From positions 1 through 64,000 of the forward strand of contig JAKLZA010000030.1 of the NCBI GenBank assembly GCA_030704615.1: a DNA stretch of 64,000 bases, in the 5' to 3' direction. The DNA is from Takakia lepidozioides (Eukaryota; Plantae; Bryophyta). Below, piece by piece: positions 1 through 64,000 of this stretch (positions within the stretch are counted from its first letter, which is position 1; the number at the start of each line of letters is the position of its first letter). The notes below the pieces were generated by a model. That model was given only the letters and a program-made list of their open reading frames with translations, did no database searches and had not been told where the DNA came from. A program made the position numbers and the translations under genes.

Positions 1-1880
1 GCGACACACATGCGTAATGATCCGTCCTTCTTTTTCACAAACAAGATAGGCGCCCCCGCGGGTGATTTGGAATGTCGGATGAAGTGCTTTGACAAATTTT
101 CATCAATGTATTCGTGTAATGCAGCCAACTCCGTCTGGGATAAGTTATAGATTGGGCCGAATGGTGGTTGGGCTCCTTCTTGTGACTCAATTGCACAGTC
201 ATAAGGTCGATGTTCTGGCAATATGTCTGCATTTTTCTTCTCGAAGACATCTTTGAAATCTTGATATTGAGCGGGTAATGTTGAAGTACCTTTGTCTGTT
301 GTGGTCTTGATCGGAGTCGCATAAAGTGCAAATGCCGCCTCTTTTTTGGTAGCTCTCATGAAGGCTCTAGCTCAAGAAATAGGGGTTGAATACCTTTGGT
401 ACTTTTGCATTTTTGTCTTGCCGAAATTTTTCGTGATTGCCAATCGATGTCAGGATTATGAAGTACAAACCAGGGAAGTCCAAGGATCACAGGATTCGTT
501 GGAGACTGGATGACATCGAAAACAATCTGTGATGCTTGATTTTTAAGCTTCACTTCAAGGGGTCAAGTTTCATGGTCAACATTTCCTGATGCTAACGGTC
601 GTCCATCGATAACTTCAACAGGGCCGAGAATTTTTTTCTTACGAGCGTTAAATTGTGTTGCTTCGCAAAGTCTTTGTCAATAAGACACGTTGAAGCGCCC
701 GAGTCCAAAAGTGCTTCTACGGAGATATCTCGATTTTGCATCCTGATCTTTACTGGAATTGTGAAACAAGATACAGGGTCTGGAGGTAGAAAGAGACCTT
801 TTTTTGGTGAGGAATTTGGGGTGTCCAGCCGCATGGTCCCTACTGTGACTGGACATTTTGTTTTCCGACCTTCTCGTATCGAACAATTGAGTGGTGCCCC
901 GAGCTTTGAATCTTCTCTTGTTGGGGCAGTTTAATGTCATGTGATCATTTTCTCCGCAATAAAGGCATAATCCATTCGAGCGCCGTCTTTGTTTTTCTTG
1001 TGGCGTCAATGGCTTGAATCGGACAACATCAATCTGCATAGGATCATTACCGGATGTCTGATGGATCGTTGTATTTGGTACCGTAGTAGCAGCGGCATGG
1101 TGCGTCGTCAACCATCCAGATCGCTTCTCTTGACGTCTTTCGAACAAACGATTATCGCATGCAATGACTTGGGTGATGAATTCGCTCAGTGTACTCACGT
1201 TTGGCATTGTCAGCAACAAATCCTTAATCATCTTTTAGGCCACATCGAAACTGACTAATGATGCTCTTCTCATTCCAGTCAAGGTCGCACGCAAGTTGTC
1301 GAAATTCGGCAGCATAAACGGAAGCTGGACGTGCTCCTTGTCGAAGATTTTGCATCTTTGTCTCTCTGCAACTCTCTCTCTATCATCCTCTCCAAACGTT
1401 GCAGTGAACTCGGACATGAACGCTTCAAAATTGTATAGTAAATGCGAATTTTTCTCTAATAGCGGTGCAAACCAAGATAGGGCAGTGCCTGATAGAAGGT
1501 GCCCACGAATCCCACTTGAATACTTCATCAGAGTAGCGTTGTGGATATAGTAGTAGGAACAATCGTACTTGTTGAACAAAACCGCGAAATCTTGATCTCG
1601 TCCCATCAAATTTCTCGGGCATGCTGACCTTTGGTTCCCTTGTAATCTGTTGAAGATTTGGAGAAACCGTTGCAGTAGGATTTGTTGTAGTAGGGACTCG
1701 TAAGTTGAAGATCCATTGTTCGACTTCTTCAACTCTGAAATTTGTTGTTGCAAATTGTTGAGAGCATTGCCAAGGTCTTGAGATTGATCAGCTTAGTTGG
1801 GCAATAGAGGCACGAATTTCTTGCATCTGGAGTTGAAGACTCTGCAATGTGGCGACCATTTCCGCAAATGTGCCTTCCAT
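1..1880 (-). mobile_element. Ty3/gypsy (chromovirus/Tcn1-like) gag-protease-RT start, frameshifted, running off the left window edge
   Basis: ATG at 1880 (MEGTFAEMV..., coiled-coil N-terminus). Capsid PEKFDGTRSRFRGFVQQVRL...LSGTALSWF. Zinc knuckle CLYCGENDHMTLNC, protease ALLDSGAS, VILGLPW. RT N-terminal region below ~330. Confidence 0.9.
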
Positions 1881-1918
1881 CTTAACTAACTAAGGAACAA
1901 ACTTTAGTCTCGCCAAAC

Positions 1919-2140
1919 TGTCAAAGACGAGAACATGACTGAACACAAACAAGAGATAAGACTAGAGGTACAAGGCTAGACAAGAATCAAGGTCGGCGTG
2001 GCCGAATGCACGATGAGTAAATAGGAATCAAGACGATCTTTATAACAATGAACAAGATGTCATGGTTTTAGTCATGGTTATCTAGAATTACCTACTTCTA
2101 GTTAACTAGGACATTTTAGATATTTATATTTATATTTTGT
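1919..2140 (-). repeat. Partial 5' LTR of the gypsy element at 1-1880
   Basis: On the minus strand it ends ...TGACA and is followed by a PBS-like GTTTGGCGAGAC and a short leader before the gag ATG. The far end is truncated at ~2141. Confidence 0.6.
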
Positions 2141-2141
2141 G

Positions 2142-3401
2142 TGTTGGGAATTCATTTGGTCTCACATGCCAAGTGAGATGTCGAGCCTCACTTGAGATAT
2201 GGAGATAGGTTTTCCCCTTGTGAATGTTGAGGAGGCTCATCTTCTTGTAGTTGAGCCTCCATGAGCTTCTCTCACCTCCATAGCTCTAGGTATTGAGAGG
2301 GAGTGTGTTGAGGGCTTTGTAGGGTGGATTCATTTAGCAAAGGTGCCCTTGGCTTTACTTAGTTTATGTGATAGAGTGGATTTCACTTGGAAGGACTAGG
2401 GCTTGTTCTTCATGTGATTGCTTCATGCTTTGAGAGCTTTCATTGTCTTCTACTTCTCTCATTTCTCATTTCTTATCACTACAAGAAGATCACCTTATGC
2501 TTGTGAGTGCGGAGTGTAAGGATTAGTTTTGCACTTGTATTTTAAAGAGGTTGAGAGCTAGGAGAATTTAGCTCTTGTATCACAAGGCTTGCAAGGGGTT
2601 GCAAGGAAATGTGCTCAAGTATTGCACGCACCAAGGAGTTGGAGGCTTGAGAAGAAAGCTCTTGAGTCACAAGATTTTGCAAGGATTGTAAGGAGGAAGT
2701 CTTGTGTGTGTGGAAGCATGGATTCTAGGGTTTGAGAATCCTTTGTATGCATTATGGAGTCGATGGTGTGCGCCATGGCTTGTGGAGAGTGACTAAAGGC
2801 TTGTTAGTGCTCATTTCACTATCAAGCTAGGGTTAAGCAAGTTCAAAGTGTGGATGTTGTGGAAGAGAAGCCAAGGAGCTATATATGCTTGGGCTTGAAG
2901 ACAACAAGGGCAAGCACTTGGAGAGCACTAAGAAGCTCAAGAGGTTTTGAAAGGGAGCATGTGAAGAAATCTTCCAATCATGGTGGTGTGGAGCCAAGCT
3001 TAGGGTGCCATTGGAAGGGCTTGGAGAACATGTGGTGGGAAATCCTTGAAGGGAAATCATTATTCAATGTATGCATAGCTTTACCCTAACTATGTAATGT
3101 GACAAGAGGGGGAGGCAATACTTGGCTATTCATGCTCTTGGTAGTGCGAGCTTTGTGGTGGATAGTTGACCAAGCAAGTGGTGCATGTGTGGAGCATGCT
3201 CGCTTGAGTTTGTAAGTTCAAGTTTGAGAAGGGGAGCTCTTGAACTAGCAAGAGGTGAAGGCCTTTGAGATCCATTTGTGTGTGAAGTGGAGAGGTGTTG
3301 ATTCATGTTATGATGAAGGAGAGCAACACATAGGCCAAGAGGTCATGGAACATGCATTCAAATGACCACGGGGAGCACATGGATGATGGATTGGTGCAAG
3401 A
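2142..3401. mobile_element. Non-coding LTR-like fragment of an unidentified retroelement
   Basis: Starts TGTTGG, is purine-rich and internally repetitive, has no credible ORF, and is sandwiched between two other TEs. Confidence 0.35.
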
Positions 3402-3927
3402 TGTCGTGCGCATACGTATCGCTACACAACTACATCGCTGTCCAAACCACACCACACATATATGCACAATAAAGTAGTCTGCCACAATGATAAGAAAAGC
3501 TAAGAACACACTCTTAACACAAGAAACATGAAATCCATCTCATCATCACTCTTTCAGATAATAGTCGAGCCAGGGGCACCCCAAGCTATGGGGACTCCAC
3601 CCCACAACAACCTATCCTCCCATCATAAGTACACTCAGTTCTAAACGATGAAGGAGCTCGGTCGCGCAGGCTCAACTCGAGAGAGATGAGCTGCGCGATT
3701 GACGCTCTCGTGAAGATAAGACAGTTCAGTTGTCAAACTAAACTTGACACCTGATTAACACTTGACCTAAATCCAAGTGTTAAATACAAATAACTAGCTT
3801 TATTCTAGTTAGTTTCACACTGTGCTTATTTAACTTGACAGCTGTCGTGCGCATACGTATCGCTACACAACTACATCGCTGTCCAAACCACACCACACAT
3901 ATATGCACAATAAAGTAGTCTGCCACA
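3402..3927 (-). repeat. 3' LTR with A-B-A structure (85-bp identical direct repeats at 3402-3486 and 3843-3927)
   Basis: Exact duplication of TGTCGTGCGCATACG...GTCTGCCACA. PPT (minus strand CTAGGGGGGCG) lies next to 3927. GACAGCTGTC palindrome at the A/B junction. Confidence 0.85.
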
Positions 3928-4185
3928 ATCGCCCCCCTAGCTGGTGGATAGGTCCCTAAACTCCAGATAGCTACAAGATGTAATAGCCACAACCGTACTA
4001 AGTCCTCTATCACTGTCCCTATTGTACTCAAACTCTAAAGACCAAGAGGCCGGGTACAAGAGTAGCCCCATCGTTAGTCGCCGTCTTGCAATCTGTGAAC
4101 TTGAGCCAGGATCTCGTGTGTTCAAGGTCTCCTAGTAGCTTGGCCTTGCATTTCTTGTTAGCCTCCATAGTTGTATCCACTCCCA

Positions 4186-5577
4186 CTATCCAATGCATTG
4201 TGGACATAACCAATCCCCATCCGGAACCATCTCAAGAGGTGGAGTCAAGCATCCCATATGCCAACCTCTAGAGCATTGATCACACACCAGCATGGTGGCT
4301 GCCCCTTTAGCAGACCCACACAACATGCACCTCAAACTTGCAGATACCACTGCCAGGTTTGGGTCACATGGCGCACAATTACGCACATGGTCCTTCCAAG
4401 TTATGCCATCCCGACCCTCCAAGACCAAGACGCCTGAGGGCAAGACCTCTCGAACCCTCAAAATAACACGTCCTGCAGTCACATCCAAGGTCGTAGGAGC
4501 AGTCTGCTGCAGATAGACATAGTCACCAGGATTGAATCTCCGAACCCCAGGACGATAGCCCCCACCACGTATGGTAGCATACCTCAACGTATCACGGTGT
4601 TGTGCAATGGCAAGGTTCTCGAAAGCCATGGGCATGACTTTCTTGAATAACTCTGCACGCTGCTCACATGCACGTGCCCACATGTCCGGATCATCAAGGT
4701 TAAGAACTGTAGCAGCTTCCTGCGAATGGATGTAGGCAAATCCGGCTCTCGGCCAAAGAGAAGAAAGTATGGTGAGAAGGAGGCAAGTGATGCTTGCTTG
4801 CTGAACCTGTAGCCCATGGCTAACCAGGGTAACTGAAGGTCCCAATCTCCTAGGTGTCCCTTCTGCAAGCCATACTTGCGCAAACCCTCTTTACTGTCTG
4901 AACAACTCTCTCTGCCAAGCCATCGGCTCAGGATGATCCCGAGAAGTGGTGCGGTGGTCTATCAAGGCCTTGTCACACAAAGCCTGAAACTCCCCCAAGA
5001 ACTCTCTCCCTTGGTCCGTGAGTACCTCAGCTGGAACACCGAATCGGCTAAGCACACAATCCAAGAATGCATACGCAGCTCCCTCACTAGCCTTATCAGG
5101 CAATAAACCAACTCAATCCAATTGGAGAAGTGCTCCACCATCACCAACACGTACTTGTTGTGGCGCATGGTCAGTGGCAACGGCCCTGCGAAGTCAAGAC
5201 TCCACCTGTAGCCCAATCCCATGATCGGAAGAGGTGCAATTGTGGAGTAGGGGCGTTGAATGAAGCACGCACCCTGTCACACACCATGCACCTAGCCACA
5301 AATTGTTGCACCTCTGTGTGCATACCACGCCACCAATACTGCCCCTGCAGTAGACTATGAGTGCGTCGCACCCCAAAATGCCCAACTCCTCATGGGCATG
5401 CCGCACTAACCGTGCCCGCTGTGTTGGGTGAGGCACAATCCTCACTCGACCATCCTCCCACACTCGGAGCAGGTGTGTCCCCTCCCACTTGAACCTCTTG
5501 GCTCGTTGTAGGATCCGATCCCTCTCCTTGGCAGTCACAGTGGCTGCCGTGTCTCCAGTGCGAAGATAGTCCAACAC
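4186..5577 (-). CDS. Integrase (HHCC zinc finger + DDE core) with C-terminal PHD finger, frameshifted
   Basis: HAHEELGH...CMVC; WSLDFAGPLP; VLTDQGREF; C4HC3 CMLC..MLVCDQCSRGWHMGCLTPPL..VPDGDWLCPQC. Confidence 0.9.
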
Positions 5578-5779
5578 AGTGAATCCTCATGTATATCTTT
5601 GGCGCCACCTTGCTCATTGCTGGCCTCAGGGTCCTCAGACACTTGATCCACAGTCATCCCTGTTGCAGGTCCAACCTGGCCTTCCGCTGCCAAGATACAC
5701 AGAAATGCAGATGCATGCCATCCGGGCACCATCTCCTCGTCCGTCTCACCATGCCACCACCGAGCTCCAGTGTCATTGC

Positions 5780-7200
5780 TCGTGCATGGATTGTGACTCA
5801 ACCCATCTGCATTGCGATTGACAAACCCCGGTCGATGCACCACCTGAAAGTCATACTCTTGAAGGATGAGTGCCCACCGTGCAAGCTTCCCCGTAAGCTT
5901 GTCTGACTCCATCAACCACTTGAGTGGTTGGTGATCCGTGACAAGGGTGAAGAGATTGCCATATAGATAGCACCTGAAGTGTGCCACGGCCCACTGCAGC
6001 TAAGCATTCTCCCTCATATGAGCTATACTTAGACTCGCAGCATTGTTTGAGCGGCTAGCGTAAGCCACTACGAACTCTCTTCCTCATCATCCACCTGTGT
6101 GAGCACCGCTCCAAGCCCCAACATGCTCCAATCCGTATGCAGCTGAAAAGGCCCCCTGATAGGTCGTCTCAAGATGGGCGCCGAGGTCAACCTCGCCTTG
6201 AGCTCTTGAAAAGCTTGTTCTTGCTCATCTTCCCACTGCCACTCCTGGTCCACCTTGGTCAGCTTGGTTAGAGCCTTTGCAATGGCACTAAATCCCTTAA
6301 CAAACCGTCTATAATAGTTTGTTAACCCATGAAAGTTCGAACTCGGCTCACATCCGTGGGGTGGAACCTGTGCAATGGACTCTACCTTAGTCTGCTGTAC
6401 CCCAATCCTCCAGGATATATCATGTGACCCAATACTCAATCTGGTTGTGGAAAAACTTGCACTTTCCCGGAAACTTCAATCCGTGCGCCCTCAAGCGCTC
6501 AAATACCCCCTGAAGGTGTCTCTCATGCTCTTCCACCGCACTAAAGATGATGATGTCATCTATGTAGCACCGAGCAAACTCCACCCCTGCTAGAATCCTG
6601 TCCATGACTCTTTGAAACTCTGCGGAGCGTTCTTAAGCCCAAATGGTAAGAACCGCCACTGGTATAGGCAATCCTTCCCGTGCTCATTGATCCCCCAGAA
6701 TGCCGTCTTTTGCTTATCCGCCTCCTTGATCGGCAACTGGTGATATCCGGATCGTAAATCCAACGTGCTAAAGACCTTGGCATGCCAATGGCATCAAAGA
6801 TCTCCTCTGGTGTTGGCATGGCATACCTATCGGACTTGGTCTGACGATTTACAGGCCGGTAATCACCGCACATACGTCTCTCCGTCCAATTGCCAAAGAC
6901 ATCCTTCTTGGCTGGCATCACTGTGGCTGAAGCATACTCTCCCCCAGATAGCTCCACCAAACCAGCCTCCCAAAGGTCTTGAGTTCTCATCTGAATCAAG
7001 GACCTCTCCATGTCACTGTATCTATAGGGTCTCCGAAAATTGGCGTGTCAGTACCAATTCAATGCGAATCTCTGACCCTTCAGTGCTCCTAAGTCCTTCA
7101 AACTGAAGGCAAAGCAGTTCTGTAAGCCCTCAAAACCGCCGTATACGTCGTCTCTCTCCTCCGGTGACTATAGGTCCAACATCAGGCTCCCAGTTGTCCT
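5780..7200 (-). CDS. Reverse transcriptase and RNase H, frameshifted
   Basis: RRMCGDYRPVN, YAMPTPEEIF, ARCYIDDIIIF, LTNYYRRFVKGF, FQLHTDWSMLGLGAVL, TDHQPLKWL, LARWALILQEYDF. Confidence 0.93.
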
Positions 7201-7555
7201 CCGTGACTGCAACCTTGAGTCCAGCAGGCTTAGAGGTAGAAGACGCGTCCCGTGGTTGCTATGTTGCAACCTCTTGAGCAGTGACCACTGCCTCCTCTGT
7301 CAGTGACAATGTCTCATCCTGCCCCATCATCCCATCCTTGAGGACCTCCTCAATCCGAGAAAATCCCAAGCTGATCCATCACCCGCCGCCTTGGCTGCCA
7401 ACTCCTTCTGAACCTCAAGCACCTCCCACGTGTGCCATGGATGCGACCTGCACCTCGTGGTCCTCACCTGCTCGCCCCCACTCGCTGCCTGTACCGTCTC
7501 GGTAGGCAGGGAGACCATGAAGGGAAGTGTACTCCGTACTCTGCGCTGCTCAGCC

Positions 7556-8500
7556 ATAGCCAAGCTGATAATCCAGGTCAAGCAATTGAGATCCATTGCT
7601 TGCCCCAACACCTGACGATGTGATGCCTCAGAAAGAGATGGCACCCATGGTACCAGTGGTAAAACCCATTGCCCGCTCGTCGTCAGCATTGGGCTCCACT
7701 AATTGTTGCAACTGGCTATCCCACAGAGGCCAGGTCCACCATCCCGAAAAGCATGGGATCCTGGGAAGCTGAGCAGTGTAGGTAATGCTGCTCGTGGTTG
7801 ACCCACCTGTTGACCACTGCCACGGTCATCGTGTCTCACACGTTGAGACTGCCTCCTTGTGTCCAAATGCTATCCACTGTGAGGTGTGTTGGCCGCTGCA
7901 CCCCATCAAATGCACGCTTGAGCAGTGTGGGTGGCATCAGTTAGTCCACCATAACCGTGGACAATGAGCCCGTGATCCCACTGCAGCTGCATCCAGCAAC
8001 ACTGCTGACCCAAGCCACGACCGGACTTGATGCACACTGGCCATCACCCTAGCCCGAGAATCACCCATCAGTGGCACATTCTCCAAGATGTATGCTGGAG
8101 ATACAGCTTGATGAAGCTGCAAGTGGCGCAAAACCCGCACCATCTCCCAAAATAGACCCGTCCTCGAGTCTCGCAATCCATTGCCATGCCCGGCTGATGA
8201 ATGCCCTTGGCAGGGCCAACCTGCCACTACCAGATCAATGGAGCCAACCTGCTCCAAATCCTGCGCCCCCAGCAACGAAATGTCTGCTTACAAGGCTTGT
8301 GGTATCCACGAACTGCAGACACTGGCAACAAATCAGGGTACTGCTGTACCATCTGAGCAACATGGCGCAGTGAGACGTGTCGTGCAGTCTCATCCCTCTC
8401 CACATACAGGTAACGTCGAACTCGTACACCTGCCTGCAGTACTGCGGCCAATCCAGTGCTGATCCCGCCAACAAGTCCAGAAGGCATATGCCTTCATCCG
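7556..8500 (-). CDS. C5 cytosine DNA methyltransferase domain (DNMT3-like) inside pol
   Basis: Motif I LDL(F)GGI with a 1-nt slip, II YLYVERD, IV DLVVAGWPCQGHS, LFWEMVRVL, VI YILENV, VIII RAHCPRLWWTN, IX ERAMGF, X RQVLGQAMD. Confidence 0.9.
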
Positions 8501-8850
8501 GGCATGCCATACAAGAGGTGTGGTATCCAATGGCGACAACTGAGGTGGTCCTGGTGCAATCACCGCACTCTCCTCTTCTCCTGACGGTACGAAGGCCTCT
8601 ACCCAGGCTTGTTGCACCCCGTCCATCAGCAGCCTGCTGCAAATCCTTGCTCGTACCCCACAATGGAGTGTGAGCAACCATGGCAGGCAACTCCGCCGTA
8701 TCATGCATGTCATCCTGCTCTGCTGAAGGTGGCACATCCTCTGCATGGGCATTGCCTTCCAGCAACTCTCCAGGCCAACTAACTGCAGCTGTAAAGGCGG
8801 CTAGTGTTGGCATCCTGCCCCGCTGGGCAGCCGCAATACCTCCAATAATA

Positions 8851-9335
8851 TCACAGGGAGCTGTACACGACGACCCTCCCCTGACTGCCATCCAGGCCTA
8901 TAGAAGCTGACTCCTCCCAAAAATCCAGGGTGAAGCCCATGGGGTACAACACTGCCCCACCAACCAGGACATCGTACGAGACCGCGTCTGTCACAATGGC
9001 CTTGGCTCGCATCACTGAGCCATCTGTAGGGTGATCCGGCTGTAGTCCAATGGCCAACTCACCGTGTCATGCCCCGAGCCTGCTCTGATCCTCCCAAGAT
9101 GTCTGTATCTGGAAAGGAAAGGCTCCATATCCGCCTCCATGAGGCCCAAACGTGCAATAGCAGCTCTGCCCAACATCAGTGGCTGAGCTCCCGAGTCCAA
9201 CAAGACCCGCAGTGGCCGGTACTTCTTACCTGCCGGTCCACTCAAAATGAAAATGCCATCCTGGTTGTCTAACAAGACAACTCCAGGTGTCACCATGGCG
9301 CGCTCAAAGGCTGGCCTAGCTGGCAGCTCCGTCAA
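8851..9335 (-). CDS. Retroviral-type aspartic protease
   Basis: RVLLDSGAQPLMLG and YDVLVGGAVL. Confidence 0.85.
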
Positions 9336-9604
9336 CCTGACAGCTGCAGCTTGCCATGCGCAGCCGTGGCAATCTTGACCCTCAAATCCGAGGATCCCTC
9401 TGCCACTACACCTTCCTACTCCGCAGAAGATGAAGTGACCTCCCCACTCTCACAGAGTGTTGCTGCTAGTCTGAACACTGCAGCTGGTCTTATCCCCGGC
9501 GTCGCAATCATGGTTGCTGAGAACAGTGGGGCTTGACACAGAGGTGGCTGCCCCCAACAACACATCGGCTGCACTACCTTAGTAGCAAGTGTCAGTGATG
9601 CACG

Positions 9605-10441
9605 TGTAGGCATTTTTATGGTTCTGTGAGTCTGGGACTTAGACACTTCTATGGGTTCTGAGGGGTACCCTTAATTTTTTGAGATAGACCGTCAGCCATA
9701 CACAGCCCATCACAGTCAGTCACAAGCCCGACATAGTCATAGCCCGTCACAGCATACACAGCCAGTCACAGCCCAACACAACCCGATACAGCCGTCACAG
9801 TCTGACACAGTCGCACAGTCAGTCACAGCTGTCACAGTCATAGGGAAACGGTTATCATGACAGGGAACGACTGTGGGGAACAACATCTGCCGGGAACATG
9901 TAATTCACGGAGGACGGTTAGTGAAGGAAAACGGTTAGAACAGCGCGTAAGGAGATAAAGCGGGCAGCGGAGACGAGAGGGGGGACTTTTTTGGGACGGA
10001 GATCACTCTGGGGGAGGACTGAGATCGAAGGAAGGGAAGCTGGCGAGGAGGAGGAGATACTATAGGACAGAGTTAGTACGAGATGTAGGATTACTTAGAG
10101 GGATAGATTAGAGAAGTTAGGACATCAGCATGTATCCGATTATGATTAATCTGATTCTCATCCGATACAAACACCTTGTGTTGAGAGACTTGTGAAGCTG
10201 TGTATGAATGAAATCAGGGGGGCCCAAAGAAGCAATCTGACGCTTCAAAAGATACTTGGTCAGATAAACAGGGAATATAAACTGATAAGGAATGTAATTG
10301 GAAACCCAACAATGATTCACTAGCTGCAGGTCTGAATGATTGTTTCACGCGGGCTGAATGCTTAGAGATATCTCCAACTCTTCTATCTTGGAGTTTCCCC
10401 CTCGGATAGCGAAGGGATGGGTGAGTAAAAGCCGTGTGACA
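9605..10441 (+). repeat. 5' LTR containing a CACAGCC microrepeat array
   Basis: Ends GTAAAAGCCGTGTGACA. The 5' boundary is approximate. Confidence 0.85.
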
Positions 10442-10975
10442 TTTGGCGACCATACTGGGGAACTGAGTCATGAACAACCAGATGTGACAGGCATCTGGTG
10501 GGATCATGGTGGTTGGAGGATTAAAGAATTTGATGTGAATCAAATTCCCTGTGGAACGAAGGAAGAAAGATTGTCCAAACAATTCTTTCAAAGGTTCTTG
10601 GAATTGCCAGACGGTTGTAAAGAAAATATTCTTAAGCGAGTGCATGATGCTGATCCGGAATGGGGTCTGGAGAAAGGAGTGATAAAGATTTATCAGGTAG
10701 CCTGTAGAGGAAGAGCACGGTGGTTACCAACATTGGTTTATGTGATAGCCTTGCTATCTATTAAGCGGGTAGAGTTTGAAAGCTGGGAGGAAAGGAAAGT
10801 GAATGTTTACACTCATATGCATGAGGAGCTTGTATTGGTAAAGAATTGGATTCCAAAGGATATCTTGTGGATCAAACTTACACCAAGAACAGCTTTTCAG
10901 ACTTGTTTACCATATGGTTATAGAATTTTGGTTGTTGCCACACTAAAAGAAATGAAAGATATGGAACATGAGTGA
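10358..10975 (+). CDS. Extra ORF upstream of gag, function unknown, with an F-box-like motif
   Basis: Conserved with 39143-39775 with many third-position differences. Contains RFLELPDGCKENILKRV. Confidence 0.6.
   Translation: MLRDISNSSILEFPPRIAKGWVSKSRVTFGDHTGELSHEQPDVTGIWWDHGGWRIKEFDVNQIPCGTKEERLSKQFFQRFLELPDGCKENILKRVHDADPEWGLEKGVIKIYQVACRGRARWLPTLVYVIALLSIKRVEFESWEERKVNVYTHMHEELVLVKNWIPKDILWIKLTPRTAFQTCLPYGYRILVVATLKEMKDMEHE
10444..10461 (+). other. Primer binding site, probably tRNA-Arg
   Basis: TGGCGACCATACTGGGGA, 2 nt after the LTR end and identical at 39253-39270. Resembles the complement of the plant tRNA-Arg(UCG) 3' end. Confidence 0.7.
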
Positions 10976-11789
10976 TGAAAGAGAAGCTAGACTCCAAAGA
11001 TATTCAGCAAAAGAGAAAGTTATCTGAAAGCTCATTATCCATACCTGTGGGAGAGAGGAATAGACATTGGGGAATCATTTGGACCTCTCACACCATTGAG
11101 ATCAGGGAGTACATCACCTATACCAGAGGAGCTAGAGTTGGATACCACACCTTCTTTTTCTTTGCAAGAAAGATTAAGGGACTTGGCAGAGGAAGAAGAT
11201 CAACCACGAGGTGAAAGATCTGAGGGTACATCCCTGGATAAAAGATTTGGCAGAAATCTTTGATAAGAGTTGGCATGGAACACCAAGAGCAGGAACTCCA
11301 GTTTCGGGAGCAAAAGATGAGGATACAGAACCAGCGGAGAGTTCAAACTCTCCAACATTATTACAAAATAGTTACATGAGTGAAGAAGAAGAAAACCAAG
11401 GGCAGAACTTGGAAGATGAAAACAGGAAAAAGAAATTTGGAAGATGAGGAATATAAAGAAGTAGACCCAGCAGCTGAGGTTGAGGTTGAGACTACAACCA
11501 GGACATCCCAACCCGTTGGACCTGGATCAAGTGGAGCACTTGGATCACAGGCCAACGAAGTGTCGGCTCAGAGGGATCAGGCGAAAGACCTGGATCTGGC
11601 TCTGGGGGACAGGGAGTGTGGAAAGTAGTGCAACTGAGGCTGGGAATACTGTGAATATAGAAAGGCCAGGAGCAGGAAGGGCTCAGGGGCCAGTAATTGG
11701 TGGAAGAACCACCACAAATACTACAGGTCCACAGGGACCAGCATCAGCCAAAGGGCCAACAACTGTTAGGGGGCGGGTGTAGGGTTGCA

Positions 11790-14592
11790 GATGGCGTTAC
11801 AACCAATACGGGGCTAAACCACCTTTTCCAATATATTCAGGGAAAGGGGATCCTGATGTACACATTAGCCAATTTGAGCACATGTGTATAGTGAACAATG
11901 AGAATGGCAATGATGCCAAGATGAGACTGTTTCCGTGTTCACTTATAAAGAAAGCCAGTGAATGGTATGCAAGATTCCCTGATAATCATTTCCTAACCTG
12001 GAATGGCTTGAGTACAGCGTTCCGAAATAGGTTCAGGACCAGTAAAACTGAGGATGAAGTGTATGGGAGTTTACAACAGCTGAAGCAGAAGAAGCATGAA
12101 ACTGTTGAAGAGTATATGGAGAAAATGGAGTTGATGATGAAAAAGTTGGCTACTATACCAGCACCAGGATTGCAGAAGGCTTGGTTTGTGAATGGACTAA
12201 GGCCAGAGTTGCAAAAGAAAGTAGACATGTTACCCCACAATACAGTGGAGGAGGCATTTGAAACAGCAAACAGAATTGAGCAGTTGGGAATGCTCAAGAA
12301 GGAGAAAAGAGATGAAGAGGACTCTGAGGATGAGTCAGAAGAAGAAGAGGAGATGGAGCATAAAAAGAAGAGTAAAAAGAAGGAAAAGATGAAGAGGGAA
12401 AATTATGAGAAGAGATTAGAAGAAATCTTGAAAAAGTATGCCACAGAGGCTTGCAACACATTGGAGGAAGGGTGTTTGGTGTGCAAAATGCCAGAATGAA
12501 GGCCACACCACTACTGAATGCCACATGAAGGAGAAACATTGCACTATCTGTAAAATAGATAACCATTCTACTGAGAATTGTTACTACAACAGAAGAACAG
12601 CAGTAAGAGAGCCTAGGCAGGTAAGGGTGCATCAAGTGCAACCCCAGCCAAGAAGAAACAATGATCAAGACCACTATGGTAGGACAGGTGGTTATAACAA
12701 TGGCATGGAAAGGAGAGGTAATCCAAGAGGGAATTACCAGGGACATCCCAGGGGTGGCTATCAGGGTAATCCAAGAGGGAATTACCAGCCAGGGAATCAG
12801 GATTACAGAAATAATCCCAGAACAGACCAAGGGCGAGGACCCAATGGAGAAGAACTGTGTTACTATTGTAATCAGGCAGGACATCGTAAGGCGGCTTGTC
12901 CATTCTGGATCAGACACCAAAATGAGATGAGAGCTCCTGGGAATGAGGGGCCAGTGGCAGCCCACATGGTTAGGCCATGTATTGTACCGGAAGTGAGTAC
13001 AATGATAGTAACAAGAAGCAGAGCCAAATTAGTACCTCCAGTGAAAGATGAAGTTGTTGATAATGAAGATGGCAGTGATGTGCCTGAAGATGATGAGGCT
13101 TGGAGAGATGAGAAAGAACTGCACAAGGAAGTGGCGGATACCATACAGGAAATGCAGAAGAGTACTGATATTCCCATGGTAGACTCCTCAGACTCTGAAA
13201 GGAGAAGAAGAAGTCAGTGAGGAAGAAGGAAAGAGGGAAGCTGCAGAAGTGCAGGGTAAGGAAGGGACATTGGCTGAAGTGATATGCCAGTCCAAAGTGG
13301 AAATTACCATTGGACAGCTATTAGCTGTGGCACCTTATTGTAGACACAGGCTGTATCAAGCAATCAACAGGATTGCCCATTTGACAGAGAACATAGACCT
13401 GAACAGCAAGGTGACAAGTTATAATGTGAGGCCAGAAGGGCAAGAAACAGTCATGGATTTTGATGATTCTATGCCAGTTATCCAGTTGAGAATTGGAAGC
13501 ACAGAGCTGGCAGATGTACTGATAGATGGAGGCTCTGGTGTGAATATCATGACAGACCAATTGAGGCAGAAGCTAGGTCTAAACAACATGAAACCAGCCC
13601 CATTTACAGTAACCATGGCAGACCAAAGGAGTGTACAGCCATTGGGATTGATCAGAGGAGTTAAAATCCAGATTCAAGAGATGATCTTTAAGATCACAGT
13701 AACTGTGTTGAAGATGAATGAAGTCCTGGAAGCTTATTCCTTATTGTTGGGAAGACCATGGCTGAAACAGGCCAAGGTGTCTCATGATTGGAATTCACAG
13801 TTACTGACTGTGTAGGATGGGTTGAACAAGATACAAATCACCAATAAGAAATCTGAAAGACTATCTGCTACAAGAAGACCAAGAGGGGTCAGAGAGTATG
13901 ATTGGAAAGAAGGACTGGATGAGGAACAGGAAGTTACTTTGTTCGCTGCACACCCAGAGTGGGAACAGGTTGCAGAGATGCAATTAGAAGGCCTGAGTTG
14001 TTTAAAAAATATCTACTGTGGGTGCAGTGACAACAACCCCAATTGAGGAGGAAATAAATAGTTACCCACCACATTTTTATGAGGAAAGGGAAGGAGAGAT
14101 TGATATCCTAGAGGAACCAGCCACTGTAAGTCTACAGGATGAAATAGTAACTGGTTGGACAATCACAGCTGATGAGCAGGTGAGGGAAGTGAATGTGGGA
14201 ACTGAGAAGGAACCATCTAGAGCCAAAATTGAAGCAAAGAGTCTGTTCATTAAATACATAGATGTATTTGCTTGGAGCTATGAGGATCTGAAGGGGATAC
14301 CACCTGAGATCTGTCAACATAAGATTGAACTGGAACCAGGATCAATACCAGTTAAACAGGCGAGATACAGGATGAATCCCAACTATGCAGAGAAGGTTGG
14401 AGAAGAGATCAAAAAGTTGGCTGAAGCTAAATTTATATACCCGATAGAGTACACAACTTGGTTGTCACCCATTGTGATAGTCCCCAAGAAAAATGGCAAA
14501 CTAAGAGTTTGTGTGAACTACAAGAAGCTGAATGCTTGTACGAGGAAGGATCTTTTCCTCTACCATTCACAGAAGCAGTATTGGACACTGTG
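11790..14592 (+). CDS. gag (three CCHC knuckles)-protease-RT N-terminus, frameshifted
   Basis: CAKCQNEGHTTTEC, CTICKIDNHSTENC and CYYCNQAGHRKAAC. Protease at 13249-13815, RT from ~14200. Confidence 0.88.
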
Positions 14593-15479
14593 TGTCGCGC
14601 GGCTTTTACTCACCCATCCCTTCGCTATCCGAGGCGGAAAACTCCAAGATAGAAGAGTTGGAAATCTCTAAGTACTCAGCCCGCTCAGAACAATCAGTCA
14701 TGACCTACAGCTAGTGTATCATGGGGGTGTTTCCTATTTGTTTCCCTTTCCACATTCATGTTAGCTACCTTACCATTGATAATTAAGTATCAGTTTGCTT
14801 CATCAATCTATCGGATTCCTTCAACTCATCCATTCATTCCACAGCTTCACTCAGATCTCTCTACACAGTGTGATTGTATCGTATAAGTATCAGATTATGA
14901 TTTATCAGGTATCAGGCCGAAGCCATTGTGTCTCTAATCTCCTCTACAATATCACTACAGCTCTGCATATAACAAGCATCTACTAATCATCTCTCCTCCT
15001 TCTCCATGCTTGCTTCCGTTCTTCTCTCCACCCGATCCCCTCTCCTCCATGACCAAGAAGTCCTCCCCCTCGAGTGCTTCCAAGAATAATCATCATCCCC
15101 CCTTAGTCCTTGCCTCTCCCTTTATCTTCCTACCCGTGGCTCTAACCGTTTCCCTCACTAACCGTCGTCCGGGAACTATCATGTTCCATTTGCAGGTGTT
15201 GTTCCCCACAGTCGTTCCCTGTCCTGCTCTCTGTTCCTATGGTCGTGACAGCTGTGTCAAGATGTGACCGCGACTGTGACTGTGTTGTGTGGGCTGTGTC
15301 GGCTGTGACGACTGTGACAGGCTGTGTCGGACTGTGACGGGCTATGTTGGGCTGTGTAACCCCCATCTACAGTGCGCTGCTGTCACCCCTAAGGCTCTTG
15401 TTGATCTCAGTCTGTGCAAAAATTAAGGGTACTCCTCAGATCCCATAAAAATGTCTAAGTCCCTGGCAGTCCTCTAACA
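14593..15479 (-). repeat. 3' LTR of an antisense copy of the same Tat/Ogre-like family
   Basis: Minus strand reads TGTTAGAG...CGCGACA. PPT TTTTGAGAGGGGAAGGGG at 15483-15500. Confidence 0.9.
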
Positions 15480-15517
15480 TTACCCCTTCCCCTCTCAAAA
15501 AGCCGTGTCCTCACGGT

Positions 15518-18500
15518 TTACTGATTGCGATTAGCAAACCTTTGTGAGTGAGCACCTTTCTGACTTTGAGAGTTTCGTGGCGGACTGTGTGTACGAGCCC
15601 GAGGTCTGTCACTGGTTGACGGAGATGTTTGAACACTACCCGGATAAGTGAGGCCCTCTGGAGGCTGATATCGAGGTAACCTTTCAGGCATAGGAGACCC
15701 CCGTCGCTTCTTTTCTGCCATTTGAATTGCATAGTCTTCTCCCATGTCAAAAGAATCCGCCGTTTGTATCAGAATCCTCATCGCCTCTCAGGTGTTAATT
15801 GTCGAACTTTTTGTGGAATCCTCTGGGGCATACAATGTTGTCCTACCACGTCAGGAAGTTTATATTTTAAAACTTGATGTAAACGCTGAACGGCAAAATT
15901 GGTGAAGACACTGAGCTCCTTGTCTGTCCAGGTGAGTGGGGTACCAATGACTTGTGATTTGTTCAAGTATTTCCATGCCACATGTGCCTTATAGAAAATA
16001 TCATCAATGCCGAATTTCTGTGTTGACAAATTGTTCCAGGCCGACTGAAACCATAAACGAATTTGAGAATCCTTTTGCATCATGACTTTTGCCTCATATA
16101 GGTACATATGAGGTGGCACTGAAGGTAAGACCCAATGATCCCCACTGGAATAACTCAGAAAGCGCGATTGCATCTTTTGCTGCTCAATGTGATAACGTAC
16201 CAGAAAGCAAGCAGCGTAGTATAACCCACATCCCATGACAATACTCGCTACCTCTTTGGTCTTGGTATAAATGAATCCATGTACAACTTGGAAGGCAATT
16301 AATTCCCTCAACATTGTACCTGCCTCATGCCAGTATTGTGCAAAGTGATGATCTTCAATTGGTCGATTGTTCGGAAGAACGTTAGTCCTAGTTGCCACTG
16401 GCAGCCAAATGCGCATGATTTGGTAGTAATGTGCAAATGATTGCGGAGGACTAAATTCTTTCCAAGCCAAATCCAACATGATGGGAATTTGGTTGAAGGG
16501 CAGAATCATAGCCCTATTGTACTCCCTTGCAGCTGGAGTTTTAGGTGGGTTAAAAGCAGCATTGCCCCATACCTCAGACTGTGGTGGCTGTGGTGTAGTT
16601 GTAGTAACAACAGGGTCAGCTATTGGCACAGTGACTTGTTGTGTTGTTGGTGGCACTGGCTCTTGTACCATTGGCATCTCATGCACCTCCTGTGAAGAAG
16701 ACTGAAAAGCTAAAGTTCTCGCTTAAAGAAGCCATTAGCTGTTCATCAGGTACACAGACTCTCTTGTCGATATTTGAAGTGAGGTCCTCCACTTGAGTCT
16801 GCAGGCCGTCTATATCCTCCTGTAACTCCGCTATCCTACTATAGACATTGTCTATAGTAGTTGTGGCAATGTTCTGCACTTGCAGCCTGAGCTCATTCAT
16901 CTCGCTTTGGGTGAGCTTTCGTGGTGCTTTGCCTTCCACTGGCCCTTGTGCTAACCAGACCTGCATAAGGTGGTTATCCACCAAGTTGCTTGTGGTTCCT
17001 CTGAGAGTGTGCTCCTCTCTTTGTTTGTACACAACTAACTGCTGTTGTAAAGCCTCCATGCGCTTCGCATGAGGTTCAACCAAATTTGCATAGGCAGCAG
17101 GCAGATTATTGGCTTCCTTCCAAGCTTTGTTAGCCACAGAGAGTTCATTTCTATTGGCCATGATCGTTTGTTGCAACTCCAGGATGTGCCTCTCTTGGTC
17201 AGCTTCAACCTGCCTGTATTGCTTGAAAGTATCCTCATTGCGACAGATTGTATTCTTCATATCGACAATGAGTTTCATTTGCTCAACATTCTCTGCCTCT
17301 GCCTTCGTACATCTTTCCGCTTGACTGTTTATTTCTATTGTAGATTGGTCAAGCATAGTTGTGAGTGTAGCACATTGGATGGCCATTTTGTCATGCACTG
17401 TCTGCAACTCCGTATGTTGTGCATTTACTTGTTGCAACTTGCTTTCATGCTTCACCTGCATTTGGTATAGCTGTTGCTTATGTGCTTCGTGCAATTGGTC
17501 TTGTGCGAGGCCTGCCTCAATCAATTGTTCTTTGGCCAATTGCAAAGCGCCGCTTCCGTATTCTCCAAGTCTTGTTGCATCTTGATAGTGACCTCTTCAT
17601 CGACCTTGTTTGCACACTTAGTGGCTAGTCGAGCCTCAAACTCCTTCCTGAGTTCCCTCTCAAGGCTTGTCAATTGGGTAATTGGAACATGGGATTTGAC
17701 ATAAGTCCCCAACAAATTAAGTGTCATGCCTATGGAACTCATCAGCATTGCCTGTTGAGGGTCATCATTGTGAGGTTGCTGCTGTTCCTCCTGATCCTCA
17801 ACCGTGTGATGTCTCACGAACCACTCAGGCCATTGTCCCACCGGATTTTCTTCCTGAACCACTTCATCTATCACCGGTGCTGCAGTGTCATGACCTTCTA
17901 CCTGTGGTACCTCCGACACAGGTGTGTGTATTATATGCACCTCAGGATTTCCCTTGGGCAACTGTTGCACCTCTGGAATCTCTGTCTCCTTGACCAGACC
18001 AGAATATTCATAGAGAAGGTCCCCCTTCTCAATTTCTGCCACTATCTGTTCTGTAGTTGGAATATCTAACCTTTTTTTTCCAAATCAATTATTTTTGGTA
18101 GAGCTGCATGGACAACTTGTGACCTTGTGACAAGCCGATCAGCTGGCTGTGATGGTTGTGATACTGAAGTAACTTCCTCCTCTCTCTCTGAAGGTCCTGC
18201 TTCCAGTAATAGCAGTTCTGTGCTGCTGTGCCCCTTCCTGCACATGAGCTTGGGAAACATTATCATGCGGAATCCGTGAAGCCAGTGGATCCGCGACTAC
18301 AGTTTTCCCCGTCTCTGCCTCTTAGTCTCGGGTTGCCCTACTAGTCCACCCTCACTGTGTGAAGAGCCTTGCTCTTCCATTGCAGTGGTTTCTGGCTCAA
18401 ACACTCCCATCTCCTTTCTTTCTTGCGCATCAAGTATGCCAGAATCAAGAATTATTTGAGCAATGATTGGGCCAGACACTATGATAGGAGACTTTGCGGT

Positions 18501-19270
18501 AGTACCTTGTAATCTTTTCATCTCCTCTACCAGTGCGTTGTACATTATGTCCGCCCATTCTACCTCTTCTCCCTCAAGGCTTTGAGTATTTCCTCTGTGA
18601 AGGATCTGCTCAAATACTGTTGGTTTTGTTTCATGGCAAACAGAACGTTCAATACCTGGCCTACCTCCTTTAGCCCTGGGTACACGGCCTTGGTACAAGC
18701 GTAACCCTGAGTTTTAAAGAAACTCCCTTCTTGGAATAAGTCCTCTATTTGCAGTCTTGCCCTGTGCTCCTCCACATGCACTTGACCTGCTGGCAATTGA
18801 AACAATTGCTGTAGGTATAGGGGAGTAATTACTAATTCAACTCCCTTCACCGTTGTTGCTCATGTCCTTGGCTCAAAGTTCTGTAAGAATTGTAACATGT
18901 ACTGTCTATGGTGCAATGTCCAATCTTTGCTTTGCAATCCTTGCAATCTCAGTTCCTTCAGTATCTGTATCGCCTGTGGTGTAGCAATTGTTTGTTTCTG
19001 CAGAATTGTGGTGCTCTTCACCCTGATTTCCTCCATTCCTCTCACTCTCTTCATTCTAGACCCACAGAAATGTTTTGGCTGTAACAATTGAAGAATTGCC
19101 TGCAGTGCACAAAACATAAACGTATGGTTGCCACAAAAAGCTATGGGTAATTTCTTGTAAGCCTGTGGGGCTTGCAAGCATCGCTCAAGAGAAAAGATCC
19201 GCTCTGTTGTTTCGTCCCTATGCCACTGCGTAAGTAGTATTGCAAGCGTATAGTCTGTTAGTTCCTCCAT
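15518..19270 (-). CDS. Long 3' accessory ORF (frameshifted): Transposase_32/Athila-ORF2-like N-terminus, acidic linker, coiled coil, globular C-terminus
   Basis: A chain of same-strand ORFs. YMLQFLQNF..VKGVELVITPLYLQQLFQLP and VEWADIMYNAL..GPIIAQII. Heptad-rich region at 16700-17700. Lies directly upstream of the PPT and LTR. Confidence 0.65.
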
Positions 19271-19764
19271 AGCTTCAAAGCTATTGCATTGATTGTTTGT
19301 CCCTTCGCGACACCCGTTACTTAGAACGACGCCGACTCTTGCCCTAATTTCCCTCCATTTTCTTGATCATTTCTCTGGCTCTATTGGCTGTAACCAATGT
19401 GACTGGATTTTAGATTTAATTTTCTTTAGTGGACTTTCCCTGCTGGATTGTCCACTAGGACCCACATGTGACAAGAATTTCTTTTTTCTGTACTTGCCGT
19501 TTGTTCCGTTCCCTTTTTCCGTATTCATTAATGGGCCCGCCCTTCATCCGAAATGACGCGCTAAGTAGGTATTTTGACGGCCATTCTTGTCTTTTTTCTT
19601 GATGACACCTGTTCTTGCACTTCCTTCTCAGCTGTGTTCGCGCCTGACTTCCACGTGTCTATTTTTAAACTGGTTTCGGTCCTTTCTTCCGTCGGCCCTT
19701 TTCCTGAAGTTATTGTGCGTCCATCTGTCACTGTCACTGATTCTATGGATCGTGTAACCCTAGT

Positions 19765-19985
19765 AGGCTGTGTTGAGTTGTGACAGGCTGTGTCATACTG
19801 TGGTACATTGTGATAGGCTGTGATGCACTGTGGTAAGTTGTGATAGGCTGTGACACGCTGTGGTAGGCTGTGTTGTGCCGTGCTGGGCTGTGATAGACTG
19901 TGTTTCACGTCTGTGATGGGCTTGAGGGGCTGTGATAGACTGTGTCGTCGTGATGGGCTGTGATAGGCTGTGTCACGCTTGTTCT
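19765..19985 (-). repeat. CACAGCC(TAT) microrepeat array similar to the one in the LTRs
   Basis: Repeated TGTGATAGGCTG units on the plus strand. Confidence 0.8.
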
Positions 19986-20139
19986 GCCCACCCTGGTCAT
20001 ATATGCTCGGCCTAGCGACAAGTGCTCCATACTCCGTTGGTAACACTGGCGCAGCCCGTGACTGCTCTTGCGTTTAACCATGCAAATCATGTTGCAATGG
20101 TTTGTCATGGATACCACTCTATTGTAGTGTGAAAAAAGA

Positions 20140-21215
20140 AGGGGCGTGAATCCCCTTCTGGTTAATCCTAAAATCTGTACTCCTCCTACTCGTCCCTGTT
20201 GAAGTATCAGGGCAAAGGAAAGGAGCGTTCTCTTTTCTGGAGGAAGATGGGATATAACGGTAGTAGACAACTATTTCAAGGAGATCACAAGCGACACCAA
20301 TGACAGCACTTCCATTTATTATGTGAGAGCTCTGTGTGGAGCAAAAGGCACATTTGTCCTGAAAGAAGAATCATTCAATGGTGCTTCCTTGGTGCAAAGA
20401 ATAGGAACCTCCTTTGCCTATGCAGGGAGGGGAGAACATACCGTTTCAACGGACGGGAGATATGACTTTGCTCGAGTGTGGCCTTGGACAGCTACACCAT
20501 TCAACAGGTTCCCAATTCACTTTCTCTATAGTCGAACCGACAGTCCATCATAGCATCATGAACTATTTGAGGATCAACCATTCATTTGAGAAATCACTTA
20601 AAGACTACATGGTTGATTGCAAGGATGATGCCAGTGCAATGGGTAGGGCATGGGAGAAACTTTTCACAGTTCATGTGGCCAAGCTGTTTGACGGGCAAAA
20701 TTGTTGGCCAATATGTGCTGTTTCAAGGATGCAACCCTGCCTCCAAAATTCGCAAGGGACAAGCCAATGATTACCCAGTGAAAGGAGTGTGGAGGGAGTC
20801 ATATAGGATCCACACCATAAGTAAATTTCTTGATGCTGAAGAGAAATCTCGTCCGCCATGCCTCATTTTTGACGACAGATCTGGAGCTGATGTTCTTTTT
20901 GTTGTGAGACTTGGGAATTTGAAGATTCCTGTCTTCTGTCAACTGAAGCTGCGATCTGAGGTGCAGTGGGCTAGAGCAGTGGCAACTACAGATCCGGAAC
21001 AGATGTACAAGAAAAGTTCCGAGTACAAAACGAGGGTGCTTGCCGCATGCAAAGATGGTTGCATCAGCTTGGTAGTTGCCTATCCTGCAAAGAAGCCAGC
21101 TAAACTCCAATCTGAATGCCAAGATAATCGTTTAATTGGCTATATTGGACAGGTAGAAGCGGAGGATTTGTTTGACCGCGTGTTATGTGATTTCTTACGT
21201 TCTATCAAGGAGTGA
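20140..21215 (+). pseudogene. Crinkler (CRN)-related C-terminal fragment with a REase-fold domain
   Basis: EPTV..., DASAMGRAWE, PCLIFDDRSGADVLFVV, PVFCQLKL, AVATTDPEQMY, SLVVAYP, EDLF. This is an E..D..QxK catalytic pattern. Confidence 0.55.
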
Positions 21216-21959
21216 TGGGGACAAATTTTGTGATGGCTCATGGAGTATTGAGAAGGTGAGATTCATTGGGATACTGGCTCTATTTTTTTGTGTTTGGTGA
21301 CATTTCTATATTCTCTTGTGCTGTCACACCTTTCCACAAGTATACTACTAAGTTAGACTGCTTCTGTATTCAACCATGGACCAACTTCAAGAACCTGTGA
21401 AAAAGGGACACAAATTAATGACAAGTATGTTTTCATGAACCAATCAATGAGTTCATCAGCTTTGTGTTACACTGCATGATACGATGGTGTGACAAGTTTG
21501 CAGGATATTCCAAAATTGGCCGTACTGGAGATACTGGTACCTCCTCCTCCTCGTCTGAGCTGTTGAGATCGACCACAGGTACCGATGGCGTCATAGCTGC
21601 AACAGGTGGCCTCACCGGAGCTGGTACATCCTCGTCCGAGCTGACAAGCTCGATCAGTGGCCTCGTATACTTCATACGAGGCATACTGGCAACCCTGCGA
21701 TATAAGAAGAAATAACATTAAGAAATTACCCAAAATACACACATCCAACTTTTGAATTGATCAAATATAGCACCTAATTGAACCCGATTCATTAAATCAA
21801 CATGAATTTTGATCTAGAAGGACCCACAAAAAATATAGACATATCAATGGATTTGCAACAAAAACACACTCAATATGCACACAAAAAAATTACCCCAATC
21901 GGACAATATTTGACCTAGATATGACCCCTTAAAGTTCGCTCACCTTACTGAAAAGGGTT

Positions 21960-23104
21960 TCCAACTCACTATTTGCTCATAACTTTTGTTTTACAAGGAA
22001 TTACAACAAGCGCCGCATACCATTGAATTCCCCACAAAAAAGCGCACAAGCTGCATACCCTGAATGTAAGAAATGACAAGATTAGGCCCCTAAAATGCAC
22101 TTTGAAAGTTGCTGACTTTTTAGACCAGGTTGACGTTTATGCTCATATCTTCCGTTCTAGGACGAATTAGAAGATGGGTAAGATACCAATGGATTCAACA
22201 CAAAAAGAGCCCAAGATGCATACCTTGAACGCACAAATCGACCAAGATTTGGTGTAGATATGCCACTTTGAACGTCGCAGATCCTACAAAAATGGCAGGT
22301 TCACATTTTTAGTCATAAGTTTCGATTTACAACGAACTAGAACGAGCACAATATACCATTAGATGCGTAATGAAAAACACACACAAATACATGCCTCGAA
22401 CTCGCAAATCGACACGATTTCGCTGCGATATGCCACTTTGAAAGTCGCTAATCCTACAAAAGAAGTCCGCCTCACAATGTTGCTTGTAAGTAGAGTTTTA
22501 CAAAGCATTAGGGTGAGCGCCACATACCATTGGATTCCCCTAGAAAAACTACACAAGATAGACACCTAAACTTTCCAAATTGACGAAGATTGCTTAAGAT
22601 ATCTCACTTTGAAAGTTGCTGCCTTAATTGGACCAAATTCAAAAAAGTCAAAGTCAACCCAAAGTCAACTCCTTAATATCTCCCAAGTGGCGAGGGATTA
22701 GGGAAATGTTTTTACATATTCGGAATCCTTATACCTTTAAATGGGGGGGTTAGGTCCATTCAAAACCACCAACAACCTCCAAATTTAGCCGCAATAGGCA
22801 TTTTAGGGTTTTCCCTTCAAACGCCTATATTTGCCAACTTTTTGACCTTTTTGCCAAAAAATTTCCACCATTGTCCTAATAATACCCACTACTACCACCT
22901 AGGTGTTTCAAATTCCAAAAAAGCTATATATAGGCCAAAGGTCAAAAAAAATAATGCCAAAAGTCAAATGTTCATATCTCACGAATGACGATACATTAGG
23001 AAATGTTTTTACATATTCGGAACCACAATATGCACAAATGGGGGGGTAGGTCACCTCAAAACACGAAAAAGAAAAAAAGGTCACTTTTTGCGGGAATGGC
23101 CATG
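21960..23104. mobile_element. Probable DNA-transposon end with degenerate subterminal repeats
   Basis: Four ~170-bp units (~21975, 22141, 22312, 22482) share ATACCA(T/A)T..ATT and CACTTTGAA. Two further units share AAATGTTTTTACATATTCGGAA..ATGGGGGGG.TAGGTC (~22700, ~23000). Confidence 0.55.
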
Positions 23105-23128
23105 TAATCCTAAACCTAAATCCTAAAC

Positions 23129-24270
23129 TTGTGCTATAGAAGAAGCGGAGACCCTCCCTATGGAACCGTCCATTGCTACACTCGTGAACGCGAGGTGGTC
23201 AAGGAAGTACTCAAGGAGGTGAAGAAGGTGGTGAATTCCATCCAGGTGAAACCTAAGGCTAAGAAGCTTGGGACAAACCTAAGGCGAATCCTGGCGGAAA
23301 GTTGGGAAACGGCTGTTAGAGGGCTGTTTGGGACTTAGATAATTTTACGGGTTTCTGTGGGGTACCCTTAATTTTGCACAGACTGAGACCAACATGAGAT
23401 TTTAGGGGTGGCAGCGCAGGCTTTAAGGGGGTTAGACAGTCAGACACAGCTCGTCACAGCTTCACACAGCCCGACGCAGCTTTACACAGGCCAGTCACAG
23501 CTCAGCACAGCTTAACCAGTCTGTCACGTACATGGGAACAGTTATCATTGACAGGGAACGACTGTGTGGGAACGACATCTACAGAGGGAGCGTGTTACTT
23601 CAGGAGTGAACGATTAGTTAGTTAGGTGATTAGAAACAGCTTGCGGGTAGATTAGCAGGGCGGCAACAGAAGAGGATCATTACTTGGAGGGGAGCACTGC
23701 TGGAGAAGGGGGAGACGTAACGGAGAACAAAAGAGTGAAGAGGAGAATCAGGACTGGAGTGAGGCGGAATTCATGCAAGCTGTAGGATTATATAGAAGGG
23801 GTAGATTAGAGACACCATGACATAGGCATGATACATGATAAGTCTTAATCTGATACTTATTCGATACAATCATACGGGTAGAAAGACTTGAATGAGCTGT
23901 GGAATAAATGGATGATGAATGGAACCTGATAGATACTGAAGCAATCTGATGCTTCAGTCATACACGGTAAGGTAAATTGATAACATGAAGGCAAGAAGGA
24001 ATACAGATAGGAAGCACAACCATGATTCACTAGCTGTAGGTCATGACTGATTGTTCTGGAGCGGGCTGAGTGCTTAGAGATATCCAACTCTTCTATCTTA
24101 GAGCTTCCACCTCGGATAGCGAAGGGATGGGTGAGTAAAAGCCGCTCGACAACGGCAAGCAGCTACCTCTTTCAACAAGAGGGTCAGGCCCGAACCGCAC
24201 AACCGGTTATGATACGGGAGGCCGGAAACCTTCAGCGAGGTCAACGGCAAACAGCCACAACGGCCATGCA
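23129..24270 (+). mobile_element. Short Penelope-like fragment (ORF1/linker), interrupted by the solo LTR
   Basis: VLKEVKKVVNSIQVKPKA matches 31598-31927 on the minus strand. Bounded by CCTAAA-like repeats. Confidence 0.7.
23314..24151 (+). mobile_element. Solo LTR of the Tat/Ogre-like family
   Basis: TGTTAG...CGACA flanked by a perfect 5-bp TSD ACGGC (23309-23313 and 24152-24156). Confidence 0.95.
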
Positions 24271-24399
24271 ATAAATCCTAAACCCTAAACAGACCATGCA
24301 TTAAACTCCTTCTCGAGTATTGCGTGTTAGATGAGCATCTAAGTCGTTCTCTACTGTGTCTATTCTCTAGCAAAAGAGATAGGGTATTATTCATTCATG

Positions 24400-26540
24400 T
24401 CATCTCAGTGAAATAGTTTCAATCACATATATTTGCCTTTTTGCATATATTTGCAGTTGCATCTTAGAACATCTCAACAAACACTTCTTTTTTAGCTTTA
24501 TGTCTCTCTGGATCAACGCTATTAGTTTTGATTCCCAGGATCTAGATATCTATTTTTTTTTGGTTCGGATTGTGTTCTTATTGCCCCGGTGCATTCGCGG
24601 TCCGCATCCTGTTGCACTGCTACATTTGTCTCCACTCTTTTATAGACCCTAAACCCTCAACCCTAAACTTTTTCGGAGCATAACCGGGCCCCCCTAAAAA
24701 CTTTTTAGTTTGCACTGTGCTATTATTGCACCCCGGTGCATTCGCGTTCCAATTTGTTGTACTGCTACATTTGTAGTTCCAATCTTTTGTAGGCCCAAAA
24801 TGCACAAACCTGTAGTGGTTGGGAGACCAATTTGTTCGTACAATGGGTACGTTTCTGAGCACGCATCCAAGTGGTTACATTACCATTTGTTTCCTATTTT
24901 ACTTCAGGAACGTAATCATTTGATAGATTCAATTTCTTTGTTGAGAGATCTGTCGAGTAGACAACTTCCTCGAGATGTGTTTCTATTCACCTTTGATGTG
25001 GAGTCATTGTACCCTAGCATTCCTACTGGGGACGGGCTTCGACGATTGAAGGACATGATTACCGACAAGCTCAAGTCACCCCGGTTTGAAGGACTCGACG
25101 TGAGTCTTTCTCCATGGTCTTGGAGAACAACTATCTTCAATTTGGCTCGAGCTATTGGCATCAGATCCGAGGCACTGCAATGGGTAGGCATTTTGCTGTT
25201 GTACGCTTGTCTCTTTCTTTGCAGCTTAGAAAGAGAGTTGGCTTGCGCAGCAAGAGGTATATGGCCTTTGTACTACAAGAGATACATCGATGACGGATTT
25301 TGGAATCTGGGAAGGATCTTGGGCAAGTTTGGAGACTTGGCTCGATCGATACAACTATCTCAGTCCCACAATTCGCATTCAAAGGGTGATCTCTGACTCT
25401 ACTGTTGACATTCTTGATATTCAATTCTTCAAGGGAGCTGATTTTGTCAATAGTGGGATTCTATCTTCGAGATGTCATCAGAAGGCACTCAACAGATATC
25501 GGTACTTGCCATGGACGTCCTGTCATCCGCGACACCAAAAACGACCATTCATCCTTGGTGAGCTACGCCGATACACTTTGAGAGAAAGCACATGTGCAGG
25601 TTTTTCAGAGATCAGACGACTATTCTATGAACGACTGCGTGCTCGAGGCTATCCAAAGTCTTTTATCTTAGAGTGTTTTAGACTATGTGACTATGCACAA
25701 CGTGCTACACTGTTAGCTTCAGAATCCACTCGTAAGTTGATGGGTAAGCGGACCCCCTTGGTTCTGAAACTTGAGCATTTTCGATATACTCAGCTCTAAA
25801 AACTTGGGGAGTCCTAAACCCTAAACTGCATGAGCATCTTCTGAAAGTTCCGCAGTTAGCATCTTTTGACAAACCTATGGTTTGTTGGAAAAAAACGAGG
25901 AATATTACGTTCCTATTTAGTTCGTGCTAAGTTACAATAGAGTCAATTATATTGAAGGATATATTCTTGGCTTACATGCATAAGTTGGAAAAAGTTTTTT
26001 TTTTTTTTTAGATAAAAGACCTTTTTCTTGGCTAAAGGAGATATTCTTGGCCTTACAGGCATAAGTTGGAAAAAAACTTTTTTTTTTTTAGATTTTTTTT
26101 TTTTTCTCGGCTAAAAAGATACTTTTTGTTGTCTTTTTATCTTATGCTCTTTTTTTAGACAACACTTATTCGACAGTATATAAGCTGGCGGTGAGGCTCA
26201 TTGTACTTCTTTCCATTTCTTTCTTCCCACTGAAGAGCTCAAATTTGAGCGAAACTAGTCTGGGGCTTATAAGATTTGCCAGTATCTCATATAAGTGTGT
26301 TTTGTCTCACTTTCTTTTCTCTTTGTGTTGTTGTACCTTACAGTTGCATTGTTTAGGACTGTCTATCTAGTCATGCCTTTGCTGCTAGGTTTTGTTCTCT
26401 AGTGCGTGTTTTTTCTTCCATAAGAGATAGGTTTTTGTTATCCTGTATTTACGGTGAAACAGTCTCAGTCATACACTTTAGTCATTTGCATGTCTTTGCA
26501 ATTGCACTTTAGAACATACAAATCTCTCATATCCTACCTA
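24400..26540 (+). mobile_element. Endonuclease-less Penelope-like element copy A, internally deleted. Its 3' repeat continues at 29931-30105.
   Basis: PKMHKP..GRPICS, FDVESLYPSI, YKRYIDDGF, LPWTSCHP, RLRARGYP. Ends LVRAKLQ* at 25940 with no GIY-YIG domain. Near-identical to 36090-37280. Confidence 0.88.
26226..26264 (+). ncRNA. Minimal type I hammerhead ribozyme
   Basis: CCCA-CTGAAGA-GCTCA(AATT)TGAGC-GAA-ACTAGT-C-TGGG. Intact core, stems I and II, palindromic stem III, GUC cleavage site. Confidence 0.9.
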
Positions 26541-29500
26541 AGGTAGCGACATTTAAAAGTGTGCGTTGCCTTTATCTGTTCCCCTATTTTTGATGATGAA
26601 TAAAGTCACCCTTTTCATCCTAGTACTGTGCACTTTTGCAATGGAGGTAGTTCAAGGTTCATTATTACTTTGGATTAGGTACACTAGTGGGTGTTTTTGG
26701 AGTACAAGGGATTAATTAATGGTGGATTAGTGAAGCTAATTAAGCAGCCGACTAATGATTCTCATTTCAAATTCCTCATTTGTTTTTGAAAGTGGAGGCG
26801 GGTGTTTTTGGACAACGGCCAGTTAATACAGCAGTCAGGCATGAATGCAAATAGGATGCATGGTTCACTCTATATACTACTATAGTGCACACACTTTATC
26901 ACACTTCAGTTTACTACAATAGCAATTCATGGAGCGATAGACATGGATTTCTGTCCTAGCTAGGCATTCAGATTACTACCAGACACAGAGGAGGAACACA
27001 ATGCTACCCAAGAGCACGATAATGATAGTAGTGATCGTGAGAGTGAGGAATCTGGAGGTACTAGACAGCAGCCAGGGCAAAGAGGCAAGGGATCTGAGGA
27101 CGATGAGTATGAGAATTTTGCATGGGCACAAGACCCAGCCGAGGAGTGGACGGAAGTGCATTATGCAGCTGGGTCAGAGGACCGGTTGTAGTTCCAGATC
27201 AGACACCTGCTAGGGAATCCCCACCACCAATCGATGTAACTCCAGTCTTGAGACGAGCATCCCAGCAAACACCTACAAGGAATTATGGAGGGCCCCAATT
27301 ATATGCAGCCGGGGAAGGGATCAACTCACGTACAGATCGGGTGCTCGGCCCCGCCAAATGGCAATTGGAGTGACCAAGCTCTTGCTGGCGCCTTGGCAGC
27401 AATCGAGGCTGGGTCGTCAATCCGGGGTGCTGCAAGGCAATTCACCATACCTACAGCTACTCTACGGGCCCACATGTATGGAACCATTCGTAGCAGATGT
27501 CGTGGCAAACATGGGGTTATGAGTGATGAAGAAGAACGATTGTTGGTAGCATACATTGAGAGAATGCATGACGTAGGGCATTCATTGACACTAACTCAGA
27601 TCAGATTGAAGATGGGTGAGATCTGTCAGCTAAGGATTACACCGTTCGTCAATGGAATACCTGGTTTGGGATGGCTACGCTGGTTTAGGAAGACACCCTC
27701 ATCTAAGCCTACGAGTTGCTCAAGGTCTGGAGCAGGGAAGGGCCAAGGGCCTCTGCCAAGAGAACGTTGACAGCTTCTATGCTAACCTAGGCGATCTATA
27801 CAACAAAAACAACTACGACCAAGAGCGGATTTGGAACTGTGACGAGTCGGGGGCGCAGGCAGGAAGAAATGGCGGATCTCGCATGGTGCACTCCATTTGT
27901 CCAGATGAGAGGGAGTGGCTCTTCGTATTGACCTGCATTAATGCAGCAGGTAGTTCAATTCCTAATTTTTAAATTTTCAAAGGCAAACGCTTTCGTCGTA
28001 TCTACATTGAGAGATGTGAGACGGGGGCCACAATGGCAATGCAACCAAAAATGGATGACAGGGATCATATTCTCTAAATGGATCCACAGGCATGGGCAAC
28101 GAGATTACAGAGGAGAGGAGACATCTGCTGATCCTTGATGGCCATAACAACCATGTCACAATCAATGTTGTCCACCAAGCTAGGTCAGTTGGACTCGATC
28201 TGATCACGTTGCCATCCCATACATCGCACGCACTGCAACCTCTGGATGTCTCCGTATTCAAGCCCTTCAAGACTGCATTTCAAAACTACAGGGATATATG
28301 GAGTATAGCAAACAAAGGGAAGCCAGCAAAGAAAGAGAATCTGGCGCAATGGGTTTCTTTGGGATTGAAGAAGGCACTGTCAGAAGTCAACATTAAAAAA
28401 TGATTCTCCACCACCGGGATCTGGCCTCTACGGCCTACTGCAATGGCAACAAGATGGGGCCATCATCTACTTTTGCACAAGATCCACCTGCAGAAGATCA
28501 AGATCACACAGCGAAGACAATCAATCACATGAGGACAAGCAACCGGATCCAGCCATTGAAGAGGTGATAGGCAACATGGTTCCCGAAACCCAAGAGGAAT
28601 GTATGCACTACTATGTGCATATGGAGGATGATGACGGGCCCACAGATCAGGCCCCTAATGATGAGAGCAGCCTGGAATCCCAACCACTTGCCCGAGACCA
28701 GGAGCTCTCGATGCTCGCATTCACGGGTCCCACTAGTATAGCCAGGTTTCTCACCCTTGCGGAGGCTCCTGCACCCACTAGAAGACGAACGACTCAAGAT
28801 GGGCAAGTGTTAATCGATTACTCCAAATCCATAATTATGACCAGCGACGACTACGTCAACTCCCTTGAGCAGAAAACACGACTCAAGGCGGAAGCAATTG
28901 CAGCCAAAGAGAAGAAACAAGAGGACCAGCGCATTGCACGGGAAAGAAGGTAGTAGAAAAATTAGCCAAGCAAGAGGCGACTCGGATCAGAAAGGAAGAA
29001 GCGGCAGCAAAGAAAGCATATGACGCACAATGGACAAACAAGGCATTGGGGAGTATGGCGATCGCTTGCAGGCACTGATGAAGTCGGGGGCCCATTAGGC
29101 ACCATGCCCCGTTCTGTGGATTGATTCTGAACATATGCAGGTATAACCAAGCCATGGCAATCCGGCAACGTCGAGCAAAGAAAAATGGTGAAGACACCAG
29201 CCAATTCGTCACCGTGGCTTCTAGTTGGGCACACGGGCATCAGTTACATGGGGTCCCACACTTGACACCACATAGGGGGTGTGATTGACGGAAGACAGTG
29301 AGAGCATGCATAACTGAAGACACCCTAAAGTCCACGAACAAGGAGGAGCAGGTCTGTGGCAGGAGTTGCCTTGGAATGGCGGGGAGAATGGGAAATGAGG
29401 GGGTTTTGGAGTCTTCCAGGTGTGTCTCTGGGATGGTTACTTTAAGGTTCTAAGATGGCCATGTCTGAGGATTTGTAGGTCATCTAAGGCAGATTTAGGG

Positions 29501-29930
29501 GTTCTATTTGATACCTGAATGGTCAGATTTTGCGCAAGTTGTGATTCATGCAAGGTAAGTTATGGGTGCTTCCATAGGTAGATGCACGGATTTCCCTGTT
29601 GGGAGGTGGGTACATCTGGGCCCACACATGGCTTGGTTTTGGTAATTTTGAGAAAGGTGTAGGTGCACACCTTGTGCACTCATGACACCTTTAAGCGCAT
29701 GTCAAGGAACAATGTATGGCATTACAGGAGGGACCTACTGAGCAGAAGTGGGATAATATGTACTTTGACTTTGATAATTCATATATAATACATTAATGAT
29801 TGGAAAAATTATGTGCTTTACACAACAGAGTGCTGCTTCATTTGCTATTCAACTCATGTAATTTTTGTGGACACCGCACCCTTTGAGCATTGCACACTAC
29901 TTAAAAGCACACTTTTAGATGTCGCTACCT
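26541..29930 (+). mobile_element. pogo/Fot1-like (Tc1/mariner) DNA transposon, full length
   Basis: 24-bp TIRs AGGTAGCGACAT(T/C)TAAAAGTGTGC with a TA TSD. An empty site is visible at ~34050-34060. Confidence 0.93.
27285..29100 (+). CDS. pogo-family DDE transposase (HTH_psq, CENP-B HTH, DDE_1), frameshifted
   Basis: SIRGAARQFTIPTATL, IWNCDESG, LLILDGHNNH, LPSHTSHALQPLDVSVFKPFK. Confidence 0.9.
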
Positions 29931-30105
29931 TATGTCTTCATAATCATCTCTTTGAGTTTTTCTATAGACATCTTGAAGTTTTTTCCAGAGCATAACCCCC
30001 CCCCCCTAAAAACTTTTTAGTATGCACTGTGCTACTATTGCACCTGATGCATTCGCGGTTCAAATTTGTTGTACTGCTACATTTATAGTTCCAATCTTTT
30101 ATATA

Positions 30106-30153
30106 CCCTAAACCCTAAATTCTAAAACCCTTAAACCCTTAACCCTAAACCCT
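30106..30153 (+). repeat. Degenerate plant telomeric repeat (CCCTAAA)n at the junction of two PLEs
   Basis: CCCTAAACCCTAAATTCTAAAACCCTTAAACCCTTAACCCTAAACCCT. Confidence 0.8.
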
Positions 30154-33100
30154 CGAGTGTACGAAGAGTAGTCGAGCTTAAGAACAAGGGGGCCCGTTTA
30201 CCCTCAATTGCGCGTTGCGTCTGTTGGTCGAGTAGAGAGGATCTGAGGTCGTAGGAGATCTTTGGTGAAGCAACTCCAGATGAACGCCGCTGGATAACCT
30301 CAGGCTCGAAGACGTTTGTTAAAACAAAAGTCGCAAATGGTTGAACCCTTGGATGGTGCTTTCTCGTACTACATACCGTTGGAGCTCGCCGATGACGAAG
30401 CTTTCTTTTGGTGATGTGGATGCCACGAGGACCAAGGCAAGTATTGATACTTGTTCTGGGCCTTTTGATGACATCTAGTAGAGCGCCGTCGAGTTTGGAT
30501 GAAGTCGTCTCCTTTGAAGAAGATGATATCCAAGATGTCGCGGACGTCGGGCTTATGGCGGTCGTGATTTTGATGCCATCAAACATGGAACTGTAGTTCC
30601 ATAACCAGGCCGGAGGCTCTTTTCGGAGCCTACCCAGATGCCAAAGCCATCGTCGATATAGCGCTTAAGATAAAGCAGCTCTTGCTCCGATGGGCACACG
30701 TACTCCATGTACATCTCCAACCGACAAAGGAACAAACAAGCATAAACAACTGTAAAGTTGCTCCCCATAGCCATCCCGCGAATTTGGTGCCAAAAACTAC
30801 CATTGAACTCAAGGTAATGGTGTTTCAAGACTAATCCAGCGAGGGTCATGATCAGGTCTGTTTTGTGTTTTGGTGAAATTACCTCCAATAGCACATTCGA
30901 GCTCATACAAGCCGAGCTCGGTGATGATGCTGGGATATAGAGATTCCACGTCAAACGCAAAAAGAAGAGCATGCGAGGGGACCTCAACCTCTCGAAGAAG
31001 CGTGAGAGAATCAACCAAATGAGTGGATTCCTTGAGAGGTACCGGAATTGGTGATGGAGCCAAATTGAAGCATGCTCGAAGATGTAGTTGTTGTAGGAAC
31101 AGATGGTCTTCCAACAAGCACGGGTTTGTGCACCTTCGGAATGAAGTACAAAGCACAAGCTCGAAAGTCCATGGACGACCGAGGGCGTTGGCGGATGTAA
31201 TTCCATTCTTTGGAGATCGCAAACCTGTAGATTGGATGGCAAGCTAGCAACTCGGCAGACAAGGTCGTGCATTGCGGACGATTCGATCCAAACGGCTAGA
31301 CAAAGATCATTACCTTCTCGAATGATGGCCTCGAGTGGTTGAGATTCCACTGGTGGATTGAATGATGGATTCGGAACGCGCCAAAGAGGAACCTCATCGT
31401 TGTCTTTGCCGGAGAAGAACGTTCGCAACCTCAAGCTTTGAGCAAAATTGTTGAATTTGATTGAAGGGGAAGGGGAAGAGGACGAGGATGTAATTGAGAC
31501 CAAGGCCCATGAGTTGTCGCTCCGCAAAGGAGAGAACCCTCTTGCTATAGTTGTGGATAGCAGGTTGGTGACCTTGCATTCCACTTGGGAGGGAGTCCTA
31601 GCGTAAGCCTTCGGGTCTACGAGCAGGTACCAGAAGAGACTCCTCGTGCGCCCCCGCGTCTGTGAGGAGGTATGTATGGCCGTTTTGATCGTCGTCGTCG
31701 TCGTTCGTCGTCGTCCGTCCCTTCCGGCTCCCTCCCATACCAGAACGGTTCGGGCCTGACCTCGAAAGAGGTAGGTGCAGAACGGGTGATACCTGCTGCT
31801 TGCCCTTTCCGCCAGGATTCGCCTTAGACTTACTAGCCGGTTTGGTCCCAGGCTTCTGGGCCTTAGGTTTCACCTGGATAGAATTCACCACCTTCTTCAC
31901 CTCCTTGAGTACCCACTCGCATTTCACGAGTTAGCAATGGTTCCACAAGGGGTCTCCGCTTCTTCCATAGCACCTTCCGAGCAACGTTGTGAGCGGCGAT
32001 AGCCGCGGCCTTGCTAACGTCGGAAAGTTGTTTGTGAATGAAATGCATCTACATGAGTAACAGAGAGATTGCTAAGATGAAGATGCCATGACTCAATGGA
32101 AGACTTAGAATTGTCACCTATTAAATTTAAGGATCGTAAAGGCAAAATCAAATCCGAGAGGCGAGTCTCAAAGACTGGTTTCAATTGCTCGAGCTTGTTG
32201 GGCAAACTAGCAAGTCGAGATTCTTGGGCTTTGATAAGTGCTTGAAAGCACTTGATCCAATATGCGGTTGTGCATTCGGCCAGGCTCGCATCAAGGACGG
32301 ATTGGGCCTCAGGATCTCCTATTTGAAGTTTAGGAGGACTCATTCTAAGGGAGTTGGGTGTGGTGTCTTCTTCGAATTGCACTCGCAATTTTTGAAGGTA
32401 CTTGGAAGTCTTTTCATGCTCATGCCTAAGACTTTTGAATTCCTTGACCGATGTATGCACAAATGCAAGCAAAGGGGGAGGAATGGAGATATCCATGTTA
32501 GAAGAAGAAGACGCGGATGCATGAGAATGGCCGACGCCTAAGCTAGGACATGGACGTTTGTTACCTGCTAGTTTCGCCATCGGAAAAAGAGTTTAGGGTT
32601 TAGCGTGGTCAACAAAGGTAACAAAAAATAGAAAAATACTGGAAAAAGACACAGTAATTGTTAAGGGGGGCCGGTTCAGACCCAAATACAAATGCAATGG
32701 AAACCAAGACAAATTCATACAAAGTACGCCTATCGTGCCTAAAGGGATGCTATAAGACTATTATGTCTTATGCAAGGACTCCCGCCCTCACGAGATAAGG
32801 TTCTCTATTGAAGAATGAGGCACTTTTGCTCCAACCGCAAGTTTTTTTAAGTTTGCATCTCCTTGTTTAGCGACAAAATCTTCCTCACTATGGGCAAGCA
32901 TGCGCTCAAGGCAATCACAAACATAAGGTCAAGTCTCAATCCCTAGTTGGAAAACTTATATGCCCCACCTTCAAAAAGAGGTTCGTACCTCTAAGGAAGA
33001 ATGGGAAGGATTACCGCATAAGGTCATCGACAAGAAGGTTAGGTCGGCAGAGGCTTGCGCATGCCCATAGTCCTCTGATCGCTCGAGATGAACTCGAGGG

Positions 33101-33905
33101 AGGATCAACCAAGTCCCTTCTCTCCGACCATCGGGCGTACGATAGGGGGAACCATGTAGTCGGGGCTAAATTAGCTTGCCCGACACGATTACCATATACC
33201 TCCAGCCGCCTTCCCCATTGTAAGCGGTGGCTAAGATGGCGTCAAATGGAAGGCTCTATACGCCCATGCTTCAGAGAGAAAAAGGCCTCGGAAGTATCCA
33301 AGGGTTGGGATTCCCCTTGGAGCCGAGCACCCCTTCGATCCAAGTTGCCCGGGCGGGCAAGGACTAGACTCTCAACTCTCGACTTCTCTAAGTGTGGAGA
33401 CACAAAAAGAGTAAAGGTGTTTTATTCCAAACAAGTTTCGCTTGATTGCTCAACCTCATCAGTGAAACACCAAGAGATGAAGTCCTAAGAGCCAAGCCTA
33501 TCTTTATATACTAGAAAAGCACCCTCACTATGTGCAAACGATATGGGATAATTCCCAAGGCAATAATAATGCCACTAAGCACTAATTTAGCCTCCAAGTC
33601 AGACTGCATTAATTAGTCAATGGTCCAAATTAATTGTTGGAACCCTTTGACTTTAACGTCAATACTAGGGCTATCAAAGAGGAAAAATTAATAATGCTAG
33701 GGACATTTGCACTACAAAATCATCCTATCATTCTAGATTTAACTAGAAATGAACTCAACTTTCGCGGATTCCTCCAACAAATCATTGCTCGAGGAAGAAA
33801 CCAAAGCTCTGGGACTTGCTGAAGCAACTTGTAGAGTCTAGGGTTTAGGATGGCCCCCCAAGTTCAAGGCTCGAATGTACGAAGAGTAGTTGAGCTTAAG
33901 AACAA
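30154..33905 (-). mobile_element. Endonuclease-less Penelope-like element family B in partial tandem: RT tail + 3'UTR/HHR of one unit, then ORF1 + RT of the next
   Basis: 33905-33721 encodes the RT C-terminus (..MICWRNPRKLSSFLVKSR..*). Coiled-coil ORF starts at 32580. RT motifs PKVHKP, FDVESLYPSI, GMAMGSNF, RYIDDGF. 33871-33905 duplicates 30153-30187. Confidence 0.85.
33425..33467 (-). ncRNA. Minimal type I hammerhead ribozyme with one stem II mismatch
   Basis: Minus strand TTTCA-CTGATGA-GGTTGA(GCAA)TCAAGC-GAAAC-TT-GTT-TGGAA. Confidence 0.8.
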
Positions 33906-33984
33906 TAGTACCCTATCTCTTTTGCTAGAGAATAGACACAGTAGAGAACGACTTAGATGCTCATCTAACACGCAACACTCGTTA

Positions 33985-36900
33985 GTCATACACTTTAGTC
34001 ATTTGCATGTCTTTGCAATTGCACTTTAGAACATATCAACATCACTCATATCCTACCTATGTGTCTTCAGAATCATCTCTTTGAGTTTTTCTATAGATAT
34101 CTTGAAGTTTTTTCGAAGCATAACCGGCCCCCAAAAAACTTTTTAGTCTGCACTGTGCTATTACTGCACCCGGTGCATTTGCGGTTCCAATTTGTTATAC
34201 TACTACATTTATAGTTCCAATCTTTTGTAGACCCTAAACATTTCATATTATGTTAGCTACAACTTCTGAACCTTTATCGCGTCCCCGCATAGAGAGGATG
34301 CTGGTGGTGATGGTAATCGACCATCGTCTTTTTCTCCAATTCGGGAGTGTTCTTCTTCGAGACCACGAGTGGGGATGTTTTTCAACAAACGGGATCACAC
34401 TCCACCTTTGTGGAGGCTACTCAAAAGTTACTGGACTTCTTTCATACAATACAAGAAGGATTTTAAAAGATTGCAACGTCTCAAAGCAACGTCGACCGAC
34501 TCAGATCTCAAGAAGTTGCTGGTAAAATCCCTCAAGCTTGTAGAATTCTAAGCTTGTGATTTCCTCTTTGGCCGTTCAACCTTCCCTCGATGCAAGCATT
34601 CAATCAGCCACTCTTGCTTTCCATGACACTTTACAAAAAGCCTTCATCAAGGCTTCATGTGGAGGTGTTGGCAGAAGCAGAAGCCACTTTGAGCAAATCA
34701 TCTGATCTTTTCATTGCTCGACTCCAGGAGATCAGATCCCATGTGGATGTCTCTTCTTGTCTTGACAATGATGAGGACTCTAGTTGGATTTTCGAGGAGC
34801 TTGAGTTTATATGCAATGAAGCCACCAAGTCTTGGTTTGCTGGAATCTCTTGTTTTCGTGCTAACCACAACTTGGCAACCGCTGTGAGGGAAAAGCTTTG
34901 CGTGAAAGGAACCGCGCTAAGGATGCCGCCATGGCAGATGCTGATGTTCTTCCGTGCGAGCCTTCCATTGTCAAGCTTGTTAGGAAAGAGGTGCAGAAGC
35001 AATTTTCCTCCAAAGGGAATAAGTCTTCTCTCTCCCCTAAGCAACAACAACGACCGCGTTCTTCTTCTCCTAACCGTCAGAAGCAACGGCAACGTGGCCG
35101 CTCAATTGCTCGTCAAGCTCTAAGGCTCAACCTACAAGAGCACTTCACCAAATGCCAAAGCAAGTTCTTTCAAGCAACAGGGAAATGGACAACAGCGGAG
35201 TGTGATTGCTCGCATCCGTTCCGCTGCATCGCATTTCTCTTTTCCGAGAAAATCCGCCCTACATTCTCAGACCCCTCATGGTTTTGGCAAACAAAAGTCG
35301 GGGCAAAGCCCACAACAGAAGCCCAAAAAGAAGGTAACTTGGGTAGGATCAAATCGAAAAGAGCCCGCAAGCTCTTTTGGTGGCAGTTGAGGGATGTAGA
35401 GGCTTATAAGCTTTGTCTTTTCTCTTGCAAGAGAGTCTCTCAAGTAGAGAATAGGTTAACCAATGTGATCATCCATAACATGGCCAATCGACCATTTTTG
35501 TTTTTTGAAAAGAAACTTTTAGGCTTAGGTTTGAGCTTCATTCCACATCCTACTCCTCCGTCTACTACTATTCTTGATGCTTATGAGGCTTTTCCTCGAC
35601 CTTTACATCTTCGACATCACTTCCGTGATGCTAGAGATAGACCCATTCCTCCATTTAGAGTCCCTAACCCTTCTTGGGATCAGTGTGTACGGCTTCCTGC
35701 TTTAGAAAATATCATTGCAGACGGTCGCGACATTGTAAAGCCTCGCTTCAAGGATGTGGCTCGCTCTGCCTTCAAGTCCTCTATTCGAGGCCATCTCAAG
35801 ACCGCAATGCGTGCTCTGACTACAGATGACTCCATCGTCATCAAACCCGCGGACAAAAATCTTGGGTTGGTGATCATGCGTAAGGATTGGTACATGGATG
35901 AGGCACACCGCCAACTCCACGATGGACATGTTTATGAATCTGTGGCAGAGATTCCATGGGACAATCTCAAGTATGATTTGGATGCAGTGCTCACTTCTGC
36001 TTTTATGCGGGGATTAATCGACAAGCAAGAAAAGGATTTTTTGGCTTTCAAGCCCCAAGGGGGCTACCGACCCTACATGTGCTATCTTGTGCCCAAAATG
36101 CACAAACCTGTGGTGGTTGGGAGACCAATTTGTTCGTACAATGGGTACCTTTTTGAGCACGCATCCAAGTGGTTACATTACCATTCGTTTCCTATTTTGC
36201 TTCAGGAACATAATCATTTGATAGATTCAATTTCTTTGTTGAAAGATCTGTCGAGTAGACAACTTCCTCAAGATGTGCTTCTATTCACCTTTGATGTGGG
36301 GTCATTGTACCCTAGCATTCCTACTGGGGACGAGCTTCGATGATTGAAGGACATGATTACCGACAAGCTCAAGTCACCCTGGTTTGAAGGACTCGTCATG
36401 AGTCTCCCATGGTCTTGGAGAACAACTATCTTCAATTTGGCTCGAGCTATTGGCATCAGATCCGAGGCATTGCAATGGGTAGCAATTTTGCTGTTGTGTA
36501 TGCTTGTATCTTTCTTTGCAGCTTAGAAAGAGAGTTGGCTTGCGCAGCAAGAGGTATATGGCCTTTGTACTACAAGAGATACATCGATGTCAGATTTGGA
36601 GTCTGGGAAGGATCTCGGGCAAGTTTGGAGACTTGGCTCGATCGATACAACTCTCTCAGTCCCACAATTCGCATTCAAAGGGTGATCTCTGACTACTGTT
36701 GACATTCTTGATATTCAATTCTTCAAGGGAGCTGATTTTGTCAATAGTGGGATTCTATCTTCGAGATGTCATCAGAAGGCACTCAACATATATCGGTACT
36801 TGCCATGGACATCCTGTCATCCGCGACACAAAAAACGAGCATTCATCGTTGGTGAGCTACGCCGATACACTTTGAGAGAAAGCACATGTGCAGGTTTTTC

Positions 36901-37283
36901 AGAGAGATATGAACGACTGCGTGCTCGAGGCTATTCAAAGTCTTTTATCTTAGAGTGTTTTAGACTATGTGACTATGCACAACGTGCTACACTGTTAGCT
37001 TCAGAATCCACTCGTAAGTTGATGGGTACGCGGGCCCCCTTGGTTCTGAAACTTGAGCATTCTCGATATACTCAAGCTCTAAACCTTGGGGGAGTCCTAA
37101 ACCCTAAACTGCATGAGCATCTTCTGAAAGTTCCGCAGTTAGCATCTTTTGACAAACCTATGGTTTGTTGGAAAAAACGAGGAATATACGTTCCTATTTA
37201 GTTCGTGCTAAGTTACAATAGTCAATTATATTGAATGAGATATTCTTGGCTTACAAGCATAAATTGGAAAAAGAACTTTTTCT
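33985..37283 (+). mobile_element. Endonuclease-less Penelope-like element copy C, near full length
   Basis: The leader matches the 3' repeat of copy A. Coding region 34250-37221 contains LGLGLSFIP, IKPADKNLGLVIM and GIAMGSNFA. YIDD is mutated to YIDV. No endonuclease. Confidence 0.88.
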
Positions 37284-37284
37284 T

Positions 37285-38300
37285 TTTTAATAAAAGACCT
37301 TTCCTCGGCTAAAGGAGATATTCTTGTCTTAACTGGCATAAGTTCACATTACTCTAGACACTGCTATGCCCACAATTCAACTTCATTATACATCCCTAGA
37401 AAATGCTTGGGACACAAGCCCACAAATTCATCTCCTCAACCCCGACAACATACCCCGTAAACAAACCACTCTAAAATTCTTTATGCAATTTAACATCACC
37501 ACAATTAGACAACTCACAGATGCTAATGGCACCAAACTTATCGACCCACATGCTTTTCGACTAAAATACCCCAAACCACCATCGCGTTCCCAACATGTTC
37601 ATTTGCAATACCTCCAAACACTACTATGTTTTCCCACTCCTGCATGCATAGCACACATTTGTTCAAGACAATGTAACTCTTCTCCCATCATCCATGGGAG
37701 CTGCTCCCTCAATATTCATCGAGGCCGGCGCAAAACCAAATCCAAGCACTATTTCATGGCTGCCCTAAACCCAACAAGCGTCCGTTCCACACAACCACAA
37801 GCACCCTAGCCGCAACCAACCCAACCAATTGCTACATCATCGCCATTTGTTGATCACCCCGTAAGACACCCCGTAACACCCATCCACACATTAGATGAAA
37901 TACAAGGTATAACTCAAACAATGTCATCGGATCAATATGGAGCCACATGTGTCAAAACTCTGTATAATTGTCAATGGAAGGGAATACTCCCAAACGTAAC
38001 ACCTGGGAAAACAATGATTATCTTTTTAACACCCACGGAAACCCCAATCTACACCATAATATTCAGATGGTTACCGAACACCACCGACGAACCAATTATC
38101 GCATATTCATACCCAACACGCAGATGAACCACAAACCAGTGATAGACGCTTCATCAGCCCACCAAGAAGTATCCCAAATCTACACATCTCTATAGCTGAA
38201 TGTAAACCAGATAAACATCTTGAAGTCTCAACCCCACATTCACACTCATAATAACTTGGCACACATATATGGTCCACTAGGGTACTACATTGGTAGCATT
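37285..38300 (+). mobile_element. C/A-rich retroelement coding fragment, possibly a LINE, with a chromodomain-like segment
   Basis: Strong C/A strand bias and ORF remnants. Across a frameshift it reads LYNCQWKG..PKRNTWENNDYL. Confidence 0.35.
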
Positions 38301-41250
38301 TGTTAGAGGGCTGCTTGGGACTTAGACGCTTTTACGGGTTCTGTGGGGTACCCTTAATTTTTGCGCAGACTGAGACCAACAGGAGCCTTAGGGGTGGCAG
38401 CAGCAGGCTTAGGGGGGTTACACAGCCCGCCACAGCTTCGCACAGCCCGACACAGCCCATCACAGCCCGCCACAACTTCGCACAGCCCGACACAGCCCGT
38501 CACAGCCAGTCACAGCCAACAGCCCGACACAGCCGACACAGCCGCCACACAGCCACACAGTCACAGCCCGACACAGCCTTACACAGCCAGTCACAGCTTG
38601 ACACAGCCTATCACAGTACATAGGGAACAGTTATCATTGACAAGGAACGACTGTGAGGGAATGACATCTGCAGAGGGAACGGGTTACTTTAGGGATGACG
38701 GTTAGTTAGTTAGGTGGTTAGAACAGCTTGGGGGTAGATAAGGAGAGCAGCAACGAAAAGAATGACACTTCACGGGGGAGCGCTTGGGGGTCATGCATGA
38801 GAGGAGATCAGGCGGAGAGGAAGAAGGAGAGCACGGAGAAGCAGGAGAGATGAACAGTAGATGCTTGTTACATACAAAGCTGTAGTGATACTGTAGGACA
38901 GATTAGTGTCACCATGGCATCGCCCTGATAACTGATAAATCATAATCTGATACTTATTCGATACAATCGCACTGTATAGAGAGACATTAGTGAAGCTGTG
39001 GAATGAATGCATGATTCACTGGAATTTAGTAGATACTGAAGCAATCTGATGCTTCAGTATAACACGGTAAGGTAAATTGATAACATGAAGGCGAGAAGGA
39101 ATACAAATAGGAAGCACAACCATGATACACTAGCTGCAGGTCATGACTGATTGTTCTGAGCGGGCTGAGTGCTTAGAGATATCCAACTCTTCTATCTTGG
39201 AGTTTCCACCTCGGATAGCGAAGGGCTGGGTGAGTAAAAGCCGCCTGACATTTGGCGACCATACTGGGGAACTGGGTCATGAACAGCCAGATATGACAGA
39301 CATCTGGTGGGATCATGGTGGTTGGAGAATTAAAGAATTTGATGTGAATCAATTTCCCTGTGAAACTGAGAAGGAAAGATTGTCCAAACAATTCTTTCAG
39401 AGGTTCTTGGAATTGCCAGACGGTTGTAAGGAAAACATTCTTAAGAGAATGCATGATGCTGATCCCGAGTGGGGTCTGGAGAAAGGGGTGATAAAGATTT
39501 ATCAGGTGGCCTGTAGAGGAAGAGCACGTTGGTTACCAACACTGGTTTATGTGATAGCATTGCTATCCATTAAGCGAGTAGAGTTTGAAGGCTGGGAGGA
39601 AAGTAAGGTGAATGTTTATACTCATATGCATGAGGAGCTTGTACTGGTAAAGAATTGGATTCCAAAGGATATTTTGTGGATCAAACTCACACCAAGAACA
39701 ACTTTCCAGACTTGTTTGCCATATGGTTATATGGTAACGGAGACTTCTAGTATAGCCAAGGGCATGGAAGCTTGAAAGAAACCCAAGCATATATGAGAGA
39801 TACTACAGAAGAGAGTTTTGGTTATTGCCACATTAAAGAAATGAAAGACATGGGACATGAGTGATGAAAGAGAAGCTAGACTCTAGAGATATTCAGCAAA
39901 AAGATAAAGTTATCTGAAAGCTAATTATCCATATCTTTGGGAGAGAGGAATAGACAAGGGGAATCATCTGGACCTCTCACACCATTAAGATCAGAGAGTA
40001 CATCATCCATACCGGAAGAACTAGAGTTGGATACCACTCCTTCTTTTTCTTTGCAAGAAAGATTAAGGGAATTGGTACTGGAAGAAGATCAACCACGAGG
40101 TGAAAGATCTGAGGTACATCCCTGGATAAAAGATTTGACAGAAATCTTTGATAAGAGTTGGCATGGAACAGCAAAAGCAAGAACCAGTTTCTGAAACGGA
40201 AAATGAAGAATGAGGAGAGGATGTGGCAGAGCCAACGGAGAGTTCAGACTCTCCAACACCGTTGCAGTTGAGTTACATGAGTGAAGAAGAAACCCAAGGG
40301 CAGAACTTGGAGGATGAAAACAGAGAGAAGAAACTGGAAGAGGAAGAGTATGAAGAAGTATACCCAACAGCTGAGGTTGAGACTACAACCAGGACATCCC
40401 AACCCGTTGGACCTGGATCAAGTGGAGCACTTGGATCAGAGGCCAACGAAGGTGTCGGCTCAGGGGGCAGCCTGGATCTGGCTCTGGGGGGACAGGAGTG
40501 TGGGAAGTAGTGCAACTAGAGCTGGCCCACCAGTACTTGCCAGGGGGGGAGTTGTTCCACCACTCAAGGTCCTCACCCACACGCCCCCAGTCAAGTCAAG
40601 GGGGCACCAGCAAGGTTCAATGGGCAAAAGGTAGGGCCACAAATGGCGTTACAACCAACACGGGCAAAACCACCTTTTCCAATATATTTAGGAAAAGGGG
40701 ATCCTGATGTACACATTAGCCAATTGAGCACATGTGTATTGTGAACAATGAGAATGACGATGATGCCAAGATGAGACTGTTTCCTTGTTCACTTATCAAG
40801 AAAGCAAGTGAATGGTATGCAAGATTCCCTGATAATCATTTCCTAACCTGGAATGGCTTGAATACAACATTCCGAAATAGGTTCAGGACAAGTAAAACTG
40901 AGGATGAAGTGTATGGAAATTTACAACAGTTAAAGCAAAAGAAGCATGAAACTGTTGAGGAGTATATGGAAAAGATGGAATTGATGGTGAAAAAGCTGGC
41001 TGCTGTACCAGCATCAAGTTTACAGAAGACTTGGTTTGTGAGTGGACTATGACTAGAGTTGCAAAAGAAAGTGGATATGTTACCCCATAATACAGTGGAG
41101 GAGGCATTTGAAACAGCGAACAGAATTGAGCAATTGGGAATGCTCATGAGGGAGAAAAGGGATGATGAGGACTCTGAGGATGAGTCAGATGAGGAAGAAG
41201 AGCAAGAGCTAAAGGAAGAGTAAGAGGAATGAGAAGTTGAAGAGGGATAA
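38301..41250 (+). mobile_element. Tat/Ogre-like copy 2: 5' LTR 38301-39250, PBS, upstream ORF 39143-39775, truncated gag
   Basis: Collinear with 9605-12400 and ends abruptly after the acidic stretch of gag. Confidence 0.9.
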
Positions 41251-41844
41251 CTCAGTGGCTGCCTAAATTGGCTGAGGGATTTTGTATCAATTTAGATTTT
41301 CCCTATGTGCTTAAAGTACTCCAGTTTGATCATCACAGCATGGATGAATAGTATGTAACATCTCTAATTGTGGTGTAAATTTGTATCTCTTTGTAAGTCC
41401 CCAAAACCTAACCCCACCTGGCTGGTGCACCAAAATGACAACTAGTCAAGCTTCACAGAGGAGAAGAGATAGTAGACTAAGTAGCAGGATGTCAGAAACT
41501 GCTGATACGGCCCACTTAAGAGCTGTTTCTTGGAGCCCTCCTCAATGCGACTCATATTTGTCCAGCTGATATATTCCTCCAGAAAATGTTTGTATTTGCA
41601 GTGGTAACGTTTACATTCAAATCACTCGTAGTATTCACACGAATATGGGATACTGTTGGAAGCTCTTTATCATTTGGATCACTAGTATACTCAAATCTGC
41701 CAACACCAACACAGTAGACATAATGTCATTTATGCAGGGTGCTTGCGGCGTAACATTCCATTTGTATCCTTGATATAGGATATTAGTTTGAACAAGTTCA
41801 GCTGTTTAGTGTAAGCCAGTGAAAGTGGCACCGATGGTTTGCAA

Positions 41845-44115
41845 TTAGCTGAGTCCCTCAAATCTGCAGAGGGGGTGAGGATTGTCAAGAAGGATCAGAA
41901 AGTGCAAAAAATGACGACATATACCTCTGACTTTCTTGGCCTCCCCACCACCACTTGGCCTCTTCTGGAAGGGATGGAAAAATGCAGGAGAAGGAGTAGT
42001 AATGGAGTGGTGGACTCTGGCATTGATCCCACACACCCCAGGTTGCAAACAGCTCCTCGGAGCCATATCTGACAATTCCATCATTCACATGAACCTGTGA
42101 AGTTGGGCCTGCATTCCCTTTGGGTTCTTGCAACGGGAAAATTGTAGGAGCCCGCCACTTTGCAGCATCTGCAATTGCTCAAGGTTTTTTCAATTCAACA
42201 AGAGATCTTGCTTCTCCCTGTGATGTGGATGGCCATGGCAGGTGGGTTCGTGTTGCTTGAGATTATATCGGATTCTGCTCGCTGTTGTCCGTTTTTCCGT
42301 CACCCTCTTGATTTCTGTCTCTGCATTGTTTCTGTGATTGCCCATATTTATCTCTATTGGTCCTTGCTTCCATAGTATGTGTCCACTGTCTTCTTTGGGG
42401 TTGCTGTGCTGGACATTCTTCTTCCTCTTGTGGCTCTCCCTCTCTCTTTTCATCTTGATCTCCGGATCCCACCTTCTTTCCTCTCTCTCCAAGTTCGCTG
42501 CCAAATGGTTGAGTGAGAGAGGAGAAGATGAAGAAATCTACTAGGGGTCCATGGAGGCCCAGAGGCCTAGACATAGGTTCTTGACAAAATTCTTCGTTTA
42601 ATACCGGCTTTATCAAAGACTGAACATTCTAAGCCTTGGTTGTCAATATCCTTGCTTTGTTTTGACCACAGGGAATGGAGGACCCAGCATGGGGTCAATA
42701 CTGTCCTATAGTCCTTGGGTCACCACTGTGGTGGCATCCACCACTGATCGCTCCTACCCAAAGTCACTTGTACTTGGCAACAATGTCACCCTTCCCGGAG
42801 TTGGCCTGCCAGAAATTTCTCTACAAAGAGGGACTTAACAGTGTATGTTTTTTGATGTCACAAGCTATTGTTCTTGTACGGGACGAAACCCTCTCTCTTT
42901 AGCAAGATAGAATAACTGGAATTGAGATCTCTTCCGACTTCCATCTCTTACACTGTTCTCTGGCTAGCAAAGCAGTATGTGGATCTCTTCAAATATCGTT
43001 CTTTCTTTCTTCTCTCTTAGGTGTAAGCTCAGTTATGAACCACGGCATGTCTCACTCATGTCAGCCTCTTGGCATCTTCCCACCACTTACATTTTCTTAG
43101 AACTAAACAGAAGTACATCACAACAAGTTCTATCTCCGTGAAATTGGTTGCAGCTCCTACAAGTGGGTATGAAGTATTCAGATTGGTTTCAGCAATTGAT
43201 GCTTTCAATGGGGACAGCTCTTACGTCGATGTAACTGATTGCCAGGATCCAAGGGCATTTGACATATCCAAAGTCCAGGGAAACATTCTCCTGTGTCTAT
43301 TATCCATTGATTTTTCGTCCCAAACTGCCACCATCGAGAAAGTTGGGCAAACCGCCAGTGCTCTTGGAGCTAGTGGATTTATATTGGGCTCTTGATCCTG
43401 CAATAGGTATACATCCTGGCCCCCAACTCCTGCTCCTGTTCCTGGAAGTGTTTTGACCGACATGGACTCCTCCAAGGTGCGTCAATCCTCAATCTTGTGT
43501 GCATGCATGCATGCATGTGATTCCTCTCATTGCCTTTCTGTGGTATGGTTTGACTTAATAACTCCATGCAGAATTGTGACCATGCAGATACTCTTGAACC
43601 ATTATAGTGAATCAACAGTGCGAGATGTGGCAGGCAAGCCCATCACATTTGGTGCCCTGGCGAGAATGACAGATGGGCGGCAAGCTGTTTATGGTGGTGA
43701 AGCCCCAATTGTTACCTACTATTCCTCAAGGGGTCCAGACCTTCTCAACGTGTACCAGCCTGCAGATGTGTTGAAACCTGATATTTTGGTGCCCGGTGAT
43801 TTGATCTGGGGAGCATGGAGCCACCTTAGTACAGATGAAGGGTTTCTTTTAGGTAGGCGGTTGACAGTCCAAAACGTGGGTGCAACAGAAACTTATTCTA
43901 TCGATGTTGTAGCACCCACAGGGTGGTCAGCCACTGTGAGTCCCCTGGAGTTTACTTTGCAGCAGGGAGAGTCAGTGGCAATCTCCATGACTCTCGCAGC
44001 CATTGAAAACTCTCTGGATGCATTCAGTTTTGGAGAGCTACTAATGTTGGGCAACACTGGTCACATAGTTCGTGTACCCATAACAGTCTCATCTTGCTCA
44101 GTCACACATTTGTAG
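41845..44115 (+). pseudogene. SBT2-type subtilase paralogue lacking the N-terminus, several middle exons and the catalytic-Ser segment
   Basis: TTYTSDFLGLP, VVDSGIDP, CNGKIVGARHF, DGHG, YYSSRGPD..LKPDILVPG, Fn3-like HIVRVPI. No SGTSMA. Confidence 0.75.
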
Positions 44116-44963
44116 AGCTCCATTGCGTCCCCTCGCTGTACACAGACTCGAGGTGTGATACTGAGGTGTGCAAAGTTGGACTACCACTTTGACCATGAAG
44201 AGATGTGGTCAGAGATACAATAGAATTAAGTAAGAGAAACAACTTATCAACGACATAGTTATAAAACTTCAAATGATAACAGGCATGCCCTCACTTGGAG
44301 TCCAAAGTTGCTGCCAAATGTCAGAGAATTTGACTGACAGTAACTTCTTGGGGAACTTAGCCTCCAATTTATGGAAGCAGGGGTGTTACATAGATACCCA
44401 TGACAGATGCCACTAGCACTAGCTGATGTACTATGAGGCATTGGGACTGTTATCTACAGGAGATGAAAATGAAAGTCCAAAATTTTGTACTTTGCACAAG
44501 CATCGGGTTCGGCAGAATCGGGTATCTATGCTCGCGGTGAATGCAATTACTTCCACTCCACCATCTCTTAGTGCGGGCATTTCAGTTGTCAGTTAGCTTC
44601 CATCAATAACAGGCATTCAAAGCAAATACAGCCTTTCAAGCTCAGTACTTCCAAGTTGAAATGCACTGTTGACAAGACAATTCCCAGCACACTTGAATGC
44701 AACCAAGAAACACACACGGTTGAAGTAAAAGTATATATCAGCTTCGTCTTCTTGGCAATCCAAAAGCCAAAGCCAAATTCAACCTCAATCCAAAAGCCAA
44801 ATTCTTCTTGGAATTCAACCTCAAACTTGCCATATGTGGAGCCCAAGGTGATCTGAGTAACTGTCCATTGTCGAGGATTCATTGGTCATCCCACCATAAA
44901 AGAAAAGGCAACGTCATTTAGAGTACAGACTGGTTTCGATGCAATGGAATTCAACCTACATCG

Positions 44964-46183
44964 CTATGAAACTCTCATCGACGAGGAATCTTCGTAATCG
45001 AACTTGATATCTACCCTCCTGAATTCGTCGCTAAGCTCAATGTATTCGACAGTGCTAAGATCCTTGTCGATGAGCTCCTTGCTATATTCTTGATACTCGG
45101 GCTTCACCCGGCGTACAGGGACTGTGACAGAGTAGACTGTTCCAAGGTCAGGGTCAGAAGTGACATCCAGCTGCACCTTCTCCTCCGACTCTATCTCTAC
45201 AAAATCAGAGAGTGCGCCCACAATGTTGGTCACAATTCGTCGCTTGGCCTCATCATTCACAGAGCAACGATCCGAAATGAGGATCATTTTGAGGCGCTGC
45301 TTGCAATCTCAGCATTGGAAGATCGCTTGACTTTGGGAGGAACAAAATCTGCCATGCCCGTGCCAATCGATCAAAGAAGTTCTCCTCCTTATCATTGTCA
45401 CTGATAGAGAACCTTGGGAATTGTTAGTGATCGCGATGTCAGGCATGCCCGAATCATGAAGCTGTGCTCGGCATGGCTGCGTCCTCTCAATTCTGTGACA
45501 TCCTAACTTCGTTTCCAACCCCAAGCTAACCCAAACTGGGCCTCTGGGACAATCGAAAACGGCACAGTCTCGTACTCACCTGGCCAAGCAGAGTACCGTC
45601 AGAGAAGCAAGCATTCCTCTGCAAGCCCATACTTCTCGCTCAGTAATCCTACTCTCTAACCGGCCATGATTGAAGTGCTCCCAACATACCAAGAACTCTC
45701 TGACATGTACAGCAGAAGGACACAGAACGCCTCTGCCACTGAAGATCTCACCAAACAAACTCTACCTCATCGAAAGACTCTACTGATCGAGACGAGGCAT
45801 CACTTACCCTGACGGATGCTACAGAAGCCAATTGAAGTGCTGCCCCCTGCCATTGTGCGCTCGGAACCGACTGAGCAATACTACACATCCTCAAACAACG
45901 CCCTCGAAGAAGCCCACTCCCTCCCAGGTGTGCAGTGATGAACTGCTTGTCTACAACGCGGTTGGATGCAGCTTCACAATCTGCACAGAGAACTTCCGAG
46001 ATGGTTTCCCTCTCAGCTTCCCAGACGGCCTTCCTCGGCTTCCGACATGGCAACCGTCTGACACTCTCACCGCCTTCCTGCCAACTGGGTTTCAAAACTC
46101 CTGCTCTCCCAAACCTGCTCCTCCCCCCTCCTCCCAACCACGTGGAAAGCAGAAGCTTCTCTTACTACAAACCCTAATCCCAT
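44964..46183 (-). CDS. MinE1: Plastid division topological specificity factor MinE, two coding exons (~46183-45752 and 45400-44964)
   Basis: FFDRLARAWQIL..SNAEIA.QRLKMILISDRCSVNDEAKRRIV.NIVGALSDFVEIESEEKVQLDV..D.DLGTVYSVTVPVRRVKPEYQ. The start of exon 1 is approximate. Confidence 0.92.
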
Positions 46184-49100
46184 CAAACAGGGCTGCAGCT
46201 CAAATTCCTTTGCCAACTCAACAAGGCGGGAAAGCCCTTTTCTTTCCTTTTTCTTTCTGTTTTAGGGATTGTGGTATTTGGCTTCCAGAGGACTTAAAAG
46301 AAGATGGAAACTGGAAATTGAGTAGAGGGAGAGAATCCTGGTTAGACTGCTGGGAGTGCTGGGAGTGTTGGGAGTCCCAACTCGGAACGGAAGCTTTCCA
46401 GAATTCTGTGAATCTGGGAGAGGGAGGTACCGGGAGTGTTGGGAGTATATGGTTTGGAGGCAGGGATGGACGGGAGGGACGCATCGCCTGCTGAGATCTG
46501 CCGAACTAATCTCATGTGGACTCGTTGGGACTGGTGAACATCAAAGGCTGCACGTTGTAAGTAGTCTGGGATCGACATGTCATAGAGATCTGCCGAGCTT
46601 CTTGAGCACGCCACACACAAGTATCAAGTAGAACCAGGCAAGCTGCAGTCGCCTACCGCATGCAACTTCCCAGTGCGGAAATGCGAAGGTACGATGGATT
46701 TTTAGTATTGGAACACATTTGGTCTTAAGTTTAGCCTCTTGCAAGTTGTATAAACGACTCAGGATAAAAGGGTGCGATTTTTCTTATCAGCACAGGGTGC
46801 AGCCCAAACGAAGCACTGAGTTGAGGCATGGCAAGAGAGCTCCGTTTAACGTGAATAAGCACGGTGTGTAGGACTTGGGGGATCAAACACAACGTACAAG
46901 TATGCAGATTCTCACGAAGAACTTCGCTTCAGTGTGCAGATCTTTACTTGATACAAAACACGGAGCTGCCACTTGAACTTATTCCCAGGCCTGCAAACTG
47001 CATGTACACGGCTGCGGCACCGATCGTAACATAGGATTAATTACCCCCATTCCGCAACATCCCCACCCATTACATATTCTGAAGCCATTGCCCCTTCCAA
47101 CAAAGCTAAGACTCAGAGTAAGATCATCGCACGCCTCTTCCCTCAGGAACTTAATGACAGATCTCTGGTGCCTGAACCTCTTCATCCACCCCCGCTCACA
47201 AACATCAGACTGCAGAATGTGTATTAGTTCTAGAACAGACAGCAATAGAGGGGTTCCAGTGCACGTATGGGCGACGTCTGTTCAGTACATATGCGGAATT
47301 ACAAGGACTCATGGAGCCGTGCAGACGCAGACCACCCGAGTGACTCCCTCCCACAATCCTTGGCGCTGTCAATTCCAACCGACGAGACTTAGTGATCCGC
47401 CATTGAAGCTGGCAGTAGATGTCGTAATCCTCTCTCGACCCTCGCTTCGCCATGGAATTGAAGTTTTCATTGCCTCCGAAGTTGTGCACTTCAATCAGCA
47501 ATAAAGCACCTCGCAGTCATGTTGAAGAAGCCAGATCACTATCTCTTGAGAGCCAAGAGTACAACGGCAAAGGGTGGAGGTGATGCACCTCCACGCAAGA
47601 GCAGCCATCAAAGCAACTCCGGAGCGAGCTGTTGATGAGCGAGAGAGACGATGAGAACGAATGTGCACCCACTCTGTCCACATAATTTTCCTTAACCCAG
47701 ATTAACTTCCAACGACTAATATATATCCCATAACTTTTGCCCATATCTTTGTACTGCCCACTTATAAATATCGGGGCCCTCCCTTACTTCCCGGCTGTGC
47801 TCGGAGAAATTCTTTTTCTCGGATGTTGATCCAGTAATAAAACCGAAGTATTTCTTCCTATCTAAATATGCGTGTCTGAGATTCTGCGACCCGGTACGCC
47901 GGAGCGGGTCCCGGCCTCTGCCGGGATCCAGCGGGCGTATATGTGCCCATGCGTGCATTAAACACGCTGATGATCCATCGATTCTAATCGATGGCTGGGC
48001 ATTGATTGTGAGGGGGCTTGTGAGTGATATTTAGGCGTAACCTATATTCTAGAGTATGAATCGGTAGCCAGGCAGGAATAATGCTTTAGGAAGATTGGCA
48101 GTGTGGGATCGGCAACACTCACACTGCGGCCCCTGACTTAATAACTGCCTTGCAGTCAGCTGCCTGGCCTTGAGACTCTGGTGCACAAATGAGAAGAGAG
48201 AAAACCCAGTTGTTCACACTCACACATGGCCCCATAGCCAATGCGGGAGTGAGGAGAACGAGCGCTGTTACCACTACCTATGCCTCACGCCGACACGACC
48301 GGTAGTGTATGTCCAATCACCTCCACCATTTTCTGACACTGCAGTTTGCAAGGGCACGAGATCCAACATCACAGACAGCATCACAACCTTGGCCGCATCC
48401 AGAGTCCAGACATGGTGGGGGCGATTGCACGACATCCCAAAATATGCCTTCTCGCTCATTCTTCACGCATCAATCGTTTTGTCTCGGTTCTTTTGCTGTT
48501 ATTTTGTCACGACTTTTGCTACAGCTTCCTCTTCATTTAAAAAATTAGTAGCCTACATACTTTTGCAGATTGAGGCAGCCAAAAGATTCAAATTCGCAAC
48601 CTATTTAGACGTTCCAGAGTATACAGATGCTTCCTGCTCTACCTTGATAGCTTTCAATTCATGAAGTAATTGTACTACGCTGCTACAAGACTCGACATTG
48701 TTAGCCAAATAGAGGGCCAGAGCAACGGAGGGAGCTTGAAGACAAACAAAACTCCAATCTCGTCAGTCACATAAGTCTCGTTTCCACTCTGCCTCAGCGA
48801 GGCCTTGCCGAAAGTATTTATCCCTGCCTAAAATTAAAGACACATCAGTCTCTACGATGGTACTCTCCACCTTATCATCATCCATCCAAACTTCATCTCA
48901 AACCATCCACAAATATGCACATCCATCCAAGGCTCATCCAACTTCTCACAGAAGATATTATCACCCTGGTTCAGACAGGGCAGCGGGCAGCCTGCGGTCG
49001 TAGTTATGACGCATTAACCGCAGTAACTATAATTACGCCAGCCTGGTCTTGCGCTTGGGGGCTGTGTTTTGGCAGGCTAAAGTCTGGCGAAACCTGGTTA

Positions 49101-50445
49101 TATTCATATTCTGGATTATTTACTTACCAATTATGAGATGATGCCATCGCCATAATTAATACGCCAGCCTGGTTTTACGCTTCGAGTTTCGAGAAAATAG
49201 GCGGCAATTGGCGAGTAATATAAAAAAACGCTGCCGACCTAATCTGGCTGTAGCCCTAATAAGTGCTGCCCGACTGCTCATGCGTACAAACGATATGGGA
49301 CTATTCAACCATCATTACGTGCATGCTCCCCCGCCATCATCCCTGTCAGCCCTTGTCCGCCACCTTTTCCAATCTATTTCTTATTCTACTTCTTGCCCTA
49401 ACTTCTACTCTCACAATTCTCCTATTTTGTATTTAGTCGAATTTATAAGGCCCATTCTGTTCCTCCTTTGTTTTATCAGAAGAAAAAGGCTACTATTTGA
49501 AGCATCCTGGTCTATATGGCGACAGAGGCAAGTAGGTGGAAGGATTTGAACCCAGAATCAGCTGGGTGTCGCTCTTGATGTATCTTCATACTTGTGACCT
49601 TACTTACTACGACTGTACAGTCCTTCACCGCTTGTTTCTTGTTGCCATTATTATTATTATTTACTAATGACTCATATATACTTTTGTGTATATAATTTTT
49701 TAATAAAACAAATAAAAGGGCTGTACGGTATATTCTATGGCTATGCTCTTTCTTTTCTTCTTTTTAACAAATTTATAATTGTGAAATATTTGTATAGCAT
49801 ATTTATAGGTTGAGTTCCCGTGTTGCGTCCCAAAAGAAGGGGCGACCGGATGGACCACCGGTTGCGTTTTGGGAGGAGTAGGAAGCGCCGGTGGAAGTGA
49901 CCGGTCAGAAGCGGTTGGTGTGACAACTGGACACTTGCCGCGCTTCTTCGTTACGTACCACCGTAGCGCTTTTCTGTTCACCGGATTTCTCCGGTGGCTA
50001 GAACGGGTCGCCCCGGTCGCCCCGGAGGTCCAATCTCGAGTTCTGGGCTGCGAGGTTCAGGGCTCGAATCCCTGTGGCGAACTTGATATGGTGGGTTTGA
50101 ATTGAACCCAGGGGTGACGGCTAGGGGTGCAGGCCTGCATATTGAGGGGTGCCGGTATAGTGCAGTGTGGGGGGTGATGTGGAATGAATTTGGAGGGCCC
50201 ACCAAATTTTGTCTTTAGAAATGTGGGCAGAGAGCTCGGGTTCAGTGAGAGACACGACTGAAATTTGTTGTGCGAAGAGGGTGTAATTCTTGGCAGGCCC
50301 TTCGCAGTACTGCAGCTCAGTCTTTGGCTTCACTCAACTCCTCTTTGTTTCACTGAAGGGAAGGCGAGACGAGAGAGATGCGTCTGTAGCTGTGTCAATG
50401 CTGGTGCTGCAGCCTATACCTTGTGTGTGCGGGATCTGTACAATA

Positions 50446-50641
50446 AGAGAGAGAGAGAGAGAGAGAGAGAAGAGATTGGAAGCAGATTGAGTAAAGTGGG
50501 AGGGTGGAAGGAGAGAATCGGATCGCTATGCAGCTCAGAGTGGGCATTGACGCAGCTTCCGTGAAGCCATTGTGAGTTGCTGATTGCACTGCCTAGAGAG
50601 TTACAGATGGTGTGTGTGTGTGTGTGTAGGAGAGAGAGAGA
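50446..50641. repeat. (GA)n and (GT)n microsatellites upstream of the subtilase gene
   Basis: GA run at ~50446-50469, GT run at ~50610-50626, GA run at ~50630-50641. Confidence 0.9.
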
Positions 50642-51283
50642 GGGTGCACTAGTAAATATGCAAATGCTGATCGTGATCCACACCTGAAGGTGAGAGTGTT
50701 CATTAACTGCGTCGGTCGATAGCAAACAGCTCCAGTTACCATACCGTCGGACGTATACTGCAGAGGAAGGTACAATGAAGGTACTTAGACCCAAAGATCC
50801 AATTGCAGCCTAGAGAGAAGAAAAAAATTATCGTGTTGGGAAAGGGAGGGAGAGAGGAATTCGGACGTTCAGGAGAGCTTAGGCATAGAGCGGGATAGTG
50901 GCGTCTGAGCTGGACAAGCCAATTGTAAAGAAGCGGAGAGGAGAGAGAGAGGGATCGGTTGCAGATTCTCGAGGGAAGCTGCTTGTATGACGCAGGAGAA
51001 AATCTGGACCGCAAGAGGATTTGATCTTTCGGGGTGCCTGAGCTGTCGGATCTAATGGGGGGTGAAACTGGAAATCAGTGGTGCACATAGACACTCAAAG
51101 GAATTGCTAGCGAGGTAAGAGGGAGAAGAGTTGGGAAGCAGGGAGACTTCCAAGGTCATACCTTTGCAGACAGAAAAGCGAGTGCTCCACTATGAGCTGG
51201 GGAAAGGTTCATAGAATGCGGAGGAATTTCCCAATGCAGGCATCCTACGTACTGCTATTACACTGCTGACATCAATACTTGCA

Positions 51284-54200
51284 ATGAAAGCGGAAGTTTA
51301 TATGGTGGTTGTGGAAGGAGATGCAGTGGTACATTACAATGGGGAATTCCAGGCCTGGTTGCCACTTCTCATCTCTTCACACAAGAAGGGAGGTCTCACC
51401 ATCACAAGTATGAATTTCGCTTTCCAGCGTAGATTTCGTGGGTTCGATGTAGCCATGTCTGTGTCCTGTGGGTATGTCCTTTCTAAATGAATCTTGTGAC
51501 GCTGGCTCCAAATGAGAATAGGTTCATATGTACAGTCTATAAACGTCTTACCTCCTCCCTCTCGTTGTGCTGAAGACCGTGAGGCATATGACACCTAAAC
51601 CTTGCAAAGCTGGAATGCTGTAGTGTTCGCATATTTGATTGAACCTCCGTACAATTGCTATGTGGTCCGAAGCTCGGAGAGAAGAGAAAATACCGAAGCA
51701 AAGAAGAACAAAAATTGTGCTGAAAGCCCCTAAGCCCTCCAGATTTAAGAACGGTTCTCTGTCTCCCTCAGGATGAATACCAGCATGTCATGTGGGATAT
51801 CTTGGGACCATGCAGATCGCCTCGGGCTCTTGTTGTCTCTGGAGTCTCTGTTGTAAGGCTGAGTTGTACCAGTATCGCATGGTGGTTTCAAATGTACGAG
51901 GGGAAGAGTAGTGTAGTATGAAGAAACGTGCTTCGTCTGTCTTCTCTTTTAAATTACATGTGATGTTGTACTTCGCAATGCACTATCTTTGCCTGAAGTG
52001 AGTATGGCTTTGGTTGCAGACCGCACAATCGGAAAGCAGTGGATGCATACAAAGTGCATTTGACGGAACAACACGAATCCTGCTGCAAAATTCCTTCCCT
52101 ACTGAACCCTACATGAAACTTTACAGCTACAACCATGTGCTCAACGGCTTTGCTGTGCACATGACACCTGAACAGGTACTTCTCCATCTTGTAGTGTCTA
52201 TGCGTCCTCCTTGGCTTAGCTGACCTCTTCTCTCGTTGTAAACGAATTTTCGGGTAACTGCGTTTAGGGAGTATTTATTGGTGTGCAGTGCTGAAAATGT
52301 GGATGGATCTGGACTTTTGATACCTGCGGATACTCTGTTGTAAGAAAATCTGAGGTCTTAAAAAGGCTTGCATAAGAGCATGCAACTAAGAGTGACATAG
52401 CTCTCTTTCTCCATTTTGCTTTTTGCATACCTGTCCCTCCTCCATTTGCCTCTTTTAGAGAATCACCCGCAACAACTGAGACCCATGTTTTGTGTGTAAA
52501 GGCAGACATGCTAGCAAAGTTACCTGGTGTAAAATGGGTCGAGAAGAACTCCAGAGTTAAAAAGGCTACCACCCACACACCCAGTTTCCTCGGACTACCC
52601 AATGGAGTTTGGTCTCGAGAAGGGGGACCTAGTGCTGCAGGGGAAGATGTAGTTATCGGCATAGTTGATACTGGGATTGATCCCAAGCATCCCAGCTTCT
52701 CGGCCACCGGACTGAAGCCTTTTGGTTCCATCCCCCGGTACACTGGAAAGTGCGAAGTTGCCAAGGATTTTCCTCTGGGTTCCTGTAATGGAAAGATCAT
52801 AGGGGCTCAGCACTTTGCAGCAGCTGCCACAGCAGAGGGGGCGTTCAATTCATCCCTTCACTTTGCATCCCCTCTTGATGGAGATGGCCATGGAAGGTTA
52901 GCTGGTTTTCTCCATAGACTGATTTTACTAAGCAAGCATGCAATTTGTCATCAATCATTAGTATATGCTCATGGTTAGATGAATTCAAGGGCTAGGGGTG
53001 TGAAGTGTAGGTGCTAATGTCGAACTTGGGTGTCACGCCCACTTAGCCAGCAAGGGTCTTCTTCAATTTTCAACGATGACCATCTTGCAGATGCTTTTGA
53101 TTTGTGAACTTGAACAGTGTCTTTGAGGAAAAATTATATTGCTGTAGGGAATCACCATATGCCAAACTTCAGAATGTTTCAGTAAAGAGAAACAGTGGAG
53201 AATCCTCACGAGTGGCTTGCTCAATTGTGGGGTTCTGCTGTAGAAACTCTTCTGAATATCACTACATGCCTGGTTTGCTTACTCCACACAGTATTGAAGA
53301 AGTATGTTTGGTATGCACAGCCACACGGCGTCAACTGCAGCTGGAAACCATGGAGTGCCAGTTATATTGAATGGCTACTGCTATGGCAATGCTAGTGGCA
53401 TGGCCCCTCGAGCCCGGTAAGCAGTTTTTGACAAATCCACACATCAAACTCTGGTTAGGCTCTTGTTTGATCAACATGCCATCAATTGACGTTTGTGAAT
53501 TACCTGTGACTTTTACTTTCATCTTTCTTTGAACTGCAGGTGCAGACCCTTATAAGAAGCTTCACTCTTCTACCCATTCAATGCATTCATTGATAGTAGA
53601 GACTTAGAGTGAAAACAAAAGCTACTAGAACATTGGGTCTTGAGGGATGGTCAGGGGAAGTCAGCCAAGGACCCTGGGGAATTGTTGCCTGGTTTGATTG
53701 ATTCTAGGTGCCTAAGGCAGTGTCTTCTTCCATTCTTCTGTGATGATTTCATACTCACTTTTGTGGAGGTTTCATCAAGTGCCTTCAGTACACCGAGCCC
53801 ATCATTAGTCAATTGAACAGCACGTACCGTACTTCAGAACTAATGTGTTGACAATTGTTTTGTGTAATTCCAGAATAGCAGTCTACAAGGCCCTTTACCG
53901 GCTTTTTGGGGCTTCATTGCAGATGTTGGCAGCAATCGACCAGGTCCCCCCTGAAAACTTTAAAAACTGCATCTTTTCATCCCTCCCTTTAAAGCAACAT
54001 TGTAAAGTTTCTTTCTTTATTACCAGCACCTCTTATGAGCTATGTGCTCAGTAACCAGGACTGGAGTCACCAGCAGAGTCCATAGCTACCTTACTGATGT
54101 TCCTTCTTTTGAATCTTAAGGTTTTGCTCATGGAGAACATAACAAGGTATGAGAGTTAACAAATATTCTCGGTTGTTGCCTTGCAAACAGGCGCTGTCGC

Positions 54201-56990
54201 GGATGGAGTGGACATACTTTCTCTCTCGCTAGGGCCAAATAGTCCACCCTCAAGCTCAAATTCAACTTTCTTAAATGTCTTTGATGTAGCTCTTCTCTCG
54301 GCTGTAAAGTCAGGTGTCTTGGTAGTTCAAGCTGCAGGGAATGGTGGACCATACCCAAGAAACAATACTATCTTTCAGCCCTTGGATTGTGTCAGTGGCT
54401 GCAGGAGTCGACGATCGATCGTATCCAAATTACATCAGCTTGGGAACAACGTGAGCTTGTCTGGGCTGGGTTTGGCACGTAAGTACTTGTATGCAAGTGT
54501 GCGTGAGAAAGAGAGGAGGTAGAGCAGGAGAAACTGAGACTCTCACATTGCTTGGTGCATGCAATATCTGGCATCTTTTCAGCTAGGACTTGCTGCAGGA
54601 CTGTGCGTGTCTGTCTGTGGGTAGGGAGAAAGCAACAAGGAGGGAGTACATAGTTTTCTCACAGATGCTTGTCTGTATGTCACAGCCCCTACACGCGGTC
54701 AGAGGCTTCACACATTGATCTTGGCAGATGATGCTGTTCAGAGCCAATCAAATCCCCTCTCTAGCCCAAGTGTGCCAAGAGCCCTCCATCTTCAACAGAG
54801 CATTGCTCCAAGGAAAAATTCTCTTGTGTACCTATTCCTTCAACTTTGTCTTTGGTGGGGCTTACAATGCAGCAAGTTGTGTCCACTGTTCGGAACTTGA
54901 GCGCAGCTGGATTTGTCATGGTGGTCCAATCAGATGTTGCAGGGAGCAAGTTTGATCCTATACCCATGGCAACGCCTGCAATTGTTGTTACCTCTGTCCA
55001 GGACTCACAGGTATAATCACTCCTCCCACCTCTGTTTCCATAGATCTTGAGCGTATGCGTGTCAATACATCTGGAGCAGATAAAAAATTACTCAACTGAT
55101 GGTTGTCCTGGTTTTCTCGAGAGACAGGCTTTACTTGATTATTACCACAATTTTACAAGAAGAAATGCAGCTGGGAAGGCTCTGCTCTTTAGGGCTCAAG
55201 CGAAGATTGGCAATGGGCAGAAGGCAATGTTCACTGGAGAACCCCAGCAAGTTGCCCTCTTTTCATCGAGGGGACCAGATATCCGGGACTTCAGTTTTCA
55301 GGGTGCTGACGTATTGAAACCTGACATCATGGCGCCTGGCTACCTGATCTGGGCTGCATGGAGCCCATTAGGCATTGATGAGCCTGAGTTTCAAGGTGGG
55401 TTTTCTCAACTGATCTTTTAAGGGGCCGTTCGAAGTTTTCACGTCATTGTGGTATAGAGATATAACACTTGCAGCAGCAAGGTGACAAAAGAAATAACAA
55501 AACAACTTTTATAATCCACAATAGCCCATGGGACATTTTAGAACAAACCAAGAAGTACTTAAGGATACCGAAAGACAGAGAGAGAATGACTGAGAATAAA
55601 AGAAGTCTATTACATCCACGGGAGGCCCAAAGGGCCAAAGGTTCACATTTAGAACAACCAAAAGAAACAAACAAGAATCCCAAACTGTTACATATTTCAG
55701 GAAGAGAGGTGTACTGACTATAATTAGCACTGTGGGTGCCTTAGGTTAGGAGAGCATAGAGGCTGATTGTGTGTATGGTTCCCATCAATTCATGGTGCTG
55801 GCCATTAGCCCTGGACCTTGGTCTGGCTGAGCAGCAAATGAGGGTGTAGAGAGATGATTGGGGATGCCAAGGTAGGTGGACCACAATATGGAGTGGACTT
55901 TTGCAGACAGCAAGCAGGGAGTCAAAAGTGTCCTAACGTGTGGGCACATGGGCAGTAAGAGTTTGCGATGGTCTCTGGAACTAGCATGGCAACACCCCAT
56001 GTGGCTGGCATTGCAGCCTTGCTTAAGGAAGCTCACCCAAGTTGGAGCCCAGCTGCCCTCTCTTCAGCTCTGATCACCACGGGTGACATTGCAGATCATC
56101 ATGGAGTATCTCTTCAAGCTCAGCAGGTCTCTGGGTTGGGAGCCCATACTGGGAGCTGCTACTTCATTTGATTTTTGGAGCGGAGCGGTGAATCCCACAG
56201 CTGCCCTTGATCCGGGACTCATCTTTGATGCAGGTTTGTAGTTTCTTCTCTTCTCTTTCTATGCTTCGATAGAGAACTTTTGGCCCAAAGTTCTGTTCAC
56301 TTCAGCTTCTAGTTATGTGAAATAACCATTTTCCGAGCTCTCACCCACGAGGCCTTTTAGAACTATCGAGCAGTAGTTTTTCTTGGCTCTGGTTTTGTTT
56401 CCTCTCTCATGTTTTATTCCATTTGTCCCATAAGCTCTTTGAGCTTTCTGCGGATATAAAGTACCATATCATTTCATTTCCCTTGCCTCCCTTAGTTGCC
56501 CTCAGGCCCCCTTTTATAGAGCAGCACAATCTGTTTGTTGATTGATGGATTTGAATCGCAATGTGTTGAACAGGCCATGATGATTACATAAGGTTCCTGT
56601 GCTCTGTACAAGGAGTGACTCCTCCTTATCGGTGTACAATACAACCGGTGGCACTGCTCGGGGGCTGTTGGAGCAAAAAAGATCTTAACTTGGCTTCCAT
56701 CACCATTACAAATCTCTCGGCACCCGAGTTGTTCCGAGGACAGTGACAAATGTTGCCAACAACATTGAAAACGTACCCTTGGACAAGTCCAGCGCAATGT
56801 CTCGTTGACCGTCAATCCTGTATCTTTTACAGTAGGTAGAATGCAATCACAGAGTTTTACAGTGATTTTGAGGGCTACCAGCACCACAGATGTCACGACA
56901 TTCGGAGAAATTGTGTTGAAGGGAAGCTCAGGACATAGTGTACGTGTCCCTGTCTCCGTGATGAGCAAGACAGTGACCTCCGCCAGTTAA
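51284..56990 (+). CDS. Subtilisin-like serine protease, SBT2 subfamily (SBT2.5/2.6-like), ~10 exons
   Basis: [11 protein letters not shown]; I9 [14 protein letters not shown]; catalytic D (GIVDTGIDP), H (DGDGHG.HT) and S ([13 protein letters not shown]); PA domain; Fn3 tail [12 protein letters not shown] introns. The true start may lie ~90 nt upstream. Confidence 0.92.
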
Positions 56991-59085
56991 TCTCTCATCC
57001 TAGGGCCCCCTTCTCACGATCTTACTCGTCTTAGCAGTAAAGATAGTCGCCTTGACCCCTTAAATCGGAGATGGTTATACTATCTAGGTCACCATAGTCC
57101 TAACAGTTTTGGCAGCTAGAAACATGAGGGAGACTGAATCCCGAGGGAAAAAAGTCTGGGTTATATGCCTAGTTGTGCAGAGGAAGAGAGTTGTGTAACA
57201 TAACCCCAAATCCTTTCATCCCTATGCCAGATCTCAGGAAAGGTGTGAAAATTTGGTGGAAAACCAACAGTGTAGTTTTTGCTTTGTATATTTCACACAA
57301 TGCAGCCTTGTATCATTTTTGTTCTCCAATCTGTCTCCACATGTATGTTTTGCGGAGTTTGCTGCCCAACCTTTGGTTGCATCTGTTTGAGGCCCCGATT
57401 CCAGTGTGCACCGAGCTTGAGCACGAGACAGCATTTCCCTCTTGGACAAGGTTGTAATTGTGATGTTTATAGTATGAGGTTCGCAGCTCTATCCACATCC
57501 TTTACATCAGATCGGATTTCAGGACACGGCCCAAGATGCCTATGCAACAAACATCAAATGTTCCAACCCAACGACAGTGGCCACAATTCGGTGCTCTATG
57601 TACAGCCGCTTTCTCAAATCTTCAACATTCCTTTCGTGAGATGTGAAAAGTGGCCCCCACTCCTCCAGATGCGTGGGGATGTGATGGGCCCAGTAGTGTG
57701 TGAGGGAAGTTACTGTTGTGATTATCCGCTCGGCTGCATTCACTTGTCAGCTGTACGCAACTTAGGGAGTCTGTTGATATAATTTAGCATTCTAGCAAGT
57801 AGCTACATGGTATAAGCGTCATTGTATATCCTCTAAAGCAAACAACATATTTGTATGAGTCGTTCGTTCCGAATTGAAGAAGATAACATCACAACTGCAA
57901 GCTTCGCAATGGAATGAGAATCCAGGGCACCCGCCCACTTTCGGGACATTTGCGCGTCATTGAAGATGTTGATAATGCAAGTGAAAGAAGAACTGGGATC
58001 ACGGAATTGACATCAAAGGCTGAAACTGGGAATCTGATTTAAGCCTCTGTAGTCCCTGTCTGTGCATGAAGATGACTGGGGACTGGCAACCTGTTCCTAT
58101 TGTGCATCCTGTCACACTAGTCGTACCACTAGTCTGCATAAGTCAGCCAGCAACGTTTAACTGCATGATTGCCCAAGTAACGACAATAAGATGCTCTGCG
58201 ACAACTCTGCGAGATGGAGGTTTCGATTTTGTGAAAGCTTGATTGTCTATTGAACAGATTCTTTTTATTGTGACGTGCCACAGGACGCTGTCCTCCAAAA
58301 GCATTGGACATGGAATTGAGAATGAATTTTATGTAACAGCTTGGGCTCTCCAAGCATGTAACTCGAGTGGACAGCAAGCACAATGGGGCTCAAAAAGAGG
58401 GGCCGAATCAAAGAAAAACATCTAGAACTCAGGTCCAATGTGGACTTAATCTGGCTTTTGCATACATGTGTGTAACATTTAGCTCCGATCTCAGCCGCGA
58501 CGAGGGATCCCCGTGCGCAGCAGGTGGATTGACTTCAATTTTCAAAGCCATCTCCATCTAGCTCCCTCTACGGTACAAACCGGCCATCTCGACTCCCTTC
58601 TTCCTCGGCCCTTCCGCTAACAGTGTGTAGCAACCTGATGGCGGCCTCATGTGAAGTCTGTGTTTGTGCACAATCAATGAGGAGTCGTAATTCTTGCATA
58701 TGTACCAGGCTCTGTCGACCTCTCTTATCCAATTGAATCCTCGTCTCTGCTCCAATCTGTCTAGGAAGTCTATGGGGCTCCGGATTTATGGGTAGCGCAA
58801 TATGGATGCCATGGTCTGCACCGTTCACAGGCTTTTGAAACAGAGAGAACCCAGAGCTCCGAAAGATCCATCTTTGTGATAGATCCGTCACAATGTGATA
58901 TTGAATCCTGCCGTGAATGAGTCTATCATGGATTATATGTGCCCTTCGTTGAAACAGATACAAGAGGATAGAGGGCAACTTATTTCCGAGGAAGGAGGCT
59001 AAATTGGATATCATGGTCAAGGGCATTTGCAAAAAGGCACAGAAGAGACAGACGACAAGATCTCTGGAGGTATGAATATTCACCT

Positions 59086-59725
59086 TCAAGCTATTTCAGT
59101 GCCCTTAATGCTTGCCATACTCGAAGTTCTCAGCAAGCTTTCAGTATTCGAGGAGGTAGCAGCGACTGCAAAGCCCACACCGTGCCGCGAAGTAGTGCCA
59201 AAAGCGCAGATCACAGACACTACCAAACCCACCAGCAATGGAACGGTTTCACAACCGAGCTAGGAAGCTGAGGATAGTAGCAGGTTGTAACTGGCGTGGT
59301 TAAAAGTGTGAGGGTTGCTAAGGCAACAACAGACAGAGTCGCGTTGATGAAGTCATCCCTATGAAGCAGGTATCTTTTTCCACCTCCTGTGTATGTCGAT
59401 TTAGTACAGCCCGTCAGACCTGACAGCTTGAAGTGGGGATTCCATAGACCCTTTCTCGTCACAAGGCCATAGTAGACAGTGCCGTTCTCTCCCTTGTAAC
59501 TGTCGGTAAAGGAAGAAAATGCACATAGGATGCCTAGTAGTGTCAGGGTGACGGCCGTTACGATCTTCTCTGTGGTTCCGCACGCGCCATTGTTTGTGGC
59601 CAACGGAGCCAGAACCTGGAACACAAGGAACGTCCCTGTGGTAGAATATTGGAGAGCTGCGTGAGGAGATCCGTCGATATTTTCGATAAGCTGGAGCTCG
59701 ATGTTGACGAGCTGGCTGTCGCCAT
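59086..59725 (-). CDS. DMP: DUF679 / DMP membrane protein, intronless
   Basis: LSNIL.TGTFLVFQVLAP..TNNG.C, FSSFTDSY, VYYGLVT.KGLW, DFINA.LS, CYYP, SRHGVGF. Confidence 0.9.
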
Positions 59726-62130
59726 GGTTCTTGTCTAGTGTTTTGCAGACCTTTTTAAACAAGCGAGTGATCAAGGAGGAGGAATGCAGATAGCTGATGA
59801 ACCTCGTTCCTGTTTGTGCGCGGATGGCTCGTGACAGAAATTTGATTCAGGGTTTAGGCAAGAAGGTTAGATGGTCTGAGAGCGAGAGAGAGGAAGAGAG
59901 AGGGGCCCGCTTGTGCTCAGAACATGAGAGAACAAAGCGAGAAAATAGACTTGATATTTAAAGGAGAGAAAAAGGGTCCAAAAGTCTAGAAGACTTATCA
60001 GACAGGCTGAGCGAGATCAGACCCAAGAGACGTAGAGTACTCACCTTGTGCGAAGACTAACTGTGATGCGTGATCGTAGTGGTTTCCTCAAAATCGGGTC
60101 TCCGACGCATGAGTGCAAGATTGCAGGAATTCTTTTGAGACGCTAGGACTGGTGGGTGGTCTGCGGACTATCGCGTTCGATCTCTCGACACACAAGCCTT
60201 TCTGACCTCACGTGCTGAAACTGGGGTTCACTTTTGACGAAGGGGAGAGAGAAGATTGGCGGTCTGCGGCGGCTCCTGCGTGAATTCGTGGAACTGAGTA
60301 ATTCTTTATCTCCTCCTCCTTCATAGGGACTCAGGTCCGACAAGGTGTGGTCCACTTGCTATTACATTCATGAATGAAATTATTGAGCACTGTTACTGCC
60401 GAATTCCACTGGGAAATTGGAATGCACAACTGGTGCTTCAACGCATCCAAGGACTTTGTTGAAAAGTTAACACAAGGATCCTGTTCTGGTCAGACAGGGA
60501 ACAATATATGACACTATCCATCCTCGGCCTACTCTACTTCCACCCTTGTATAATCAGGGAATCCTCAAACTGTATGTGATTAGCTATGAAAATCCTCGAT
60601 CAAACACTTGAAACTCGCTTTACTCAAGCTTAGTACCACCAACATGATTAACTAAGTGTATCAGGCTCAACTCCTCCTGGATCATTGCGAGCAAGTCAAG
60701 TTTGGATTCCCTTTCTCTAACCTGATCTTCCAATACAAATTCCATGGTGCTCAACTGGTCCCACTGAAGCCCTCGTGTGTCACATTAGTGGAGGAGTTGA
60801 GCAGTAAGCAAATCTGAACGACAAGAACATCAAAAAAAGAATGCGGAATGAATGCAAAGAGACGGAGTGATGCCACAGTCGAGGCTGCGCACACACGATA
60901 ACTCGGAAACAGACGTGTCTACAGTCTTTGCGTTGGATTCTCTCCCTTTGTTGCGCAAATACTTATTATACGCTGCAAAACCTTTATTGGTTTTGTAGAT
61001 GTGAATATTATTACTCTTAACCTTATTACAATATGTTTTAAAAAAAAGAAAAAAAAGGACACATATTCTGTATCTTTTTTACTGTTATTGATATATGCAT
61101 TGAATGTTTTTACACTACATGGTAATCCATGTGAGGTGTTTTCCTTTGTAATCTAGTCAGGGATTGCTGGACAGAACTTCCAAGTGGATTTCTGGAGATT
61201 CACAGTAGATTCAGAATATCTTCCTTGGAATTTTTGGCCTAGGTGATATTTTGGGACAGGCTGGAATCCCAGTTCGGTTACACTTTATGCAACTTAAATT
61301 TCAGATGTTTAGAGAGAGAGAGAAATGAAATGAAATGAAATGGTGCTTTATAACGTCCGTGGAAACCTCAAAGACAGAGCCCCCAACCGGTGTTAGCGTA
61401 AAGAAGAGCCTCTTTGCCTTGAGGTACAGCCCCCTTCGGGATTGGGCCCTAAGTATCCAATGCTTACAAATATAATGAGAGGTTTTGAGGTTTCAGTTTT
61501 GAGTCGGTGGCAACTTGGCAATTTCACGGGCGGAGGCAGAAGTTATCATAGTAGGTATTACTTACTCTTTTTCACGTGATAAACGTGGTAGGGGGGTTTC
61601 GCTCGTCAACGGAACCTCGCGTGTGAGAAAACCTTTGTTGCCGTGAAAGGGCCCGGATTTATACAGGAGTCAACTCTGAAATATGTGCAAACGATATGGA
61701 TATTTGTTTTGCACATCCAACACGTGCAACAAATGATACGTGTTGGGCAATCCATAAGGGTGTGGATAAGGCAGGCCTTGTGAAGAAAGATGAAGTGGAA
61801 AGTGCAGTGTGTCAAGTCACATTCCATCCCTCCTCACAATCACATAGGGTGGAGAGCCGAATAGTCCCGCAAATAGTAACTTAAGTATTGGAGTTATTTC
61901 CTAGGGTGAAAGGTGAAATGCTATATTATAGACTTTTCTGAAAGGGGTTCACCTTGTTTATGAGCTGCACTAATTAGCACATTGAATTGCTCTTTTAATA
62001 AAAAGTTACAACACTCTAAACATATTGAGAGATACATTGACAGTTGCAATCACACAAAATTCAATATAAACCACGCAAAATAGCCCTATTTATCGCACAA
62101 TCAGATTTGGACGTTGCGCAAGAAGCCTTA

Positions 62131-62872
62131 ACGTTACGACTGTTTTTTTTCCAATTTTTTTATTCTGGCAATTGGCAATTGGCTTTTGGAAATTTCCAAA
62201 TTGACGTGTTACATTGAAAATTGAAGTGGTACATAAAGTTTCTCACTGCACATGTTAATCATCAAACTACTCTAATGCTCAAAAATCTAGAATGCTCGTG
62301 CAAACCGTTCTGTCAACCTATTTTTCTCTTTCTTTGCTCGGAATGTTCTCAATTTATGTATTCTAAGAGCACGCTACTGTGCTCCGGATGGTCGATGGCC
62401 CCGATCGTGCTACATTTGTAGTTCCAAAGTTCCCTGTTCAATGAACTCTCTAAATTTCGTCCTCTCCACTTCTAATTCAAGTGCTTCTCGCTCACAAGCT
62501 TCTCTAACGTGTATTTGTTTTTGCAATTGAGCCGAGTTTGTTCTTTTTTTTTCAAAATTGCCTCACGTCGACATCTCTTCTTGAGTTTCTCTCTTTCTTT
62601 CAATTGTTGCACGTTATGGTATTCTTCCAAACGCTGCTTGAATGTCTCGCTCGTTAAGAGAGCTCCAGAGCTTGGGTCAAACGTGCTTTACAACGAGGTG
62701 TGGCTCCAGAGCTTCTCTTCTGCGTTGCGAATATTTTGGGGTGGATATGCATGCTCTGCATATGTACTTGCCAGCAATTTGTAATAGTGATTGATTTTTG
62801 TTTTTACGACAGCAATAGCTCGACTTCTCTCCAAACCTTCAAGGCCTGCTCGAAAGAGAACTTATGGATGTC
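62131..62872 (-). mobile_element. Possible pogo-like transposon 3' remnant, interrupted by the gypsy insertion
   Basis: Minus-strand basic coiled tail GALLTSETFKQRLEEY..KEREKLKKR. TA followed by ACGTTACGAC at 62129-62140. Confidence 0.35.
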
Positions 62873-64000
62873 TGTCGTACGCATACATATCGCTACACAA
62901 CTACATCGTTGTCCAAAACCACACAACACATGTGCACACCACACACTAGTATACCACTAGTCCAACCACTAGGCTACAACTAGTCAGTCACTAGGCTGCC
63001 ACTATGCTGCCCACTATGGCAGTCACTAGTCCACACAATGATGAAAGAATACAAGCACAAGCTCATGCGAGCTCACAAAGCTGAAGCATAAACTCATGCA
63101 TACATAACCTCATCACTCAAATACAAGTCAAGCCAAGTGTACCCCACGCCATGGGGAATCCACACTACGGCGCCATAGCTAGGCGCGGTGAGGCTCAACT
63201 CGAGAAAGATGAGCCTCATGCGCTTGCCGTGAAGATAACCACTCCAGGGCCTAAATCTGCCTTGACCCCTGGATTGACACTTGGGCCAATCCCAAATGTC
63301 AATATGTAAAACTAGCTATTTCCTAGCTAGTTTCACACTAGTAAAATAACTTGACAGCTGTCGTGCGCATACATATCGCTACACAACTACATCGCTGTCC
63401 AAAACCACACACACATGTGCACACCACACACTAGTACCACTAGTCCACCACTAGTCCAGCCACTAGTCCAACCACTAGGCTACAACTAGTCAGTCACTAG
63501 GCTGCCACTATGCTGCCCACTATGGCAGTCACTAGTCCACACAATCGCCCCCCTAGCTGTGCTTAGGTCCCTCTAAGTCCAGGTAGCCACAAGATGTGAT
63601 AGTGACCATAGCCTCACTAAGTCCTCCACCACTATCCCTACTACACTCAAACTCGATAGATCAAGAGGCCGGGTGCAAGAGTTGCCCCATCGTTAGTCGC
63701 CGTCTTGCAACCTGTGAACTTGAGCTTGGGATCTCATGTATTGACTCCCTATGAGCTTGGCCTCCCATGTCTTGTTAGCTGCCTCAAGTCATGTCCACTG
63801 CCACTATCCCAAGCAGTGTGGACACAACCAATCTCCGTCAGGAACCTTCTCAAGAGGTGGTGTCAAGCATCCCATATGCCAACCCCTTGAGCATCGATCA
63901 CACACCAGCATGGTGGCTGCCCCTTTGGCAGACCCACAGAGCATGCACACCTCAAACCTGCAGGTACCACTGCCAAGTTTGGGTCAACTCTGCCATCGAC
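62873..64000 (-). mobile_element. Second copy of the PHD-integrase gypsy family: 3' A-B-A LTR (62873-63543), PPT, 3'UTR, PHD
   Basis: Homologous to 3402-4360. PHD ..CGSAKGAATMLVCDRCSRGWHMGCLTPPLEKVPDGDWLCPHC. Direct repeats at 62873-63037 and 63359-63543. Confidence 0.9.

Follow-up and report, generated by a model that had tools for sequence, protein, structure and literature searches.

The integrase of a Ty3/Gypsy retrotransposon from Takakia lepidozioides ends in a complete C4HC3 PHD finger, and this finger is lineage-wide in the Gypsy-DNMT3 family to which the element belongs. The window, i.e. the whole 64,000-nt stretch of DNA that was analysed (positions 1 to 64,000 of contig JAKLZA010000030.1), contains two copies of the element, both of which are broken as assembled. 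Judged by its sequence, the element is of the Gypsy-DNMT3 (KnitGypsy-Dnmt3) kind, which has already been described.

Anatomy of the element and its PHD finger

Copy 1 is encoded on the minus strand in the domain order PR-DNMT3-RT-RH-INT-PHD (Table 1), and is a Ty3/Gypsy element by its PR-RT-RH-INT order and by the HHCC and DDE motifs of its integrase. The C-terminal finger matches PF00628 with an E-value of 2.1e-11 (bit score 44, cut-off 24), retains all the C4HC3 ligands (spacing C-x2-C-x11-C-x2-C-x4-H-x2-C-x14-C-x2-C by translation) together with the core Trp, and is directly followed by the stop codon at 4188-4186. The first-pass annotation, which had described a full C4HC3 finger closing the integrase and its conservation in a diverged second copy at ~63805-63960, is borne out on both points. 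The PHD regions of the two copies are 88% identical at the nucleotide level over 162 nt, and 13 of the 47 codons differ. Since nine of these changes are synonymous and four are non-synonymous, the finger appears to have been kept under selection.

The integrase frame is limited to 4713-4189 within the 234-codon ORF at 4186-4890. In copy 1, the linker before the finger is about 10 codons shorter than in relatives, and other copies from public sequencing runs carry ~30 nt at this gap. Copy 2 has a frame break directly before the finger, and only the last ~450 nt of its body are inside the window, the DNMT region being located beyond it. The gap in copy 1 removes the His of a CAPCH/xPCH motif, which lies ~25 residues before the finger (window 4330-4400). 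A PCH-type motif is found at most 45 aa upstream of the finger in 90 of 98 relatives, residues P320, C321 and H322 are each conserved at ≥90%, and the motif may form an extra metal site. In the AlphaFold model of the relative P0001, the PHD finger has a pLDDT of 88-92, and the integrase resembles those of PFV and Ty3 in structure comparison.

Table 1. Coordinates of the two element copies and of neighbouring features in the window.
Feature	Position	Strand	Evidence or remark
3′ split direct repeat, copy 1 (B1 3929-3843, GC, A 3840-3489, B2 3488-3402)	3402-3929	minus	
Polypurine-tract-like sequence before the terminal repeats	3930-3942	minus	sequence; same in copy 2
PHD finger, C4HC3, C-terminus of integrase, copy 1	4189-4329	minus	Pfam PF00628, PDB matches
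Integrase C-terminal region (helix, beta-strand domain, CAPC linker)	4330-4713	minus	~10 linker codons missing
Integrase HHCC zinc finger and DDE core	4714-5580	minus	translation; tblastn with P0007, P0024, P0270; frame breaks
Reverse transcriptase (YIDD) and RNase H	5787-7120	minus	PF17917 E 1.9e-14; tblastn; frame breaks
DNMT3-like C5 cytosine methyltransferase	7565-8480	minus	PF00145 E 2.3e-13; family profile
Aspartic protease (LLDSGA) and upstream stretch matching Marchantia	9093-9580	minus	PF13650 E 0.013 (weak); tblastn with P0273/P0278
gag-PR-RT of nested LTR element	about 10440-14590	plus	within 9600-24151
3′ LTR with polypurine tract, nested family	14593-15479	minus	
Coiled-coil ORFs, unannotated	15778-19366		behind the 14593-15479 LTR
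Solo LTR	23314-24151		flanked on both sides by ACGGC
Further copy of the nested LTR family	from 38301 (38301-41250)		
3′ split direct repeat, copy 2	62873-63545	minus	same layout and junction palindrome
PHD finger, copy 2	63807-63947	minus	PF00628 E 1e-12; out of frame with preceding linker

Copy 1 is cut just above ~9600 by a nested plus-strand LTR element and is truncated regardless of whether the many single-base frame breaks in its body are assembly errors. Some of them could be, because most of the listed indels relative to contigs from public runs are losses of one base in the window. The DNMT, RT, INT and PHD parts are all represented in contigs of four public runs, which cover 30/30 bins of the element in three DNA runs and 26/30 bins in the fourth, a run whose type was guessed to be RNA but may be DNA and which is hence not taken as a sign of expression. 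Two runs of one sample gave 54,400 and 58,758 records over the element, numbers that reflect depth rather than copy number. The run coverage is consistent with a large element family.

The family profile of the methyltransferase matches copy 1 over 8299-7640 with an E-value of 1e-40. Motifs IV (GWPCQ) and VI (ENV) are present, motif VIII is altered, and the domain is broken by frame breaks and an in-frame stop. The motif order is unrearranged (I-IV-VI-VIII), and the catalytic Cys is conserved at ≥90% in an alignment of 55 sequences. The best PDB match of the profile is DNMT3A (E-value 6e-22), and DNMT3A/B are far ahead of DRM. Among the 150 proteins selected by DNMT (see below), motif IV reads GWECQ in 63 and GWPCQ, as in the window copy, in 41.

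Downstream of the body, the 3′ part of a DIRS-like split repeat (B1-A-B2) is present in both copies. B1 and B2 of copy 1 are identical over 87 nt, and the element end reads ...GACA. The B1/A junction forms a palindrome, GACAGCTGTC, at 3846-3837 in copy 1 and 63362-63353 in copy 2; it resembles two integrase ends (...CA and TG...) joined via GC. Neither the 5′ end of copy 1 nor a 5′ copy of repeat A was found within the window, that of copy 2 is situated outside it, and the 5′ repeat structure was not seen in contigs of public runs aligned on the terminal repeats. An element that combines a DDE integrase with DIRS-like repeats may replicate through an unusual intermediate.

The nested LTR family (9600-24151, 38301-41250) is not that of copy 1 and has 10-bp tandem repeats in its LTR. 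On its other side, copy 1 adjoins a further retroelement (677-3400), gag-like with DUF4939/PF03732 at 1235-1792, and appears to have inserted in the upstream region of this neighbour. The segments 43396-44115, 52376-52978, 59220-59846 and 27252-27770 contain subtilase pieces (fn3_6, weak Peptidase_S8), a DUF679/DMP gene and a pogo-like HTH_psq/Tc5 transposase fragment. A 1.27-kb duplication with 94% identity spans 24793-26067 and 36091-37344, and long ORFs of up to 492 codons (20571-21215, 30553-31869 and 34865-36343) had no Pfam match.

The finger across the Gypsy-DNMT3 family

We collected relatives by three routes. The integrase tail and PHD as query retrieved 123 proteins, and of the 120 listed, 107 have PF00628, which such a query would be expected to select; named relatives included those from Marchantia (76%), Calypogeia, Sphagnum, Klebsormidium nitens (52%), Volvox, Pleodorina and Haematococcus. 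The DNMT region as a single sequence yielded four proteins, all with a PHD finger, which were too few, and this search was superseded by a profile search that gave 492 representatives at E ≤ 1e-30. The best 150 were scored; the profile was built mostly from PHD-bearing elements, and five of the 150 overlapped with the first set. Among these best 150 of 492, 72 reach the integrase core and 56 extend at least 60 aa past the C-terminal domain to the PHD site, where 52 carry the finger, two have remnants and two are without it. An RT-RH query listed 120 of 2,555 matches, 15 of them already in the earlier sets. Among the matches listed, 53 reach the PHD site by the same 60-aa limit, with the finger in 47, Cys-rich remnants in five and nothing in one. 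The finger is located directly after the integrase C-terminal domain in these relatives. None of the 120 and 120 listed relatives has the chromodomain PF00385 among its precomputed domains, nor did Pfam give a Chromo match in the window ORF.

The PHD finger is thus lineage-wide in this Gypsy-DNMT3 family and is not essential everywhere, as the two DNMT-bearing relatives devoid of it demonstrate. A chance origin of the finger is rejected by its E-value (2e-11) together with its family-wide conservation, and a one-off host gene fusion by its frequency in both the DNMT-selected and the RT-selected relatives.

Reader and writer reside in one element, as the first-pass annotation had it: both belong to one Pol, and the intact relative P0312 has PR-DNMT-RT-RH-INT-PHD in one ORF of 1783 aa. 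The DNMT precedes the RT in the window, K. nitens P0118, Marchantia P0273 and P0278, and P0312; in an alternative form, mostly chlorophyte where named, it is located between RH and INT. Of 23 new RT-selected proteins with ≥450 aa before the RT, 16 have the DNMT; five of the other seven fall outside the clade described below, and two end soon after RH. Long-tailed PHD proteins that were not chosen by DNMT and span RH to PHD (n = 32) comprise 25 with and seven without the DNMT, and four of the latter (P0053, P0064, P0071 and P0085) have a short RH-INT gap and upstream regions only partly seen. Another 42 short-tailed PHD proteins, which mostly start at the RT, stand outside this count. The co-occurrence of PHD and DNMT, which had been proposed as a check, is therefore strong (52/56 and 47/53) but not strict, since four proteins have a PHD without DNMT in the expected slot and two have a DNMT without PHD. 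Co-occurrence within one clade is shared descent and not independent support for a coupling of the two domains.

A FastTree RT-RH tree of 173 tips (167 proteins with one full RT and RH, the window sequence with X at the breaks, and five outgroups) placed all the DNMT-bearing tips in one clade of 160 tips with a support of 0.96. The window copy groups with Marchantia and Calypogeia sequences in a 6-tip clade (support 0.98), which by itself points to a bryophyte as the likely host. The RH-DNMT-INT group is supported by only 0.39, and because its monophyly is weakly supported, we claim no order of events for the two DNMT positions.

Some relatives have long C-terminal tails. Several of these (P0119, P0142, P0160 and others) show a weak Tudor-like match after the PHD, PF21743 below cut-off, and 16 of 67 tails of ≥250 aa contain a DP[WF]xG...SPW-like pattern resembling amino-methyltransferases. 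Neighbours of the tails in the ESM Atlas fall into bacterial and phage clusters without names, and in one of these 26% of the members have PF05175. The tails are possibly a second writer. Pieces of the element family appear in the Marchantia polymorpha annotation as hypothetical genes of the host (P0002, P0005, P0273 and P0278).

KnitGypsy-Dnmt3 is described as a DNMT3 in a Gypsy Pol with DIRS-like repeats (de Mendoza et al. 2018, PMC5890265), and the window element shares with it the unrearranged, intronless DNMT3-like domain in a Gypsy Pol and, at the 3′ end, the DIRS-like repeats of the Fig. 4c legend. The order DNMT-RT-RH-INT recurs in K. nitens P0118, and INT-PHD forms the C-terminus of K. 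nitens P0027 and P0346. The RT of the window element groups with DNMT-bearing streptophyte elements, a comparison made with K. nitens proteins and not with the published reference sequence. In contrast to KnitGypsy-Dnmt3, the window copy groups with the liverworts Marchantia and Calypogeia rather than with Klebsormidium, and its lineage is also found in chlorophytes, there with the DNMT between RH and INT, whereas Gypsy-DNMT3 has been described from streptophytes. The PHD has no mention in the text and supplementary files of PMC5890265 that were searched, and Fig. 4c may draw it; a search of the published literature, in text and not figures, found none that ties a PHD to Gypsy-DNMT3, and the names of this element kind occurred in only two of the papers searched. 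Methylase-bearing transposons are said to be absent from land plants such as tracheophytes (PMC6338049) and are mentioned in streptophytes (PMC12344493).

Chromovirus Gypsy integrases carry a C-terminal chromodomain (Gao et al. 2008, as described in citing papers). The proposal that the PHD takes the place of this chromodomain stands as to position, and the two have in common a histone-reader fold at the integrase C-terminus, which would act similarly if the tethering suggested below holds. Unlike chromoviruses, which are recognized by the chromodomain at this site, the window element has a PHD there, which is predicted to bind unmodified H3 rather than methylated K9. EpiLTRs also unite a chromatin reader with a cytosine methyltransferase in one LTR retrotransposon; in contrast to the window element, they carry a chromodomain, DAM and a DNMT4-sister DNMT, and are stated to be distinct from Gypsy-DNMT3 (bioRxiv 10.64898/2026.05.21.726589). 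Gypsy-7a_cRei of Chlamydomonas likewise has a PHD in its Gypsy Gag-Pol, inserts in intergenic DNA at 2.6 times chance and has been proposed to be targeted (PMC9940879); likened here by description, it differs from the window element in that its legend puts the PHD before INT and mentions no DNMT. Retrotransposon PHDs have been called widespread (PMC6673714; PMC8557442; bioRxiv 2021.11.30.470311), and the Ginger1 transposase ends in a PHD (PMC2836005). The literature already contains Gypsy Pol proteins with PHDs as well as LTR elements that combine a reader with a writer. The table row of the Phygy lineage, compared by description only, gives a 4-bp NCGN duplication and names no additional Pol domain, and the literature search found no paper linking Selgy with a PHD.

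Predicted histone binding and the role of the finger

Residue frequencies were determined in 99 complete fingers, i.e. those of 98 relatives and copy 1. The Asp after Cys3 is present in 88%, and the Pro, Gly and Trp of the P-x-G-x-W pocket in 85, 76 and 97%, respectively, and both window copies have all of them. Two residues before the His ligand, which we take to be the position of the Trp in K4me3 cages, copy 1 and 90% of the fingers have Gly, and Trp is absent from the six residues listed at this position in the 99 fingers. Met is located three residues before Cys3 in 84%, presumably aligned to the cage Met of ING2. Copy 1 reads A-S-L-R before Cys1 and is devoid of the K4me0-binding Asp, with Ala at the place of KDM5B D308; Asp is found before Cys1 in 11% (-4) and 36% (-3) of the fingers. 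The best PDB matches of the copy 1 finger include CHD4, PHF12, KDM5A/KDM5B PHD1, ATXR5, DPF3, PHF21A, BAZ2A/B and UHRF1 and are dominated by unmodified-H3 readers, among them KDM5B PHD1, ATXR5, PHF21A and UHRF1, and no ADD entry was among the 60 shown of 83 matches.

In KDM5B, D328 binds H3 R2, P347, G349 and W351 hold A1, and D308, whose loss weakens binding from 6.4 to 41.7 µM, binds K4, while K4me3 readers use a cage Trp, e.g. ING2 W238 and BPTF W32, and the ING2 cage includes Met (PMC4225485). ATXR5 reads unmodified K4 (PMC7718874), and the UHRF1 finger binds H3 through R2 irrespective of K4 (PMC3214078). The window finger has the R2 Asp and A1 pocket of the unmodified-H3 readers (KDM5B/ATXR5/UHRF1) without the acidic residue before Cys1, and it is without the cage Trp of the H3K4me3 readers (ING2/BPTF). 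Because the A1/R2 pocket is kept and the cage Trp is absent, the finger likely recognises the unmodified H3 tip, shows no preference for K4me3 and distinguishes K4 states only modestly. Its affinity and K4 discrimination may be low, since Ala replaces the D308 of KDM5B and Asp stands at that place in only 11% of the family. Reading of the K4 state, which the first-pass annotation had brought up, is thus probably weak. The conservation of Asp and Trp is no proof of histone binding because both residues also stabilise the PHD fold (PMC3214078).

We suggest, with moderate confidence, that the PHD tethers the integrase via the unmodified H3 tip and biases insertion away from active promoters. The conserved Asp and the P-x-G-x-W pocket would bind H3 A1/R2 with K4me3 left uncaged, and the integration complex would be tethered to nucleosomes by the unmodified N-terminal H3 tip, so that insertions would be biased away from H3K4me3 promoters and towards silent or intergenic chromatin. 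The DNMT would be a separate product of protease cleavage, and once released it would methylate the element cDNA or the fresh insertion. PHD and DNMT would then be co-inherited parts of one strategy and not a physically coupled reader-writer like the DNMT3A ADD. The intergenic preference of the PHD-bearing Gypsy-7a_cRei provides a precedent for such an insertion bias; insertion sites visible in the window are two only. Self-methylation of the element would mimic host silencing marks, since in moss the host DNMT3b methylates CG and CHH sites de novo in heterochromatin (PMC6453930). In yeast, the DNMT domain of K. nitens had no activity, a result called inconclusive by the authors (PMC5890265). 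CpG depletion was considered as a mark of self-methylation and is silent on it, because the observed/expected ratio of the element (0.51) does not stand out from that of the window (0.53); the ratio of the neighbouring DNMT-less Gypsy stretch is 0.15.

Less probably, the PHD could be a non-histone structural or protein-binding module, which serves intasome or particle assembly or contacts a host factor, perhaps with the PCH motif. The prevalence of this motif upstream of the finger (90/98) suggests a larger unit, and copy 1 has neither the K4me0 Asp nor the K4me3 cage; however, no residue of the A1/R2 pocket has been lost, and fingers of the UHRF1 type bind H3 by R2 whatever the state of K4, which makes this reading unlikely, if worth keeping in mind.

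In animal DNMT3A, the ADD adjoins the catalytic domain and regulates it, and is composed of a GATA-like finger and a C4C4 PHD. The window element resembles DNMT3A in its DNMT3-type catalytic domain and in a finger predicted to favour unmethylated H3. It is improbable that the likeness extends to a coupling in which the PHD and the DNMT remain together in the integration complex, such that recognition of H3K4me0 by the finger guides or switches on de novo methylation where the element inserts. The co-occurrence of the two domains is strong, and in the mostly chlorophyte form the DNMT adjoins the integrase and could stay fused to INT-PHD. In the window element, by contrast, the finger is a plain C4HC3 PHD on the integrase, ~3.2 kb or ~1,000 codons away from the DNMT with RT-RH between them; no ADD is among the PDB matches shown, four PHD proteins have no DNMT in the RH-INT slot, and two DNMT proteins have no PHD. 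The earlier suggestion of an ADD-like guidance of the DNMT hence finds no support, as the domains lie far apart and each is sometimes found alone.

A broader and similarly doubtful scenario is that an old green-lineage Gypsy clade assembled a DNMT3A-like logic from separate parts. The integrase PHD would sense unmethylated H3 and the DNMT3 would ride in the same integration complex, having moved beside the integrase in the chlorophyte branch; insertions would land in H3K4-unmethylated chromatin and be methylated on arrival, and integration may also come from a split-repeat intermediate opened by the DDE integrase at the internal ...CA-GC-TG... palindrome.

It is very unlikely that the PHD recognises H3K4me2/3 and directs new copies into open, gene-proximal chromatin, where the DNMT would limit the harm. 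In favour of this reading, the Met before Cys3 resembles the ING2 cage Met in a presumed alignment. Against it, Gly occupies the place of the cage Trp in most fingers, Trp is not among the residues listed there, and the best PDB matches are mostly unmodified-H3 readers.

Significance for Gypsy elements

The single locus is a broken copy and has value only as a pointer to the family. What it adds to the described Gypsy-DNMT3 is the lineage-wide PHD, its predicted unmodified-H3 class, the bryophyte and chlorophyte range, the two DNMT positions and the junction palindrome. With named relatives in liverworts, Sphagnum, Closterium and chlorophytes, Gypsy-DNMT3 is no longer confined to a single alga, and this range bears on why retrotransposons keep methyltransferases. 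The tethering idea is testable in Marchantia, in which relatives are annotated as genes (P0005, P0273 and P0278). If tethering via the unmodified H3 tip holds, the finger would represent a second, PHD-based route to chromatin-guided Gypsy integration, parallel to that of chromoviruses.

Follow-up and report, generated by a model that had tools for sequence, protein, structure and literature searches.

The 64-kb stretch of DNA analysed here (the window) contains a Ty3/Gypsy retrotransposon copy that is truncated at its 5' end and belongs to a family carrying a DNMT3-like C5-cytosine methyltransferase domain, and comparison with its relatives supports the presence of a family-wide, selected domain of this type in a land-plant Gypsy lineage. 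The explanation that we consider likely as a whole is that Gag, protease and methyltransferase precede a readthrough stop, that reverse transcriptase (RT), RNase H, integrase and a PHD finger follow it, and that the enzyme is packaged and is predicted to methylate the cDNA. What purpose transposon-borne cytosine methyltransferases serve has been an unanswered question since 2018, and the hosts known so far are difficult to handle experimentally. Marchantia polymorpha is a genetic model and has numerous copies of the present family, which makes the question of function testable.

The element and its methyltransferase domain

Six-frame translation and Pfam searches place the protease upstream of the methyltransferase, and RT, RNase H, integrase and the PHD finger downstream of it, all on the minus strand (Table 1). 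The order protease-RT-RNase H-integrase, the DDE integrase, the polypurine tract (PPT) and a short target duplication are those of Ty3/Gypsy elements, but instead of two identical complete terminal LTRs the family has an A-internal-B-A-B or A-internal-B layout. The 3' end of the element is at 3402; at 3401 depth goes up and other contigs diverge from the stretch. Its 5' end is cut off at about 9634, where an unrelated Gypsy LTR starts, and the predicted primer-site sequence has no further occurrence in the 64-kb window, which indicates that the 5' part of the element is absent.

Table 1. Features of the methyltransferase-bearing element and of a second copy in the window
Feature	Position	Strand	Evidence and remarks
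Gag C-terminal remnant	9419..9580	-	tblastn and translation; rest of gag and 5' repeat absent
Aspartic protease	8938..9245	-	DSG 9186-9197; Pfam weak, under cut-off; tblastn
DNMT3-like C5-cytosine methyltransferase domain	about 7552..8505	-	PF00145, alignment, identity to P0001, P0001 model
Conserved in-frame stop TAG-CAA-CCA, predicted readthrough site	7253..7261	-	between methyltransferase and RT
Reverse transcriptase	6432..7167	-	YIDD 6555-6566
RNase H	5720..6169	-	Pfam PF17917/PF17919
Integrase, H2C2 zinc finger and DDE core	4713..5383	-	Pfam and tblastn
PHD finger at integrase end	4195..4329	-	Pfam PF00628, E=2e-11
Polypurine tract immediately ahead of repeat B1	3930..3939	-	
Repeat B1	3843..3927	-	85 nt, TG...CA, end CACGACA
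Palindromic B-A joint GACA-GC-TGTC	3836..3847	.	predicted integrase cut site
Repeat A	3488..3840	-	353 nt, TG...CA
Repeat B2, 3' end of element	3402..3486	-	0 differences from B1 over 85 nt
Second subfamily copy, 3' end	62874..64000	-	PHD, PPT, B-A-B, longer B

Translation and alignment show motifs I, II, IV, VI, VIII, IX and X in canonical, unpermuted order on the minus strand (PC of motif IV at about 8210-8215, ENV of motif VI at 8075-8083, motif VIII at 7955-7966 and motif X at 7591-7605). The largest open piece, 7937-8287, matches PF00145 with E=2e-13 and a score of 50.7 bits, where 22 is the cut-off, and a frameshift-aware alignment gives 223 of 310 residues identical to the relative P0001. 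These are the features of a C5-cytosine methyltransferase, with one motif VIII arginine changed and the frame broken in the window copy. Among the related loci that cover the respective positions, the catalytic cysteine is present in 71 of 71 and the ENV asparagine in 75 of 75. When compared by sequence to solved structures, P0001 matches DNMT3A (E=6e-12), DRM (1e-8) and HaeIII (4e-4). A first P0001 model, built from 15 sequences, was dropped (pLDDT 52), while the model from 54 sequences reached a pLDDT of 92; in Foldseek it best matches DNMT3A/B (E about 1e-18, TM 0.79-0.85 by target), with DNMT3 throughout the top ranks. An identity as DNMT2 was set aside on the same fold and sequence comparison. 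Judged by predicted fold and sequence, the family domain is DNMT3-like and closer to DNMT3A/B than to DRM, DNMT1, DNMT2 or bacterial enzymes. The alignment and the fold thus bear out the original prediction of a DNMT3-like enzyme with motifs in canonical order, encoded on the same strand as protease and RT, and the PF00145 search it called for gave a match above the cut-off. Plant host DNMT3 genes have introns and a C-terminal DUF3444 (PMC6453930); the window domain is instead colinear with intronless relatives, and DUF3444 had no match in the window pieces or in the 23 relatives scanned.

As assembled, the frame of the domain is broken at about seven places and interrupted once by a stop. Every one of these breaks is a loss of bases, as are all but one in the RT-RNase H region, where the exception sits at a place at which the reference lacks a segment, and most of the 13 listed break places that were checked lie within runs of 2-4 like bases. 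B1 and B2 are identical in the window copy while its coding part is broken; the copy may be young, with part of its damage being assembly error. The second of two subtilase (SBT2-like) genes in the window (41848-44115 and 52107-56972) also changes frame several times inside exons; these changes and the one-directional loss of bases from the element suggest an error-rich assembly. A subtilase exon shares 69-70% identity with Sphagnum proteins and 61-66% with those of other land plants, and the gene tree, which has no hornwort, lycophyte, fern or algal rows, places the gene beside Sphagnum and other mosses (100/99) on a long branch. This one long-branched, frame-broken gene points to a seed-free land plant, likely related to mosses, as the host.

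Several further elements lie in the window. A methyltransferase-free Gypsy family with CACAG-rich LTRs occupies 9634-14590, 14593-15479, 23314-24151 and 38301-41250, and one of its copies truncates the methyltransferase element. Long minus-strand ORFs between CACAG-type repeats (15500-19900; two scanned, no Pfam match) are perhaps extra ORFs of this neighbouring LTR family. Telomere-like CCCTAAA runs accompany three RT-like elements that are related to each other (24600-26100, 30000-32600 and 34100-37300; no Pfam match for the two ORFs scanned) and presumably Penelope-like, judged by their motifs. Another Gypsy gag-protease remnant (592-1792), a Tc5/pogo-type transposase remnant (27252-28953; PF03221) and a DUF679 gene (59220-59846) were also identified.

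Between the window copy and the related loci, median dN/dS is 0.10 for the methyltransferase (54 of 79 pairs unsaturated), 0.06 for RNase H (22 of 41) and 0.16 for the protease (6 of 50), with synonymous sites near saturation and the pairs not independent. For the methyltransferase, distant pairs of loci give 0.17 and close pairs 0.62, the latter as dead copies would. The comparison among copies, proposed earlier as a check, therefore yields values of about 0.1-0.2, far below 1, and these sequence data indicate that the methyltransferase domain is under purifying selection.

The changed motif VIII arginine had been attributed to deamination of 5mC. Its codon is TGT in the window, and the 79 related loci have CGT (52), CAT (18), TGT (7), CGG (1) or no letter (1). 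The change does fit 5mC deamination, but it has no bearing on self-methylation and was rejected as evidence for it: the opposite-strand product CAT is commoner than TGT among dead relatives, so the arginine-to-cysteine change reflects genomic methylation of dead copies and is ordinary CpG decay, one of two decay products. Likewise, no CpG depletion beyond that of the neighbours was seen as a mark of self-methylation, since the observed/expected CpG ratio of the element is 0.53, against 0.16 for the coding part of the adjacent methyltransferase-free Gypsy and 0.76 and 0.69 for two other elements.

Spread of the family and the conserved stop

A search with the open methyltransferase piece returned 55 relatives at E<=0.001, the closest being 68-78% identical, with named relatives in Marchantia polymorpha, Calypogeia fissa and Sphagnum troendelagicum, and a profile search added 79 metagenome loci with a related methyltransferase. 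Metagenome loci of sufficient length have the order Gag-protease-methyltransferase-RT-RNase H-integrase-PHD, except for L077 (1068-5644), which has the sister architecture RT-RNase H-methyltransferase-integrase-PHD also found in P0052, P0179 and P0312. The methyltransferase lies between protease and RT in what we call type P, and between RNase H and integrase in type I; the integrase has a PHD finger in both. Among representatives, 343 clusters reached E<=1e-30, and the best 150 of these comprised 18 of type P, 76 of type I and 56 that were untypable. Thirty proteins were looked up: those of type P with a named source came from Klebsormidium nitens (one) and Closterium (four), the named one of type I from Scenedesmus, and one untyped protein from Marchantia; Haematococcus has the type I architecture too. 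K. nitens GAQ93235 and the Closterium proteins show the same protease-methyltransferase order as the window.

The unrooted FastTree of 145 element-protein methyltransferase rows, which has no outgroup, splits type P from type I at 99, places the window within a bryophyte group at 99, and unites the K. nitens and Closterium proteins with the window on one branch, again at 99. Type P is also joined at 99 in the RT-RNase H tree, which includes 47 of 95 rows (48 type-I rows were left out and the partial K. nitens protein is absent) and has no true outgroup; the window's neighbouring RT row in this tree is short and long-branched. In L017 (1-2034), another element belonging to this RT clade lies directly upstream, with a shorter RNase H-integrase spacing and its 5' part cut off; it was a candidate outgroup but grouped within the clade and was set aside. 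That the domain stands ahead of RT in one architecture and behind it in the other suggests that the lineage dates back as far as green plants themselves.

Contigs from four runs of the window's organism cover the methyltransferase as they cover RT and integrase, at a depth that is no measure of copy number, and in a second organism one 5,009-nt contig spans 3923-8800. Among viral contigs, 25 pattern matches included no relative of the element. An assembly as error-rich as this one appears to be, with frame breaks that are all base losses, would suit an assembly chimera or a one-off capture of a host gene; the same architecture nevertheless recurs in 79 loci, in named genomes and in an independent contig, which leaves that reading with almost no weight. 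The domain is thus no peculiarity of a single copy, having relatives in named bryophytes and algae as well as in the metagenome loci.

The original prediction placed the enzyme inside pol and expected it to be in frame with its neighbours. It shares the frame of the protease in 37 of 51 loci and that of RT in 38 of 50, the window included, so the frame relation holds; the placement within pol is qualified by a conserved stop, found at 7259-7261 in the window in the context TAG-CAA-CCA, that separates the domain from RT. A stop at the matching place is present in L033, L074 and L075, a single-position stop is found in 33 of the 38 loci with matching methyltransferase and RT frames, and in the DNA alignment 57 of 58 loci have a stop codon at this position (38 TAG and 19 TAA), followed by CAA-CY in nearly all 57; the loci in these stop and frame counts include duplicates of one insertion and are not independent. 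L033 has one frame from Gag through integrase, broken by the conserved stop and one other stop. The protease is in frame with Gag in 31 of 44 loci, and no conserved stop lies between the two. Many named relatives terminate about 85-90 residues past motif X, and the Marchantia and Calypogeia proteins end at the conserved stop position, while three type-P proteins (P0112, P0254 and P0326) have no stop at the site.

UAG-CAR-YYA is a readthrough motif of plant viruses (PMC2194720, PMC4132726), and the full TAG-CAR-YYA is present in the window, L033, L074 and L075. Sphagnum-type loci have it in 0 of 58 cases and carry TAR-CAA-CCC instead, in which the sixth base differs; there an ATG comes next after the stop, so that re-initiation or splicing is possible. 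From this arrangement we infer a first frame of Gag-protease-methyltransferase, with RT-RNase H-integrase-PHD made by readthrough. A stop after the methyltransferase makes it likely that the enzyme is produced at Gag levels and not at those of Pol only, and would imply an unusually high enzyme dose per particle. As the first step of the mechanism that we propose, the enzyme would be about as frequent as Gag while RT and integrase would depend on readthrough, which the sequences make probable.

The predicted substrate of the enzyme is the DNA copy that the element newly makes of itself; methylation of cDNA was proposed for DNMT-bearing elements by de Mendoza et al. 2018 (PMC5890265). Since a Gag-level dose exceeds the catalytic need for one 9-kb cDNA, the domain might instead be retained as a structural component of the particle that binds DNA, RNA or SAM, or might methylate element RNA; the missing CpG depletion would agree with this, as would the lack of methylation by the K. 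nitens enzyme when tried in yeast, an outcome that its authors call inconclusive (PMC5890265). We regard a structural or RNA-directed role as rather unlikely, given that all catalytic motifs are conserved over bryophyte and algal copies, that the fold is that of DNMT3 and not DNMT2, and that the Dnmt3 domains of SymbioDIRS methylate CG de novo in yeast (PMC5890265). The enzyme could also act after integration or in trans on chromatin, through self-limiting silencing or PHD-linked marking of insertion sites. The high dose with a possible release from Gag, the PHD finger on the integrase of both architectures and the host-beneficial brake raised by de Mendoza 2018 (PMC5890265) speak for such an activity, but by established retroelement biology the Gag-protease fusion would put the enzyme in the particle, and chromatin as the main target has only a small chance of being correct. 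Methylation of the cDNA is the reading that we carry forward.

Permuted repeats and the predicted replication route

Both window copies have a PPT-B-A-B 3' end, and B-A-B is also found at the 3' end of L014 and L064. Complete relatives are either A-internal-B-A-B (L056, L038) or A-internal-B, and 11 loci have B alone at the 3' end. All of the 23 5' ends, 19 of them distinct, begin with A and none has B in front, so that the mirror form A-B-A-internal-B occurs in 0 of 19. The 4-bp target duplication is exact in seven of the eight loci with both ends and has one mismatch in the eighth. Terminal repeats of the type I locus L077 were not found within its contig. One insertion exists in two forms, A-internal-B (L025) and with B-A-B (L063/L064), which differ by about 9% in the element and by about 1% in the farther 3' flank; this points to later deletion or assembly collapse that reshapes the ends, and the A-internal-B form can arise later by deletion.

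Three subfamilies have a B of 85, 112 or about 187 nt, and B1 and B2 track each other. The second window copy, with B repeats of about 187 and 166 nt, has the same palindromic B-A joint, and the end of B is conserved (CACGACA/TACGACA). Within the family this joint reads GACA-GC-TGTC or GACA-AT-TGTC. The A-B2 joint is variable; most copies have a tidy 1-2 nt spacer, while L048 retains bases from the primer site and L038 bases from the PPT side, as would be expected of an end-joining scar. In four old loci, the identity of B1 and B2 is 91-94% within copies and 87-94% between copies, ranges that overlap.

A tRNA-type TGG follows A in 0 of 20 copies. The bases after the 5' A instead pair inside A, about 30 nt past a TATA-like box, and in the best copies this pairing is as long as 21 nt. 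The strongest pairing lies at one common site in 12 of 20 copies and is clearly above all 50 shuffles in 4 of 20 only. Within repeat A of L056 (1679-2017), a further occurrence of the primer-site sequence lies immediately ahead of its complement and forms a small hairpin with it near the predicted transcript start. The positions of the PPT and the primer site define B+A as the reverse-transcribed repeat; nevertheless, integration appears to use the start of A and the end of B. The permuted repeats would thus imply an integration route unlike that of standard LTR elements.

The second step of the mechanism, which we also hold to be likely, would be self-primed reverse transcription that, together with the PPT ahead of B, yields a linear BA-internal-BA DNA. 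Thirdly, and with a similarly good chance of being right, the ends of this DNA would be joined and the integrase would open the internal palindrome GACA-NN-TGTC to give A-internal-B-A-B; a cut after each CA would leave processed ends. Random cutting of a two-LTR circle should also yield A-B-A-internal-B, and the absence of this form counts against a simple circle model. The same absence, and the tidy spacer at most A-B2 joints, would be expected if the A-B-A-B layout were copied directly from RNA without end-joining, as proposed for split-repeat DIRS-type elements. This route is conceivable but unlikely: the PPT before B1 and the primer site after A1 mark B+A as the reverse-transcribed unit, primer-site or PPT-side bases are left at two of the joints, and B1 and B2 co-vary in the three subfamilies.

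Following the end-joining route, the fourth step would consist of the enzyme setting 5mC, probably at CpG, on the cDNA so that a new copy is pre-marked, with the PHD finger reading histone H3 at the target; this step draws on analogy and is about as likely as not. A bolder version combines Gag-level loading of a DNMT3-type enzyme in a green-plant-wide Gypsy lineage with an end-joined circle that is opened at the palindrome, where strand-specific methylation of the conserved CpG next to it (CACGACA) would tell the integrase which of the two identical sites to use, with the result that the replication-competent A-internal-B-A-B is the only form produced. We consider it very unlikely.

Comparison with known systems

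The comparisons that follow draw on parts of the cited sources. Foamy virus integrase cleaves two-LTR circle junctions, cutting a palindrome after CA on both strands with 2-nt 5' overhangs, which is the geometry of GACA-NN-TGTC; there the palindrome is an end-to-end joint and belongs to a side route, whereas here it lies inside the repeat and on what seems to be the normal route (PMC1180852).

Self-primed Gypsy elements of the Tf1/Sushi/Tcn1 group likewise have a primer site complementary to their own 5' repeat; Tcn1 is present in mosses, and in Tj1 the Pol region is preceded by an in-frame stop (PMC6317226, PMC4600332). Unlike the window family, these elements have a chromodomain in place of the PHD finger and ordinary twin LTRs, and, compared by features, their stop follows Gag while that of the window family follows Gag-protease-methyltransferase. 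LTR-FINDER was used in PMC6317226; owing to the permuted repeats, tools that require twin LTRs would miss the present family. Gypsy-7a_cRei and other PHD-bearing elements of Chlamydomonas, where REM1 also carries a PHD, share a PHD finger in the Gypsy polyprotein with the window element, but a methyltransferase is not among the domains listed for Gypsy-7a_cRei in the cited part of PMC9940879.

SymbioDIRS-Dnmt3 of Symbiodinium resembles the window element in having a DNMT3 domain in a retroelement polyprotein and split repeats (PMC5890265), but it has a tyrosine recombinase, lacks a DDE integrase and represents an unrelated capture. Membership of the window element in DIRS, Ngaro or PAT was rejected, as it has a DDE integrase and its family 4-bp duplications, in contrast to a tyrosine recombinase without target duplication.

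The closest counterpart is KnitGypsy-Dnmt3 of K. nitens, which has Gypsy domains, DIRS-like repeats and Ka/Ks < 0.2 (PMC5890265). Both have an intronless, unrearranged DNMT3-type domain in a Gypsy polyprotein, placed ahead of an in-frame stop in the present family; both have the A-coding-B-A-B layout, complete in L056 and L038 and without its 5' end in the window; and both are under purifying selection, with Ka/Ks here at 0.10 and 0.17, near saturation. The partial K. nitens protein, with the order Gag knuckle-protease-methyltransferase, lies on the window's branch in the unrooted FastTree. In contrast to KnitGypsy-Dnmt3, the window element has a land plant as its host. The account of KnitGypsy-Dnmt3, in the passages of PMC5890265 cited here, names no PHD finger, pre-RT stop, self-priming or route to the repeat layout, and treats the capture as a K. 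nitens lineage event; the present relatives span bryophytes, Closterium and, with type I, the chlorophytes Scenedesmus and Haematococcus. In the literature searched beyond PMC5890265, with subscription papers outside its scope, no land-plant member, no permuted LTRs in Gypsy and no naming of the family in bryophytes were found, nor were a chlorophyte architecture, PHD finger, stop or repeat mechanism for this kind of element. PMC12344493 and bioRxiv 10.64898/2026.05.21.726589 use the wording 'streptophytes' in the parts cited, and their supplementary trees, like that of PMC5890265, may hold bryophyte sequences. The window element belongs with KnitGypsy-Dnmt3, and this kind of retrotransposon is thereby extended to land plants.

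What the first reader, a model, noticed from the sequence alone, without database searches (positions are those of the whole stretch)
23105..30153. Chain of endonuclease-less Penelope-like pieces joined by CCCTAAA repeats: a fossil of telomere-primed retrotransposition
Seen: C-rich telomere-like tracts at 23105-23128, 24272-24290, 24647-24668 and 30106-30153, all in the same polarity and each at a junction between PLE segments. The RT ORFs stop at LVRAKLQ* with no GIY-YIG endonuclease. Known: endonuclease-deficient PLEs are thought to prime on G-rich telomeric 3' ends using C-rich repeats in their RNA. Inference: successive additions onto a chromosome end or healed break growing leftward, now interstitial and about 12 kb or more from host genes.
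Basis: partly seen in the sequence, partly recalled or inferred. Interest (0 to 1): 0.7.

Follow-up and report, generated by a model that had tools for sequence, protein, structure and literature searches.

The report
Nested telomere-type retrotransposons inside a chromosome
These are broken copies of two plant jumping genes that lack a DNA-cutting enzyme and carry telomere repeats; paired repeats at their joins suggest they likely pasted into one another at internal DNA breaks rather than piling up on an old chromosome end.

Summary
The four CCCTAAA-like tracts are real, share one polarity and exceed chance. The RTs end with no GIY-YIG domain. The pieces belong to two decayed families (A, B) of two-ORF, hammerhead-bearing, endonuclease-less Penelope-like elements. 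They group with Selaginella, Ginkgo and Cryptomeria RTs, and metagenome relatives run into pure telomere repeats.

The 'growing chromosome end' reading is only partly supported. One to two repeat units are a fixed part of each element. The two left tracts share an 11-nt lead-in and a variant unit found nowhere else in the window, so they look like one tract duplicated around a B fragment. The right tract joins a whole opposite-strand B unit flanked by a 36-bp direct repeat. The other copy of that repeat carries an inverted piece and a second A copy. That fits one A-into-B insertion with a long target duplication, later permuted by tandem duplication or a circular form. Both DNA ends were therefore likely kept.

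The kind of element is known; the insertion anatomy is unusual but inferred from one locus, with no genome or synteny to test. The scan noted similar elements in other genomes.

The parts
23098..23128 (+). Left copy of a duplicated target: GGCCATGTAAT lead-in plus telomere-like tract
   Evidence: not in intact B ORF1
23129..23313 (+). Family B ORF1 fragment, 5' part (residues ~205-269 of intact ORF1 P0215, 89-93% identical)
23314..24151 (+). Solo LTR of a Gypsy-like family, later insertion, 5-bp duplication ACGGC
24157..24267 (+). Family B ORF1 fragment, 3' part, ending at GGCCAT, which also begins the right target copy
24262..24290 (+). Right copy of the duplicated target: GGCCATGCAAT lead-in plus tract with the same AAATCCTAAAC variant
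24291..24668 (+). 5'-truncated 3' UTR of a diverged A subfamily (A'), ending in about 3 CCCTAAA units
24669..24800 (+). Last ~130 nt of the A terminal repeat, joined to the RT at GCCCAAAA; either A1's own 5' repeat after a 1.86-kb deletion or a separate add-on
24793..25940 (+). A1 RT remnant (residues 238-616 of P0001), 5 frameshifts and 1 stop, ends LVRAKLQ*, no endonuclease
25813..25826 (+). Telomere-like CCTAAACCCTAAAC inside the RT coding sequence (codons LNPK)
26212..26284 (+). Type I hammerhead ribozyme motif in the A 3' UTR
   Evidence: Rfam HH9 E 0.14, below gathering score; core pattern
26541..29930 (+). pogo/Tc5-like DNA transposon inserted at TA in the A 3' UTR
   Evidence: HTH_Tnp_Tc5 and DDE_1; inverted ends
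29933..30105 (+). Rest of the A1 3' UTR
30106..30153 (+). A1 tail, about 6.7 partly degenerate CCCTAAA units, in register with B sequence by 2 nt
30152..30187 (+). 36-bp direct repeat, copy 1 (B RT coding sequence)
   Evidence: 34 of 36 identical to copy 2
30152..33905 (-). One circularly permuted unit of family B plus 36 bp: RT C-terminus, 3' UTR, CCCTAAA, ORF1, RT
32592..32605 (-). Element-encoded CCCTAAA x2 between B 3' UTR and ORF1
33405..33480 (-). Hammerhead motif in the B 3' UTR
   Evidence: core pattern; no Rfam hit
33870..33905 (+). 36-bp direct repeat, copy 2
33904..33981 (-). Inverted 78-bp piece of A'-type UTR (97% to 24314-24391)
33982..37344 (+). A2: 5' terminal repeat, one CCCTAAA unit, ORF1, full-length decayed RT ending LVRAKLQ*, 3'-truncated UTR

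Best explanation
This is a decayed nest of two endonuclease-less, hammerhead-bearing Penelope-like retrotransposon families that likely built up by break-primed insertion into one another at an internal site, with both DNA ends likely kept, rather than by serial addition to one chromosome end. Step 1 (inferred): an A RNA was copied at a staggered break inside a B element. One end primed on the RNA's CCCTAAA tail in register; the other primed inside the UTR and gave the 78-bp inversion; the 36-nt overhang became the direct repeat. Step 2 (inferred, weakest): the A-in-B unit was tandemly duplicated, or B was circular when hit, so the two junctions now face outward around one B unit and A appears twice. 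Step 3 (inferred): a B RNA primed internally at GGCCAT on a staggered break at a short telomere-like tract and duplicated that tract by 22-31 bp. Step 4 (shown): a solo LTR and a pogo element inserted later. The original left tract and the extra tail units likely come from telomerase, from RT slippage, or from an RNA read through a telomeric donor array.
For: The 36-bp repeat (34 of 36 identical) is B coding sequence and has an A junction on the outer side of each copy; the unit between is 3718 bp. The polarity matches a 3'-overhang cut, with 2-nt matches at both primers. The inverted piece ends about 27 nt from where the direct repeat begins in UTR coordinates, which is the twin-priming layout (model seen second-hand in PMC2246262). 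AAATCCTAAAC occurs exactly twice in 128 kb of both strands, once in each left tract. The 11-nt lead-in with up to 1 mismatch occurs at 4 places, 2 of them these. Intact B ORF1 holds neither tract. A1 and A2 differ by 49 of 1250 sites, share the window allele at 2 of the 10 sites checked against run contigs, and both have a -1 frameshift at codon 341-342. No duplication spans the whole block (best 8 nt with 1 mismatch).
Against: The 36-bp pair faces outward, so an unobserved duplication or circle must be added. At 6 of the same 10 sites A2 matches the run contigs, not A1, and the shared frameshift is as parsimonious as two events. The inverted piece is A'-type (97%) while the direct repeat is A-type, so one RNA must have been a mosaic. 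The left pair needs a 9-nt slippage, and its statistics are post hoc. No empty site was seen. Long duplications have no known cutter in an element without an endonuclease. Relatives behave as ordinary telomere-attaching elements.
Confidence: 0.55

Rival explanations
1. One reading: a chromosome end or healed break inside B grew leftward by serial telomere-primed additions and telomerase caps, and was later internalised.
For: All pieces in 23105-30153 are co-oriented. Tails have 3 and 6.7 units against 1 in the element's own 5' repeat. The left tract sits at a 5' truncation. Relative L020 shows a 5'-truncated copy capped by about 15 repeat units. Internalised chains are proposed in PMC6431247 section 8.
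Against: It leaves the 36-bp repeat, the inversion and the twin left tracts as coincidences (my rough estimate is about 1% for two independent ends falling within 36 nt of a 3.7-kb unit). An opposite-strand B unit sits between A1 and A2.
Confidence: 0.25
2. B is the insert: a hammerhead-made circular B RNA was copied for one turn plus 36 nt into the joint of an existing A1-A2 tandem, primed by the C-rich strand.
For: B is exactly one permuted unit plus 36 bp. Removing it leaves co-oriented A copies. Circular templates were proposed in PMC4209133. About 61% of B 3' UTR depth runs on into ORF1 (7970 of 13112).
Against: It needs a break exactly at the tail-head joint. It does not explain the in-register G-strand junction or the position of the inverted piece.
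Confidence: 0.1
3. The layout is decay and rearrangement debris (deletions, ectopic recombination) or a local misassembly, and the direct repeats are chance.
For: All copies are heavily decayed (13 lesions in the B RT). No contig spanned the block, and at the 10 sites checked no run contig carried A1's allele.
Against: A1 and A2 differ by 3.9% plus indels and a pogo insertion, so they are not a collapsed or doubled read. Two separate repeat pairs sit exactly at junctions.
Confidence: 0.1

Closest known systems
Coprina-clade EN-deficient PLEs, including Selaginella moellendorffii Sm1/Sm2 (Gladyshev and Arkhipova 2007, not held; seen second-hand in PMC8557442 and PMC13159263)
   Same: RT with DKN motif and thumb, no GIY-YIG; upstream ORF1; C-rich telomere repeats on the sense strand; type I hammerhead in the terminal repeat (PMC4209133); RTs fall in one SH-aLRT 99 group with a Selaginella protein.
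   Different: Interstitial, nested in opposite orientations, with apparent 22-36 bp duplications and a 5' inversion. B contigs reach about 150 times the depth of low-copy contigs, whereas PMC4522978 calls such elements low-copy. No named Coprina sequence was in my tree.
Athena/Terminon chains of bdelloid rotifers (PMC6431247 section 8)
   Same: Co-oriented 5'-truncated pieces joined by short telomere repeats; hammerhead plus C-rich 3' end.
   Different: Units of about 4 kb, no accessory ORFs. The telomere repeat lies 484 nt (A) and 856 nt (B) downstream of the hammerhead, not next to it.
EN+ Penelope/Neptune insertions (PMC3846280 passages)
   Same: Partial tandems, inverted 5' repeats, target duplications, insertion into another PLE in the opposite orientation.
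   Different: Those encode GIY-YIG and show 8-10 bp duplications; that paper says EN-deficient PLEs do not share this organisation.
PLE-X (EN-less Chlamys) of Selaginella and Chara (PMC8557442 section 9)
   Same: No endonuclease, hammerheads, internal insertion in plants.
   Different: No CxC motif and no longer A-B' spacer here (58-63 aa, as in the C-terminal EN+ homologues). The target is not rDNA, and telomere repeats are present.
Interstitial telomeric sequences made at double-strand breaks (PMC2246262 passages)
   Same: Repeats in register with the break end; target duplications can occur.
   Different: Here the repeats come attached to retroelement cDNA.

Membership tests
Penelope-like elements | PLE-type RT with DKN motif, RT core and thumb | tested here: met
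   ADKN in A2, YIDD in A1, whole-length match to intact 600-625 aa homologues. Pfam gave no hit on the broken pieces.
Penelope-like elements | Partial-tandem terminal repeat upstream of the ORFs | tested here: met
   33982-34239 repeats the A 3' end (89%); B UTR runs into B ORF1
Penelope-like elements | Hammerhead motif in the terminal repeat | tested here: met
   The only 2 pattern hits in both strands of 64 kb lie in the A and B UTRs; 21 of 32 related families have one on the sense strand and 3 on the antisense. Rfam score below cut-off; folding z-scores weak. Cleavage untested.
EN-deficient PLE (Coprina/Athena type) | No GIY-YIG endonuclease | tested here: met
   Own profile: none in window 22000-38300 or in 76 loci (best E 2.4); found in 16 of 214 proteins, none among the 33 best hits
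EN-deficient PLE (Coprina/Athena type) | C-rich telomere repeats on the sense strand at the 3' end | tested here: met
   A and B ends; relatives: 13 of 32 families sense only, 1 antisense only, 18 none
EN-deficient PLE (Coprina/Athena type) | Location at or near chromosome ends, sense towards the centromere | not testable with these tools
   No genome held. This locus is internal to the window and holds both orientations.
Coprina clade | RT groups with named Coprina elements | tested here: inconclusive
   Groups with an unnamed Selaginella RT and gymnosperm RTs, apart from 14 EN+ rows (quick tree, 68 rows). No named Coprina, Athena or TERT sequence was available; that the Selaginella protein is Sm1/Sm2 is my inference.
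Terminon | Giant multi-ORF unit with telomere repeat directly after the hammerhead | tested here: not met
   Units about 4 kb; 484 and 856 nt between hammerhead and repeat
PLE-X / Chlamys | CxC motif and insertion in fingers; rDNA target in spike mosses | tested here: not met
   No CxC before motif A in A2 or 8 EN-less homologues; A-B' spacing 58-63 aa; no rRNA hit in 21000-39000

The most novel reading that the evidence does not exclude
Endonuclease-less plant PLEs integrate inside chromosomes at staggered breaks with 22-36 nt overhangs, and this locus records one such insertion into a circular DNA copy of another PLE, giving a genomic footprint of a circular PLE intermediate and of a telomere-independent route for this group.
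Probability: 0.2. Interest if true: 0.7.

Novelty: new variant of a known kind. Interest (0 to 1): 0.42.

Why it matters
How endonuclease-less PLEs obtain a priming end away from telomeres is open (PMC8557442 section 9 leaves it unresolved for PLE-X). Long target duplications with twin priming would point to staggered breaks and give a signature that can be counted genome-wide. A seemingly high-copy, near-identical B family with an intact ORF1 in another sample would make this testable in a plant. A 2025 review names only Selaginella for telomere-associated PLEs in plants (PMC12477314), while the clade here includes Ginkgo and Cryptomeria proteins. If the repeats are chance, this is an ordinary decayed Coprina-like cluster.

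Tried and rejected
No genome is held, so mapping and synteny were not possible. No RNA holder was listed. Laying contigs on B's 3' end showed where 61% of the depth goes (ORF1) but not the rest; one loose end was uninformative. No contig spanned 22500-34400. Pfam found nothing on the PLE pieces. The PDB search gave only E 0.038 to an RT, so no TERT reference was obtained. The careful tree did not finish and the quick tree is reported. Rejected: tract 24272-24290 as part of B ORF1 (intact P0215 reads YVPPHRR there); a target duplication for the whole block; Terminon and PLE-X membership. Unresolved: whether 24669-24800 is an add-on or A1's own 5' repeat (diagnostic sites 9 versus 6), and whether the codon-341 frameshift is shared. 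Earlier-findings look-ups by place and by sequence returned nothing. Seven paper searches showed no report of long duplications for EN-less PLEs or of this clade in gymnosperms. The three key papers (Gladyshev and Arkhipova 2007, Arkhipova 2017, Lin 2016) were not held and may cover these points; no supplements were read.

Full report
Observation. In 60 shuffles of the region none reached 24. A fifth tract (25813-25826) lies inside the RT coding sequence. The RT ends in LVRAKLQ*. A GIY-YIG profile from six EN+ homologues hits 16 of 214 fetched proteins but nothing in window 22000-38300 or in 76 related loci. The RT stops 211 residues after motif C, as in EN-less homologues. More than half of the stated range is later insertion: a solo LTR with an ACGGC duplication and a pogo-like element at TA.

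Identity. Self-comparison shows two families. Family A has a truncated copy (A1, 24793-30153) and a near-complete copy outside the finding (A2, 33982-37344). Family B has an ORF1 fragment on + (23129-24267) and one whole unit on - (30152-33905). Each has ORF1, an RT, a 3' UTR with a hammerhead motif and CCCTAAA just before ORF1. The two hammerhead pattern hits are the only ones in the window; Rfam sees the A motif at E 0.14, below its cut-off. The best homologues are mostly 600-625 aa EN-less RTs, among them Selaginella, Ginkgo and Cryptomeria proteins. A quick tree of 68 rows (3 window, 65 picked from the 214 fetched) places A and B with them at SH-aLRT 99, apart from 14 EN+ rows. No named Coprina, Athena or TERT sequence was available, so Coprina membership is likely but not shown. 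The host is likely a land plant (inferred from these homologues, the repeat type and the subtilase genes).

Relatives behave as telomere elements. Among 76 metagenome loci in 32 families, perfect telomere-like runs are sense-only in 13 families, antisense-only in 1 and absent in 18. L018, L046 and L075 end in pure repeats. L020 is a 5'-truncated copy (99% to L016) capped by about 15 units. Many loci come from related contig sets, so they are not independent, and their hosts are unknown.

What the tracts are. One unit in A (34231-34239) and two in B (32592-32605 in the run contigs) are fixed parts of the elements. The tails at 24647-24668 and 30106-30153 are natural A 3' ends with extra units. 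The two left tracts are not in intact B ORF1. They share GGCCATG(T/C)AAT and the variant AAATCCTAAAC, which occurs exactly twice in both strands of the window. GGCCAT is also where the B fragment ends. I read this as one tract duplicated by 22-31 bp when a B RNA primed there. The test is post hoc and needs a 9-nt slippage.

The right junction. The A1 tail joins B coding sequence in register (AG|GGTTTAGGG on the minus strand). The next 36 bp recur at 33870-33905 (34 of 36), one B unit (3718 bp) away. The second copy is followed by a 78-bp inverted UTR piece and then A2. The inverted piece ends about 27 nt from the start of the direct repeat in UTR coordinates. These are the two junctions expected of one A insertion into B with a 36-nt stagger and twin priming, but they face outward. 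A tandem duplication of the A-in-B unit, or a circular B target, would explain that. A1 and A2 differ at 49 of 1250 sites. Of the 10 A1 sites listed (714 more rows of that table were not shown), A2 shares A1's allele at 2, matches the run at 6, has a third allele at 1 and a gap at 1. Support for duplication is therefore weak.

Mechanism. Shown: the anatomy, the absence of an endonuclease, the fixed repeat units, the direct repeats and the later insertions. Inferred: priming at staggered internal breaks by telomere-repeat or short homology, twin priming, and the permutation step. Untested: ribozyme cleavage, circles, genome-wide position and the source of the extra repeat units. I put this at 0.55, the end-addition chain at 0.25, a circular B RNA insert at 0.10 and debris or misassembly at 0.10.

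Known and new. Telomere-priming EN-less PLEs with hammerheads are known, also from Selaginella. I read: PMC8557442, passages and section 9; PMC4209133, first two of four parts; PMC6431247, passages and section 8; and passages of PMC13159263, PMC3846280, PMC12477314, PMC7943196, PMC4522978 and PMC2246262. Target duplications and inversions are described there for EN+ elements (8-10 bp). Seven searches showed none for EN-less ones, but the 2007, 2016 and 2017 primary papers were not held and no supplements were read. Earlier notes of this scan describe similar elements in other genomes; I did not test them.

Verdict. A real feature of a known kind of element, with an unusual but single-locus insertion anatomy. 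Interest 0.42.

Noticed in passing
window 20203-21215 (+): Two overlapping frames, the second 214 codons, no Pfam hit. Atlas features match unnamed eukaryotic clusters (0.95-0.97) and weakly an RHSP cluster (0.83). It lies 1.9 kb left of the finding.
   Followed up: partly
window 25813-25826, 37096-37109, 33832-33849; L013:2149-2162: The RT thumb codons L-N-P spell a telomere-like CCTAAACCCT in both families and in L013; LNP is kept in Selaginella and Cryptomeria RTs. One run contig joins an A 3' end to this site (table 5c).
   Followed up: partly
L015-L030, L003-L012: Long degenerate CCCTAA-like stretches lie upstream of the RT, where ORF1 is expected, in several related families.
   Followed up: no
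proteins P0004, P0015, P0177, P0207, P0005, P0007, P0012, P0017, P0129, P0245: EN-less RTs of the same group in Ginkgo, Cryptomeria and Picea records.
   Followed up: partly
window 30152-33905; runs X1, X3, X5: B contigs have depth 4081 (X1) and 8376 (X3) against 21-33 and 51-69 for the lowest-depth contigs; A has 766 and 1465 (the tool warns that depth is no copy number). An intact B ORF1 (P0215, 92%) sits on a 4053-nt contig.
   Followed up: partly
L068:1-123, L071:3-86, L075:3743-3791: Distant relatives end in other repeat types, (CCCTAATAA)n and (CCCTAA)n.
   Followed up: no
window 21700-23097: Low-copy repeat with ~170-220 bp internal units forming the left flank; type not identified.
   Followed up: no
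window 37345-38300: C- and A-rich coding remnant to the right of A2, no Pfam hit above cut-off; not identified.
   Followed up: no
window 3399-15479, 38301-41250, 62872-63986: Several decayed Gypsy-like elements, one with a PHD-finger-like motif (4186-4890, motif recalled), and four LTR copies 68-81% alike.
   Followed up: no
window 42114-44115 and 52376-55365: Two subtilase-like genes in tandem.
   Followed up: no
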